In this document: positions 1-64,000 of the stretch, piece after piece
Numbering within the stretch: the first letter of the stretch is position 1
Layout of the letters: each line of letters begins with the position of its first letter
Source of the DNA: Cyanophora paradoxa CCMP329
Taxonomy: Eukaryota > Plantae > Glaucophyta
Direction of reading: 5' to 3'
NCBI GenBank assembly: GCA_004431415.1
Contig: QPMI01000582.1
Location: 1-64,000 of the forward strand
DNA length: 64,000 nucleotides
Position numbers and translations under genes: made by a program
The notes under the pieces: model-generated
Databases searched by the model: none
What the model saw: the letters and a program-made list of their open reading frames with translations, nothing else
Told to the model about the DNA's origin: nothing

Positions 1-1
1 T

Positions 2-3000
2 GCGAGGAATGAGCCGTTTGGGTTTTTATCTCCAAATGATGTCCACCAGAAAAAGCCATCAATTACCATCAACAGCAGCCCCACTCAACCAGTAGCAATC
101 CATTTACATCCTGATCTTGTCGAAATGGATAGGCACCTTTTACCTTTGGTCACAAACACAAAAGACCTTGGAATCAGGACGAGGCAGTGGCGAAATATCC
201 ATGAAGCAATGTGTATGCCAATGGTGAGAAGCTTGTCAGTGAGAAAACTATAAAGGGAAATCTTTGAGCATTACGGTCCTGTTCCTGTCCCCTTTCCGCT
301 TCCGTGGGATCCACCTGACTTACACCAAAGAAGCAACCAGGGAGGGAATACACAGCAGAGGAAAATGTAGCCTTTGGGCAGCACATAGTTAGCTGGGAAA
401 AAGTCAGAAACAAACCAGTATTTACAGATTACAAACAACCAGCTGAGGAGCTTTTATCACCAGATGTAAATGTTATACCTTGAAGATAGGCGATTTGAAG
501 AGGATAATGTCTTACCAGATGGTTTCGACCCAAATCTTGTAACTTATGATCGCTACGAGCCTTTTGATGAGCAGCTTTTACCTGATGGTTTCGCACCTGA
601 TCTATTCGATTTCATAGTGGATTGGGAGGACATTCGAAATAACCACAAACATATCCACCTGATCCCCATGGCCATGATTGGGACGAAATCGAGAATAAAC
701 CTGATAGATTTCCACCTGTGGATCATAGGCATGATTGGGGAGAAATCGATGGATACCAGAAGAATTTCCACCAGCAGACCATAGACACACTTGGGACGAA
801 ATTGATGTACCAGAATTGTTCCCACAGAAGACCACAGACACGATTGGGATGAAATCGACCAGCAACCTACTTGCATCAGCAGGTAATGCTGTGAATGATG
901 GGCTACATGGTGTGAGTCTGTATAAAAATATAGACACAGAAGAACGATTACTATTAGATACATATTATGTCAATCGCCACGGAATTAATGCTGGAACCAC
1001 AATGGAAGGCGAACTCTATATTAGACCACCTACAAGAGTTAATTTAGTGGCAGCTGGTGGAGGTGTTGAAATAAAAGACACCAAACCAGGTATCTATTTA
1101 ACAAGTTACTACCTGACGACATCCAATGACAGCAACATTACCACCTATACCATCTCTTCCAGCCAATCCAATTAATTATGTAGACAAAGATGCGACTCTT
1201 CAGATTAATGTGACTGATGTTAGCGCTTTTGATGGATCAAGACCAAAGCTAATATTTAGCCGAGAACGGCTCTTACCTGATGATTTAGTTGGAGATCGAG
1301 ACGATTACAAGCAATGTGAGATAGGGTGGAAGAAAACGAACTATAATGATGTTGATAAGCAAGGTGTTTTAGAAAAAATCAGAGAGCAGCAGCAAAAAAC
1401 ATACACAACGAAACTATATCGAGAATTGTACAGAGGATTATTTAGAAAATAAGACACTACATAGATGGAACAGAACTCTCAACTATACTCAATGATTATG
1501 TAACAGAAACTGAATATATTGCCAACAACTGGCAGCAGCATTAATACCCTATGTTACAGAGACTGAGTTTGATGCTGAACTCGCTAAATATTTACCACTG
1601 ACAGGTGGCACCATTACAGGTGATCTTACAGTCAATAGAGAATTGGAGGTAAAGGATAAGATTGTTATAGGGAACAATGAGATTTCAAGAGCACCTTTAA
1701 ACTTCTTAAATTTCGATGTTGGGGGTTTGTCTCATTGCCTTCTAAGATTTAATGCGAGTTTGGATGATGCTTGGGAAAATAATGTACTGGTCTATGAGCT
1801 TGTTAATAAAGCAAATGCTAATGTTATTCAAAAACTGATACAGTCAGGAAGTGTAGTATTCAAGAGTTCAGGAGGTCCTAATAACAAACCCTTCTATGAT
1901 GTAGCAGACACAAATAGCTTCTCTACTTTCCGTTATTCCTTCACTTCTACAAATTCAGCAGGCTATGAAACCATCGATTTCAGTGGAGGGATAACTGTCG
2001 CATTTGTGATTAAGTTAAGAAGCGCTGAACCGCTTGAACCTATTTTACAGTTTGATGGGTCTTCTACACTTGTAGTAATGGGCAAATTTGGAGTATTTCC
2101 AAAGGTCAATGGGGTGATGGTTTCGTTTTGAACATCAGCAAATTAGACAATCTACTTTCAGGGTTCCACTCACAATTGACGAAGTAGATTCTTGGACAAT
2201 CTATGACATCACAATCACAAGCACATTCGTAAAAGTGGGTGTTAATGCGAAAGAAGAGACAGACCTTTTCGATTACAAATGGTTCTCATCTGCCCCGAAA
2301 TGATGTAAAGTATGTATATTTGGGAAGTCAATACTCAAAATTTGACCTGTGCGAATTCTATTGTTTCACAAGAGCCTTAACAGCTGCTGAGCTATATAAT
2401 TTACGATGGTATCTTCATCAATTCTACGGATTTGTGGAAGACCCTTCAAACCCAATACCAAGAGATGATAATAAACTACTCATCAAGACTCAGGAACTAC
2501 AAGTAACAGGGATGAACTTAGCAACCACCAATGGTGTAGTAGCATTATTGACAGATCGCACAACCTCGAATGTTGTAAGAGGATGGTTAAATGAATACAC
2601 CACTTCAAATGTTGTGAGGGGTTGGATAGCAGATTCAGAAGCGTTGTTAGATAACTACTTACCATTAACAGGTGGAACAATCACAGGAAATCTTAACGTG
2701 AGCAATCAAGGAAACACTGACAGCAAACTCAAAATATATGAGAACACTTTCAAATTGGATTATTTGGATGTTTCGACGTTTAATGTCCTTTCTGTTCTTA
2801 ATGTTTTCGTTTGGGTCAGAGCAAGGGACAATATGAAAGATGGAACGATAGTGAGTGGACTTGGAACGGAGCAGGAGACGTTTGGTTTGATAATAACCCT
2901 GAGACACCGAATTTTCTTCTTGGGTTTGGTAATGTTGCTGGGAACTCGACACAAATTAAGAATAATGGAGGTCCTAACAACAAACCTTATTTTAATTCGT

Positions 3001-6000
3001 ATCCTACAATTAACTTCAACTTTTCAGCCTATAATACGTGGGGGCTGAGTGTGAACTTTTCATGAGCCAAACTTCACAGCAACATTTAACTGTGTTTTTC
3101 GTCGCGAAATTCACAGATACAGCACCTCCAAATGTAGAGAACGTTTTATCTTTGAGTTATGGAACCACAAATTGGAGCATCAATAAATGGAACAATGGTG
3201 CGACTTGTTATATTCAGGTTTCTAATGGGGTTGGAGCAGCAGGATTAGGTGAAAGCACTTCACCAAGTAACGCAAAAGCAGAAATTACATACTCCGAAAT
3301 GACGACATGGACACTCTACGAAGTAACAGTCTCTCCTTCCACTGTTACATTTGGGATCAATGGTAGCAATAGAAGTGTTGAAAATGTTACAAAACATGTT
3401 CCCCAATAACCTTGTTACTGAAAGTCGTATTGGCTCTTCAACCTCCAAACAAGATTTAGCAGAGCTAATAGTGATTATTAAACCAACAACAGAAATCGTG
3501 AAGGACAACATACGAAGTTATCTCCTCCAAAAATACGGCTATCCTGAGCCATTGGACAATCCTTTCGCCAGTGACCCTAACAAACTTCTTCTCCAAACAA
3601 ACAGCCTTCGAGTAACAGGAAGTCTTATAGCTAACAACCTCCAATATACAGCACCAGCACCAGGAGGTGGTTTTATTATCAAAGATTTCCAAACAAGCTC
3701 AAGTCTTCAAGAGGCAGAAATAACTGCCATCAATGCCCAGATTACACAGATACAAGAAAGCATAGACAGTATCAATACCAATATAGAACCTTTAACCACT
3801 TCCAATGTAGTTCACGAATGGGTAGCTCCACTGACTGCTTCCAATGTAGTTCAGGAATGGATAGCCCCACTCACCTCATCTAATGTGGTACAGGAATGGA
3901 TAGCCCCGTTGACTTCTTCTAATGTAGCTCAAGAGTGGATAGCCCCATTGACTGCTTCCAATGTGGTTCAGGAATGGATAGCCCCATTGACATCTTCCAA
4001 TTTAGTTCAAGAGTGGTTAGCTCCCAAGGCTGATACAGAAACCGTAAATTCCCGAATAGCCCTGCTGACATCTTCCAATACAGTTCAGGGCTGGTTAATC
4101 CCCAAGGCTGATACAGAAACCGTAAATTCCCAAATAGCCCTGCTGACGTCTTCCAACACAGTTCAGGGCTGGTTAATCCCCAAGGCTGATACAGCAGCTG
4201 TAATTCCCAAATAGCCCTGCTGACATCCTCCAACACAGTTCAAGCTTGGTTAGCCCCAAAGGCTGAGACTGCCTTTGTTAATTCCAAGTAGCCCTGCTGA
4301 CCTCTTCCAACACAGTTCAGGGCTGGTTAGCTCCCAAGGCTGATACGGCTACAGTCAATACCCAAATATCTCCACTCACATCCTCAAATATAGTTCAGAG
4401 CTGGTTGAGTGACTATTTGCCCAAATCAGGAGGGACTATCACATCCAATCTTTCTGTTTCGGGCAGCCTTTACACAAATAACATAAGAAGTGGTAGCCAA
4501 TCCATAGACTTGGTTCTAATCCAAAACTTGATACCTCCCTGGAACGCCTTTCAGCATACACAAATCCACTGTCTACACCAAACTGTGTATTCCACTGGTA
4601 TCCTTTAAATGAGCCATCAGGCACAGCAATACCAGAACTTACCAATAGGGCATCTGGGCAACCCAATGCTTTGCCTTCTTGGCTTAAAGTGTCAACTGGG
4701 GCCTTCGTGCTGAGTGCCTCTTTAATCAATGGGAATAAACTATTTGGGGTTACAGGGGTAACAACCTATTTGGCGCAACCAAGTCCCTACATAGCAAACC
4801 CATTCAGCAATGGGATGACAATGTTCTCTGTGAGAAGGAACTATTCAACCTCTGCAGTCCTTCAGCTCATCTAACCATTACAGTGACCCTACATCAAGTA
4901 GAAATATAAGATTCGGAACCACAGGAGAAACATCTATTGGAATAACGAGTTATCAAACAAATGGAGTGTATCAAGCAACTTCCACAGCATCCACAGCCAC
5001 GAGCTTTTACAACAATTGGACTTTGTTTGACTATCATGTCACTTCAACCGTAACCACAGTAGGCATCAATAGTGTTGATTTATCCCCCACATTATCTGGC
5101 AACTACAATTTAAGTGAAGTGGCAAATCTCACAATCCAAAAGATTGGGATAGAAAGCTTCCAAGGACAAATGGCAGAAATAATCATTTACAATCGGGCTC
5201 TATCAGCTGATGAGAAGGGCTTTATCCGCTACTATCTATCACAAAAGTATGGTCTGAGCAACCCAATTCCCCAAATCAGCCCAGCCTACTCCTCAAATGA
5301 GTTCCTACAGGTGTCCACCCCCAATCTTATACTTAATAAGCTGACTGTGAATAGCAATGTAGCCTTGCCAAATATCCCCACATCAAACATTGTTCAAAAC
5401 TGGCTTCAACCTTACACCACTTCAAATGTCGTTCAAGCATTGATAGCTGAAAAAATTAATCCACAACTTGTTACTTCAAATGTTACAAGGGACTGGCTCA
5501 GCAGCTATCTGCCCCGAACGGGAGGTACAATAACATCAAACCTTGTAGTTTCAAGCAACCTTTACACTCCTTCAATCATAAATGGTGAGCAGTCCATCAA
5601 GTTCTATCCAATTTCTACATCGCCACCAATTGACCAGCTCCTTTCATATACTAATCCACTTTTCACATCCAATTGTGTGTTCCACTGGTACCCAAATTCA
5701 ACTGATGTCAATGGCTCGTTGTTAGAAACAATGGTCAACAGAGCAGAAGGGCTCCCACTTGCCTTACCAAACATGAGCCCTGGGTTCACTTTATCCAAGA
5801 ACTCAATAAGCAGTGGGACAGCATTGAATGGAAATAAATACATGGTCAGCACAAGTAGTTCTTCTGGATATCGGCATCAGTACACCACAGCATTATCAAA
5901 CATTTTTGCCAGTGGCATGACTGTATTTTCAGTGAGAAAGCACACTGCCACAGGTAACCAATCACATTTTGTAGTTACCAATGATGACACAAGTGACCCT

Positions 6001-6800
6001 ACATACGGGAGATATATCACACTGGGAGCAGTTAATGGAAATTCCCTGGTATTATCACTTCCACATTAACACAAGTCTCAACAACAAGCTTCTTGAATTC
6101 TTGGGGGTTGTTCGACTTTCAATTAACCCCTACAACACTAACTATGGGGTTGAATGGCGCAGATGTATCTCCCTCAATTACTGGAAGCTTCCTGTGGTCA
6201 AACACGCCAACCATAAAAATAAAGGAACTCTCATTCACTTCCTATGTAGGAGAGATAGCCGAAGTTGTAATTTTTAATCGGGCTTTATCTCCAACTGAAA
6301 AGAGTTTCATGAGATATTACTTTAAGCTCAAATTTGGGCTTGACTTTCCATACACTTATCCCGAAACATACACTCAGCTCTCAGCAAATCTTTTGGTAGA
6401 CAAGCTCAGTGTGAACACCAATGTTTACGCAAGGTCTTTCTATGAGGTGGCCACTGGAACTACAAATAGTCTAAGTAAAATCCTGACATGGAATGAAATC
6501 AGGCAAAGATTTCTATCTGGGACTTTCCAGATGAGTATAGGACCCCTCAACGCCAATAGCCGTGGAGAAGCCACTTATATTTTAAATTGGAACCCAGCAT
6601 TCAACACGAAACCACCTGTCATTAGTTTGGTAATGGAAGGAACCCCTGTGACAACCCAAGCGCTTGGCTATAAATTTGGATTATCGAATTCAAGTTCTAC
6701 CTCGTCCACAGTTCATGTTACCTTGCTAACTGATGCGACTGCTACAGCAAATACGACATATACCTTCACAATTCACTGGACAGCATATGGAATTCCGTGA
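2..6800 (+). pseudogene. Giant fibre/receptor-binding protein with four LamG/ConA-like domains and a C-terminal H-lectin/gp53-like domain, broken into many ORF fragments
   Basis: Fibre motifs LLPLVTNTKDLGIRTRQW (~135-190) and YLP(L/K/R)(T/S)GGTIT x4 (~1589, 2656, 4414, 5506). LamG-type C-terminal motifs: LCEFYCFTRALT, LAELIVI, GQMAEIIIYNRALS, GEIAEVVIFNRALS. Terminal AFNTKPPVI...IHWTAYG. Consecutive ORFs overlap in different frames (decay or sequencing indels). Confidence 0.7.
3790..4410 (+). repeat. Coding tandem repeats in the fibre gene: about six 39-bp units (LTSSNVVQEWIAP), then about five 75-bp units (KADTETVNSQIALLTSSNTVQGWLxP)
   Basis: Seen directly in the DNA and in ORF 3351..4214. 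Confidence 0.9.
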
Positions 6801-6839
6801 TGAAGCTTTATTTTTCTATCCTTCTTAATAAAAGAAGTA

Positions 6840-7685
6840 ATGGGCGAATATAATCGAGTCCAATTACCAGTTTACGCATTGGGGAGTCCAGCAATTCATT
6901 TTAGACAACATGAAGTGTCTGATGAAGTTCGTGGAATGGAATCAACAGAACGGGCAAATTCAGGTAATGCTTTTGACAAGAATAGTATGATTCGTGTAAA
7001 AGAACTGAGAGCTGATAAAAATTCGGGAGTGGTGAAAACAACTCAACTACTTGTAACAAATGCGAATTTTCAATCAGCAAATGGACAACCTGATGCGTAT
7101 GGTGTAGATATCAAAGCATTTGAATTTGACAATACAAGGGCTGCTGCTGTTATAAGATCAGGAGGAGCAATAATTGGTGGTGGCTGTAGAGTATCGGGAA
7201 TGCTTGGCTCTTCTGCTGCCTTTAATGATTTTCCGGACACTTTACCTGAACATGCTGATAATCCCCAAAGAATTCGCATGTTTCTTCCATGCGGGGATTC
7301 CCCGTATGCTTTTGGTATCATTAGAGCTAATGTAAATACGCAAAATGCCACTCAACCCCAAGGTATTGCCGGACCATGGAAATTGGCTAATCAGCTTCTA
7401 CCAAAGGCAATGTATTCTATGTGTCGCTCTCAGAATGGAGGATTAGAAGGTTATACTTTCTTTGTTCAAGCAGTAGGCCATGGTGGGCGTGGATGGATCA
7501 CAAGAAATCCTGCTACACAACCAAACAGTTTCGATTTTTGGGCATCAGAGGTAGGGGGTTATGATATTTTAATTTTTGGATATCGTAATGATGAAGCAGC
7601 ATGGGCTGTTGCCAACTGTATAAATCCTGATTCGCAAGTATCGAATTTCTATAATGAACCATTCCCGAATGATCCCATTCCGTAA
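6840..7685 (+). CDS. Viral structural/fibre-like protein, paralogue 1 (281 aa)
   Basis: Intact ATG ORF. Shares KELRxDKNxGVVKTTxLLVTNANF, SGGAxIGxGxRVxG and the terminal DP(I/L)P with the next ORF. C-terminal LP...VQ...GYRND pattern of phage/giant-virus fibre tips. Confidence 0.7.
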   Translation: MGEYNRVQLPVYALGSPAIHFRQHEVSDEVRGMESTERANSGNAFDKNSMIRVKELRADKNSGVVKTTQLLVTNANFQSANGQPDAYGVDIKAFEFDNTRAAAVIRSGGAIIGGGCRVSGMLGSSAAFNDFPDTLPEHADNPQRIRMFLPCGDSPYAFGIIRANVNTQNATQPQGIAGPWKLANQLLPKAMYSMCRSQNGGLEGYTFFVQAVGHGGRGWITRNPATQPNSFDFWASEVGGYDILIFGYRNDEAAWAVANCINPDSQVSNFYNEPFPNDPIP

Positions 7686-7704
7686 TTATGTTTCAGTATA
7701 TTAA

Positions 7705-8550
7705 ATGGCAGCACCAGCACCACCAGAGCGCATTTTAACAGCGCAACTATCATTAGCTGCTCCAGCTAACCACGTCTTACAGCATGCTATTATTGATAAT
7801 ATTGATGGTCTCGAATCCACAGAGATAGCCCCAACCCTAAATACTTTTGGGGACACTCACATGCTAAGACTAAAAGAGTTAAGATGTGACAAAAATAATG
7901 GGGTCGTTAAAACTACTAAACTTCTTGTAACAAATGCGAATTTCAACGCATTTCATGGGGATCCTGATAGTTACAATGATGATAACAAGGTAACCAATTT
8001 TGCCTACGAAGCAAGAAGGGGAGCAATTAAATGTAGGTCAGGAGGTGCCTATATTGGAGATGGTTTAAGGGTTGGTGGAATTATTGGAGCGCCTTTATTA
8101 ATAAATGATCAACCCAATCCAGATGATCTGAATACAAGAATCAGGACATATGTCCCGGGAATGAATGAGCCTTACATTATCAAAATCAACACAATCATTA
8201 TCAACCTTCAGACTGCTGTTCTTGATGTTTTAGAGCCTTTGGGAAATCATTATAGATATACTGAGACGTTGCCTGCTGATATTTACGCATTATGTAGAAG
8301 AACAGATGGAGCAAGACCCCGTATTACTGTCCAAGTAGTCCCAGTAGATAATTTCGGACTTGCTTTCCATTCACTGCCACTTCTTGACACACAAGATGAC
8401 CAATATATTATAAGAGCTACCCAGCAAGGGACTTACACAGTGATAATGTATGCTGAAAGAAATGATGAAATAGCCAGAGGAAATAGATATGGTCAATATC
8501 TAACCACAAATTTATACAATCCCATTGGAGGAAGTGACCCTTTGCCATAA
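7705..8550 (+). CDS. Viral structural/fibre-like protein, paralogue 2 (281 aa)
   Basis: Intact ATG ORF 19 bp after paralogue 1, with the same shared blocks. C-terminal LPADIY...ITVQVVPV...YAERND. Confidence 0.7.
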   Translation: MAAPAPPERILTAQLSLAAPANHVLQHAIIDNIDGLESTEIAPTLNTFGDTHMLRLKELRCDKNNGVVKTTKLLVTNANFNAFHGDPDSYNDDNKVTNFAYEARRGAIKCRSGGAYIGDGLRVGGIIGAPLLINDQPNPDDLNTRIRTYVPGMNEPYIIKINTIIINLQTAVLDVLEPLGNHYRYTETLPADIYALCRRTDGARPRITVQVVPVDNFGLAFHSLPLLDTQDDQYIIRATQQGTYTVIMYAERNDEIARGNRYGQYLTTNLYNPIGGSDPLP

Positions 8551-8660
8551 ATGTTGAGGGCGTTGGAAATTCTTTCTAAACCCCTACTGGTGCCAAAAAG
8601 ACATGATTAATACCCTAAGACCTGAAATAAATGCTTACTACCCTAGTACCTGAAACGCGC

Positions 8661-8735
8661 ACACATAGGGATACCCCTGATCCAAGCCTGTAGGCCGAAG
8701 GCCGGAGGGCTTGGATCAGGGGTATCCCTATGTGT
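8661..8735. repeat. Terminal hairpin of the virus-like element
   Basis: ACACATAGGGATACCCCTGATCCAAGCC (8661-8688) and its exact reverse complement (8708-8735). The 19-nt loop contains GGCC-GAA-GGCC. Preceded by direct repeats TACCCTAAGACCTGAAA (8611-8627) and TACCCTAGTACCTGAAA (8639-8655). Confidence 0.95.
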
Positions 8736-11700
8736 CGCGGCGTCGAAGGCCGCCCAGCCCTGGGTGCGCGCGTTGTCCTTGTCGAGGGTGCCGGCCGCGG
8801 GGCGGTCGGCCGCGGCGATCTGGTACAGCGACTCGGCGCTGGCGTCGCTCTTCGAGTACGCGTGCGAGTCGGAGGTCGACTGGACAGACTGCAGGTAAAC
8901 TGCGGCACGATCACGTGGTCAGGCATCGATATCTAGATTGATGGTTTGAGTTCTGATCGTCAGACAGGACCCGGAGCGCACCCTTGAAGAGAGCGGTGCC
9001 GTCATTGTCCTGGATCTCGCCACTAGATCACGCACGAAAAATGAAGCGATCAGACAGAGACATAGAAGATGAAACGAGCGCATTGATATCTAGAGCACGC
9101 ACCCGAGGTCGCCAGGGCCAGTCCAGGTGAACACGCCGCTGTCGGCGTCGATGTCGTCGAGAGAGACGACGGGCTTGTACGGGTCGCAGGGGTTGGTGGT
9201 GAAAAAGGAGGTCGGGCTCGCGGCGCTGCACTTCTCCGCGTTGCAGGCGATGAAGCGGAGCTCGTACTTTGCGTTCTTCGTCAGACCCGACTGCGTGTGC
9301 GGGATCACCGCCGCCGCCCCCGTCAGTGTGGGGTCGAGGGCGCCGGTGGACGACCAGGTCTCGGACGGCTCAATGCTCGTGTTGGCAGGGATGTGGCGCC
9401 ACTCGACTGCGGCGCAGCCAAGTTAAATAAAAGCGCAAGAGCAAATTTTCAGAGGCTGGAAAGTCTCAAGATGCGCGACGCACAAGTGATGCTGACGATC
9501 TGGCTGCCATCGCTGGCGTCGCCATCGTCGCCGACGGCGCCGTCGGGCAGGCTGAAGATGGCGGTATCGCAGGTGTTGTCCTTGGCAGCGCCGTTGGGAG
9601 CCTTCAGGCCCGACGGCTTCTCGGCCGACGTTGGCCCTCGCTTGCTCGCCTCGGACGAGTTTTTGCCGCTGTCGCACGCGCCGACCTTGATCTTGAACAG
9701 GTAGCTGCGAGACACGCTGCCGTGAGCGAACAGCAAAGCGAATCCACTCGCGCGAGATCGCACCTGACGCCGGGGTCGAGAGCGGTGATGTTGGCCTGGA
9801 TCGTGGAGGTCTGGCCAGGGGTCGGCACGGGGATGGCGATCCAGCCATCCTCGTCCCTGAAGCACGGGCCGCCGTTCTCGCAGTTCGGGTGGTTGACCGC
9901 CGCCGTCATGTCGACCACGTCGGGGTCGGTCTCGGTCTTGGTGGCCTGGAGGTAGTACGTGCAGATGACCTGGTCCACGCCGCCGGCCTTTGGGCTCTCG
10001 TGCGAGCCGTAGCCGTCAGGCACCGGGGCCCTGCCGCACACGGGGTGTCAAGCGGAAGCCCAGAGTGCGAGATCGACGCTGGACCGGAGCTGGCGAACCA
10101 GGCGAGGTCGACCTTGCCGGGTTCTCATCGTCCTTCGCCTCGGTGATCGACGCATCGTCCACGGGCTGCGGGTTGACGACAGGGACGGTCCAGTTCACGG
10201 GGAGCGGCGTCGACGAGAGCCCGGCAGCGTTCGTCACAACGACGGAGATGGTGATGTCCGTGCCGGGACCATCTGGCAGACCAGCGGCGTGCTAGGGACC
10301 GAGCAATCGCTTGCAGCGGGGTCGCAGACCGCATCCGCATATGTCTCGCCGTTCGTCTGTCCCTTGATGGTGTACTGCGAGCTGTGTGAGGCGATGCGCA
10401 GGAGCCGTGGAACGGATCTGGATCACAAGAACGAAAGACTAGGCTACATGAGCTAGAAAGTGGAGACGCAGCACCTTGTAGGATGCGACAGCGGAGCCGC
10501 CATTGTCAGTAGTCGCCAGCCAGGTGAAGTCGAAGCAGGTGTTGTAATCGCTGCGCATGCGCAAGAGAGTTTTATGCACCCGATCAATGCATGTAGACCA
10601 TTGCGCGTGCACATGCGCTGCAAAGATATTGTGAACACGCACGCGTTGGTGACAGCGATATCCTTTGGCGTGACCGGGAGCGGACGAATCGCTGAGCAGG
10701 CACATACATGTGAGCGAAAACGGGATCGCTGCAAGGCATGGTGAGGGGGTGGCGAAACGCACCATCGGGGGTGGACTTCTTGGTGCTCGCGGGGCTCGAG
10801 TCGAGGGCCGGAGCGCATTGGGTGCCCTGGTTGGCGACCACCGAGTAGGTGTATTCCGTCTTGGGGCTCAGGCCGACAACGTCGACCCGGACCTTGCTCT
10901 CGCCGTCCACAGTGGTCGGCTCGAGGCCGCCCCACTCGCAATCGTCATTGCCATCCGGGCACGGGGACATGGTCATGGTGTACGTGATGGAAGAGCAGCC
11001 GCCGTTCCAGCGGCGCGGGGTGTCCGTCGTGCTGTCGGAGAGGGGGAGCCACGAGACGGTGGCGGTCCACTTGCGCGAGGTGGTCTCCACGCCCGGCTGG
11101 CCGTCGTCGGTGGGGTCGTTGGTGTAGGTCACGCCGACGGTCACGCCGTCGGGGCGGACGTCTGCGCGAGTGTGAGACGCGCGCGCCGGGCGCTTGTGCA
11201 TTTAGATCTCTTCTTGTTTAATTTTCCAGCAGCACGCACTGTCGACGCGGATCTCGGAGGTCTCGCCATTGTTGGAGCCCGTCTCGGAGCCGCAGTCGGT
11301 CGGGCCGGCGATGGCCGTCACCTTGTAGTCGTGCTCGCTCCCTAAAATTTGCAAACTCAAGTAAGCAGAGAATTCGAGAATGCGAGTGCGAGGCTGAGCG
11401 CGCGGCCGTACCAGGCTCCAGCCCGCTGTCCGTCCAGCAGTAGCTGTATCCGGTCTTGCCGGTCAGGGCTGTGTCCGACACGGAGATCTTCGACGAGGTG
11501 ACCCCATCGGAATCGGGATCGCGCTGAATCTGATACTTGCAGATCTGGCGCGCGCATTGAGCCAATGAAAGTGAGAAAAGAGCACTTCAATAACGCAAGA
11601 ACCTTGTAGTTCGCGGGATCGCCGCCCTGAGCATCGAAGTCAGCTGCAGGCCCGGCGACCGTGCGCAAGCAGCGCGGCGGCCCCAGGACGCACGGCGTAA

Positions 11701-14700
11701 GTGGGGTCGTTCCAGCACACTTGCACGGTCGGGGCCGTGCAGGGCGTCTCGGAGTTCCCGCACACGTTTTCAGCGACGGGCGCGGGCGCTCCCGGGTCGG
11801 TCGCTGCAGGACCGGTGCCGTCAAATGGCCGCCATGTCATGATCATAAATCCATCTTAAGCGCACGGTCGGTCTCAACGGAAAGCTTGCGGGTCGGCGAC
11901 ACCGCGGGCGCCACCGGTGTCAGGGGCTGCGGCGAATCGCCAACGTCGTTGAAGCAGTTGTACGTGACCTGATTCAAAATTATGCACGCACGGTCAGCGA
12001 AAGCCAGATAAGAGCAAAGCCAGATAAGAGCGTAATAGATATTGATTAAAATCAAACGACCGCGCACGTCGTAGAAGTAGCCGGGGTCGAGACCGGTGAA
12101 GCGGATGTCGTTCTTCCAGTCGCCCGAGAAGTCCGCCGGGATGAAGTAGTCCTTGCTCTGGATCTGGTACTTGGCGACCAGATCGTCGGCGGACGCGCCG
12201 GGCACGGCTGTCTGGCGGCGGATCTCAACCGTCTGTGAGCGCAAGCGCCACGTCGGCATGTCATCAGGACCAAGTACGGCCGCAGCCGCTGCGCGCGGGG
12301 CGCATGCGCACGCAGTTGCGGAGAGTGGCGCCGCCGTCGAACGCCGGCTTCTTGATGTCGACCTCGATCCAGGTCTTGTCCTCGCCGCTCGTGCGCTCGT
12401 CGAGGTCGTACGGCTCGACAGCTGCACGATCGCGGGCAGTTTGCAATGGTGTCAAAAACGGCGGCAAAACAGCGAGGAGCTCGAGCGCACGGTCCATCTC
12501 AAACGTCTCCTCTGCCCCCACAGTGCAGCGCTCCGGAGCGTACGCGCCGTCGACGGGGGACACGTTGCAGACGGTGACCTTGCACTTGTACGAGCCACCT
12601 GACCACGAGCACGCACACGCATCGAGTTGAGTGCGGTGTGCGAGCTCAACACGAGATCGACGCACCAGGCTTCATCAGGCCAACGTCGATCGCGCGCTGG
12701 GACATGCCAGTCACGTCCGAGTCGAAGGTGAAGCCGGCCGAGAGTGTGTCGGCCAGACCCTCGCAGTGCACGCGGAAGACGGTCTCCGCGGCGCCTCCGC
12801 TGCTCGTGCGTCAGCTAGAACTCTTCAACTGCAACCGCTCAAGGTAAATATTGATCATGAGAAACCAACGCACTCGTAATCAATAGTCGAGTCGGACTCG
12901 CGCTGGTCCTGGCCCAGCTTCGTGCAATCGACGCTGCTCGTCGGCGTCGCGCGGGCCGGGGTCCGCCACGTCCACTCGAGCTTGCCCTTGTACTTGCGGT
13001 TCCCGTCGTAGCCGGAGAAGCCGTAGCCCGAGGCGGTGAGGTCCATGGTCGGCTTCTTGGGCGCGGAGGGCGCGACGATGGGCTGCGTCCACGTCTTCGT
13101 CACGACAGCGCTCGCGTAGTCCTCCTCGTTGACGGCCCGAATCTGCCGCGCAAGCGCGTGAGACTGAGCTGGCGTGCATGATTACTGGTCGTTCAATGCA
13201 GACCTGTGCCTCCATGTCGGCGCCAGCGATGAGGCCGGTGAGGCTCTTGGACAGAGCGGTCCCAGCGACCGAAGCATCTTCGCCCCAGCCCACGGTTGCG
13301 CTTGCGGTGCCGCCCCCGCACGAGGTCGTAAGCCCGTGCCGGCGCATGTCCTTCCAACGCACTCGCGGAGGTGTCGGCGTCGAAGGTGGTGGGCACGGCG
13401 GGATTCGTGGCGCGGTTCTTGAACGTCTGCCCGTCGTCGGAGTCGGAGGTGAGCTCGACGCCGGACACCGTGTCCTTGTTGGTGACCGTGCAGCTGGGCG
13501 TCCACAGCACGGCCGCGAGGGGCAGCGCGGGATCCGGCGACGTCTCGCTGAAGGAGAACGACAGCGAGGCCGCGTTTCCGGGCACGGTCTTGGTGACGAC
13601 TGTGGTCCCCTTGGTCACCTTTGCAGTGTACTCCTTCAGCGGGGCCCCTCTGAGCGCCGCCCATTCCGTGTCAGAACAAGGGGATTATTCCAACTAAATC
13701 GAAGCATTGCACCCGTTGCTCGAAGGGGCAGTGATCGTGCAGGTCGCGCGCTTGTAGAGGGGAGTGCTCGGGTCGCCCTTGAGCCCCGTGACGACGGCCG
13801 GGACGGTACAGCTGATGCCGCACTTGGTCGGCTTGATGGCCGGCTGGTGCCAGTCGAAGGAGTTCGAGTAGCCGCTCCGGCTGGCCTCGTTCGTGGCCTG
13901 GATGGCGAACTTGTAGTTGTGGCCAGGCTGCAGGTCGACGTCGTTGGTGAAGCTCAGGACGCTGTTGGCGAATCCGGTCTTCGTGCTGCCCGAAACCGCG
14001 GCCCAGTCCTTCACGTCGCCCGTGCAGGCGTCCGCCTCGGTGACCTCGCAGTACAGGAGCTTGTACGAGCTGAGTACGGGGGCGCCGTAGAAGCTGGCCT
14101 TGCGCCTGGAGAGGGAGAGCGCGGGCGTGAGCTCGCGCGAGGGGTTGAGCGCAGGCGAGGGCAGGTCCGCGTGGCGCACCAGGTGACGGTCGCCGTGTCG
14201 TCGTCCTTCTTGGTGATGTCTGTGATGGCGACGCCGCTGTGGGCGCTCCAGTCGGGGTCCTCGGGGTCGGTCTTAAAGGTGCCCGTGTCGTCGTCCGTGC
14301 CGCAAGTTGCGGTGTGGACGGTGACGGTCGCCGAGTAGGTCGTATCTGCGCGGCGCTCAGCGATGGCAGGCCTAGGCTTACGCCCCGGCGGCGGCCGCAG
14401 CGCGCACATGGGCTGAGGCCCGTGACGGTCTTGGAAGTGGAGGTGGCGCTGATGCCAGAGTAAGTGCTCCCCGCAACGGAGACGGTGAAGCTCTGAACGC
14501 CGCCCCTGAGGATGGGTGTCAGCTCAGTGAGAAACATCATGCAGTATTATGAAATCATCAGAGATCTGGAACGAACTGGCAGCCGCCGTCGTAGACGTCC
14601 TTCCAGCCGATGATGCCGCCGCGGGATCCGTCCTTCTTCGGGTCAATAGTGACGCGCGGACTGACGGCTGCGACGCGAGTGACAGCGGGTGAGGCGTGCT

Positions 14701-15679
14701 CGAGGACTTTTGGCGTTGCATCGAAAAGGAGAGGTGCGCACGGTCCTTGGTCTTGCTCGTCTGAGCCGTGGAGGAGAACGAGTCGATGACGGGACCGGCC
14801 TTGCTCCAGACCTGCACCTTGAGCGAGTAGTGGAAGCCTGAGGCGGCCCGTATCGCGTAAGCTCTCAGATGCTACGCCTGGCGAACCTCGAGTCCCCAAC
14901 ATGCGCACCGGGTTTGATGGTCTGCTCGCCGAGCGTGTAGTGCTCGCTCTTCTCGCTGGAGGCGACGAGCGTGCAGGCCGTGAGCGCCTTCTGGGGCTGG
15001 TAGTACACGCCGCACTCGTAGAACCAGGCTGCAGCCGCGCAAGGAGATGAGGACGTGATCGCGAGGAAAGAAAGGGCGCCAAACGCGCAAGAGGATGCAC
15101 CCTGGTAGTAGTTGATGAGGCAGCCAGTGCAGCCGTCGTCCGTGTAGTTGTTCAGCGGGTTGATGGCGGGGGCGCTCCACGACGGGGTCGCCTTTGTGTC
15201 GTCGCTGCACAGAGGCCGTCAGATAGTTCAAAGCGAATCGAACGAGCGCAAGAGAGACTCTGCACCTCGTCGAAAAGTCGATTGCGAGCTGCGAAGCCGG
15301 CTCGGGATCGACGGCGAAGAGCCGAGCCGCGGATGAGGAGCTCGACGCCTCGAGGCCCGCCTGCGCGAGCAAAGCCAGGTGTAAGCGGTGGCGCAAGCTT
15401 GCCAGCGCGCGCTCATTGCACTTGCGCGGAGCCGCACCGAGTTGACAGCCGTGACCGTGGCGAAAATCAGCGTGTAGGGGTTGAGACCGCAGACATAGGT
15501 GTAGCGGCCGTCGGGGCTGTTGCCGTCGACGGTGGAGAGGACCGAAACTAACGGGCCCGACGTCGACGCGACCGTGACGGTGTAGCTGTCGGGCATCGGA
15601 CACGCGTGAGCAGCGCGAGCTCGAGGTGTGCGAGCGCGCAAGGGCGCGCGACGCACTGGCGGATGAACTCGGCGCCAAA
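8736..15679 (-). CDS. Host multi-exon fibronectin type III repeat protein, downstream part (truncated by the viral insertion)
   Basis: Many short GC3-rich exons with FN3 signatures (GLTKNAKYELRFIACN, GLSPKTEYTYSVVA, GLDPGYFYDV, LQPGHNYKFAIQATN, GLNPYTLIFATVTAVNS). They are separated by short introns with GTGCG-type donors and CAG acceptors. Confidence 0.85.
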
Positions 15680-15992
15680 CGTAAGGAGCTGTTTCGCATG
15701 TCGCAGACGGCCCCGGACGGACCTCGACGGGCCGAAAACGGCGCGACCTTTTGGACATCCCGCTAGTTCGCGAGCTTTAACAATGGATGGAATTTGAATT
15801 TTGAACACGGCCGTGTCACGGCGGCTATCAGCCGGCTGAGTTCGAGTTCGAGCTGGCTAGACCAAATTCTATATCCCCCCAAGCCATCTCCCCCCCCTTC
15901 CAAGCCACGGCCAGCTGCAGCTAGATTGCGGCCAGCCACGGACTTGCGCGGGAAAAGCAAAAGCGCTTATAGCTTAGCGTTCGGCGATCGAG

Positions 15993-17749
15993 ATGCCGCT
16001 CTCTGTGCTGTCTGCCAAGGTCGGCTCAGCGTTCGGTTCCATTAGAGCGTGGCTGGGCGGCGCCAGCGATGGCAGGCCGCGGCACGGCCAGATTGGCGGC
16101 AGCACCTGCGGCAGCCAGGACGACCTCGGCGAGGACGTGAATCCAGACGACTTTGGCGACGCAGCTTTGAGCGAGCAAGTCGTTCAGCCTGCGCATGCAG
16201 CGCCAGCTGCGCATGCGACGGCCGCGGTCGCGCTGGCGCCTCCCGCGGCGGAGCCGGCGGGCGGGAGCGACTCCCCACAAGTCTCGCCAGTACGCTCAGA
16301 GCTCGAGCAGAGCCCCGGCAGCGGCTGCTGTGAGACGCCAGGGACGCCTTTGGGGGGGGGTACGCCTGTACAGCCGTGTACGCCGCCTGTCGCAGCTGCC
16401 TCATCAGCGACCCCCGTGTACACGCCTGATCGCCCGCGTCGCAAGCGGGTAGTAGCTGCGCCCTCGCAATCGCAGCCTTCGCATGATCAGCCGGCCACGC
16501 CTCCACGCACGCAGCCGCCGGCGGCAGCGGCCTCGCCAGCGACCCCCGTGGACATGCCTAAGCGCGTGAGTCGCAAGCGGGCAGCGGCGGCGACCTCCCA
16601 GCCTTCGCCCGCGGCGGCACCGAGCGAGCAATATGAGGATCCCTTCGTTGCCATGGAGCGGTATATGGACGATCCCTCTGTCGCGCCGTCGCCTGCCAGC
16701 TCAGCCGCGAAGAAGCCAGCCCCGAAGAAGCCCGCCACGTCCACCAAGCAGCAGTGCAAGCGGCGCAAGTGCGATGTCGAGATGACGGGCGAGGAGGAAG
16801 ATCGATTCACCCCCTGGGACAAGCCCGGGCGGCACCGCTTTCGCATCGAGGAGGAGGACGCCGCACTCTATCGGAGGCTCACCGGCTGCAAGCGGGTTTC
16901 CGATGCGGTTCGCATGGCGTCCAAGCTCCTTGAAGCGATCGAGTACCTTCAGCAGCGTGTGCGCGCGCCGTTTCACGCCGCCGTGCGCTTCGCCCGCAGC
17001 TTGCCTCGCTGATTCGGGCCGCAGGATGTCCTAGACAAGGGTCTAACTGGCGCGGAGCTCGCCAATCAACTGAAGGCGAAAGTCGACGTGTTCCTCCGTG
17101 CACCGGCGCAGCGTGAGGAGCTCCAACAGAAGTGCAGCTCCCTGGAGCGGGAGCTCCCTGATCTGCGGTGGGCCAACAGGGAGAAGCAGCGGCAGATCGC
17201 TCAACGGGAGGAGAAGATCGCTCAGCTGGAGAAGGAGATGATGCAGCTCAACGCCAGTCTGGTGAGCCCGCCGGCCGCCGCGCCGCCCGCGCCGCCGGCG
17301 CCCGCAATGCGCTGCTGACGGCGGTCCCTCCGGCGCCCGCAGAGAGCGACTCGGGTCAAAAACCTCGAAGAGGAGTGCGAGGAGCTGCAGAACCAGAACG
17401 CTGCGCTGCAGACGAAGGTGGATGACTTGGAAAACAAGGTCCGCGATTGCCCACACGCGTGCGTGCGCCCGCTGGCGCGTAACGCGGCGCGGCGCAGGTC
17501 TCAAGGATGAAGAGGAATTGGGACTTGGAGTTGGAGCGTGAGGCGAAGGTGTGGCGGAAGGAGGAGCGCATGTACATAAAGGAGGTGGAGGAGCTGGAGG
17601 CCGTTATCGAGTATCTCTACATGAGGGACGTGCTCATGCGGGAACCCCGGGGGCCTAGGGTCGCAGGGTGGGTCGCCGCGGTCCAGCAGCTACACGCTGC
17701 TGTGCCGCCGGAGACGTCGCCTTTCGAGGCGCCCGCCATCGGGCGCTAG
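15993..17749 (+). CDS. Element gene A: Pro/Ala-rich N-terminus, possible ribbon-helix-helix motif, long coiled coil (spliced)
   Basis: ORFs 15993..17012, 17088..17318 and 17507..17749, plus a small exon near 17343-17438, can be joined by short GT-AG introns. Heptad-rich E/K/Q/L sequence. Confidence 0.6.
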
Positions 17750-17946
17750 CCCCGGCCCGCTCGCTTCGTCCTGCATAGCTAGAGCTCTCATCGGATGAGA
17801 AAAATTTGTGTTCCTTTTGCGCATGCGTCGCCCACACGACAGCCGGGCGGGGACGCGGGGCGCGGCTGGGTTGGCTAACTGTGCGTGCATCCGGAGCCTC
17901 CGAGCAAGCCTAGCCTATAAGCTCGGCGACGCTGAGCTAGGTGCGC

Positions 17947-18081
17947 CCGGCGCGCCTGGTAATCTGCTCGGGAAGGTCGGAACGGCTTGGGCACGGAACC
18001 GGGGTCGGCCGCAAAGGCGGACCGTGCCAGACCCAATCGGCGCTGAGCTACGCCGGCGCGCCTGGTAATCTGCTCGGGAAG
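17947..18081 (+). repeat. 29-bp exact direct repeat pair
   Basis: CCGGCGCGCCTGGTAATCTGCTCGGGAAG at 17947-17975 and 18053-18081. Confidence 0.9.
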
Positions 18082-19284
18082 CTCGGGATGAGTCAAGGCC
18101 TCGCACCTGGGGCTGGCAATCCATGCACTGCGGCAAGCAGCCGCTGCCCCACCGACCTCGTCTCGCAGAAGCGGGTCACGGAGATGAAGGAAGACCGCGT
18201 GAAGCGCCGCGGGCGCTCTCGTGGCATGCCGGGCCGGGCCGGGCGTATGCGTACCCGGTTGGCCAGCGGAGGAAACTCGGCTGACTGAGCGGCTCGCGCT
18301 TTCGACAACGTGGCACTGTGGCACTGTAGTACACCTGGCGAGGCGCACGCCGCGACAACGATTCGGCGAGGCGCACGCCCTCGCCCGCGAACTTGGAACA
18401 TACGCACGCCTGCCCTGGATCGCGGACCGAGCCTCGGAGACTTCCGCCCTCTCCGAGGCTCATGGCTGAAGCTGCGATAGCATGGTGCCGGCTGGCTGAG
18501 GCCGCCCGTGCCGGAGCAGCTGCAGCCGGGGCCAAGTGGCTGGCCGGCGCCTTAAGCGCGCGGCTGCACTGCGAGCGGGGAGCTGGGCTCGCTGTCGGCG
18601 GCAATCTTATCCGCTCTCAAGGTTTCGCAAGGCTGCGAGCGCGCGGCGACCCCCGGTATCGCGTTCGCAATTTTTGATCTGCCAGGGAATCTGCACTCCG
18701 AGGCTTGCGATTGAAGCACGGCAGCCTCGTATCTTGATTAGAACTTTTTATTCAAGATGTAGAGGCGTCACACGGCGTTATTTAGTGCCCTGCACAAAGC
18801 CCCCGCGATGGGCCCATTTAACCCGTCATACCATATGACTCATCATACGCCTATACACTACGTTACAGCTAGTCTTCTGCTGACTTTTGGCCCTTCCAAA
18901 TTGGGCCCATCGCCCCAGGAGCTGGGAGACATCGAAAAAAGCTTAGAGAACCTTTTTAAAGCACTATATAAGGCCTCCTATGCAGCTGCAGGGTCGGGGG
19001 AGGCCTTGTATGGCGCGAAAATAGGCTCCCGAGGCCCCCGGACTGCCAGAGTGTCCCGGAGGCCCCCGACTGTCCCGCCAGGCGCCCCGCCCTGTCAGCC
19101 CGCCCCGCCAGCCCGCCCGCCACTCTCGGTAGTCACTGAGTGCCACGGTGCCACGGTGCCACGGTGCGCGCACGATAGCAGAATAACTAGTAAATCTGTC
19201 GTATTCAAGCCAGGTGCAGACTGCAGCTGGTGACTCTAGCTGCAGACATCGTCCGGCCGCGAGACGAGGACGCCGTCGCCGGCA

Positions 19285-19573
19285 GGGCGGCGACCGGCGG
19301 GGCGGGGGCGGGGCCGGCGGGCGGGGCGGGGCCGGCGGGGCGGGGCGGGGCGGGCGGGGGCGGGGCGGGGCGGGGGCGGGGCGGCGGGGCGGGGGCGGGG
19401 CGGGGCGGGGCGGGGCGGGGGCGGGGCGGGGCGGGGCGGGGGCGGGGCGGGGCGGGGGCGGGGCGGGGCGGGGCGGGGGCGGGGCCGGCGGGGCGGGGGC
19501 GGGGGCCGGCGGGGCGGGGGCGGGGCCGGCGGGGCGGGGGCGGCTAACGGCGGGGCGGGGGCGGCTAACGGCG
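19285..19573 (+). repeat. (GGGGC)n-like G-rich tract with G-quadruplex potential
   Basis: About 290 bp almost entirely of G runs separated by C, bracketed by a ~35-bp direct repeat (CATCGTCCGGCCGCGAGACGAG...) at ~19247 and ~19591. Confidence 0.9.
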
Positions 19574-20306
19574 CTACGCTTCGTCGTCGGCATCGTCCGG
19601 CCGCGAGACGAGCACGCCGTCGCCGCGACGCAGGCGGCGGCGCTTGCACCGAGCAGCAGCAGCAGCCCCGTCCGCCTCCGCCGCCGCCTCCGCCGCCTCC
19701 GCCGCCGCCGCCGCCGCCGCCTGCTGCTGCCGGATGCGCACCCGCTGGAAGTGCTCCGCGCACTTGAAGAGATTGTCGCCGAAATGCTCCATCTGCCCCG
19801 CCCGCCGCTGCAAGGCCGTCACGTTGTCATAGAGAGGCTTGAAGGCCGCCTCCTCGTAGAGCCCGAGGGGGTCCTGCCCGCAGAAGCGCGCCGTGCTGCG
19901 GTGCTTGCGGATCTCCGACCGCAGGTTAATGGCCTCGAGGAGGTTGTTGTGCGCCAGCGCGACCTCGAACTGCTCGTACAGCTGCTCGTGCTCGCGCATC
20001 CACGCGCGCGCGTACTCCAGCAACTGCTTGAGCTCGGCCAGCTTGTATGGCCTCACCGAGTCGCGCTCTATTGCGAGGTTGACCTCCAAAGCTGCCTGGT
20101 GGCGCCGCCTGATCTCATCCTCCTCCTCGAGCGCGCGCTCCTCGTCCGCCTTCATGCGCGCCCTGCGCTCGGCGCGCTGCCGCTGGTCCATCGCTCTCCG
20201 AGTCGCTGCTGTTGATCTCGATGACAGACGAAGTCATTGGGCGATTGCACGGCGCGTTGATGGTCTCCTCCTGGTCCTCCTCCTCGGACACGTAGTCAGC
20301 GGGCAT
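19574..20306 (-). CDS. Element gene B: helical/charged protein of unknown function
   Basis: ORF 19574..20191 has coding-like codon usage. A probable short acidic first exon starts at ATG 20306 (MPADYVSEEEDQE). Confidence 0.5.
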
Positions 20307-21178
20307 ATGCTTCGCTCCACAGCTAACATAGCTACACTGTCGATGCGACATAGCTAACGCTTGAGGCTGCTTCAGGCCCACCAGCTGCAGGGCGTTCAGC
20401 TGGAGTTGGACGTTCAGCAGTTTGCGTACCCAGTCTGGGCATGCTCCCCTTGCTTAGCGCGTCATACCCATATCGACGAGCGAGCATCGCGGCCGGCAAG
20501 GACCGCGCGGGTGGACCAGCCGCTTCGCCTAAGGTAGCTATGCATCGCAATTGCGCATTATCGCGCATGCTGGGCTCGCCTGCTGCTCTTCGGCGCCTAA
20601 CTGTCGCGGATGTGTATGCTTGCTCGCGGCGCTCGGAGCTGCCGCTTCCGCAGATGGCAGGGGAGGTACACGCGATCTTTTTTTCCGAGTTTTGAACCCG
20701 CCCGCGCGATGCAGCGACCCATCGCGCCCCGTCCCGCGGCCCAGCCCGCGCCCCAAACGTTTCCAGCGCCCGCAGCAGTCGTTTTAGAGATGGCGGACGC
20801 GTCGGTCGCGTACCAGGCGCTTATGCGGATCATCGCAGTGCTCACCCACAGCCGAAACGCCCACCTGGAACTGGAGGCGCGCGGCATTGCGTCTCCATTG
20901 TATCCGCATAGCTTAGCTTGCACGGCGGCGCTTCAAGAGGCCACCGCAGTGGCTGTGTTCCTCCAGTGCATCCTGCAGAGCCCTCCAGCTTCGCCACCCG
21001 GGTCGCCATCGGCTCCAGCGAGCCCGCAATCGCCTCAGATTAGCCCAGAGCAGCAGCAGCAGCGCGGTCGTCGCGCGTTCGGCGCCGACGTGGTATGCCG
21101 CTCATTCAAATTCGATGTCATGACTTGACTTGCCCGCGCTTACGAGTGTATGCTCTCTGCCCGGCCGCGAGCAGACGA

Positions 21179-24100
21179 ATGCAGTTCTTAATGAGGCGCC
21201 GAGCCCGGCGCCGCGGCCGGCCCCGGCCCGGCACCGCCCCGAAACGCGCTCGCGGCAAGGAAGATGTGCCGCCTGAGGAGCGGATCGTCCGCAAGGCGAC
21301 GCTCAAAGCGCGCGACGAGCGCATCGCAGTGCTTGAGGCGGAGAACAAGAAGCTTAGGGAGGAGCACCAGTCGAAGCGCGCCAAGGTCCCGCGGACTTCG
21401 GCACAGCGTGCAGCGACCATCTCGCGCATAGCTAGGCAGGTCCCTGGGAAGGGATGCTCGGATACGTCCAGGCAGCGGCGCACGCGGTTCCTCCGCATGC
21501 TGCTCTCGACGATTCTAAACGCTGCGAGTCCGGACATCCAGATCCGCCTCCCCATGTTTAAAAAGAACTTCGCGAGGTACAAGGCGGGGCGGCGCGCGCG
21601 CAGGCATATGCATGCTTATCCAGGGCGCCCCAGGAACAAAGGAGAGGAGGAGGGCGCCTATCAGAAGAGGAGGGAGGCGCTGGAGGCGGAGGCACGCCGC
21701 CTCGTGAGCATCATCGGGCCACACGCAGTGCGCGTTATTATACATAAAAAGAGCTACCGAGAATCGTACTTTAATAGGCTACAAAATCGTTGGAGAAGAG
21801 CACCTTTCTGAACCACCGTCCGCAGGCCCAACGAGCCCTGGAAACGAGCAAATCGGGTCAGCTGCAAGTGAAGAAGGCGATGAGCATCGCCTGCAGGAAG
21901 CTGCGGGACACCTTCCCCGACTGCGAGATTCTAGAGTGGAAGGACCGCCACTGCATCTCGGACGTGCGCCCTTTCTCGAATGTTTTAACCCCCCATCCCG
22001 TTCTAAACCGACCCGGGGCAGGCGACGTACTTTGAGTTCACGAAGCTCCTCAAGAAGGCCCTGAAGAAGCACTTCGTGGGGCTGCGAGCCTTCCTCCCGT
22101 CGAAGCACTGCATCACGAAGCTACGGGGCAAGGTCAACGATGACCTCGAGAAGGCGCGGCGCGCGCGCGCGGGGCGGGGGTGAGGGACGAGGCTCACCGA
22201 GCGGTGCAGATCGTGCAGATCGTCGAAACAGCGGCGGGCGTCGGCGACGAGGAGAACAAGGGCAAGCCGGGCGTCATGCTCGAGCTCTTTGTGCCTCCGT
22301 CGAGCGCAGCGCCGGCGGCGGGCGGAGAGGCGGCAGCGCCGGCGGCGGGCGGAGAGGCGGCAGCGCCGCCGCCCCGCAGAGCTGTCACGCCGACGCCCGC
22401 CCTGTCGGCCCTCATCAGCGCTTTCGTCCCGCTGCACAAGCACAGGGGGAAGAAGATCAGACCTCGAGTCCGCCTGGCGGGCGACGGGACGATCGCGTTC
22501 CGCGGGAAGAGCGTCTCCACGACCGACGGCATGACCTGCATCGTGGCAATCGTCGACGGCTACTACGTCATCGAGGAGGACGGGACGCAGGCGTACCACC
22601 CGCTGAAGGGCGTTCAGAGCTGCTACGCCCTCCTGCCCCTAATGCTCTTCGGCGGTAGCGACAGCGAGGAGAACCTGCGCCCACGCATCAAGCCCCTCGC
22701 CGACATGGTCGAGTACCTGAACGAGAACCCGCTCACCCTGATCCCCGGGTACGAGCACGACAAGCCCGTCGAGGTCGAATTCTTGGTGACGGGCGACTAC
22801 AAGTTCCTCCGCGTCCTCCTCGGCTTCGACCTGTGCCCGCACTGCGATTCTGTCCACCGACGCGGGTCAGTTCGCCGAGTCACACGCGCTGAGATTCGGC
22901 ATGGGGCTCACGTTACTGCAGGTCCGAGTGCTCGGCGGTCGAAGTCGTGCGCGCAGCAGGGCCGCGGGATCGGGACGGCCTCCCTCCAGCCAGCGAACAG
23001 AGAATCCGCACCCCCGAGCACGACGCCAACGCCCTCCTGCAGCCGCTCCCGAACAGCATGCTGCCCGTCGCTGCCGTCGAGGTGAGAAGCCCGCGACACC
23101 TCGCCTCAGCGGACGCCAACGCGCACCTCAGGTCCGGCTCGACGACGCCCTGCACGGCATCAAGAGCTGGGTGGCCGGGTTCTTCGTCTACTTCTTCCTC
23201 GCCCTCGCCTGTGGTGCCTCCGAGGACCAGCAGAAGCGCATCGAAGACCTGCAGCGTCATCTTCGCGATAAATACGCGCGGAACATCAAGTTCGAGAAGA
23301 CCGAGAACGGGGCCACCTACAAGTTCTTCCAGAAGATCTCCGCCAACACCGCCAAGAAGATCCTGGAGGACCCCGAGGCGCCCGACACCCTCTTCAGCAT
23401 CTGCTTCGGCGACAGTAAGGAGAGCTGGAGCGAGAAGACGAGGGGCATGCACGAGATTTGGCAGCTCCGCCAGATCATCTACCAGTACGAGCGGAACATG
23501 AAGCCCGACGAGGAGGCGCGGCAGCAAGTTATCGAGGCCGTCGCCGAGCTCCAGGGCCTGATGGAGACACACTTCCCGTTATGGAAGATCTTCACACGCT
23601 ACATGCACTCGACGCTTGCGCACCTCGCGTTCTGGGCGCGCGTCGACAACACGAACGCGCCCGGCCGTTGGAGCTGCGAGGTCATCGAGTCCTACATGGG
23701 CCTCCTTCGGCGCCTGCGACACACCGTCACGTCTCTCGGTGGCGGGTGGAACAAGGACCTCGACATGCTCAAGCAGATCATGACGCACCAGCGGCGGCGC
23801 CTGGCGCTGTGGATGCGGAACATGACGGAGGCGAGCGCCGGCGGGAAGGACGCTGCCCACGCCGAGTACGACGCGCCCGTCGCCGCCAAGGCCTGGCCAG
23901 ATGGGCCCTTCATCCCCCGACCTGCGGCCCGTCCCCACCGGTCAGCGGCTATGCAGGGCGAAGGGGCGGCGGCGGCGCCGCCGGGGGCGAGGAGGTGGCA
24001 GCGGTGCCCCTGCCTGCGGACGAGGAGGAGATCGACGAGGATATTGAGCTGCAGGAGGGGGATCCGGTGCCGGAGGACGAGGTGCCCGAGGAGAGCGGGG

Positions 24101-24261
24101 ACGAGGAGGAGGAGGAGGAGGAGACCGCCGAGTACGACGCCGAGGCAGAGGAGGAGGCGGAGGAGGAGATGGAGGCGGAGGATGAGGGCGCCAACATGCT
24201 CGATTTCGATGATAGGGCCCTAGCAGAGGTTCTAGCAGACGATCTAGCGGAGGGGAAATAG
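21179..24261 (+). CDS. RAG1/Transib-like DDE transposase (spliced, about 6 exons, acidic tail)
   Basis: Motifs collinear with the RAG1 core: GRPR AT-hooks; LAGDG (D at 22483); LLPLMLFGGSDSEENL; TGDYKFLRVLLG (D at 22795); CPHC; DDALHG (23141); TRYMHSTLAH (H at 23606 and 23621); GRWSCEVIES (E at 23687). Compare RAG1 SCDG, KPLCLMLADESDHETL, TGYDEKLVR, CTLC, IDALHC, TNYFHKTLAH, GAWASEGNES. Confidence 0.85.
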
Positions 24262-24300
24262 ACGAAATGGATTTGGACCAGACATAGCGCACCTTGTAAC

Positions 24301-26330
24301 CTAGATAGTGCGATTCTCAGTAGCAGCTTCACGACTTTGCCCTCTTGCGCGCCGCCACCGCGGCCGCGAGCTGTGCCGCGCGATCCTTCCTGCTGCAGGA
24401 TTAGGCGAGCAAGTAGCCGAGCGGGGGCGAGGGGGAGGGGGCGCACTTGGGGACCGAGGCGGATGCGGCGGGGGCAGGTAGGGCGGCAGCGGCCGGTGGG
24501 CAGCAGCAGCAGGGGCCGACAGGGCGGCGACCGGCGGGGCGGGGGCGGGCGGGGCGGCGGCGGCGGCGGCCGGCAGGGCGGCGGCGGCGGGGGCCGGCGG
24601 GGCGGCGACGGCGGGGGCCGGCAGGGCGGCGGCGGCGGGGGCCGGCAGGGCGGCGGCGGCAGGTTCTGAAGGGGCTGCTTCGGGGACAGGCGGCGCCTTG
24701 GCGACGGTGTTGGCGCCGGCGCGGCACCGGCGCGGGCGCTTCACGGGGACAGCCGCGAGGGGCCCCGCGAGGCTGGCGATGCGCTCGCCGTCGGGGCCGT
24801 ACTCGTAGCTCGGAAGCTCGAGCGTGACGTGCCCACCTTTCCTGCCCGAGCGCTTCGTGGCCACGATCCGACCGGGACCTGCCGCGCCCAAGGAGCAGAG
24901 CTTCGTAAGCGAGCGGCGCGGCGAGGGCGGGCCGGGCGCACGCTCGTCGAACTGGACGACGTCATGGGAGCCCGTGTGGCGCGGCACGATTAAGCCGCCG
25001 TACGCCTTCTCGACGGTGACGGTCTGCATCTCGCTGTGCTTCCGGATCGCCTTCCCGTCCGCGTCCCGCTTGCAGACGCGCTTGGACGCTTGCGCCACGC
25101 CGGAGGGACCGAGAACAGCTGCAAAGAGGTCGGAAAAAGAACAGCGAGCGGGAAAAAGGAAGCGGCTTCCACCAGCAGCGGTCTCGCGGTCCGGAAGCTC
25201 GATAACGAAGCGATTCGCCGCCGGCAGCTTGTCAACCGGGATCGGCTGGCCCGTCTTCGGGTCGATGGGCGTGGCGACGTGCGCGACCTGCGCCACGATG
25301 TTCTCCTGCGATGCGCACCGTTAGAGGATAGGAAAAAGAACTTCGAACGAGTCATAAGAGCCGCAGACCAACATTGCCGGCCCGGCCACCGGGATCTTGA
25401 CGTTGACAAGCTGCGTCCCGGTCTTCCGGCGCTTGAGGGCGTTCGCGGCGGCGTCCTGAAGGTAGCCAATCGCCTCCACGCGCTCCTCCGGCCTCGACAG
25501 CGGCCGGAGGAAGCACGCCATCTTCTTCTTCGCCACTCGCTTGAGCCTCGCGTTGAAGGCGAGGGCGACGTCGAACTGGAAGGAGCCGTCGCCCGGGAAC
25601 GTCATGATTTGCTTACAGACGTAGATGTGGGGATCGGCGTGGTTGAGGGCTTTGTACTCGTCCGCGGCCACCACCTTCGCGGGTGCGTGAACCTGCGCGC
25701 ACGGGCATCGGACGCTGGAACGGGGCGCGGGCGCGGCGGGCGGACCGTCACGTTCGAGTAGTAGATGAGGTGGTTTGCGATGGCCACGGCTGCCTGCTCC
25801 CCGTCTGCCTTGATGATCACGCTGCCGAGCCCGCAGTCCTTCACATCGGAGTCCTCCGGGCGCACGAAGCGCCGAAGGATGACGCCGTTGACGGAGTAGT
25901 TGAAGTCGCCGCGCTTCGCCTTCGTCTGTGTTGGGAACTCGCCCTCGACTCGCGCCAAAATCGTTTCACCTGGGCGCGGGAAATGGAAGGGCTTCGGGCG
26001 AACGACGCTGAGTTCTGGACACAGCTGGGTGTCTGAGCTAACTGAACAGATGACGAAGTCGCCAAGGCGAACGTGGTAGGCGCGGCCGCTGGTGTCCAGG
26101 CAGCGGACCGTTGCCGCGGGGTGCTCGCCCTTGAGGATGTCGAGGTCAGGGAGCTTGGGCTCCTTCGCCTTGCGCGCCTGCTGAGTGATCTTGTTGACAC
26201 GCTTCATGTTGCCCTTGCCGGCCCACGAGCTGCTGCTGTCGGGTCGCTTGCCGTGCCAGCGGTGCCGACGTCGGGCCTCGTCGAAGCCGTCATCCCAGAG
26301 GCTGGGTTCCTTTCGCTTTGACTGCTTCAT
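24301..26330 (-). CDS. Element gene with an N-terminal BAH-like domain, convergent with the transposase (spliced)
   Basis: YHVRLGDFVIC...ILARVEGEF...VILRRFVRPED...IYYSN...EY...IYVC follows the BAH consensus order. ORFs 25602..26330, 25321..25674 and 24301..25296 link through short introns. Pro/Ala-rich tail. Confidence 0.6.
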
Positions 26331-26579
26331 GCACGGCGGCGTGCAGGAATGCTCGCGCTCGGGCGTGCGCGATGGCGGGAAGCTAGCTAGTCCGGCCTAG
26401 CCGAGGGAAGCTGACTAGCAAGCCGGCCTGCTGACCGTTACTGTGACCGTTGTGGCCGCGTGTGTACGCCACTGTGTACGAGGCCAAGTTCGAGCTCAAG
26501 TTTGCGCTGGGCTAATTTCATTGGCGGAAGAAGTTAACAATGGGCGGGGCGTGACGCAAACTCCGTTCAGTTTGAAACG

Positions 26580-29500
26580 AAAGTCCGCGGGGAGGGTCCA
26601 GGCGACGTCCGCGCAGAAGGCGGTGCGCGGCGTGACGACGACCTCGAAGCCTCCCGGCGCGTTGCCGGGGACGGAGCAGCTGACGGAGCCGGTCGTGCTG
26701 TCGCCCACGCTGTTCACGGTGACGACTTGGACCTGAAGGATCGCGTTCAATGCTCATGCAATGATACATATTCATCGGGTGCTTCGGACTTCATTCGCTA
26801 TAATATCAAAGTAAAGATCTAGACGCACGGTGTAAGTGCGGTTCGGCTGCAGGCCCGTGGGCGAGTAGCACGTGGGGGTCCCCGGGGTGACGTCGATCCA
26901 CTGCGAGTTGAAGACGGTCGGCGTGCCGCCGCTGTACTTCAGCTTGTACTTCGTGATTGCGCTGCCGCCCGTGCCGGGCTGCGCGCGCGTCAGATACAGC
27001 AGCTGACGCCGGCGCCAGATCTGGTTATAGACAAGCATCGATCCAGTTTCGCTTGTGCGCGTGCGCACCGCATTCCAGCAGACTTCGAAGGTGCCGTCGA
27101 CGTCGTTGCTCGACGATGCCGTGCCCGAGCAGTACGGAGACGGCGCCTGCGGCTTCGTCGCTGCGAACGCGGGCGTGAGGGACCGCACGGGAGCTGGCCG
27201 CCCGAGCCCGAGCTCGGCGCAGCGCATGCGCACCGGGGAAGTCGTAGGTCATGGTGGCTTCGGCGCTGCTGTTGCCGGCGTCGTTGTACACGACGACCTT
27301 GAAGCTGCCGTTCCCGCCGGGCGCCCCGGTCTTGGTGCTCTTGTACTCTGTGTCGGCGTCCGCGCTGACGGCGGAGCCGCCGTCGATCTTGTACGAGCTG
27401 CGATGGGCTCGTGATCAGGTAGCAGTTTTAACAGATGAGAGAAAGGAAACGCAGGATGGCAAGGCGCACGCGACATCGAAGTTGGCGTCGCCGGGGCCGC
27501 CGGCGTTGGGCTGGGTGGGCGTCTTGAAGAAGACGTCGACGGCGCGCGACGTCGCGTAGCTGTCGTCGCCGACCTTCTCCACCTTGGTCTGCGTCGCCGC
27601 CCCGGGGTTCTTGTCTGCGCCCACCCTCGGATGAGCGACGAAGGGCGGCCGAGACCCAGAGAGGATCAAAGGACACGTACACCACTGGTCGTACTGCGTG
27701 GTCTCCGGGTCTCCTGTCTTCGAGTCCCCGTTGGTGCAGGTGACCTTCACGCCGTAGTTGCGCGTGCCGGCCAGAAGCGGCACGACGTCGGTCGGCACGG
27801 CGGTCTTGACGACATTGGCGCTGCTAAGCGGCGCGCTGACTGTCCAGCTCTTGTCGACGACGGTCGAGTGACCGGACGGAGGAGCGGGGCCGGTGAAGGT
27901 GATGGTGCAGTGCGTGAGGGCGGGGCCGCCGGTCTCCGCCGGGGGCTTGAAGGTGACCTCCGCAGCCTCCGGGTCCGCGGCCGTCGAGTAGGCCGACAGG
28001 TCCGTCACCTTCCCGGGAGCGGTGCTGTCGGTGCTAAAAGAGGCGGGGTCCGACGTGGCGCAGTAGCGCGGCGTCTTGGTCGCGTCGTCGGCGGTGTTGC
28101 AGCAGGTCACCTGGGGTCGATCGCGAGCAGACGCGGGTGAGACCGAAGCGGAGCAATTGCAAGGCCCAGTTCTTGCGGGGACCTGACCGTAATAGAGTAC
28201 GTGGTGTAGCGCGTCAGATTCGGGATCGTCGCCGTCCACGGGGCTGCAGCGTTCAGGTCGGACGCAGAGCCGACGGCGACTCCGTCGAGCGTCGCAGTCG
28301 CTGCAGTGAATCACGAGTGCGCGTGAGAGGAATTCGAAATCGAAGCGGGCGGCTCATGATCATGCGCAGACCCGTGCAGGACTTGTAGCTGAGGGCGTCG
28401 CTCGCGCCGATGCCGTCGTAGTCGGCCACGGTCCAGGGAACGGTGATCGAGGTCGCCGTCGTGGTCACGCCCGAAGTCGTGATGGTCGGCTTGTTGGGGG
28501 CATCGGGGCTCGTCTTGACGGTGCCCGACACGCTGCTCGAGAGGTCGCCCTGGTTCGTGCACGTGATGGTGTAGCTGTACGAGGTGTCGGGAAGGAGGCT
28601 GCTGTAAGTCTGGGCGCCCCCGGTGGCAGAGCCGGCGGTGGCCGCGCCGCCGTTGAACACGACTGCGGCTAGTGTAAGAAGTAGAAAAAGCGAGAGCGAG
28701 CTCTGTGCTGCGCACTGGAGCAGCTCTTGTAACCCTGGCCGCTGACTCCATCCTTGTCCTGGATTGCAGTGCCGCCCGTGATCGGGCCGCTGGCGGGGCT
28801 GTACGTGATCGTGGCAGAGTTTGCTGTTGCGGATGTTGTCGCAGTCGGTGCGCTCGGAGTCATCGCTGCGGGAGGCGCGGCGTCAGTCTGATCACTGCGA
28901 ACTACCAGCTGCAGCGAGGAGAAGAGCGCTAATAGTGCATGGTCGATCTAACGCAGCACATGCGCACCGGGGGTCCGGAACGTTGCCGCCTTGGCGCCGG
29001 TGAGGCCGGCCTGGCTGTTGTACTGCGGGAGGTTGGTCGCGCCCGCCTGGGCCGTGTACTGCGTCCAGCACTTCAGGTCGGCGAAGGAGGCGGTGCCGCT
29101 GCCCGAGAGACTGGTGATCGTGACGGACGCCGACGTGGCCGCCGGCGTCCCAGTCGCCGACGTGCCCTCGAAGAGTCTCACCTGCGCGCGACCCGAGAGA
29201 GAACGGCCGGTTACTCGGGAGGCGCTCGACGTCGACCCAACGGGTGCGAACCGCGGCGTTCGCGTTGAGGGCCACGCCCTTGTTGACGTCGCGGCCCGTG
29301 TTGGTGACGGAGAAGGGCACGGACGCGGAGGCCTTCTGGGCCGCCGCGCTGGCCGTGATGCCGCCGGTGCCAACCGTGAGGTCCGCGACGCTGGGCTGGA
29401 CCGCGAGAGTGACGAAGTCCGCGCTGTTCGCCGTCGAGGAGACGACTTTGCCCGACAGCGTCGTGCACGATATCGTCGAGTAGTACATCTGCGAGGTCCG

Positions 29501-31677
29501 GGTTTAGAGTTCGCAAGATGCTTGCGCGCATGAGGTGAATAACAATTGGAATTCGACGAGGGGATTCTGCTGACCGTGTAGTCCAGGAGGCCGGAAATGG
29601 TGACCGTGATAGTCACCGGTGCAGAGGTAGTCGAGGGCGCAAGGGAGGTCGCCGGGGCGGTCGGCAGCACATCCGTGGTCTTCTCGAGGAAGTTGTCCAC
29701 CTTCCGGAAGGTCTTGATCTCGCACTTGCTGTACCTGCGGGGCGACAATAACATTAGATCACGATTGTACTCATTAGTCAATATATTGTAGTCGATGGTC
29801 GATTGCAACTAGAGCCACGGTGAGCACGCCAGTTCAGCACTGCGCGCACCCCTGGCCGTCGACGTCGTCGCCCACGGGCATCGTGAACTGCTCGGTGGCG
29901 CTCCCCGTCCCCACGGACGTGATCGTGGGCGGGCTGATGCTGCCCGTCCAGTCCTGCTGCGCTGCAGCCACGGGAGCGTGTCAAGGGTGGAGGGTCGAAA
30001 CCAGCCAGAGAAGCTCACGCGGCATTCTGACGATCTTGCAGACGATGAGGCTGCGACGCATCGCGAGCTTGCTCCCATCATTCGGCAGGTTGCTTGTCGT
30101 GTCCACGGCAGAGTAGGTGCAGACGCGGTACGGGCGCCAGTAACTGTGTTCCAGATTACGCCTGCACTTGCCAATGGCAAGCTGAAGGTTCCAATCTGCG
30201 CGCACCGAATATTGAAGCTGGAAGGCTTCCAGTCCGCGTTGTTGCTTTTCAGGCCGTTCTCTTCGTCTACACCGTACCAGATGCCGTTTGCGGGGGTGAA
30301 TTCTGGCGGGTACTCCGTCCGGGTGGACGTCGAGTCAAGGTCGATCACCTGCGCCACGGTCACACGCACATCACGATCACGGCCGCTCGGACGGAGCTCG
30401 AGAGCGAACCTCTCCGTACTCGTTCACTCCCCGGGCGATCAGGTCGGGATCCGCCAGTTGCATCGAAGCCCACGACCTGATCGTGATCGTGATCATGAGG
30501 CGATGATAAGCATATGAGCAAAAGCATCGAGTACTCGATACAATTAGACAGTGCTTATACGAATATGACGAACGCAAAATTACAGAGTCGTTTTCATTTT
30601 CAATTTAATCTGATGATTGGCGAAGGCGCGCGTGAAAGCACTCACACGTGCGCGTGCACGTCGCGGATGATGCTCGGGGGAGCGTCCGTGCCCTGGTCCG
30701 CATTGGGGTCTAGCTGCAGCTCAACGTTGATGCCTCCCGTCTGCGAGCGCGCGCGCACGCCAGCGATTAAGCGCCGAGAATGGTATTTCGAAGATCAAGG
30801 CGTACCCCGCCTCCTCCGGGGACCTGGACAGGGGTTGCCAGCGAAGGCTGCGGCCGCGATGCTGCGCGCAGGCTTTTTAGAAAGGGGCGCGCACAGCCCG
30901 TGGTCCTTGATCAAGCGCACCGGGGACAGCAAACGCTTTGGTAGCGGAGATGCTGCTCCCCATGCTGATGGTGACGTTGTACGTCCTGATGTCATTTACG
31001 TCGACCTTTCCAGTCGCCGTATTCTTCAGCGAGTCATATCTTCACGCATCGCGGCTGTATAAGACAAGGTGCGGTCGCAGCAGAAAGCGGGGCCCGCCGC
31101 GGGGAAGTGTGTGGGTCACCGCACCCGCGGGAGAAGCCGGTCACGGTTACGACGGTGTCTTCAGTCGTGCTGGTGGCGACGACGTTGACAGCCGGCGGCA
31201 GGGCACCAATGCAGACCACTGGAGCCTTGCAGATCGCATCATCCCAAACCGGAGGAGAGTTGAACTCGACCTGCACGTGAGCGGTCGAAGTGAGTCATCA
31301 TCAGTTAATCAGCCGCCCTCGAGCTCGAATATCTCGGTTATCTTTTAATTACAATCTCAGATGAATCGCAGCGGCGCACCCGGTACGTGCCCGTCTGGGG
31401 CGCGCGGAACGAGATCGTGGCCGTGCCGGAGTGCGCGGTGCTCCCCGAAGTCGTCGTTACGGCGATGCCTGGTGCAAGCTCGCGTCAGCGGCTGGCACAG
31501 AGGCGATTGCGAGAGGTCCGACGGGACGAGGGCGGGACGAGGCTCACTAGTACTGAAAGCATCAGCGGGAGCGGCAAGGACGGTCGCAAGTAGAATGGAC
31601 AAGCTGAAGGCCGCCAAGCGGAGGGTTCGCCGGCTGCGGCCGGGGCGCCGGGAGGCGCCCGCTACGCCGACGGACAT
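26580..31677 (-). CDS. Host fibronectin type III repeat protein, 5' part with signal peptide
   Basis: ATG at 31677: MSVGVAGASRRPGRSRRTLRLAAFSLSILLATVLAAPADA (basic region, hydrophobic core, AxA). Later exons carry GLLDYT, LKCWTQYT, LLPDTSYSYTITCTN and GLQPNRTYT. Confidence 0.85.
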
Positions 31678-33361
31678 GATCGGCCGGCCGCGGGACTGCG
31701 CGTAAAAGTGTGCGTGTGAAATTAAAATCAGCGGCAGACACACCCCGCGCGATCTCAATTGCAAATATCCATTTAAAGAACGCTCATGTCCCCGAGTCAA
31801 AGCCGAACTCCGATTATTCGGAAGTTCAGATTGAGGCTATAACCGATCGCGATCGCGAGGTCCAGATCTAGATCTCGATCGCGAGTCCACCGTAAGACGA
31901 GGCGAAATCCATGGACAGGCCTAGGTATCGATCGCGAACACTCCTACTATGACAAGGGCCTTCGTATATATATATTTATCCACCGCTGATAAAAAACCCC
32001 TAGTGGCGAGGGAGGGCAGCTCGCGATGGAAGGGATTCTATAGATGTAGATATATACGGATTCGAATGCTTGTACACGCGCACGAGCTCGAGCTCAAAGA
32101 ACGTCGATGACCCGGCGAACTTGCAATTGGCGGCCTGCGAACGCGGAATCAAGAACTGCAGCTGGATGTTAATCGATTACTAGTTAAACTACGATCGCAG
32201 ATTAAGTGTGGCGAAGCTCCTCCAAGGAGCGACCAAGCCGGGGCGGGTGATCATGACGGCCCCAGCACCGCGGCCGCCGGGGTCCGCGAGTATTCAAAGA
32301 CTACAGCTGAGAAAGCTCAGCGGTTGCCACGGGAATAGACTGCAGCAGCGACTCCCCTGAAACCGCATGTTCGCGTACGTATGACCGGCCGGAGACTCGG
32401 AGCTCAGCTCGCCGAGCGGCCGAAGGCCTTGGGCGCGGGTGCAGGCCAACGCGTACGTTAACGTACGCCCTTGGACCTAGTGCCACCGGCGCCGCCGGGC
32501 CGGCGCGGGCTTCCGTTCGAACGCTAGGACTTCGAACCCTCGGGGCTCCGAGCATATGCGCAAAAGCGATACGCACGCACCGATTGCGAATCCGGGCACT
32601 CCTGTGCTCTCCGCGGCCGAAGCTGTCGCAGTGCGCTCACTGCAGCTGCTTGCCGCTTCTTCGATCTAGATCTAGATCTGCAAGACTGCAACCGCATGCC
32701 GCGCTGGCAGCCTCGCCGGCGGGTACGGTTGACCTGGGTACGCGATCGCGCTATCGAATTCGAAGCTCCGGAACTCACGATCGCGATGCATATATCTGGA
32801 TATGAGTTCCGAAGTTTAGATCTTTTTTCGAATTCGATTCCGAATCTCCGATCCGCGACCGGCGGCGACCCGGATCCGGACCGGACCGGACGTCGACCGC
32901 CGGGCCGGAGCAGGGTTCCAAACTTATTTAATTTGTAGGTCCAAGATCGAGAGTATTACTAGGCTAGGTAGTCTCTATATATATAGCTACTAGTCTGAGA
33001 ATATTAATCGCGATCGATTTCGATATCTAGCTGCCATATTAGCTGGCTTAGCCTGGCTAGCGCTGCAGCCTGCAGCTGATCAAGGATCCGGCTAGACCAG
33101 TACCCCAACACTTATTTTAAAAAATCTCCAACATTTTTGCGCAGCTAGCGCTGATTTCGATCCGATCGAGCTCGAGCTAGCGCTCGAGCCTGATCGCCGA
33201 GACTCGAGCTCGGGCCCGAGAGTCGAATCTCAGTCGATCGACTCGATCGATCGCGATCGAGGCCTAGGCGCGCGCGCCGCGCGCCCGGCGGCCCCGGCCC
33301 CGCCGGCGCCGCGCCGGCGCCGCGCGCGGCGCGCGGGCGCCGGCGCCAGTGATGGAATTAA

Positions 33362-33473
33362 TCAGGCGAAGCCTCTTTCAGGCGAAGCCTCTTTCAGGCG
33401 AAGCCTCTTTCAGGCGAAGCCTCTTTCAGGCGAAGCCTCTTTCAGGCGAAGCCTCTTTCAGGCGAAGCCTCTT
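33362..33473 (+). repeat. Seven exact copies of the 16-mer TCAGGCGAAGCCTCTT
   Basis: Direct count. Each unit holds an AGGC-GAA-GCCT hairpin and is complementary to GAGGCTTCGCC near the unit 3' ends. Confidence 0.95.
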
Positions 33474-34743
33474 TCTCAAACCCAAAAACCGCCGAGCGAA
33501 ATTCCTTTTTTAACCTTTTTTTCCACTCGAGATCCCCCCTGCTAAATAATTTAACCGCCGAGCGAAATTCCTTTTTTAACCTTTTTTTCCACTCAAGATC
33601 CCCCCTGCTAAATAATTTCCGTGTCACACTCCCTCGAGGCAGAATTATTAATTCTGCCTCGACACGGACGCGATTAATGGACATTACACAGTTGCCCGAA
33701 CCCCCACAGACCCCTCTAGATCCATTTTTAGCGTCCTGGCTCCCCTAAGACGACCGCTCGCCCGTGGGCGTCGCGCGAAATCGAATTTCCCTCTGGATCA
33801 ATTCCGGTACTTAACCTCCGACAAATGCAGTCCGAGTCAGAAGGTGGGACCCGGTCCCGCCCGGTCCCGCGACGAAATCGCGCCAGAGAGACCCCAGAAC
33901 GATACAGAATGCCGCGCGAGGGCGAGCGCATCGCCGCAAGCTCGATTTCAAGCGCCGTCGGCGCTCCAGTGCGAACAGTCGGCCGAAATTTGATCCGGCC
34001 GGTTCCGCCCGGTCCCCCGACGCGCGCAATGCATGCCTACGGGCGCGCATAGACATAGCAGCGCCTGCGCACCCCCGAAATCCGCTTTTCGGAGCCGGAA
34101 GAGCGCAGGAAGGTACCCGACGGCAAAAATTCGATCCTAGACAGGCCCGGAGATCTTTCCGCGCGCCCACGCCGCGGCGCATGCGCGGAGCAATAGTATA
34201 AACATTTGAGATGTAGAAGAAGCCTTCCGCACGGTCTCTAAATGCGCCGGGCCGCGAGGACCCAGCCGACCCCGGAAATTCGATCCTGGACGGACCTGCA
34301 CAACTTTCCGCGCGCCCTCGCATCCTCACGCGAGCGCTTCGCTACAATTTTCAGTTGACTCCTTTTTAAAGCTTTTCGCAAGGTCTGCAGGCGCGACACG
34401 GCACGAGAACCCAGCCGACGCAAAAATTCGATCCTGGACATACCCGACGGCAAAAATTCGATCCTAGACAGGCCCGGAGATCTTTCCGCGCGCCCACGCC
34501 GCGGCGCATGCGCGGAACGATAGCATAAGCATTTGAGATGTAGAAGAAGCCTTCCGCACGGTCTCTAAATGCACCAGGCCGCGAGGACCCACCCGACCCC
34601 GGAAATTCGATCCTCGACGGACCTGCACAACTTTCCGCGCGCCCTCGCATCCTCACGCGAGCGCATCGCTACAATTTTCAGTTGACTCCTTTTTAAAGCT
34701 TTTCGCAAGCTCTGCAGGCGCGACAGGGCACGAGAACCGACCA

Positions 34744-36789
34744 GCGACCAGATCAAGCACAGCAGCTTCACAATCGACAAGCTGCGACTCGAGCTGCAGA
34801 AGACGTACGTCCTGCAGATCGACGAGATCATGTCCTGCTGGACGAACATCTTCTACTCGTTCAAGACGGCCCTGGAGGACGCCATGTGCGGACGAGAAGC
34901 CGTCGGCGACCCGGAGACTGGGTTGGCACCGCCACCTCTTCCGCAGTACCAGGTCGGACCCGACGGAAGGACGCCGGTGATGCAACGCTACCCATTCGGA
35001 GGCTTGGCAATCATCACGTACGGGGACGCGGCCCAGGTGCCGCCGGTCATGTCGCAGTCGTTGTGGGAGACATTGTTGCCGGCACGGAAGGACATTACGA
35101 TGCAGAATGACGTCAAGTGGCACACCCCAAACCTGCACACCTTCCTCAGCTACTTCACGGCTCACGTCCTGCCCTCGTCGATGCGGCACCTGGCGGATCC
35201 AGAACTTGGCCAAATCCTCAACTGGTTTCGAGACGGGGATCCGGACCACGTCGACGACGTCTACCACTACCTTCTCCGCCGGTGCCTGGACCTCAACAAC
35301 GATCTCGGCGACGACAACGAGAATGCCATCCACAACACGCTGACCAAGAACCAAGACCCCACGTGGGACGAAGCGTACCACATGTTCCTCACGAACAAGC
35401 TCGCAGAGCAGCACAACGACGCGATGATCCGACGGCACCACGCCCAGTACCGCGACCCTGTCCTCAAGATCGTCGCCAAGGACACGCATCCGCGCGAGCA
35501 CATCAAGAAGTGCGAGAGCGTGGACGCGTACGGCGAGAGGATCCCATGCACGAACGAGCAAGGAAGCATCCCCCACAAGGTCATGGTGACGGGGGGCATC
35601 AAGGTCATGCTTAGACAGAACCGCGACACGGACGACGGCCTCGTCAACGGCGCCATCGGACTGCTTGCCGGTTACAAATGGCGAGACCACACGGAGACGC
35701 CCGACTACATCAGTCAGCACGCGACGGAGTTCACACCGGACACGCCGCTCGTGCTCGAACACGCTGCACCGGATCTCGTCCAGCACGAGCTCGACACTGC
35801 GGACCGTGCCCCCAAGCCCGAGCCGGAACCCGAACCTGAACCCGAGCCCGAGCCAGGACCTTCGGACCGGAAGAAGAGCAAGCCAAAGGTCAGCAAGGAC
35901 AACATTGTACGGGCCGCAGCGGCAGCGACGAGGCAGAAGAAACAGAGCATAGAGGCGAAGGTGGAGCAGCTCCCGCATCCGCACCTCATGCCCCCCATGA
36001 CGTACTACATCTACTTCCACGATGACCGCGTCGGCCGGCGTGCAATCACGGAACGCTGCCAGCTCCCCGACGGTCGAATCGTCGACGCCGTCGAAATCAA
36101 CGTCGAGCCCAGAAATGCTGGTGAGCCGCTGCATTCGTCAGCACGATCGTGAATGCACACGCGCTTCCCTCTCGAGATTGACTACAGTCACGTTGCGCAG
36201 ACCACGAGGACGAAATCGCTGGCGGGGCAGGAGGCACGCACAACGTCAGGATAGGACCGCCGTTCCGCGTCGCCTACGGCACGACGGTCTACAAGGCTCA
36301 AGGGCACACCCTGAAGCGCGCCATCGCCGACGTGCGGGGCATGAACAGCAGGGACTACACACACCGACAGCAGCTGTACGTCATGCTCAGCCGCCCGCGC
36401 GAGGGAGCGCACTTCTTCATCGCGAACGCCTCGCTCCTGCAACGGTACGAGCTGCTGCACGTGATTCAAAACGTCAACCCCGACCTGCAAGCCGCCATCA
36501 AGGACCAGAAGGCCGAGAGCGCAGAATTTGCGAGGCTCCGGCAAGACGATCCGGCAATGCACGCAACAATGTGGGGCCACAAGCTCCAGTACCTGCGCTG
36601 GATCGAGGACAGCACCGCGCCGCACGGTCAGCGACTCGTCAACGCCGTCCCACGGAATGCGAGCCCGGCGACTGGGGCCAAGTCGAACAGTTCCAGCGCG
36701 AGTTCGAGAAGGCGGAGGCCGATTTCAAGAACACGCGATTCGTCGACACGATGCCGAAGCGGGTTTCCGCGGCGGCACACAAGCGTTGA
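34744..36789 (+). pseudogene. 5'-truncated copy of the RepHel PIF1 helicase C-terminus in array unit 1
   Basis: 34744-38055 is a near-identical reverse complement of 53209-56515. It begins just upstream of QIDEIM and lacks Rep and Walker A. Confidence 0.9.
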
Positions 36790-39700
36790 GTGCGTTACTT
36801 CACGCACATGGTTTATTACAATAATGAGTGCAATTAACGTGTTTTCGTGCAGATCTAAAATAACGCCCTCCATCACCGGGACCTGGATGTACATGCAGCC
36901 GGACTGCCCGCCGATGACCACCGCGTTCCTAGATAGATATTCGTCCAACCCACCCCCCGCTGCCTGGCGTCCTCCAGGCCACCCATCGTTAATAGCATCG
37001 TCAGCTTGCTTGCCGTCCCTCCCCTCCCGCCCCCCGCTGATCTCTCCATCTCTGTGCAGGCCACCGCGCTGGTCAGTCGAAGCGGCCGGCGTCCGGCGCC
37101 TCCATCGTGTCGTTTTCCCCGTGAGCCTTCCGGGCCGCCCCCGCCGCCCGCGCTCCGCGCTGACTGGCGCCCTTCAGGTCTCCCACCGTCCCTAGCCTCG
37201 TCAGCTCGCCCGCCCGCCCTGCCCCCGCCCCCCGCCGATCTCCCCGTTTCTCCCCGCCGATCCCTGAACGAGTTGCGCCATGAAGGGGACCTGGTCGTGT
37301 ATACAACCTGCCTGCCCGCTCATACTCTCGAACTTTGTAAATAGCTTTCGAGCGTGCCCTTGCAGATTCAAGTTTGCTAGCCCTCAGTTAGCGCAGATAT
37401 AGCAAGCATGAATATTCGCAACCCTTTGCGTCGAACCAAACCCAATTGCGCAATATAAAATATATTCATTATACCAAACCAACCAACCAAATCGCAATCG
37501 CAATCGAACCAACCAAACCCAGTTCATTATATATTCGCTCTCCTCATTACATTGCTCCCTGGCCAGCGAGCTCCCCCTCGAGCTGGCTATAGCGGGCCAG
37601 CCCATTGCCCCAGTGCCAAGCCGGCGAAACTTTTGAAGCCCGGCCATGCAACTGGGCGGGGCTGAGTTTGAGACACAAAAGCGCGCTCGAGCGAATATAT
37701 GTGGGTGCCTACCTCGTACAAAGTCCAGGGAACATACTCGAGCGAATATCTATGTAAGTATATGTATATGTAGCAGTGGAAATGTAGAGGCACTCCCTGA
37801 TCTCGACTGCGCTCATCGTCGCCCCCGCTCATCTCCCGCGCTTCCTCCCGATTTTTTTAACTACGTTTTTGCCTGGCATTTCTAGAATATTTGTCCGGAG
37901 CCGGGCCAGCTCTCGAGCGCCGTCCGAGGCTCTGGCGTACGGGCCAGCCCGGCGGCCCAGCTATATATACGGTAGCCAGCGAGCCAACTGTGACAGCCGC
38001 GAGGGCGGCCGCGAGGCTTCGCCGTACTTAGTGCTCCGCAGGAGCACGGATCTTGTCAGGCGAAGCCTCTTTCTCAAACCCAAAAACCGACGATCTAAAT
38101 TCCTTTTTTAACCTTTTTTTCCACTCAAGATCCCCCCTGCTTAATAATTTCCGTGTCGCACTCCCTCGAGGCAGAATTAATAATTCTGCCTCGACACGGA
38201 CGCGATTGCTGCTAGTCACTCAGCCACACGAACCCCCACAGACCTCTCTAGATCCATTTTTAGCGTCGTAGCTGCCCTAAGACGACCGCTCCCCCGTAGG
38301 CATCCCGCGAAAATCGAATTTCCCTCTGGATCAATTCCGGTACTTAACCTCCGACAAATGCAGTCCGAGTCCGAAGGTGGGACCCGGTCCCGCCCGGTCC
38401 CGCGACGAAATCGCGCCAGGGACGCCCCAGAACGATACAGAATGACGCGCGAGGGCGAGCGCATCGCCGCAAGCTCGATTTCGGGCGCCGTCGACGCTCC
38501 AGTGCGAAGAGTCGGCCGAAAATTTGATCCGGCCGGTTCCGGCCGGTCCCGCGACGCGCGCAATCCATGCGTACTGGCGCGCATAGACATAGCAGCGCCT
38601 GCGCACCCCGAAATCCGCTTTTCGGAGCCGGAAGAGCGCAGGAAGGTACCCGACGGCAAAAATTCGATCCTAGACAGGCCCGGAGATCTTTCCGCGCGCC
38701 CACGCCGCGGCGCATGCGCGGAACGATAGCATAAGCATTTGAGATGTAGACAAAGCATTCCGCACGCTTTACAGATGCGCCGGACCGCGGGGACCCAGCC
38801 GACCCCGAAAATTCGATCCTTCACGGACCTGCACATCTTTCCGCGCGCCCTCGCATCCTCACGCGAGCGCATCGCTACAGTATTCAGTTGAGATCTTTTT
38901 AAAGCTTTTCGCAAGCTCTGCGGGCGCGACAGGGCACGAGAACCCAGCCGACGCAAAAATTCGATCCTGAACGGGCCTGCACATCTTTCCGCGCGCCCAC
39001 GCCGCGGCGCATGCTCAGAGCTTTCCGCGCGCCCTCGCATCGTCACGCGAGCGCATCGCTACAATATGCATTTGAGATCGTTTTAAAGCTTTCCGCGAGC
39101 TCTGCGGGCGCGACAGCGCACGACAACCCAGCCGACGCCAAAAATTCGATCCTGGCCACGCCTGCACATCTTTCCGCGCGCCCTCGCCTCCGCAGCCCCG
39201 CACATCGATGCTATATGCATTCGCTGGCCAGTCGCTGAGTGCCCTATAGGCCTACTGTGACAGCCGCGAGGGCGTCCGCGAGGCTTCGCCGTACTTAGTG
39301 CTCCGCAGGAGCACGGATCTTGTCTCAAACCCAAAAACCGCCGAGCGAAATTCCTTTTTTAACCTTTTTTTCAACTCGAGATCTCCCCTACTAAATAATT
39401 TCCGTATCGCACTCCCTCGAGGCAGAATTATTAATTCTGCCTCGACACGGACGCGATTGATGGACATTACACAGCTGCCCGAACCCCCACAGACCCCTCT
39501 AGAGCCATTTTTAGCGTCCTGGCTCCCCTAAGACGACCGCTCTCCCGTGGACGTCGCGCGAACATCGAATTTCCCTCTGGATCAATTCCGGTACTTAACC
39601 TCCGACAAACACAGTCCGAGTCAGAAGGTGGGACCCGGTCCCGCCCGGTCCCGCGACGAAATCGCGCCAGGGACGCCCCAGAACGATACAGAATGCCGCG

Positions 39701-42700
39701 CGAGGGCGAGCGCATCGCCGCAAGCTCGATTTCAAGCGCCGTCGACGCTCCAGTGCGAAGAGTCGGCCGAAAATTTGATCCGGCCGGTTCCGGCCGGTCC
39801 CGCGACGCGCGCAATCGATGCGTACGGGCGCGCATGGACATAGCAGCGCCTGCGCACCCCCGAAATCCGCTTTTCGGAGCCGGAAGAGCGCAGGAAGGTA
39901 CCCGACGGCAAAAATTCGATCCTAGACAGGCCCGGAGATCTTTCCGCGCGCCCGCGCCGCGGCGCATGCGCGGAACGATAGCATAAGCATTTGAGATGTA
40001 GAAGAAGCCTTCCGCACGGTCTCTAAATGCGCCGGGCCGCGAGGACCCAGCCGACCCCGGAAATTCGATCCTGGACGGACCTGCACAACTTTCCGCGCGC
40101 CCTCGCATCCTCACGCGAGCGCATCGCTACAATTTTCAGTTGACTCCTTTTTAAAGCTTTTCGCAAGCTCTGCAGGCGCGACAGGGCACGAGAACCGAGC
40201 CGACGCAAAAATTCGATCCTGGACATACCCGACGGCAAGAATTCGATCCTAGACAGGCCCGGAGATCTTTCCGCGCGCCCACGCCGCGGCGCATGCGCGG
40301 AACGATAGCATATGCATTTTAGATGTAGAAGAAGACTTCCGCACGGTCTCTAAATGCACCAGGCCGCGAGGACCCAGCCGACCCCGAAAATTCGATCCTG
40401 TACGGACCTGAACATCTTTCCGCACGCCCTCGCATTCTCGCGCATGCGCATCGCTACAATATTCATTTGAGATTTTATCAAAGCCTTCCACAAGCTTCGA
40501 AGACGCGAAAGAGCACGAGAACCCAGCCGACGGCAAAAATTCGATCCTGCACGGACCCGGACATCTTTCCGCGCGCCCACGCCGCGGCGCATGCGCGGAA
40601 CAATAGCATAAGCATTTGAGATGTAGGCAAAGACTTCCGCACGCTTTGCGTATGCGCCGAGCCGCGAGGACCCAGCCGACCCCGAAAATTCGATCCTGTA
40701 CGTATACGGACCTGCACAGCTTTCCGCGCGCCCTCGCATCCTCGCGCGTGCGCATCGCTACAATAGTAATTTGAGATCTTTGTTAAGCTTTTCGCGAGCT
40801 CCGAGGACGCGACAGGGCGCGAGAATCCAGCCGACCCCGAAAATTCGATCCTGCATGGACCTGCACGTCTTTCCGCGCGCCCTCGCCTCCGCAGCCCCGC
40901 ACATCGATGCTATATACATTCGATCGCGAGATTCTGTTTAAGCGATTCGCAAGCTCTGTGCATGCGCCTGGCCGCGAGAACCTCGCCCCTCCCGGGCCTC
41001 CTTCCCAACAATATTATAATTAATCTCTTCTCAATCTGCTCCACCCTTTAGTTCCTCAGTAAATTAATATTCCTCTAGCCGGCCAGCGCTAGCTGGACTG
41101 GCCGTCAGCCAGCCAGCTTCCAGCCAGCTGCAGAAAGCTGTTCGCGATCGGCCAGGCCGCTGGCCAGTCGCTGAGTGCCCTATATATATAGGCCTACTGT
41201 AACAGCGGCGAGGGCGTCCGCGAGGCTTCGCCGTACTTAGTGCTCCGCAGGAGCACGGATCTTGTCAGGCGAAGCCTCTTTCTCAAACCCAAAAACCGAC
41301 GATCTAAATTCCTTTTTTAACCTTTTTTTCCACTCGAGATCCCCCCTGCTAAATAATTTCCGTGTCGCACTCCCTCGAGCCAGAATTATTAATTCTGCCT
41401 CGACACGGACGCGATTGCCGCTAGTCACACACCCACCCGAACCCCCACAGACCTCTCTAGATCCATTTTTAGCGTCCTGGCTCCCCTAAGACGACCGCTC
41501 CCCCGTGGGCGTCCCGCGAAAATCGAATTTCCCTCTGGATCAATTCCGGTACTTAACCTCCGACAAATGCAGTCCGAGTCAGAAGGTGGGACCCGGTCCC
41601 GCCCGGTCCCGCGACGAAATCGCGCCAGGGACGCCCCAGAGCGATACAGAATGACGCGCGAGGGCGAGCGCATCGCCGCAAGCTCGATTTCGGGCGCCCT
41701 CGACGCTCCAGTGCGAACAGTCGCCCGAAAATTTGATCCGGCCGGTTCCGGCCGGTCCCGCGAAGCGCACAAACGATGCGTACGAGCGCGCATAGAAATA
41801 GCAGGGCCTGCGCACCCCCGAAATCCGCTTTTCAGAGGCCGAACAGCGCAGGAAGGTACCCGACAGCAAAAATTCGATCCTGCACAGGCCCGGACATCTT
41901 TCCGCGCGCCCGCGCCGCGGCGCACGCGCGGAACGATAGCATAAGCATTTAAGATGTACAAGAAGACTTCCGCACGCTTTATAAATGCACCAGGCCGCGA
42001 GGACCTAGCCGACCCCGAAAATTCGATCCTCTACAGACCTGCAGACCTTTCCGCGGTCCCGCGACGAAACCGCGCCAGGGACGCCCCAGACCGATACAGA
42101 ATGACGCGCGAGGGCGAGCGCATCGCCGCAAGCTCGATTTCGGGCGCCGTCGACGCTCCAGTGCGAAGAGTCGGCCGAAAATTTGATCCGGCCGGTCCCA
42201 CCCGGTCCCGCGACGCGCGCAATCGATGCGCACTGGCGCGCATAGACATAGCAGGGCCTGCGCACCCACGAAATCCGCTTTTCGGATGCCGAACAGCGCA
42301 CGAAGGTACCCGACGGCAAAAATTTGATCCTGCACCGGCCTGGACATCTTTCCGCGCACTCATGCCGCGGCGCATGCGCGGAACAATAGCATAAGCATTT
42401 GAGATGTAGAAGAAGCCTTCCGCACGCTTTATAGCTGCGCCGGGCCGCGAGGACCCAGCCCACCCCGAAAATTCGATCCTCTACAGACCTGCAGACCTTT
42501 CCGCGCGCCCTCGCATCCTCGCGCGTGCGCATCGCTACAATAGTAATTTGACATCTTCGTTAAGCTTTTTGCGACCCCCGACAACGCGACAGGGCGCGAG
42601 AATCCAGCCGACCCTGAAAATTCGATCCTGCATGGACCTGCACGTCTTTCCTCGCGCCCTCGCCTCCGCAACCCTGCACATTGGTACTATATGCATGCGA

Positions 42701-45700
42701 GATTCTTTTTAAGCGATTGGCAAGCTCTGCGCATGCGCCTGGCTGCAAGAACCTCGCCCCTCCGGATCCTCGGGCTCCCACCCCCCCCACGTGCACAAGC
42801 CAATACATAAAATCTCCTCTCAATATGCTCCACCAGTTAAAAGCAAGCCAGTACGTCCAACTCCTCCCCTAATTATAAATTCCCTCTAGCTCCTCGATCA
42901 TTACATTCCTCTCTGGCCAGCCAGGTTCGTCCCCAGCCCTCTGGCTATATATATAGCTAGCGAGCCAGCATGCATATATATGGCCCGGCCGCCAGCTTCG
43001 AATTCCAGCCAGCCATTTGGCCGGGCAGCGCGCTGGCCAGTGCGCTAGGCCTAGGCTGCCAAGGCCTACTGTGACAGCCGCGAGAGCGTCCGCGAGGCTT
43101 CGCCGTACTTAGTGCTCCGCAGGAGCACGGATCTTGTCTCAAACCCAAAAACCGACGATCTAAATTCCTTTTTTAACCTTTTTTTCCACTCGAGATCCCC
43201 CCTGCTAAATAATTTCCGTGTCGCACTCCCTCGAGCCAGAATTATTAATTCTGCCTCGACACGGACGCGATTGCCGCTAGTCACACACCCACCCGAACCC
43301 CCACAGACCTCTCTAGATCCATTTTTAGCGTCCTGGCTCCCCTAAGACGACCGCTCCCCGTGGGCGTCCCGCGAAAATCGAATTTCCCTCTGGATCAATT
43401 CCGGTACTTAACCTCCGACAAATGCAGTCCGAGTCAGAAGGTGGGACCCGGTCCCGCCCGGTCCCGCGACGAAATCGCGCCAGGGACGCCCCAGAGCGAT
43501 ACAGAATGACGCGCGAGGGCGAGCGCATCGCCGCAAGCTCGATTTCGGGCGCCCTCGACGCTCCAGTGCGAACAGTCGCCCGAAAATTTGATCCGGCCGG
43601 TTCCGGCCGGTCCCGCGAAGCGCACAAACGATGCGTACGAGCGCGCATAGAAATAGCAGGGCCTGCGCACCCCGAAATCCGCTTTTCAGAGGCCGAACAG
43701 CGCAGGAAGGTACCCGACAGCAAAAATTCGATCCTGCACAGGCCCGGACATCTTTCCGCGCGCCCGCGCCGCGGCGCACGCGCGGAACGATAGCATAAGC
43801 ATTTAAGATGTACAAGAAGACTTCCGCACGCTTTATAAATGCACCAGGCCGCGAGGACCTAGCCGACCCCGAAAATTCGATCCTCTACAGACCTGCAGAC
43901 CTTTCCGCGGTCCCGCGACGAAACCGCGCCAGGGACGCCCCAGACCGATACAGAATGACGCGCGAGGGCGAGCGCATCGCCGCAAGCTCGATTTCGGGCG
44001 CCGTCGACGCTCCAGTGCGAAGAGTCGGCCGAAAATTTGATCCGGCCGGTCCCACCCGGTCCCGCGACGCGCGCAATCGATGCGCACTGGCGCGCATAGA
44101 CATAGCAGGGCCTGCGCACCCACGAAATCCGCTTTTCGGATGCCGAACAGCGCACGAAGGTACCCGACGGCAAAAATTTGATCCTGCACCGGCCTGGACA
44201 TCTTTCCGCGCACTCATGCCGCGGCGCATGCGCGGAACAATAGCATAAGCATTTGAGATGTAGAAGAAGCCTTCCGCACGCTTTATAGCTGCGCCGGGCC
44301 GCGAGGACCCAGCCCACCCCGAAAATTCGATCCTCTACAGACCTGCAGACCTTTCCGCGCGCCCTCGCATCCTCGCGCGTGCGCATCGCTACAATAGTAA
44401 TTTGACATCTTCGTTAAGCTTTTTGCGACCCCCGACAACGCGACAGGGCGCGAGAATCCAGCCGACCCTGAAAATTCGATCCTGCATGGACCTGCACGTC
44501 TTTCCTCGCGCCCTCGCCTCCGCAACCCTGCACATTGGTACTATATGCATGCGAGATTCTTTTTAAGCGATTGGCAAGCTCTGCGCATGCGCCTGGCTGC
44601 AAGAACCTCGCCCCTCCGGATCCTCGGGCTCCCACCCCCCCCACGTGCACAAGCCAATACATAAAATCTCCTCTCAATATGCTCCACCAGTTAAAAGCAA
44701 GCCAGTACGTCCAACTCCTCCCCTAATTATAAATTCCCTCTAGCTCCTCGATCATTACATTCCTCTCTGGCCAGCCAGGTTCGTCCCCCAGCCCTCTGGC
44801 TATATATATAGCTAGCGAGCCAGCATGCATATATATGGCCCGGCCGCCAGCTTCGAATTCCAGCCAGCCATTTGGCCGGGCAGCGCGCTGGCCAGTGCGC
44901 TAGGCCTAGGCTGCCAAGGCCTACTGTGACAGCCGCGAGAGCGTCCGCGAGGCTTCGCCGTACTTAGTGCTCCGCAGGAGCACGGATCTTGTCTCAAACC
45001 CAAAAACCGCCGATATAAATTCCTTTTTTAACCTTTTTTTCCACTCGAGATCTCCCCTGCTAAATAATTTCCGCGTCGCGCTCCCTCGAGCCAGAATTAT
45101 TAATTCTGCCTCGACACGGACGCGATTGCCGCTAATGACTCAGCTACCCTAACCCCCACAGATCTCTCTAGATCCATTTTTAGCGTCCTGGCTCCCCTAA
45201 GACGACCGCTCTCCCGTGGCCGTCGCGCGAAAATCGAATTTCCCTCTGGATCAATTCCGATACTTAACCTCCGACAAATGCAGTCCGGGTCAGAAGGTGG
45301 GACCCGGTCCCGCCCGGTCCCGCGACGAAATGGCGCCAGGCACGCCCCAGAACGATACAGAATGACGCGCGAGGGCGAGCGCATCGCCACAGGCTCGATT
45401 TCGGGCGCCGTCGACGCTCCAGTGCGAAGAGTCGGCCGAAAATTTGATCAAGCCGGTTCCGCCCGGTCCCGCGAAGCGCGCAATCGATGTGTACGGGCGC
45501 GCATAGACATAGCAGCGCCTGCGCACCCCCGAAATCCGCTTTTCGGAGCCGGAAGAGCGCAGGAAGGTACCCGACGGCAAAAATTCGATCCTAGACAGGC
45601 CCGGAGATCTTTCCGCGCGCCCACGCCGCGGCGCATGCGCGGAACGATAGCATAAGCATTTCAGATGTAGACGACGCCTTCCGCACGGTCTCTAAATGCG

Positions 45701-48700
45701 CCGGACCTCGTCGACCCAGCCGACTCCGAAAATTCGATCCTGGACAGACCTGGACATCTTTCCGCGCGCCCTCGCATCCTCACGCAGGCCACATCGCGGG
45801 TATATTCATTCGAGATTTTATCAAAGCCTTCCACAAGCTTCGAAGACGCGAAAGACCACAAGAACCCAACCGGCGGCAAAAATTCGATCCTGCAAGGGCC
45901 CGGACATCTTTCCGCGTGCCCACGCCGCGGTGCATGCGCGGAACAATAGCATAAGCATTTGAGATGTAGAAGAAGCTTTCCGCACGCTTTACAGATGCGC
46001 CGGACCGCGGGGACCCAGCCGACCCCCAAAATTCGATCCTGGACAGACCTGCACATCTTTCCGCGCGCCCTCGCATCCTCACGCACGGGCATCGCTACAA
46101 TATTCATCAGAGATGTTTTAAAAGCCTTTCGCAAGCTCTGCGGACGCAACAGGGCGCGGCAATCCAGCCGACGCAAAAATTCGATCCTGGCCACGCCTGC
46201 ACATCTTTCCGCGCGCCCTCGCCTCCGCAGGCCTACGCATCGAAGCTATATGCATTGTAGATTCTGTTTAAGCAATTCCCAACCTCTGTGCATGCGCCTG
46301 GCCGCGAGAACCTCGCCCCTCCCAGGCCCGGCGGCCTCCTTCCCAACAATATTATATGCTGCCGCTGCTCCCCCCCCCCCCCCCCCGCGCCCAAACATTA
46401 TATATAAATTTTCCTCTGAAGTTTGCGATCCGCTGCACGAGTCACTGAGTTAAAAGCACGCCAGTCGATCGACGTCCAATTCCTGCCGCAACTATAAAAT
46501 TGCTTTTCTCAGTACATTTCTCTCTGGCCAGCCAGGTCTCCACGTGCGCCACGTACTACGGTACGCGTGCACTACTAGCGGACCGTCGGATCGACCTAGC
46601 CCGCGCCGCCACGAGCAAGGTGCGAGGGGGAGGGCCGAGCAGATCGGCAGCCAGCAAGCACTTCATGGGCCTCGGCTCCACGCGACGCTAAGCTAGCAGC
46701 TAAACGCGAAAATCTATCGTCGCTCGCATCTCTACCCCCCACGCCGCAGCTCTGAGATGTGCTCCTCGTACTGGGCGAAATCGAACCTGCACGGCATGCC
46801 CCAACCCACAGTAAGAAAAGACAAGACCGACCGGACGCGCGTCCTACCTCTGCCAAATAGCGAAAAAATCCAGTGAACGCAAGAAAGGGCCGACGGAAAT
46901 TTTCGTCCCTTCCCCAGCAATATATCTAGGACAGGCATCGTTTATAGTCCGCGGAACGATGTACAGGTCCTCAATAGCGATAGGCACACGTGCGCGCTGC
47001 AACGATCGCTAAAAAATGAAAATAGACAGATAAAAACCGACGTTCGAACCGTAAGCAAGACCTCGATGCCGTGCGCCATGCCGCAAGCATCATGCCCGTC
47101 GATCCCCGGGAACTGCTGCGGTTGCGGCCGCACGAGAGTGCAGCGGCGGGCGTCCCTGCATCGGTATCGAAAATATCAATAGGTATATGAGGTTATAATT
47201 ATGGGAACGGCGGTACGCGCTGAGATTTGCATTTAATCTCGACGCACCAGCCAGACCCGTCCTCGCGCCGGGTGCAAATAATGACCTGGAAGCAGCGCGG
47301 GTTCGCAATGTCCGAGAGGCCTAGTGCAATGCCCGCAACGGCTGCCGATAAGGCATCAAGGGCGCCGCAGGTGCACATCAACCGTCAGCAATCACGTACA
47401 AACTTTGTGCAGGCCAAGACGGCCGGCGACGCGGCGAGCCGCATTCTCTTGCCGCGAGAACGAACAAAAACCAGAGCTAGCTTCACCTGGAGCACTGGAG
47501 TACATGTCACGGTACGCGCCCCCATTCATGTAGCTCTCCAGACACCGGCGCGGAGCAGCCACGGAGCACATTACGGTCATGAAGACGGCGAGCCCTGCGC
47601 GTCGGACGATCATGCAACGAGCGGGCGACGACTGCGACATGCGCTTCCAGACGAACGCGGGGCGCGTACGCGAGCGCGGGAATGCGAAATGCGCGCGACG
47701 AGTAACTGCCGCTCTCCCCGGCCACGGTAATTAAATCCGACTGCGAACATAATCGCCTCCAAAAATATCTTTCCCTCTCCTCATTAATATTACATTGCTC
47801 TCTGGCCAGCCAGCTCTCCCTCGACCTGGCTATAGCCTATATATATAGCGGGCCCGGCGGCGGCCTACGTACTGTGACAGCCGAGAGGGCGTCCGCGAGG
47901 CTTCGCCGTACTTAGTGCTCCGCAGGAGCACGGATCTTGTCTCAAACCCAAAAACCGCCGATATAAATTCCTTTTTTAACCTTTTTTTCCACTCAAGATC
48001 CCCCCTGCTAAATAATTTCCGCGTCGCACTCCCTCGAGGACGAATTATTAATTCTGCCTCGACACGGACGCGATTGCCGCTAATGACTCAGCTACCCTAA
48101 CCCCCACAGACCTCTCTAGATCCATTTTTAGCGTCGTGGCTCCCCTAAGACGACCGCTCGCCCGTGGGCGTCGCGCGAAAATCGAATTTCCCTCTGGATC
48201 AATTCCGGTACTTAACCTCCGACAAATGCAGTCCGAGTCAGAAGGTGGGACCCGGTCCCGCCCGGTCCCGCGACGAAATCGCGCCAGGGACGCCCCAGAA
48301 CGATACAGAATGCCGCGCGAGGGCGAGCGCATCGCCGCAAGCTCGATTTCAAGCGCCGTCGACGCTCCAGTGCGAAGAGTCGGCCGAAAATTTGATCCAG
48401 CGCTAGCCGGTCCCGCCCGGTCCCGCGACGCGCGCAATCGATGCGTACTGGCGCGCATGGACATAGCAGGGCCTGCGCACCCCCGAAATCCGCTTTTCGG
48501 AGCCGGAACAGCGCAGGAAGGTACCCGACGGCCAAAATTCGATCCTGCACGCGCCCTGACATCTTTCCGCGCGCCCACGCCGCGGCGCATGCGCGGAACG
48601 ATAGCATAAGCATTTAAGATGTAGGCAAAGTCTTCCGCACGCTTTGCGTATGCGACGGGCCGCGAGGACCCAGCCGACCCCGAAAATTCGATCCTGCATG

Positions 48701-50804
48701 GACCTGCACATCTTTCCGCGCGCCCTCGCCTCGAGCTCCGCAGCCCGCACATCGATGCTATAGCTATATGCATTCAAGATTCTGTTTAAGCGATTCGCAA
48801 GCTCTGTGCATGCGCCTGGCCGCGAGAACCTTGCCCCTCCCGGGCCTCCCTCTCAACAATATTATATATAATTCATCTCCTCTAATCTCAACCTGCTCCG
48901 GCCTCCCTTTATTTCCTCAGTACATTAATATTCCTCTAGTTATATTCCTCTAGCCGGCCAGCGGTAGCTGGACTGGCCGTCAGCCGGCCAGCTTCCAACC
49001 AGAAAGCTGTTCGCGATCGGCCAGGCCGCTGGCCAGTGCCCTATAGGCCTACTGTGACAGCCGCGAGGGCGTCCGCGAGGCTTCGCCGTACTTAGTGCTC
49101 CGCAGGAGCACGGATCTTGTCTCAAACCCAAAAACCGACGACCCTAATTCCTTTTTTAACCTTTTTTTCCACTCAAGATCCCCCCTGCTAAATAATTTCC
49201 GTGTCGCACTCCCTCGAGGCAGAATTATTAATTCTGCCTCGACACGGACGCGATTGCCGCTAATGACTCAGCTACCCTAACCCCCACAGACCTCTCTAGA
49301 TCCATTTTTAGCGTCCTGGCTCCCCTAAGACGACCGCTCGCCCGTGGGCATCCCACGAAAATCGAATTTCCCTCTGGATCAATTCCGGTACTTAACCTCC
49401 GACAAATGCAGTCCGGGTCAGAAGGTGGGACCCGGTCCCGCCCGGTCCCGCGACGAAATCGCGCCAGGGACGCCCCAGAACGATACAGAATGACGGGCGA
49501 GGGCGAGCGCATCGCCGCAAGCTCGATTTCGGGCGCCCTCGACGCTGCAGTCCGAACAGTAGGCCGAAATTTGATCCTCCCGGTTCCGGCCGGTCCCGCG
49601 ACGCGCGCAATCGATGCGTACTGGCGCGTATAGACATAGCAGGGCCTGCGCACCCCCGAAATCCGCTTTTCGGAGCCGGAACAGCGCAGGAAGGTACCCG
49701 ACGGCAAAAATTCGATCCCACACGGGCCCGGACATCTTTCCGCGCGCCCACGCCGCGGCGCACGCGCGGAACGATAGCATAAGCATTTGAGATGTAGAAG
49801 AAGACTTCCGCACGGTCTCTAAATGCACCAGGCCGCGAGGACCCAGCCGACCCCGAAAATTCGATCCTGGACGGACCTGAACATCTTTCCGCGCACCCTC
49901 GCATTCTTGCGCATGCGCATCGCTACAATATTCATTTGAGATTTTATCAAAGCCTTCCACAAGCTTCGAAGACGCGAAAGAGCACGAGAACCCAGCGGAC
50001 GGCAAAAAGTCGATCCTGCACGGACCCGGACATCTTTCCGCGCGCCCACGCCGCGGCGCATGCGCGGAACAATAGCATAAGCATTTGAGATGTAGACAAA
50101 GCATTCCGCACGGTTTACGGATGCGCCGGGCCGCGAGGACCCAGCCGACCCCGAAAATTCGATCCTTCACGGACCTGCACGTCTTTCCGCGCGCCCTCGC
50201 ATCCTCACGCAAGCACATCGCTACTATATTCATTTGGGATTTTATCAAAGCCTTCCACAAGCTTCGAAGACGCGAAAGAGCACGAGAACCCAGCCGGCGG
50301 CAAAAATTCGATCCTGCACGGGCCCGGACATCTTTCCGCGCGCCCACGCCGCGGTGCATGCGCGGAACAATAGCATAAGCATTTGAGATGTAGAAGAAGC
50401 CTTCCGCACGCTTTACGGATGCGCCGGGCCGCGGGGACCCAGCCGACCCCGAAAATTCGATCCTGGACAGACCTGCACATCTTTCCGCGCGCCCTCGCAT
50501 CCTCACGCACGGGCATCGCTACAATATTCATCAGAGATGTTTTAAAAGCCTTTCGCAAGCTCTGCGGACGCAACAGGGCGCGGCAATCCAGCCGACGCAA
50601 AAATTCGATCCTGGCCACGCCTGCACATCTTTCCGCGCGCCCTCGCCTCCGCAGCCCTACACATCGATGCTATATGCATTCGAATTCGAGATTCTGTTTA
50701 AGCGATTCGCGAGATCTGTGCATGCGCCTGGCCGCGAGAACCTCGCCCCTCCCGGGCCTCCTTCCCAACAATATTATATAATTAATCTCCTCTCAATCTG
50801 CTCC

Positions 50805-50971
50805 GCGCTTTAGCGCAGTGGTATAAGGTCGTGCTACGACCTCCCGGATTCCCGGGTTCGGTTCCTGCTGTTTCCGCTACGTTGTACTTCGAATCCCTGT
50901 GATTCCCGATACCGCGACTTGTATCCTCGTTGTGTACTACGAGTGGGCACGCCCACCGTAGATCTTTAAAA
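50805..50971 (+). mobile_element. tRNA-derived SINE (167 bp) inserted in array unit 8
   Basis: A box TAGCGCAGTGG (50811-50821), B box GGTTCGGTTCC (50855-50865), short A tail. 10-bp TSD AATCTGCTCC (50795-50804, 50972-50981). The paralogous site in unit 3 (~41033) is empty. Confidence 0.85.
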
Positions 50972-51352
50972 AATCTGCTCCACCCTTTATTTCCTCAGTA
51001 CATTAATATTCCTCTAGCCGGCCAGCGCTAGCTGGACTGGCCGTCAGCCAGCCAGCTTCCAGCCAGAAAGCTGTTCGCGATCGGCCAGGCCGCTGGCCAG
51101 CCTGGCAGTCGGTGAGTGCCCTGTAGGCCTACTGTGACAGCCGCGAGGGCGTCCGCGAGGCTTCGCCGTACTTAGTGCTCCGCAGGAGCACGGATCTTGT
51201 AATAAACCCAAAAATGGGGCTTTATAAGAATGATTATTAATAGTTAATAATTAGTTATTAGTAGATTAATTCCATCACTGATACATGTATACAGCTGCAG
51301 TAGCCAATTTGTTAAAACTTGCAATTAATGCGCATGCAAGTTGCGGCCAGGA

Positions 51353-53208
51353 CAAGATCCGTGCTCCTGCGGAGCACTAAGTACGGCGAAGCCTCGCGGA
51401 CGCTCTCGCGGCTGTCACAGTAGGCCTTGGCAGCCTAGGCCTAGCGCACTGGCCAGCGCGCTGCCCGGCCAAATGGCTGGCTGGAATTCGAAGCTGGCGG
51501 CCGGGCCATATATATGCATGCTGGCTCGCTAGCTATATATATAGCCAGAGGGCTGGGGGACGAACCTGGCTGGCCAGAGAGGAATGTAATGATCGAGGAG
51601 CTAGAGGGAATTTATAATTAGGGGAGGAGTTGGACGTACTGGCTTGCTTTTAACTGGTGGAGCATATTGAGAGGAGATTTTATGTATTGGCTTGTGCACG
51701 TGGGGGGGGTGGGAGCCCGAGGATCCGGAGGGGCGAGGTTCTTGCAGCCAGGCGCATGCGCAGAGCTTGCCAATCGCTTAAAAAGAATCTCGCATGCATA
51801 TAGTACCAATGTGCAGGGTTGCGGAGGCGAGGGCGCGAGGAAAGACGTGCAGGTCCATGCAGGATCGAATTTTCAGGGTCGGCTGGATTCTCGCGCCCTG
51901 TCGCGTTGTCGGGGGTCGCAAAAAGCTTAACGAAGATGTCAAATTACTATTGTAGCGATGCGCACGCGCGAGGATGCGAGGGCGCGCGGAAAGGTCTGCA
52001 GGTCTGTAGAGGATCGAATTTTCGGGGTGGGCTGGGTCCTCGCGGCCCGGCGCAGCTATAAAGCGTGCGGAAGGCTTCTTCTACATCTCAAATGCTTATG
52101 CTATTGTTCCGCGCATGCGCCGCGGCATGAGTGCGCGGAAAGATGTCCAGGCCGGTGCAGGATCAAATTTTTGCCGTCGGGTACCTTCGTGCGCTGTTCG
52201 GCATCCGAAAAGCGGATTTCGTGGGTGCGCAGGCCCTGCTATGTCTATGCGCGCCAGTGCGCATCGATTGCGCGCGTCGCGGGACCGGGTGGGACCGGCC
52301 GGATCAAATTTTCGGCCGACTCTTCGCACTGGAGCGTCGACGGCGCCCGAAATCGAGCTTGCGGCGATGCGCTCGCCCTCGCGCGTCATTCTGTATCGGT
52401 CTGGGGCGTCCCTGGCGCGGTTTCGTCGCGGGACCGCGGAAAGGTCTGCAGGTCTGTAGAGGATCGAATTTTCGGGGTCGGCTAGGTCCTCGCGGCCTGG
52501 TGCATTTATAAAGCGTGCGGAAGTCTTCTTGTACATCTTAAATGCTTATGCTATCGTTCCGCGCGTGCGCCGCGGCGCGGGCGCGCGGAAAGATGTCCGG
52601 GCCTGTGCAGGATCGAATTTTTGCTGTCGGGTACCTTCCTGCGCTGTTCGGCCTCTGAAAAGCGGATTTCGGGGGTGCGCAGGCCCTGCTATTTCTATGC
52701 GCGCTCGTACGCATCGTTTGTGCGCTTCGCGGGACCGGCCGGAACCGGCCGGATCAAATTTTCGGGCGACTGTTCGCACTGGAGCGTCGAGGGCGCCCGA
52801 AATCGAGCTTGCGGCGATGCGCTCGCCCTCGCGCGTCATTCTGTATCGCTCTGGGGCGTCCCTGGCGCGATTTCGTCGCGGGACCGGGCGGGACCGGGTC
52901 CCACCTTCTGACTCGGACTGCATTTGTCGGAGGTTAAGTACCGGAATTGATCCAGAGGGAAATTCGATTTTCGCGGGACGCCCACGGGGAGCGGTCGTCT
53001 TAGGGGAGCCAGGACGCTAAAAATGGATCTAGAGAGGTCTGTGGGGGTTCGGGTGGGTGTGTGACTAGCGGCAATCGCGTCCGTGTCGAGGCAGAATTAA
53101 TAATTCTGGCTCGAGGGAGTGCGACACGGAAATTATTTAGCAGGGGGGATCTCGAGTGGAAAAAAAGGTTAAAAAAGGAATTTAGATCGTCGGTTTTTGG
53201 GTTTGAGA
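51353..53208 (-). mobile_element. Non-autonomous Helitron-like unit fused to the 3' end of the RepHel element
   Basis: Near-identical reverse complement of units 4/5 (e.g. 43137-44991). CTTG|TC junction at 53209/53208. Confidence 0.9.
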
Positions 53209-54468
53209 CAAGATCCGTGCTCCTGCGGAGCACTAAGTACGGCGAAGCCTCGCGGCCGCCCTCGCGGCTGTCACAGTTGGCTCGCTGGCTACCGTATATA
53301 TAGCTGGGCCGCCGGGCTGGCCCGTACGCCAGAGCCTCGGACGGCGCTCGAGAGCTGGCCCGGCTCCGGACAAATATTCTAGAAATGCCAGGCAAAAACG
53401 TAGTTAAAAAAATCGGGAGGAAGCGCGGGAGATGAGCGGGGGCGACGATGAGCGCAGTCGAGATCAGGGAGTGCCTCTACATTTCCACTGCTACATATAC
53501 ATATACTTACATAGATATTCGCTCGAGTATGTTCCCTGGACTTTGTACGAGGTAGGCACCCACATATATTCGCTCGAGCGCGCTTTTGTGTCTCAAACTC
53601 AGCCCCGCCCAGTTGCATGGCCGGGCTTCAAAAGTTTCGCCGGCTTGGCACTGGGGCAATGGGCTGGCCCGCTATAGCCAGCTCGAGGGGGAGCTCGCTG
53701 GCCAGGGAGCAATGTAATGAGGAGAGCGAATATATAATGAACTGGGTTTGGTTGGTTCGATTGCGATTGCGATTTGGTTGGTTGGTTTGGTATAATGAAT
53801 ATATTTTATATTGCGCAATTGGGTTTGGTTCGACGCAAAGGGTTGCGAATATTCATGCTTGCTATATCTGCGCTAACTGAGGGCTAGCAAACTTGAATCT
53901 GCAAGGGCACGCTCGAAAGCTATTTACAAAGTTCGAGAGTATGAGCGGGCAGGCAGGTTGTATACACGACCAGGTCCCCTTCATGGCGCAACTCGTTCAG
54001 GGATCGGCGGGGAGAAACGGGGAGATCGGCGGGGGCGGGGCAGGGCGGGCGGGCGAGCTGACGAGGCTAGGGACGGTGGGAGACCTGAAGGGCGCCAGTC
54101 AGCGCGGAGCGCGGGCGGCGGGGCGGCCCGGAAGGCTCACGGGGAAAACGACACGATGGAGGCGCCGGACGCCGGCCGCTTCGACTGACCAGCGCGGTGG
54201 CCTGCACAGAGATGGAGAGATCAGCGGGGGCGGGAGGGAGGGACGGCAAGCAAGCTGACGATGCTATTAACGATGGGTGGCCTGGAGGACGCCAGGCAGC
54301 GGGGGTGGGTTGGACGAATATCTATCTAGGAACGCGGTGGTCATCGGCGGGCAGTCCGGCTGCATGTACATCCAGGTCCCGGTGATGGAGGGCGTTATTT
54401 TAGATCTGCACGAAAACACGTTAATTGCACTCATTATTGTAATAAACCATGTGCGTGAAGTAACGCAC

Positions 54469-57400
54469 TCAACGCTTGTGTGCCGCCGCGGAAACCCGCT
54501 TCGGCATCGTGTCGACGAATCGCGTGTTCTTGAAATCGGCCTCCGCCTTCTCGAACTCGCGCTGGAACTGTTCGACTTGGCCCCAGTCGCCGGGCTCGCA
54601 TTCCGTGGGGACGGCGTTGACGAGTCGCTGACCGTGCGGCGCGGTGCTGTCCTCGATCCAGCGCAGGTACTGGAGCTTGTGGCCCCACATTGTTGCGTGC
54701 ATTGCCGGATCGTCTTGCCGGAGCCTCGCAAATTCTGCGCTCTCGGCCTTCTGGTCCTTGATGGCGGCTTGCAGGTCGGGGTTGACGTTTTGAATCACGT
54801 GCAGCAGCTCGTACCGTTGCAGGAGCGAGGCGTTCGCGATGAAGAAGTGCGCTCCCTCGCGCGGGCGGCTGAGCATGACGTACAGCTGCTGTCGGTGTGT
54901 GTAGTCCCTGCTGTTCATGCCCCGCACGTCGGCGATGGCGCGCTTCAGGGTGTGCCCTTGAGCCTTGTAGACCGTCGTGCCGTAGGCGACGCGGAACGGC
55001 GGTCCTATCCTGACGTTGTGCGTGCCTCCTGCCCCGCCAGCGATTTCGTCCTCGTGGTCTGCGCAACGTGACTGTAGTCAATCTCGAGAGGGAAGCGCGT
55101 GTGCATTCACGATCGTGCTGACGAATGCAGCGGCTCACCAGCATTTCTGGGCTCGACGTTGATTTCGACGGCGTCGACGATTCGACCGTCGGGGAGCTGG
55201 CAGCGTTCCGTGATTGCACGCCGGCCGACGCGGTCATCGTGGAAGTAGATGTAGTACGTCATGGGGGGCATGAGGTGCGGATGCGGGAGCTGCTCCACCT
55301 TCGCCTCTATGCTCTGTTTCTTCTGCCTCGTCGCTGCCGCTGCGGCCCGTACAATGTTGTCCTTGCTGACCTTTGGCTTGCTCTTCTTCCGGTCCGAAGG
55401 TCCTGGCTCGGGCTCGGGTTCAGGTTCGGGTTCCGGCTCGGGCTTGGGGGCACGGTCCGCAGTGTCGAGCTCGTGCTGGACGAGATCCGGTGCAGCGTGT
55501 TCGAGCACGAGCGGCGTGTCCGGTGTGAACTCCGTCGCGTGCTGACTGATGTAGTCGGGCGTCTCCGTGTGGTCTCGCCATTTGTAACCGGCAAGCAGTC
55601 CGATGGCGCCGTTGACGAGGCCGTCGTCCGTGTCGCGGTTCTGTCTAAGCATGACCTTGATGCCCCCCGTCACCATGACCTTGTGGGGGATGCTTCCTTG
55701 CTCGTTCGTGCATGGGATCCTCTCGCCGTACGCGTCCACGCTCTCGCACTTCTTGATGTGCTCGCGCGGATGCGTGTCCTTGGCGACGATCTTGAGGACA
55801 GGGTCGCGGTACTGGGCGTGGTGCCGTCGGATCATCGCGTCGTTGTGCTGCTCTGCGAGCTTGTTCGTGAGGAACATGTGGTACGCTTCGTCCCACGTGG
55901 GGTCTTGGTTCTTGGTCAGCGTGTTGTGGATGGCATTCTCGTTGTCGTCGCCGAGATCGTTGTTGAGGTCCAGGCACCGGCGGAGAAGGTAGTGGTAGAC
56001 GTCGTCGACGTGGTCCGGATCCCCGTCTCGAAACCAGTTGAGGATTTGGCCAAGTTCTGGATCCGCCAGGTGCCGCATCGACGAGGGCAGGACGTGAGCC
56101 GTGAAGTAGCTGAGGAAGGTGTGCAGGTTTGGGGTGTGCCACTTGACGTCATTCTGCATCGTAATGTCCTTCCGTGCCGGCAACAATGTCTCCCACAACG
56201 ACTGCGACATGACCGGCGGCACCTGGGCCGCGTCCCCGTACGTGATGATTGCCAAGCCTCCGAATGGGTAGCGTTGCATCACCGGCGTCCTTCCGTCGGG
56301 TCCGACCTGGTACTGCGGAAGAGGTGGCGGTGCCAACCCAGTCTCCGGGTCGCCGACGGCTTCTCGTCCGCACATGGCGTCCTCCAGGGCCGTCTTGAAC
56401 GAGTAGAAGATGTTCGTCCAGCAGGACATGATCTCGTCGATCTGCAGGACGTACGTCTTCTGCAGCTCGAGTCGCAGCTTGTCGATTGTGAAGCTGCTGT
56501 GCTTGATCTGGTCGCGCTTGCCGGAGAGGTGCGTCTGGAGGTGGAAGCGGGTGTGCATGGTGCCCCCACCTGCGTTGAAGCCTGCGGAACCGAACGGTGC
56601 TGCAACGGTGCAGCGGCCGTGAGGGAGGGCCTCCTGTCCCGCATCACCAACATTGTACTGGTTCGCAGCGTGTTCGATGCAGCGGAGTAGGACGGTCTTT
56701 CCGCACCCCGCTCCTCCTGTGACGAAGAAGCGCGGCCCCGCAGGCATGTACCAGCACTTGAGAATCTCCGGCACGTCTTGGCCGCCCTCCGCATCGCGCC
56801 TGTATCGCATAGCTCTTGCCTTCAGCGCTTCCGCTTTGCGTCTGAGCTGGAAGTATTTCACCATCTTGTCGTAGATTTCGCGTTGCTCGGGCTTCAGGTC
56901 GTCGGGCGACACGAGTGGAGCTCGGGATGACGGTGGGGCTGCCTGAACGGACGGTCCGCGGGTCCCCGCTTCAGCGGAGGGTGGAATGACACCATGCGCT
57001 CGTAGGACCGCCTGTTCGGTTTCAACGGATGCAGGCTGAAACGATGGCGCGGGGAGTCCCGCTCCCAAGCTGCTCGCTGCGTTTCTGATGGTGCCGGGCT
57101 CCGCGTGTTCCGTCACGATTGCGCCCGTCGCCGTCATGTTTGGAATGTCGGTGATCCGGCTGATGATCTCTTCCATGCGCACGCGGATGTTGTCGCTTGC
57201 AGCCGAGGCGTGGCGCGTGATTGTTGCCTTCCGTGCTTTTGTCATCGCCGCCGCAAGGATGGCGTCGGTGACTTCCGCACGAGCCGGCATGTCGAGCAGG
57301 TCCGTCCACTCGTTGCGGAACGGGTGGTAGAAGAGGAGCGGCGCGTACTTGGCAACTTGGCCGGAGTGGACGTTGAACGGCATCACAACTGGCATGGGTT

Positions 57401-60400
57401 GCCGTCGCATCCGTAGCTGTTTCTTGCCGCTCGCGGTGTTGAAGCACGGCGTGCACCTCTCTCCGTCCGGGATCACGAGCGGCGGCGTCTTCTGTAGCTG
57501 TCGCCACTCTTCGTCCGACAGAGCGTCTTCACGCAGCCATCGCTGCCAGAGCGGGTCCAATACCCACGTCTTGGCCTGCCGTGCCTTCTCCTCGCGGTGC
57601 TCGCGTTCGATCTGGCGCTGAGGGTACTCCGGGGCGTCTGAGTCAGGATGGTCGTCGTCGTCATCCTCGTCATCCTCCGGCTCGTCGCCACTGTGTTGCG
57701 AGTCGGTGTGATGCGATTCGGTTCGTCCTGTCTCCAACGTGGCTGGTGCCAAGGGAGACATGTCGATCTTGTCGCCTGGAATCCCGTCTTTCTTGGCGAC
57801 GACAGCAAACCATTGCAGAAACTTGTACAGCGGCATCACGTTCCAGAAGTGGTCGTCAGGCCTCTCCATGTACCAGTCGATGTCGTTGTTGACCAATATT
57901 TTCGTCTCGCCAGGATTGCGGTTGCGGATCGGTCGCATGAAGCCGCGCTGGTACGAACGTCTTGTCCGCTTGTCCGGAGGGATGCACGGTACGGTGCGGG
58001 CGTGAAACGACGAGTGCCAGATGGGGTAGTTGAGCATATGGAAAGCTGCCTCCGGCCTGCCGAGTTCGCGGTGGGAGAGCGACTTCCGAATCGCTTTCGC
58101 CATCGCGCTCCGTAGGGTGCCTCCCTTCTCGGCCGCCTTTGCGAGCGCAGCGTATATGCTCTCCAATGCCTGCGGTTCGACCTGCGGGCGCACAATGAGT
58201 TTCAGTACGTTCTACGTCTGTCCAGGGACGCGTGAGCACGGCCGTACCTTCAGTGCGTACTTGAACATGTACGCTCCCATCGCTTCGAAGTCCGCGACGA
58301 GATCGAAGAAGAGGTTGGAGTGCGCAATGCGGGACAGCCACTCGTTGAACAGCGCCACAAACAAGTCTTCTACTGTGCGTCGCATCGGCACCAGTAGCCT
58401 GTCGCCCCGTTGCGCGTTCTTGAGTTCTGGCGTCGACCTGTGCGTTTGTATTCGTCAGGAATCGTTCCGGGGGCACGTCATCGCAGAACTTGAGCACGCA
58501 CATGAGTCTCGCGTATCGGGACGCGCGCCCTGGCAGTCCGAAGCGGCACCACTTCCTCGCCCTCCACCAGGCGTTGTTCAGCTTCTTGACGAGGTCGGCA
58601 AGTTCCTGGGCGTCCTTGTCGGAAGCACCGTGGATGGGCTGGCATCCTTCGAGCAACGGGTTCGTGTACTCCTGAGTCGGCTTGAACTGCGCTGCAGCGG
58701 CGAAGAGCTCTTCGTGACGCTTGCGCGTGGAAGATGAATAGTGCTGTGCCTGCTTGGCCTTCGTCATGCGGCACGTGCCGCTGTGTCGGTGAATGTTGAA
58801 CGTGAGGATGACCTTCCGGAGAAACGCGGTCGCCCAATCATGACGAAGGGCATCGGGCACGTGAAGGTTGTCCTCGACGGCTGGGTCGTCGGGCTTCGGA
58901 GGTCGAGGGATCTCCGCCTTGACGATGCTGTCAAAGAATTCGAGGTACTCTTTCATGTGCTGCTTCTCGCACGTGTCGTACATAGGCATGCCTTCGCACC
59001 AGCCGATGAGGTGCCCATGCAACGTCCGCCGCTGCTGCTCGCCGTGACGGATGAAATGACCTGTCATCTTGTAACCGCCGAACATCGCCCTCGCGCCTTC
59101 GGAGTACATCAGCTTGATCAACGCGTTCCAGCGCCGCTGATAGTGACGGACAACGATTCCGGACTCCGAGTTCAGGATCGTGTCCTTCTCGTTTGCGCTT
59201 AGCGCATCGATTGCGGCCTGGTTGTGGAACCTCTCGCGGTCGATGGCTCTGTACAGACTCGCGTCACCGTGATCGTTGAAGCTCATAGTGTACCATATCT
59301 GCGGCGGGCCGTACGTCTGTGCGGCAGCAATGAGCTGGCCGTGACCGGTCTCGAGATGCTGGTGCGATCCCGGCACCTGGAGATGGGCGCGTTACGCAAT
59401 AATGTGCAAATTGTTGTCAAGGGTGTGCTGCGGACTCACCGCATTCAGCGTCGCGCGGACGAGGTGGCGCTTAACAAAGTCTACGGTAACGCTGGGGTCA
59501 TCGACGGCGGTGGTGAGGTGGTCCATGACGTGCGCGGCCGTCACCGGGTGACCGGCCGCCTCCAACTTGTCGAGCTCGAGACTCTGAATTGCACAGTTGC
59601 TCTTCTGGTAAGCCTTGAGGTTGAGATAATCCGTCGCCTGGACGAAGAAGAATCCGATGTCGGCGACAAGGGCGCGTGCCTTGTCGGACAGCAGGAACCA
59701 CTTGTTGTACTTGCTGATCGACAGCGGTACTTTGCGTTGATCGAGAGGGTCTGCAGGGTCGCCTATCCGTCCGTGCCGGCCTGTGTTCAGAAAGGGTCAA
59801 TGTCGGTCTGCACGAAATCACAAATCGACGGCGGTGCCGGTGCACTGTGCTCACCGTCTGGAAACGCAAATGGAAATGGGGCTGTGCAGTACTCTGCACC
59901 CTTGCTGAAATTTAAGTGGACGCGATCGAGGATTGGCAACGTGCGAGTACGTTCGGCAACATCTTCGCCGAACGCCGTGGCAACGTCGATGAGCCTGTGG
60001 TGATACTCGGACTGCACGACTGCGGGCGTCGCCGGCTGTTGAGGCATGTCGAATCCGGTGGGGTCGCTGTACACTGCGGCCTCTGTATCGACGTCGTGCG
60101 CCGTAGCACGTGCAAGCTGCACGAACTCGTCCACGTCCTTGTTGTTGATCTGCGCGAGCTTGTCGAGGTCGACGAGATCGGGAGGGGCGCGTCTGGGCGC
60201 GTCCTCGGCTTCGTCCTCGGATCCGGTGTCGCGTGTCGACCTTGCTGTTGACGCGTCACGTGTCGGCCGAGCTTCAAGGACGACTCCATGAATTGCTTCA
60301 ACACGGGATCTCCTACGTCGGTCAACAGGCGACGGGCTCCGGAACTGGCGATTTCGTATCCAACGTCGTCGTGCACTTCGGGTTCTTCCGAAACTTCCGC

Positions 60401-61348
60401 CTCCTCGTCGCTGATTGCTGGCTCGGTTCCCGTCGCCGCGTGCGGTACCGCTGTCAGGTCCACCGACTCGCCGGTTCCGGGTACGTGGGGCTGGCGTCCG
60501 CGCTTGCGGGCGACTCGCGGCGGTGCGGGGGTGCGGTCGCGCAGCTCTTCCTCCGCAAGTTCTTGCTTCCACGTCGTCTCTTTGGCAGTGACCTCGTCCC
60601 AGTAGGCGTCGTCGAGCTTGTCGAATCCGCATTTCTGGTACCACTTGTTGCCGGCCGCGACGAGCAGCTTCATGACGCTTCTCACCTTGGAAGTGCTGAA
60701 CTCCCAGTAGTTCGTGAACCTGCGGTCGTGCCCGGGCGCCGTCGGTTTCTCCATGTTCACGTACATCATCGCGTCTCGCGGCGCGAGGGGCTTCATCGAT
60801 TCGACGAGCTCGGCGGGCTGCGAGTAAACCATGGTGACCTTCGGGTGCGCGGCCTGCTGCCGACCGATGCGCGTGGTTGCGATGTTCACGAACGACACGG
60901 CCGGACTGCATACGACAGCCTCTGGAAACGTGAGGCCTGCTGCCTCCCTGGCGAGGTCTTCCGACGGCGGTGTCGGGTGGATGCCGTTCTGTGCGGGGAT
61001 GGTCAATGACCATACTGGAGACCGGTAGAGACACACTCGGACCTCTTTTGAAAGCCCGCAGATATCGACACCTTGCTCTGCGCGGTGTCTGTGGCACATT
61101 GCGCAGAGCAACGGTTTCCGCGGTTTTGACGTTCCGGTTTCCAGCTTGTGCATGTAATCCTCCGTCTCCTGAATGCGCCGTATCGCGGCGTCGTCGATCC
61201 CGTGGGGCTTCAATATGTTGAGGTGCGTCTCGGGGTGGAGATCGTCGATGTAGTCCCGGACGCCGCAGCAATCACACGGCACCATCGGCTGGTACAGAGC
61301 TGCGGACAGCATTACTGGCGAAATGCACATAACCGAACTGAAATTCAC
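54469..61348 (-). CDS. RepHel transposase (HUH/Y2 Rep plus PIF1-family helicase), spliced; start uncertain
   Basis: Rep motifs GPPQIWYTMSFND, GEQQRRTLHGHLIGW and AYMFKYALK (~58250-58275). Helicase motifs TGGAGCGKT, QIDEIM, GDAAQVPPV, SMRH, VMLRQN...GLVNG, TVYKAQG, LYVMLSR. Upstream DUF6570-like LTFPEAVV...KVRSVMKLLVAAGNKWY and FPFAFPDG. No C-terminal AP endonuclease is evident. Confidence 0.9.
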
Positions 61349-62539
61349 ATACTGTACAGCATGTCGATGATAGCGTCCTTGAGCGCCTCAAGAAACTGCG
61401 GAAATTTACTCCGCTTTTTTGCGATTGCGTCAATTACGTCGTGCAGTAGCTCATTCGGGTGCTCGTAGTCGCTGATCCACGTGTTTACGCATTTCAGTTT
61501 GAACGCGAGAGAGCGTTCATTTTTGGCCGAACGGATAGCTGCACGTCTGTCGCGACCCGCATCACTGTGTAATGGTTTGGTATTCTTCTCGTCCTGGTAT
61601 CGCCGCGCACGACGATCATGTTCTTGTGACCGTTGGCCGTGTGTATGCTTTGCACGTGCCTCTGCATCTGCGTCTGCATGTCCTGTCTGTTCAAGTGGAC
61701 GCCGAGATGCAGACGGTCTTGCAGGTAAATGTTCGCGTCGTACAGCGGTGTGCTCGTAACAATTACACGGATCAGTATCTGCTATAGGTCGCAGGTCCGT
61801 TTCTCCATGGAGAAATGTAGGTCGAGGAGGAATAAAAACCGGTATGGTGCCGAGCCATTCGTGATCGGCAGGAAGAGGACGTGCCGGACGTCCAGCAGGG
61901 ACACCTTGAATTGTGCCTGGAGCGAAGCGGGTACTATCTGTGAAATTCTCGTCGAGAGGAAGCGCTTCACGTCCAGATGCATGTACTATGCACATGGACA
62001 AGGTATGAAGTGTAGCACGCACAGTTCGACTGCCAATTGTGAATTGTGAACCGACATGTGGCCAGTTACGTTGGATAATAAGTGATGCACCGGGGGCTGT
62101 GACAGCGGGCTGGCCAGGTGGATATTCTTTACGAGGTGCTAGGAGTTCGGACGGTAATTGCCACGGAATAGACGATTGCAATGCTGAAGTTGTTGTCACC
62201 GTCGGTTTACACATGTGCACATGTACGTCGACGACTGTGAACGTCGTTATTGACGTTCGTTGAAGGTGCCAGACTGCCGCAAAAGGCGCCCCATGGACGG
62301 CTGCAAGCGCCATTACAGTTGCACCTCCTGCTAGTCCGGTTACCGTTGCACAGTGCGAGTAACGCAAATGAGACGGTATGTTGAGGAGTTCGAGAGTCTG
62401 CGTTATCGTGCCGGCTGATATTACAGATGGAAGCACGTGACGGAGTTTCTGCAGCGAAATCGCTGTTGACGCGCCTGATTTTCTGTGAGTGATGCGTATG
62501 CAATGACAATTATAGGCAGGCAAGACGAAACTGACCTTC

Positions 62540-62990
62540 ATGTGATGGTGACGCTTTAAGTATACGATGAAAGCAGAGCACGTCGGACGCAATGTAATAA
62601 CCGTTTTTCAGCGGTGCTAGCACGAGAGACTGCGTGAATAATCGTGCCGTTGCAGCTGATTGTCCCATCCAGCCGGTAACGGTTACATTGATGCTGTGCG
62701 CGCGTCCCTCATGTGCTGTCACCGCTGCGACACGCGCCCACGCACGATCCAAGCGCAATCGAGCGATACGTTTCTCAATTGCCTGCAAGACATGATGTTT
62801 GACTTCCGAAACGAATGAGTTCTATCTGAAAAGGATGACCTGAATTCCGATAGCGTATGCGCTCCGATGGGATCGTTCATCATTGATCCACATGTGGACA
62901 CTGGCGTCGCGGTAACACCTATATAATTGATGCGGTTGAGAGAGCAGAAGTTGATAGTACTGCTTCACAAATGCTGATGCTGTGCTATCA
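62540..62990 (-). CDS. NTF2-like domain of G3BP type, two exons
   Basis: ASAFVKQYYQLLLSQPHQLYRCYRDAS...AIGIQ|AIEKRI...INVTVTGWM...RLFTQSLVLAPLKNGYYIASDVL. A 57-bp GT-AG intron (62783-62839) joins the two ORFs in phase. Confidence 0.75.
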
Positions 62991-64000
62991 ATTGATTTAT
63001 GCGTCGCGAGTGCAGATCTGGACAAATGAGAAATGGGGCTTGATTCTGCGCCCTCATGGGCTGTTGGAATTTCGAGTGCAAGCTCGACATTGAGTTCAGG
63101 TCCGCAGAGATCCACTGCAGTGGAGTTCCATTTCCATTCGCGGCACACAACATTGCCGACTATTCCCGGGACGTGGTATCGGCAGGCTGCGTGGAAGGTG
63201 AGCACATGTCTATGAATCTATGATGACCTGCGTTACGCTTACAGGTTCACGCAAAGCTCGTGACTGTGCCGCCTGGCTTACATGTCGTACTGGCATTGCC
63301 TCTGAGTCACTGGCATGTTCGCGATTGACTGTTTCGAGAATTATCTCAATGACGGGGTGCAAATTTGAAAAATATTTTTGTACCTGCTCTCTTTGCTCTG
63401 CTGCGCTGCACACGGGCAGCATTTGATGTAACAGATGTAGGGGATGCGGGCAGCAACGTTGACTTTGATGGTTGTTCGCGTTCTAAAACCGAGTTAAGAG
63501 TATAGAGTTATGCAATTAACTTACATAATATGTATACCCTTTTCTGTTGCAGGAACCCTCGGAATTGTCATGTCTTCACGCGTAGATCGATTTTCAATGT
63601 CTACATTTTCTCGATCAATGTGAACACGCGGTGGTGATAGAGTGCGTGCACGACGTCTGCGTGCCATCAAATCTGCGTCATGTTCCGATGGTTCTTCTGC
63701 ATTGGGCTCCGGTCTGCGATCATCTCTGACTGGCTCCGTGATGGCCATGGGATGGGCACGGTTCGACACATGCGCTTGTAAATTTTCAGTAATTTGTGCT
63801 CGTGGTTATTTAGAAGGAATTTCAATGCGCACTTGCAGAGGTGGGAATTATGACCATATAGACGAAGAGACAGAGCAACAATATTCCGACTGCAGCCGGT
63901 AATGTCCAGTGAGGTGCTGGGGTCTGGATATGCTCAACATACGGCGCATCCGCAGGGAGGGCAAATGCAAGATTTTTCTGATTCCCTGACAGCGTCAATG

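Follow-up and report, generated by a model that had tools for sequence, protein, structure and literature searches.

A young transposon with a RAG1-like catalytic core in an FN3-like exon of Cyanophora paradoxa

The interrupted exon and its host gene

In the 64,000-nucleotide window (the whole stretch of Cyanophora paradoxa DNA that was analyzed), a coding exon on the minus strand is split by a transposon copy. The upstream part of this exon (26580..26732, minus strand), preceded by the acceptor CCTTCAG at 26733, translates into VQVVTVNSVGDS...AWTLPADF with a GC3 of 0.93-0.97 in frame. Its WTLPADF stretch is encoded at 26600..26580, and the TTT codon at its end (26582..26580) belongs to the target duplication as one of the two copies. 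The downstream part (15657..15679, minus strand) reads TTT GGC GCC GAG TTC ATC CGC CA, i.e., F-G-A-E-F-I-R-H', with FGAEFIR encoded at 15679..15659 and a G or C as the third base in all six of the complete codons that follow TTT. Between the two parts lies an element of exactly 10,900 bp (15680..26579, plus strand, antisense to the host gene), bordered by the target-site duplication AAA at 15677..15679 on the left and at 26580-26582 on the right. An insertion between WTLPADF and GAEFIR, as proposed by a sequence-only reading of this DNA, is thus borne out.

Directly 3' of the split exon, and beginning only 23 nt past the insertion point, is a 71-nt host intron (15586..15656, minus strand; GTGCGT...CCGACAG). 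Its donor (CA/GTGCGT) matches GTGCG[CT], the most frequent donor hexamer in our crude model of the host gene, and its acceptor (CAG/C) joins CA to C TAC, yielding H-Y. The intron splices in frame into YTVTVASTSGPLV..., again a high-GC3 frame; this next exon (15438..15585, minus strand) completes the FN3-like module with (H)YTVTVASTSGPLVSVLSTVDGNSPDGRYTYVCGLNPYTLIFATVTAVNS. The sequence-only reading had placed GAEFIRHY within a single FN3 exon; the split exon is real, but the residues HY require the 71-nt intron and the module spans more than one exon.

When the insert and one AAA are deleted, the sequence reads GAC TTT GGC in frame, as had been predicted for precise removal; on the plus strand, the predicted empty site consists of a left flank ending in ...GGCGCC, then AAA, then GTCCGCGG. 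The exon without its insert measures 173 nt and comprises the end of one module together with the A-B strands and the B-C loop of the next. The rejoined junction, W-T-L-P-A-D-F-G-A-E-F-I-R-H-Y, follows the pattern W-x2-P-x3-G-x2-I-x2-Y of an FN3 B-C loop. Translation that continues from the host frame into the element terminates after 27 codons of element sequence, and skipping of the 173-nt exon causes a frameshift. An intronic location of the element was also considered and rejected: a usable in-phase donor is lacking upstream of TTT, and the sole AG within the element end adds 13 nt and thereby shifts the frame.

The rest of the gene on the 3' side (8738..15437, minus strand), about 18 exons in the crude model, encodes FN3-like modules with GC3 periodicity and contains no in-frame stop under this splice model. 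At least 11 further exons lie 5' of the split exon (26733..30150, minus strand). No convincing N-terminus or true start was found upstream in the window, and the search for a signal peptide gave a weak candidate only (M at 30527, MLLLICLSS...), which leaves the secreted nature of the protein, as given in the sequence-only reading, putative. The reading frames on either side of the insertion are clean and open and show pronounced GC3 periodicity, so that the gene is not a pseudogene of any great age.

The assignment of the modules to the FN3 type, as first proposed, holds in part. Neighboring exons match the Pfam fn3 profile (PF00041) with E-values of 5.4e-4, 1.6e-3, 2.3e-3, and 0.1, at scores of 13-21 bits, all of which lie below the gathering cut-off of 25 bits; searched singly, neither half of the split module has a Pfam or a PDB match. 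In the split module, the FN3 core pattern (strand B with its Trp; P...G..I..Y at the entry to strand C; Y.Y/L.P.T.Y...V.A.N over strands E-G) was recognized by inspection only, as AW-TLP-ADF/GAE-F-IRH-Y-TVTV ... GRYTYVCGLNPYTLIFATVTAVNS. The junction pattern recurs in sister modules, e.g., FKPPAETGGPALTHCTITF and GGSAITKYKLKY, the latter of which Pfam aligns to the fn3 profile from position 22 on; pairwise alignment of the split halves with sister modules was not significant (z < 2.3). A phmmer search of PDB with the downstream half returned antibody heavy chains only, at chance level (E 3.4-9.5; VTVSSASTKGPSV versus TVTVASTSGPLVSV). A word search with the host exon at 27418-28353 recovered no annotated protein (172-546 aa), self included.

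On its 3' side, the host gene is disrupted a second time. Its coding frame breaks off abruptly at about 8736/8737, where it runs into the perfect terminal hairpin (8661..8735; 28-nt arms) of an AT-rich element that occupies positions 1-8736 (40% GC) and is dense in ORFs. The earlier view that a second element also cuts the gene is therefore correct. The ORFs of the AT-rich element gave faint matches to PHROG virion proteins only and no Pfam match.

The transposon and its transposase

The plus-strand ends of the 10,900-bp element are CGTAAGGAGC... and ...GTTTGAAACG, i.e., CGT.../...ACG, as read from this single copy and the host frame. Local alignment of the 600-nt ends, in direct and inverted orientation, revealed no terminal repeats (inverted matches at the termini do not exceed 3 nt); no LTR was present in the element, and a repeat search returned only GC-rich low-complexity pairs. 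While a second copy was not found within the window, five Cyanophora protein models from other contigs match the element with identities of up to 100%. The element is a young, multi-copy Cyanophora transposon. Other copies in the genome hardly differ from this one, so the insertion is very recent and not a maintained arrangement.

The transposase gene (20790..24258, plus strand) consists of about eight exons, all of them open in this copy, to which models P0001-P0007 were mapped. The element is a cut-and-paste DNA transposon, probably autonomous. The exon at 22375-22868 holds D37, D141, and C154-x2-C157, and the exon at 23132-23950 holds H159-x4-H164 and E183/E186; the motif order is D-(104)-D-(13)-CxxC-(about 219 over three exons)-Hx4H-(19 or 22)-E. 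By motif inspection only, the order and spacing of these catalytic and zinc residues match those of Transib and RAG1, in the mouse representative of which they are D600-D708-C727/C730-H937/H942-E962 (PMC4914335). The DDE residues are accompanied by a CxxC beyond the second D (ZnC2) and by an Hx4H some 20 residues ahead of E (ZnH2), a combination that a wider clade may share. In 2015, Kapitonov and Koonin reportedly united Transib, TransibSU, Chapaev, and Chapaev3 in a Transib superfamily.

Clusters of language-model features likewise point to RAG1_ZnH2, ZnC2, and RNase_H. Structural comparisons were based on poor single-sequence AF2 models of two transposase exons (pLDDT 43.5 and 56.3). With the exon preceding Hx4H as the query, VIA-align placed RAG1 chains in the top 4 positions among 48,161 (Z 6.9-7.4 over 125-136 residues, a Z below the caution level for helical models); the matches are collinear with RAG1 789-934, and BbRAGL ranked 12th. 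The best Foldseek match of these low-confidence models was also RAG1, at a non-significant E of 0.43, and a shape search of the AF2 models against the Atlas gave nothing usable (TM < 0.4). Sequence searches did not detect any similarity of the transposase to Transib or RAG1: Pfam families gave no match to the transposase ORFs at E<=1, phmmer on PDB found no RAG1 chain at E<=10 and no PDB match overall, and both a phmmer search among 1.84e9 cluster representatives and a word search returned Cyanophora copies only.

The boundaries of the element also differ from those of Transib and RAG. A 5-bp target-site duplication is the hallmark of Transib, whereas the Cyanophora element is flanked by the 3-bp AAA, and it has neither the terminal inverted repeats starting with CAC nor the heptamer-spacer-nonamer arrangement of the RSS (PMC1131882). 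The label "RAG-like" that the sequence-only reading had given to the element is valid for the architecture of the catalytic core only; it does not extend to duplication length, ends, or sequence similarity.

Excision scars and the fate of the split gene

Excision may be precise (+0), retain the target-site duplication (+3), or leave an X-rc(X)-X scar (+6). That a retained AAA or a 6-bp palindromic scar would keep the frame had been anticipated, and follows from the arithmetic of a 3-bp duplication. In-frame excision is not special to this site and does not point to design: in whichever exon it lands, an element that duplicates 3 bp leaves +0, +3, or +6. Within the introns of the host gene, we counted 16 X-rc(X)-X 9-mers versus 1.3 expected, a 12-fold enrichment, and in its modeled exons 11 versus 4.1 to 5.65 expected, a weak excess (p about 0.01-0.02). 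Scars of the type X-C-rc(X)-G-X (+8 bp), in which C and G are the same as the terminal bases of the element, number 34 in the window versus 1.7 expected; these would break a reading frame. The difference between introns and exons fits passive, frequent insertion and excision with exons filtered by selection; the weak exon excess leaves room for occasional in-frame footprints that were tolerated.

In our estimation, these data are most probably explained by the chance insertion of a young transposon with a RAG1-like core into an FN3-like exon of an allele that is broken twice. The 10.9-kb transposon would have landed by chance in this exon of a large FN3-like gene with many exons, where it duplicated the Phe codon TTT (plus-strand AAA) in the B-C loop stretch of one module. 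In this haplotype, the stop inside the element truncates the predicted protein, and the same gene copy is also cut near its 3' end by the hairpin-ended, AT-rich foreign element. The allele is most likely non-functional or being lost. All that the locus shows of the transposon family is that coding exons can be its targets; such insertions are potentially reversible owing to the 3-bp duplication, provided that the element has kept its presumed ability to excise.

A reading that is compatible with chance insertion, and that we consider a distinct though clearly less probable possibility, is that the insertion is heterozygous or polymorphic among strains and that an intact allele is functional, in which case the gene would not have been lost. 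The intact frames and strong codon bias of both flanks and the very young age of the insertion would agree with such a second allele, or with function of the gene until recently. Patterns of the empty site and of footprints had no occurrence in metagenome_contigs, a collection that is not expected to contain this genome.

It is improbable that we are dealing with a Transib-like element bounded by the 5-bp duplication AAACG (15677-81 / 26575-79), inserted into a host frame that was already broken. AAACG is indeed a direct repeat at both junctions, and its length is that of the Transib/RAG hallmark (PMC1131882). However, the empty site would then carry five extra bases, which puts GAEFIR-HYTVTV out of frame, whereas the 3-bp model gives a clean W..P...G..I..Y junction, the intron, and the GC3-rich frame; furthermore, the ends under the 5-bp boundary, TAAGG.../...GTTTG, are likewise not of the CAC type.

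We regard it as very unlikely that, in Cyanophora, exons of giant genes for FN3-like surface proteins are entered and left over and over by RAG1-like transposons that form hairpins and duplicate 3 bp, and that the in-frame 3- or 6-bp footprints of these transposons vary the length of loops. If this were true, the locus would be such an event caught prior to excision, and the process would represent an unprogrammed counterpart of junctional diversity at the population level. Were excision at this site frequent and its products expressed, this would be the first natural non-animal case of a RAG1-like element that splits an Ig-fold exon, and the initial step of the split-receptor scenario would become observable.

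Least probable of all, and in our view hardly credible, is a functional split gene in which the element is retained and, on excision, leaves variable footprints derived from hairpins that would repair one loop of a surface protein and make it diverse, as a natural analogue of the split-receptor step behind V(D)J recombination. The core architecture of the transposase, the abundance of palindromic X-rc(X)-X scars expected of hairpin-forming excision, the weak 9-mer excess in the modeled exons, the in-frame nature of the +0, +3, and +6 outcomes, and the placement of the site in a binding-pole loop of an Ig-like fold would all accord with it. However, the frame is kept automatically with a 3-bp duplication, the frame-breaking 8-bp scars are abundant as well, and this copy, no older than the others, bears no sign of retention. 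Moreover, a second cut disrupts the host gene, the element runs antisense to it, read-through terminates, and the site occupies the B-C rather than the F-G (CDR3) position. In a unicellular alga that has no split between soma and germline, excision would amount to simple reversion. Nor did the 64,000 nucleotides contain any similarly interrupted FN3 paralogue, for which the sequence-only reading had suggested a search, or any empty-site paralogue. That reading had considered a split receptor and a chance insertion equally plausible; the evidence favors chance insertion into an allele that is disabled elsewhere too. The locus provides a useful marker for excision and footprints in Cyanophora paradoxa, with no evidence of a diversification system.

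Comparison with known systems

According to the split-receptor model, a RAG transposon that inserted into the V-type exon of an Ig receptor gave rise to V(D)J recombination. The Cyanophora locus resembles this scenario in that a cut-and-paste element with a RAG1-like core lies in an exon for a loop of an Ig-like beta-sandwich. It differs from it in several respects: the host domain is FN3-like and not Ig V, the site is in the B-C loop (CDR1-like) and not in F-G/CDR3, the element retains its own genes and is mobile, and the host is unicellular. A domesticated recombinase, an RSS, or signs of programmed excision are not apparent at the Cyanophora locus.

A further comparison is offered by DNA transposons such as the CACTA/En-Spm and PIF/Harbinger elements of plants, whose exon insertions with 3-bp duplications are classic unstable alleles with in-frame revertant footprints. 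The ends of the Cyanophora element are not CACTA, its transposase is RAG1-like and not demonstrably of the CMC or PIF type, and by sequence the family is an orphan. What it has in common with these plant transposons is the 3-bp duplication, through which excision in multiples of three restores the reading frame with zero to two extra residues.

The interrupted gene and the insertion site

The coding segments of the host gene lie on the minus strand, from about position 30150 down to 8719, and are marked by a GC3 periodicity of 0.85-1.0 carried by one frame at a time; the GC content of the window is 58-70%, except for positions 1-8,700 (40% GC). We modeled the gene with a simple, crude dynamic-programming splice model run separately on each flank of the insert. 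Predicted exons were concatenated within each flank solely for translation and motif counts, and the exons of both the host gene and the transposase gene were queried singly in database searches. The model yields 12 exons upstream and 19 exons downstream without in-frame stops (about 748 and 1,235 residues, respectively), and the modeled peptides are rich in motifs of the types ...W..P...G..I..Y.V... and ...L.P.T.Y...V.A.N..G. Exons neighboring the split one match the Pfam fn3 profile with E-values of 5.4e-4, 1.6e-3, and 2.3e-3, all under the gathering score. The FN3-like character of the host gene is well supported.

The insert, a transposon of 10,900 bp (15680-26579), is flanked on each side by AAA (15677-79 and 26580-82). 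On the minus strand, the upstream part of the split exon (26732 to 26580, 153 nt) starts after CCTTCAG and runs up to GAC TTT, while the downstream part (15679..15657) reads TTT GGC GCC GAG TTC ATC CGC CA; a host intron of 71 nt follows (15656..15586, GTGCGT...CCGACAG), and the next exon begins at 15585 (C TAC ACC GTC), which yields GAEFIR-HY-TVTV. In translation, the minus-strand frame terminating at 26580 ends with ...VTPRTAFCADVAWTLPADF, the one beginning at 15679 opens with FGAEFIRQ..., and a third, from 15599, gives PMPDSYTVTVASTSGPLVSVLSTVDGNSPDGRYTYVCGLNPYTLIFATVTAVNSV. Removal of the insert and one AAA restores ...CCC GCG GAC TTT GGC GCC GAG... with the frame intact, and this frame passes via the 71-nt intron into the frame with the GC3 signal; GTGCG[CT] is the most frequent donor in the crude splice model of this gene. 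The placement of the insert between WTLPADF and GAEFIRHY by the sequence-only reading is thus borne out with small corrections, since GAEFIR-HY requires the 71-nt intron. A second direct repeat at the junctions, AAACG, would leave five extra bases if taken as a 5-bp duplication and would break the host frame; we therefore favor a 3-bp target-site duplication (TSD).

In the module immediately upstream of the split, Pfam places GGSAITKYKLKY... on fn3 profile positions from 22 on. Read in this register, the junction W-TLP-ADF|GAE-F-IRH-Y has the Trp of strand B on one side and the Tyr of strand C on the other, so that the predicted insertion site is in the B-C loop of an FN3-like module. Neither half of the split module alone had a Pfam or PDB match, and pairwise alignments of the halves with sister modules were not significant; the split module is therefore FN3-like at the level of sequence pattern.

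We looked for the N-terminus of the host gene and did not find it. Upstream of an AT-rich gap (30560-30650), the minus strand of 30650-31500 holds FN3-like peptide fragments of lower GC3 (e.g., DIRTYNVTISMGSSISATKAFAVPG and TATISFRAPQTGTYRV), which may belong to the host gene as extra 5' exons or to a decayed neighbor. A minus-strand peptide at 15540-15585, TVTVASTSGPLVSV, has a weak likeness to VTVSSASTKGPSV, the JH-CH1 junction of antibodies (E 3.4-9.5 against PDB heavy chains), a chance-level similarity that we regard as meaningless. Within 36000-53000, the minus strand encodes the peptide GPGGTGSHLLTRTAF at intervals of about 3.1-3.7 kb (38400, 41609, 45320, and 48268), and the plus strand encodes it a single time (52881), a pattern suggestive of a large repeat, tandem or dispersed, whose GC skew is strongly negative.

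The insert and its transposase

We found neither TIRs nor LTRs in the insert, whose ends have only CGT/ACG in common, and no further copy of it in the window. Its transposase gene (about 20790-24258, plus strand) has some eight exons, all open in this copy, and gave no Pfam match and no PDB sequence match. A word search recovered only five Cyanophora models, with up to 100% identity and EukProt names of the form tig000..._g....t1, and no other protein relatives; one of them, P0001 (tig00000663_g3003), maps to the window at 100% identity. Likewise, phmmer against 1.84 billion cluster representatives returned, apart from one spurious repeat protein, nothing but Cyanophora copies. These searches thus mark the transposon family as young and multi-copy, and as an orphan at the sequence level.

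The exon at 22375-22868 carries D37, D141, and C154-x2-C157, and that at 23132-23950 carries H159-x4-H164 and E183/E186; in mouse RAG1, the motif residues are D600, D708, C727/C730, H937/H942, and E962 (PMC4914335). Judged by these motifs, the core architecture of the predicted transposase is RAG1-like. Single-sequence AlphaFold models of the two exons were poor (pLDDT 43.5 and 56.3). When the second of these poor models was compared exhaustively with 48,161 PDB representatives by VIA-align, the top four matches were RAG1 chains (125-136 residues, Z 6.9-7.4, under the caution level of the tool for helical models), with BbRAGL at rank 12; model residues 1-158 aligned with RAG1 789-934, a stretch that stops just short of H937. 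The top Foldseek match was likewise RAG1 (E 0.43). Language-model features assigned exon 23132-23950 to RAG1_ZnH2/ZnC2/RAG1_C clusters (0.93 and 0.91) and exon 22375-22868 to a RAG1_RNase_H cluster (0.90). These three lines of evidence are weak but concordant.

Transib/RAG elements are defined by 5-bp TSDs and TIRs with a CAC heptamer and a nonamer (PMC1131882), whereas the insert has neither. The label "RAG-like element" consequently fits the core motif architecture but not the TSD length and end structure. A RAG1-like core in an element unlike Transib has precedent, since Chapaev-type elements have already been assigned to the broader Transib superfamily by Kapitonov and Koonin (PMC4411706).

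Excision, frame, and scars

When the duplication is 3 bp long, the length changes by a multiple of three whether excision is precise (+0), leaves both copies behind (+3), or leaves the palindromic scar X-rc(X)-X (+6). The arithmetic behind the proposal that excision would stay in frame therefore holds, but this property is automatic at any site and in any exon, and is uninformative on this locus.

X-rc(X)-X 9-mers occur 170 times in the window (29.5 expected), and X-C-rc(X)-G-X 11-mers 34 times (1.7 expected), some of them within GC-rich simple sequence. The latter scar type adds 8 bp, and its C and G match the first and last bases of the element; were it the footprint of this family, excision would often ruin the frame. 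Four of its matches, spaced 8-9 nt at 19131-19164, sit in a GC-rich CGC/GCG simple repeat of the element, so at least some of the 34 are low-complexity sequence and not scars. This type is absent from the host gene and common at 30200-53400 and within the element.

X-rc(X)-X is enriched 12-fold in the modeled host introns (16 versus 1.3 expected; about 4.3 kb within 8740-15679 and 26580-30200) and weakly in the modeled exons (11 versus 4.1 under codon shuffling, reached in 5 of 500 shuffles; 11 versus 5.65 with the protein fixed, 17 of 1,000). This points to frequent, passive insertion and excision, the traces of which were mostly purged from exons, although exons may tolerate a small number of in-frame scars. 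Given the crudeness of the exon model, and because peptides rich in S/T and D/V raise the motif counts, we do not claim exon footprints.

State of the allele and the split-receptor comparison

Reading from the split exon into the element yields 27 residues and then a stop. The element is antisense to the host gene, skipping of the split exon (173 nt without the insert) shifts the frame, and the sole GT...AG pair employing the ends of the element would add 13 nt; for these reasons, the interrupted allele would be unable to make the full protein. The gene is also cut a second time, as the sequence-only reading had proposed: its final coding segment (...DKDNARTQGWAAFDAAT) abuts a hairpin with perfect 28-nt arms (8661-8688/8708-8735) that terminates an AT-rich element (1-8736). 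This 40%-GC element is intron-less and dense in plus-strand ORFs, which gave no Pfam match and at most faint matches to PHROG virion proteins. Two adjacent ORFs (4966-6069 and 6093-6800) faintly match one shared PHROG family of virion structural proteins.

Both flanks of the host gene keep the look of functional coding sequence, which fits a young insertion, and this copy is as similar to the others as those are among themselves. With the copy young, a recent chance insertion into an allele broken twice, close to one of two readings proposed beforehand, is the best explanation.

The other reading, a natural analog of the split-receptor model, in which a RAG transposon landed in an Ig-superfamily exon at the origin of V(D)J, is not supported. 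The likeness is that an element of the cut-and-paste type, its core RAG1-like, sits in an exon encoding one loop of a beta-sandwich of Ig-like form. In contrast to the model, the host module is FN3-like and not an Ig V domain; the predicted site is the B-C loop (CDR1-like) and not F-G (CDR3); the element is multi-copy and probably autonomous and mobile, with non-RSS ends; the host gene bears a second, unrelated disruption; and the host is unicellular, so that excision would amount to mere reversion.

Follow-up and report, generated by a model that had tools for sequence, protein, structure and literature searches.

D-D-E residues together with the motifs C(2)C, LH and H(4)H characterise transposases throughout the CACTA–Mirage–Chapaev–Transib/RAG1 (CMCT) clade (PMC12730594, PMC4079192). 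Chapaev elements combine the C(2)C, LH and H(4)H hallmarks with target-site duplications (TSDs) of 3–4 bp and with termini that are invariably 5'-CAC..GTG-3', and one described consensus is 2.3 kb long and encodes the transposase only (PMC4079192). Across the clade, TSDs range from 2 to 5 bp and some elements have non-CA ends, such as the TGT..ACA of PlavakaA (PMC12730594). RAG1, the RAG1L proteins (BbRAG1L of ProtoRAG, AanRAGL) and Transib are associated with 5-bp TSDs and CAC-heptamer TIRs, and in both ProtoRAG and vertebrate RAG a convergent second gene lies beside the transposase gene. AanRAGL is carried by a unicellular alga (PMC9435367). Multi-gene elements with accessory ORFs also occur among CMCT lineages (TET/JBP in the fungal lineages), and one lineage, ESTA, was recognised solely via a structure-based match to RAG1 (PMC12730594).

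The locus described here is a mobile element of ~10.9 kb in Cyanophora paradoxa (EukProt EP00741), at positions 15680–26579 of the window (the whole 64,000-nucleotide stretch of DNA that was analysed). Our best explanation, to which we assign a probability of roughly 0.78, is a recently active, multi-copy cut-and-paste family of C. paradoxa whose CMCT transposase, an orphan in sequence, represents a deep, undescribed lineage.

Extent, ends and copy number of the element

15680–26579, no strand: whole element, ends 5'-CGTAAGG...TTTGAAACG-3', without TIR
15677–15679, no strand: left copy of the putative 3-bp TSD (AAA), from restoration of the host frame
26580–26582, no strand: right copy of the putative 3-bp TSD (AAA), from restoration of the host frame
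15586–15656, minus strand: host intron (GTGCGT..GACAG) of the FN3-like host gene, just downstream of the insertion site

The element is a real, young, multi-copy DNA transposon. The insertion breaks an FN3-like exon of the host in frame, AAA stands on either side, and removal in silico of the element and one AAA restores the host frame (..WTLPADF joined to GAEFIRH..); the adjoining host ORF has a weak Pfam fn3 match (E 0.001). Contigs of other copies, both RNA and DNA, independently confirm the right end at 26579: beyond this position RNA contig X15 diverges, a repeat DNA contig stops at 26578 and a contig of unique flank begins at 26551. The left end was placed by continuity of the host exon, and this end and the 3-bp duplication are known from one copy. 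A transposon had been predicted here originally, and the in-frame interruption, the shared right boundary and the multiple copies all bear this out.

The termini are CGT...ACG, with no CAC-initiated heptamer-like TIRs. In-register comparison of the two ends gives 16 matches in 35 bases (p about 0.02), which is no usable TIR, local alignment of the ends is at the random level and a subterminal k-mer search was negative. The predicted absence of RSS-like TIRs is therefore upheld by alignments near or at chance, as are the predicted CGT...ACG ends with a 3-bp duplication (AAA/AAA, seen in one copy); the different end chemistry proposed along with them is purely conjectural. A 5-bp TSD (AAACG) was considered and discarded, since sequence common to the copies extends as far as 26578/26579.

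Contig depth is 966–1945 in the element vs 78 in the unique flank, and transposase gene models are present on at least 13 different C. paradoxa contigs, which together suggest ~15–25 near-identical copies. Long DNA contigs aligned to the element show zero base substitutions relative to the window and 1-bp gaps only. Deletion derivatives are evident from gene model P0011 and from a depth gradient along the element. Self-BLAST found no second copy within the window. With near-identical copies, one of them in a coding exon, and with transcription, the element appears to be currently active.

The transposase gene

20790–24287, plus strand: transposase gene, about 9 exons, about 944 aa (model P0010), from tblastn of P0010 on the window and from motifs
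21577–21633, plus strand: sense intron (GT..AG) containing GRPR, from RNA contig X15 and models P0007 and P0010
22210–22866, plus strand: exon with the first D, SDSEE block, second D and C(2)C, from motifs and gene models
22471–22500, plus strand: first D (RLAGDGTIAF)
22783–22806, plus strand: second D (LVTGDYKF)
22834–22845, plus strand: C(2)C (CPHC)
22867–22921, plus strand: probable sense intron (GTCAGT..TGCAG), from frame and gene models; absent from the 15 joints shown
23083–23131, plus strand: probable sense intron (GTGAGA..CTCAG), from frame and gene models
23132–24287, plus strand: last exon, with DALH, H(4)H, catalytic E, helical C-terminal domain and acidic tail
23144–23155, plus strand: DALH
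23606–23623, plus strand: H(4)H (HSTLAH)
23672–23692, plus strand: catalytic E (SCEVIES)

The encoded protein consists of an N-terminal region with a coiled coil, a DDE core and an acidic tail. The spliced transposase of the original prediction, with D, D, E, CxxC...HxxxxH and DALH, is found in this order in the window, and the full-length EukProt model P0010 has the same motifs in the same order. The GRPR string, which had been counted among these motifs, must be removed from the list. It lies at 21623–21634 in an intron that is excised in the RNA contig (the gap at 21575–21631 in record 8 of X15 slides to a GT..AG intron) and skipped in models P0007 and P0010, both of which read KKNFAR joined directly to NKGEEEG.

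Compared with every aligned contig, the window shows 1-bp gaps in homopolymers at 23982, 24251 and 24497. Support for the extra G at 23982 comes from one DNA contig (depth 1141 of 5559) and from X15 and X17, with one contig apiece. The assembly has the transposase stop at 24259–24261; with the read-supported G added at both 23982 and 24251, the protein ends in ..EIDEMDLDQT and the stop is at 24285–24287.

Structural and sequence similarity of the transposase

The transposase has a RAG1-type catalytic core fold (RNase H plus a ZnC2/ZnH2 module). In a structure search of 48,161 PDB representatives the strong matches were to RAG1 and BbRAGL only, with the match to RAG1 residues 790–951 covering the last exon (23132–24287); an Atlas RAG1_ZnH2 cluster matched with a TM of 0.61. 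ESM features gave RAG1 families at 0.89–0.94, and the families listed were of RAG1-type Pfam plus DUF1280, with CACTA families absent. The structural matches and ESM features thus agree with the earlier proposal that the transposase is RAG1-like in structure. Foldseek against the PDB returned nothing at E ≤ 0.001.

At the sequence level, Pfam searches of the transposase exons and P0010 at E ≤ 10 found no transposase family, RAG1 domain models and the CACTA families Transposase_21/24 included, and whether run on raw ORFs, on clean exons or on full models, Pfam gave matches at chance level only. DUF1280 matched the SDSEE block weakly (E 0.28). PDB phmmer with transposase pieces (E ≤ 10) found no solved RAG1 or Transib chain; an ankyrin match (E 0.022) in the phmmer search of transposase pieces and partner exons was judged spurious. 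Word-indexed searches and phmmer against 1.84e9 representatives recovered same-genome paralogues only.

The convergent partner gene, cargo genes and antisense RNA

24301–26330, minus strand: convergent partner gene, 5 exons, about 600 aa, with four RNA-supported GT..AG introns
26330–25746, 25692–25369, 25305–25173, 25118–24942 and 24878–stop, minus strand: partner exons
25693–25745, 25306–25368, 25119–25172 and 24879–24941, minus strand: partner introns, GT..AG, RNA-supported
15993–17749, plus strand: cargo gene A, with coiled-coil segments after a P/A-rich N-terminus (ORFs 15993–17012, 17088–17318 and 17507–17749)
19574–20191, minus strand: cargo ORF B, 205 aa, helical, no family
22402–24292, minus strand: spliced antisense RNA over the transposase gene, ten GT..AG introns
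22402–22462, 22536–22596, 22675–22736, 22850–22911 and 23071–23126, minus strand: antisense introns 1–5
23249–23316, 23404–23452, 23558–23623, 23714–23788 and 23922–24292, minus strand: antisense introns 6–10

The partner stop is at 24301–24303 as assembled and at 24401–24403 with the read-supported G added at 24497. The predicted spacing of ~40 bp between the transposase and partner stops holds for the assembly (39 bp), but becomes 13–113 bp when the homopolymer gaps are filled. The partner had been labeled BAH-like, and BAH-like strings can be picked out by eye (YHVRLGDFV, ILRRFVRPEDS and IYVCKQIM). Beyond these strings the label found no backing: Pfam (E ≤ 10), PDB phmmer and ESM features gave no BAH match, no Kelch, PHD or other Pfam family was found in any partner exon and the ESM atlas had no usable match. 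Predictions by AlphaFold2 for partner exon 1 (pLDDT 36) and by ESMFold2 (<50) are too low in confidence to judge the fold. Complex prediction for the transposase core with partner exon 1 gave no answer (ipSAE 0.00) and is evidence neither way. The placement of the partner in the "RAG2 position" carries little weight, because tail-to-tail genes with overlapping UTRs are common in the gene-dense C. paradoxa genome (PMC6704402).

Two or three further cargo genes had been anticipated, and two ORF groups are present, gene A and ORF B. In model P0011, from a deletion-derivative copy, the start of cargo gene A (MPLSVLSAK..) is joined to the transposase. The antisense introns are present in two to three runs, presumably RNA, and absent from the DNA run. 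A protein-coding role for the antisense RNA (22.4–24.3 kb) was rejected: it contains antisense-shadow ORFs only, with no start codon, and the plus-strand ORF has the RAG1-like motifs.

Placement in the CMCT clade and alternative explanations

The element resembles Chapaev in its DDE enzyme with C(2)C, LH and H(4)H motifs (CPHC, DALH and HSTLAH, in order) and in its apparent 3-bp AAA duplication (one copy), but differs in its TIR-less CGT..ACG ends, its lack of detectable sequence similarity and its 10.9-kb length with three extra genes. It shares the C(2)C...H(4)H zinc-binding motifs and D-D-E order with RAG1, RAG1L and Transib, the convergent second gene with ProtoRAG and vertebrate RAG, and an algal host with AanRAGL. 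Unlike those systems, it has a TSD of 3 bp (one copy) rather than 5 bp, no CAC-heptamer TIRs, a transposase that RAG1 Pfam models fail to match and that lacks an NBD-type GRPR when mature, and a partner for which no test indicated Kelch/PHD. C(2)C and H(3–4)H between the second D and E are also features of EnSpm/CACTA, Plavaka, ESTA and Lanisha, and the TSD length, the accessory ORFs and, as for ESTA, recognition through structure fit other CMCT lineages. The element departs from EnSpm/CACTA in lacking CACTA or CA..TG termini and Transposase_21/24 matches, from CMCT elements at large, where CA..TG or CAC..GTG ends predominate, and from other lineages in its glaucophyte host; its accessory genes are, as far as testable, unrelated to TnpA and TET/JBP.

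RAG1 and Transib appear to be the only solved structures reported for the clade, so any clade member would match RAG1. The motifs are likewise not specific to RAG1/Transib, and because they are clade-wide, the element is placed as a deep new lineage of the clade and not demonstrably as a sister of RAG1. The original prediction of an undescribed RAG1/Transib-related lineage is partly borne out. Within the clade, we put the odds at roughly 40% Chapaev/CMC-like, 30% Transib/RAG1-like and 30% separate; affiliation with a known 3-bp-TSD CMC/Chapaev family is about as likely as one with RAG1/Transib.

We regard as a tentative alternative, with perhaps one chance in three, a divergent Chapaev or other CMC member with degenerate ends, whose additional genes are host fragments that it captured or a second ORF in the style of TnpA, the accessory ORF that CACTA elements carry. 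The motif set and 3-bp TSD equal the Chapaev hallmarks (PMC4079192), the range of CMCT TSDs and the non-CA ends of PlavakaA leave room for such a member (PMC12730594), and DUF1280 appears both as the weak Pfam match and as a cluster among ESM neighbours. The CGT..ACG ends without TIRs conflict with the invariable CAC..GTG of Chapaev, CACTA Pfam families are without match and no similar protein was found among the 1.84e9 representatives, in which animal Chapaev transposases are presumably included. It is unlikely that the enzyme is instead of RAG1/Transib lineage, a sister of RAG1L in which a tail-to-tail BAH-type chromatin reader replaces the Kelch-PHD RAG2L and end recognition and stagger have changed. 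The ESM families (RAG1-type and DUF1280 only, not CACTA), the RNA-supported convergent partner and its BAH-like strings are in keeping with this, as are the H(4)H spacing and W..E..ES block, which by eye we take to be RAG1-like. A RAGL transposon is also present in another unicellular alga (PMC9435367). Against it stand the missing BAH signal (Pfam E ≤ 10, PDB phmmer, ESM features) and failed AlphaFold2 (pLDDT 36) and ESMFold2 predictions, the unmatched RAG1 Pfam models, the 3-bp TSD, the absent CAC heptamer and the intronic GRPR; moreover, Chapaev has the same motifs (PMC4079192) and C. paradoxa has many convergent genes whose UTRs overlap (PMC6704402). Slightly less probable again is the fuller claim of a first RAG1L/Transib-sister lineage in Archaeplastida with a non-Kelch chromatin reader, possibly BAH-like, in the RAG2 position, asymmetric non-CAC ends and a 3-bp stagger. 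A non-mobile host gene cluster copied by segmental duplication would account for the absent TIRs, the several non-transposase genes and the visibility of both flanks in one copy only, but is very improbable given a sharp right boundary shared by copies with different flanks, a host exon interrupted in frame with a 3-bp repeat, about 15–25 near-identical copies on many contigs and a DDE transposase fold.

For the preferred reading, a deep CMCT lineage, there are several points on the other side. No sequence-level link to any transposase family was found by Pfam or PDB phmmer (both E ≤ 10) or by phmmer against 1.84e9 representatives, the TIR-less CGT..ACG ends are unlike those of most CMCT elements, the left end and TSD length come from a single copy, and neither an empty site nor an excision event was seen. 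Under this reading, a ~944-aa DDE (RNase-H-type) enzyme with a C(2)C...H(4)H zinc module would bind the two dissimilar ends, excise the element and reinsert it with a 3-bp stagger. The convergent ~600-aa protein may be an accessory factor, and expression of the transposase could be dampened by spliced RNA running through its gene, either the partner's transcript or a separate antisense RNA.

The clade from which RAG1 originated thereby gains a glaucophyte, sequence-orphan branch, with the unusual combination of ends that lack TIRs and CA..TG, a 3-bp stagger, multi-gene cargo and spliced antisense RNA over the transposase. As an outgroup, it helps in asking whether properties of RAG1 (zinc module, accessory subunit, end recognition) were already present in the ancestor of CMCT. 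If the partner is needed as a subunit that binds chromatin, RAG2 would have an independent parallel, and were the RAG1L/Transib-sister reading true, chromatin readers would have been recruited to RAG1-type transposases more than once. The element also accounts for a set of wrongly modelled genes in C. paradoxa, spread over at least 13 contigs.

Classification of the transposase

The element, atypical in its ends and cargo, is a new sequence-orphan lineage within an established DDE transposon clade. Its transposase gene is located as follows.

20790-24287, + strand, transposase gene

The full-length database model of this gene, P0010 (944 aa), carries the motifs RLAGDGTIAF, GGSDSEEN, LVTGDYKF, CPHC, DALH, HSTLAH and SCEVIES, in that order, and after gap filling the last exon is one ORF (23132-24287) ending in ..EIDEMDLDQT. 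The GRPR motif that had been listed for the protein is lost: positions 21623-21634 fall within an intron (21577-21633) that is spliced out in an RNA contig and skipped by the gene models P0007 and P0010. Individual exons were searched separately, database gene models (P0010 and others) served as full-length queries, and joined exon chains were translated for frame reading only. For the transposase, Pfam gave no family and the PDB sequence search no chain at E<=10, and among 1.84 billion representative proteins its relatives are same-genome paralogues only. All protein matches are EukProt EP00741_Cyanophora_paradoxa models, with names of the form tigNNN_gNNN.t1. The transposase is thus an orphan at the sequence level.

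Structure comparisons, unlike the sequence searches, appear to point to RAG1. Modeled by AlphaFold2 from a single sequence, the segment that follows C(2)C (residues 14-335 of sequence P0001) reaches a mean pLDDT of 52, and values of 56-82 over residues about 60-190. Foldseek returned no significant match to this model, and its highest-probability rows, themselves non-significant, are RAG1/BbRAGL. An ESM Atlas shape search found a RAG1_ZnH2 cluster (TM 0.61 by target, 118 residues, rmsd 3.4), and ESM sequence features place the transposase with RAG1_RNase_H/ZnC2/ZnH2 clusters at 0.89-0.94.

The combination of C(2)C and H(3-4)H in the interval from the second D to the E is common to EnSpm, Mirage, Chapaev, Transib, RAG1, Plavaka, ESTA and Lanisha, a group named the 'CMCT clade' by Kojima 2025 (PMC12730594); ESTA was itself recognized via an HHpred match to RAG1 (PMC12730594). 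Because these motifs are clade-wide, the motif list and the structural match to RAG1 give clade membership, not a RAG1/Transib affiliation. The observation behind the original prediction was largely correct and its interpretation over-specific. Transib-like proteins are reported in bacteria, fungi and plants, and the RAG1L/RAG2L transposon of the pelagophyte Aureococcus has CAC TIRs and a 5-bp target-site duplication (TSD) (Tao et al. 2022, PMC9435367). TSDs in CMCT members span 2-5 bp, and most of the members end in CA..TG, PlavakaA (TGT..ACA) being one of the exceptions (PMC12730594). Zhang et al. 2014 (PMC4079192) list as Chapaev hallmarks the motifs C(2)C, LH and H(4)H, TSDs of 3-4 bp and termini of the form CAC..GTG. 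A 3-bp TSD leans, if anywhere, toward CMC/Chapaev. The CGT..ACG termini of the element suit neither CMC/Chapaev nor RAG1/Transib.

Element boundaries and insertion site

The right end at 26579 is fixed independently by several contigs. The RNA contig of another copy agrees with the window to 26579 and then diverges into TACACGGG.., a high-depth DNA contig stops at 26578, and a low-depth unique-flank contig starts at 26551, one k-mer upstream of the end. A 5-bp AAACG duplication was also considered and is excluded by this three-contig boundary at 26578/26579. The left boundary and a 3-bp TSD are putative, read from the single copy in the window. Compared in register, the two ends are identical at 16/35 positions (p about 0.02); neither a TIR nor subterminal repeats emerged when the element ends were compared by local alignment, BLAST-short and k-mer searches.

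On the - strand, the right flank reads ..VAWTLPADF and then TTT at 26582-26580; the left flank resumes with TTT-GGC.. (FGAEFIR), followed by a host intron and then HYTVTVASTSGPL...GLNPYTLIFATVTAVNSV.

15656-15586, - strand, host intron (GTGCGT..GACAG)

In-silico excision of 15680-26579 with one AAA/TTT rejoins the host frame in an FN3-like strand pattern (W..P...G..I..Y.V.V...Y..GL.P.T.Y.F.V.A.N). A neighboring host ORF gives only a weak Pfam fn3 match (E 0.001).

The published C. paradoxa assembly, built of PacBio contigs, has 67.6% GC, and its genes average 9.2 short introns each (PMC6704402). GC in the window falls to ~40% over positions 1-8000, versus 58-70% from about 8 kb to 62 kb.

The convergent partner gene and antisense RNA

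In the partner, four - strand GT..AG introns (25693-25745, 25306-25368, 25119-25172 and 24879-24941) are defined by RNA contigs of two to three runs; splicing them out joins five exons and, starting with the ATG at 26330, gives a single ORF of ~600 aa. The partner is therefore a real, expressed gene, convergent with the transposase. The convergence described originally stands; the spacing of about 40 bp between the stops is 39 bp as assembled and becomes 13-113 bp with read-supported corrections. A DNA contig of depth 1141 spans the transposase, the junction and the 3' end of the partner (22339-24549), so most copies that bear the transposase have the two genes linked.

The BAH label given to the partner found no support in any comparison: Pfam gave no match at E<=10 in any partner exon, the PDB sequence search no relevant match and the ESM features no neighbor, and the structural models are of low confidence (pLDDT 36 with AlphaFold2, below 50 with ESMFold2). 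By eye, the strings YHVRLGDFV, ILARVEGEF, VILRRFVRPEDS, LIYYSNV and IYVCKQIM are compatible with a BAH-like beta-barrel, a reading judged somewhat less likely than not.

The same presumed-RNA runs contain ten more GT..AG introns on the - strand, in the interval 22402-24292 within the transposase coding region; they are absent from the DNA run. Two of them (22850-22911 and 23071-23126) overlap sense introns (22867-22921 and 23083-23131) as 'mirror introns'. This antisense RNA is abundant, its contig depth exceeding that of the partner, and the - strand of 22402-24292 holds no convincing ORF. It is either an extended, spliced 3'UTR belonging to the partner mRNA or an antisense transcript in its own right; neighboring genes with overlapping UTRs are frequent in this genome (PMC6704402). 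Removal of intron 21577-21633 shows sense-strand splicing in the 5' portion of the transposase gene. Transcription thus runs on both strands, and the transposase may plausibly be controlled by antisense RNA or dsRNA.

Copy number, derivatives and assembly gaps

Word depth in the DNA run is 966-1945 for element contigs versus 78 for the unique flank, a ratio of roughly 12-25-fold that climbs toward the right end and is not a copy number. Independently of depth, transposase gene models occur on 13 different contigs. The long consensus DNA contigs show zero substitutions relative to the window. The gene model P0011 (tig00021758_g23402.t1), with a few substitutions, has the beginning of cargo gene A (MPLSVLSAK..) joined to the transposase, which picks up at ..EALEAEARRLVSIIG, implying that about 5.4 kb are deleted inside that copy. 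Depth, contig count, lack of substitutions and this deletion derivative together depict a transposon family that is young and includes non-autonomous derivatives.

Relative to public contigs, the window has 1-bp gaps in G/C homopolymer runs at 21220, 21226, 23982, 24251, 24422, 24497 and 24647. These are likely long-read (PacBio) assembly errors that break ORFs, the alternative being copy-specific frameshifts. At 24251 and 24497 the extra G is present in every contig aligned there; at 23982 a single DNA contig (depth 1141 of 5559) and one contig each of the presumed-RNA runs X15 and X17 carry it. Two RNA contigs (X15 record 10 and X17 record 15) run from the partner gene past 26579 into 0.9-1.8 kb of unrelated flank belonging to other copies, which suggests that, at other loci, transcription reads through from adjacent DNA into the element; alternatively, they are contig chimeras.

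G-rich low-complexity arrays of the GGGGCGGGGC type, with 8-24 nt periods, lie inside the element at 19248-19588 and 24467-24723. The latter encodes the Ala/Pro-rich tail of the partner, and all short-read contigs break there. A 34-54 nt repeat with a 97% identical 34-nt core occurs twice (17927-17980 and 18038-18086), mid-element in an apparently non-coding stretch.
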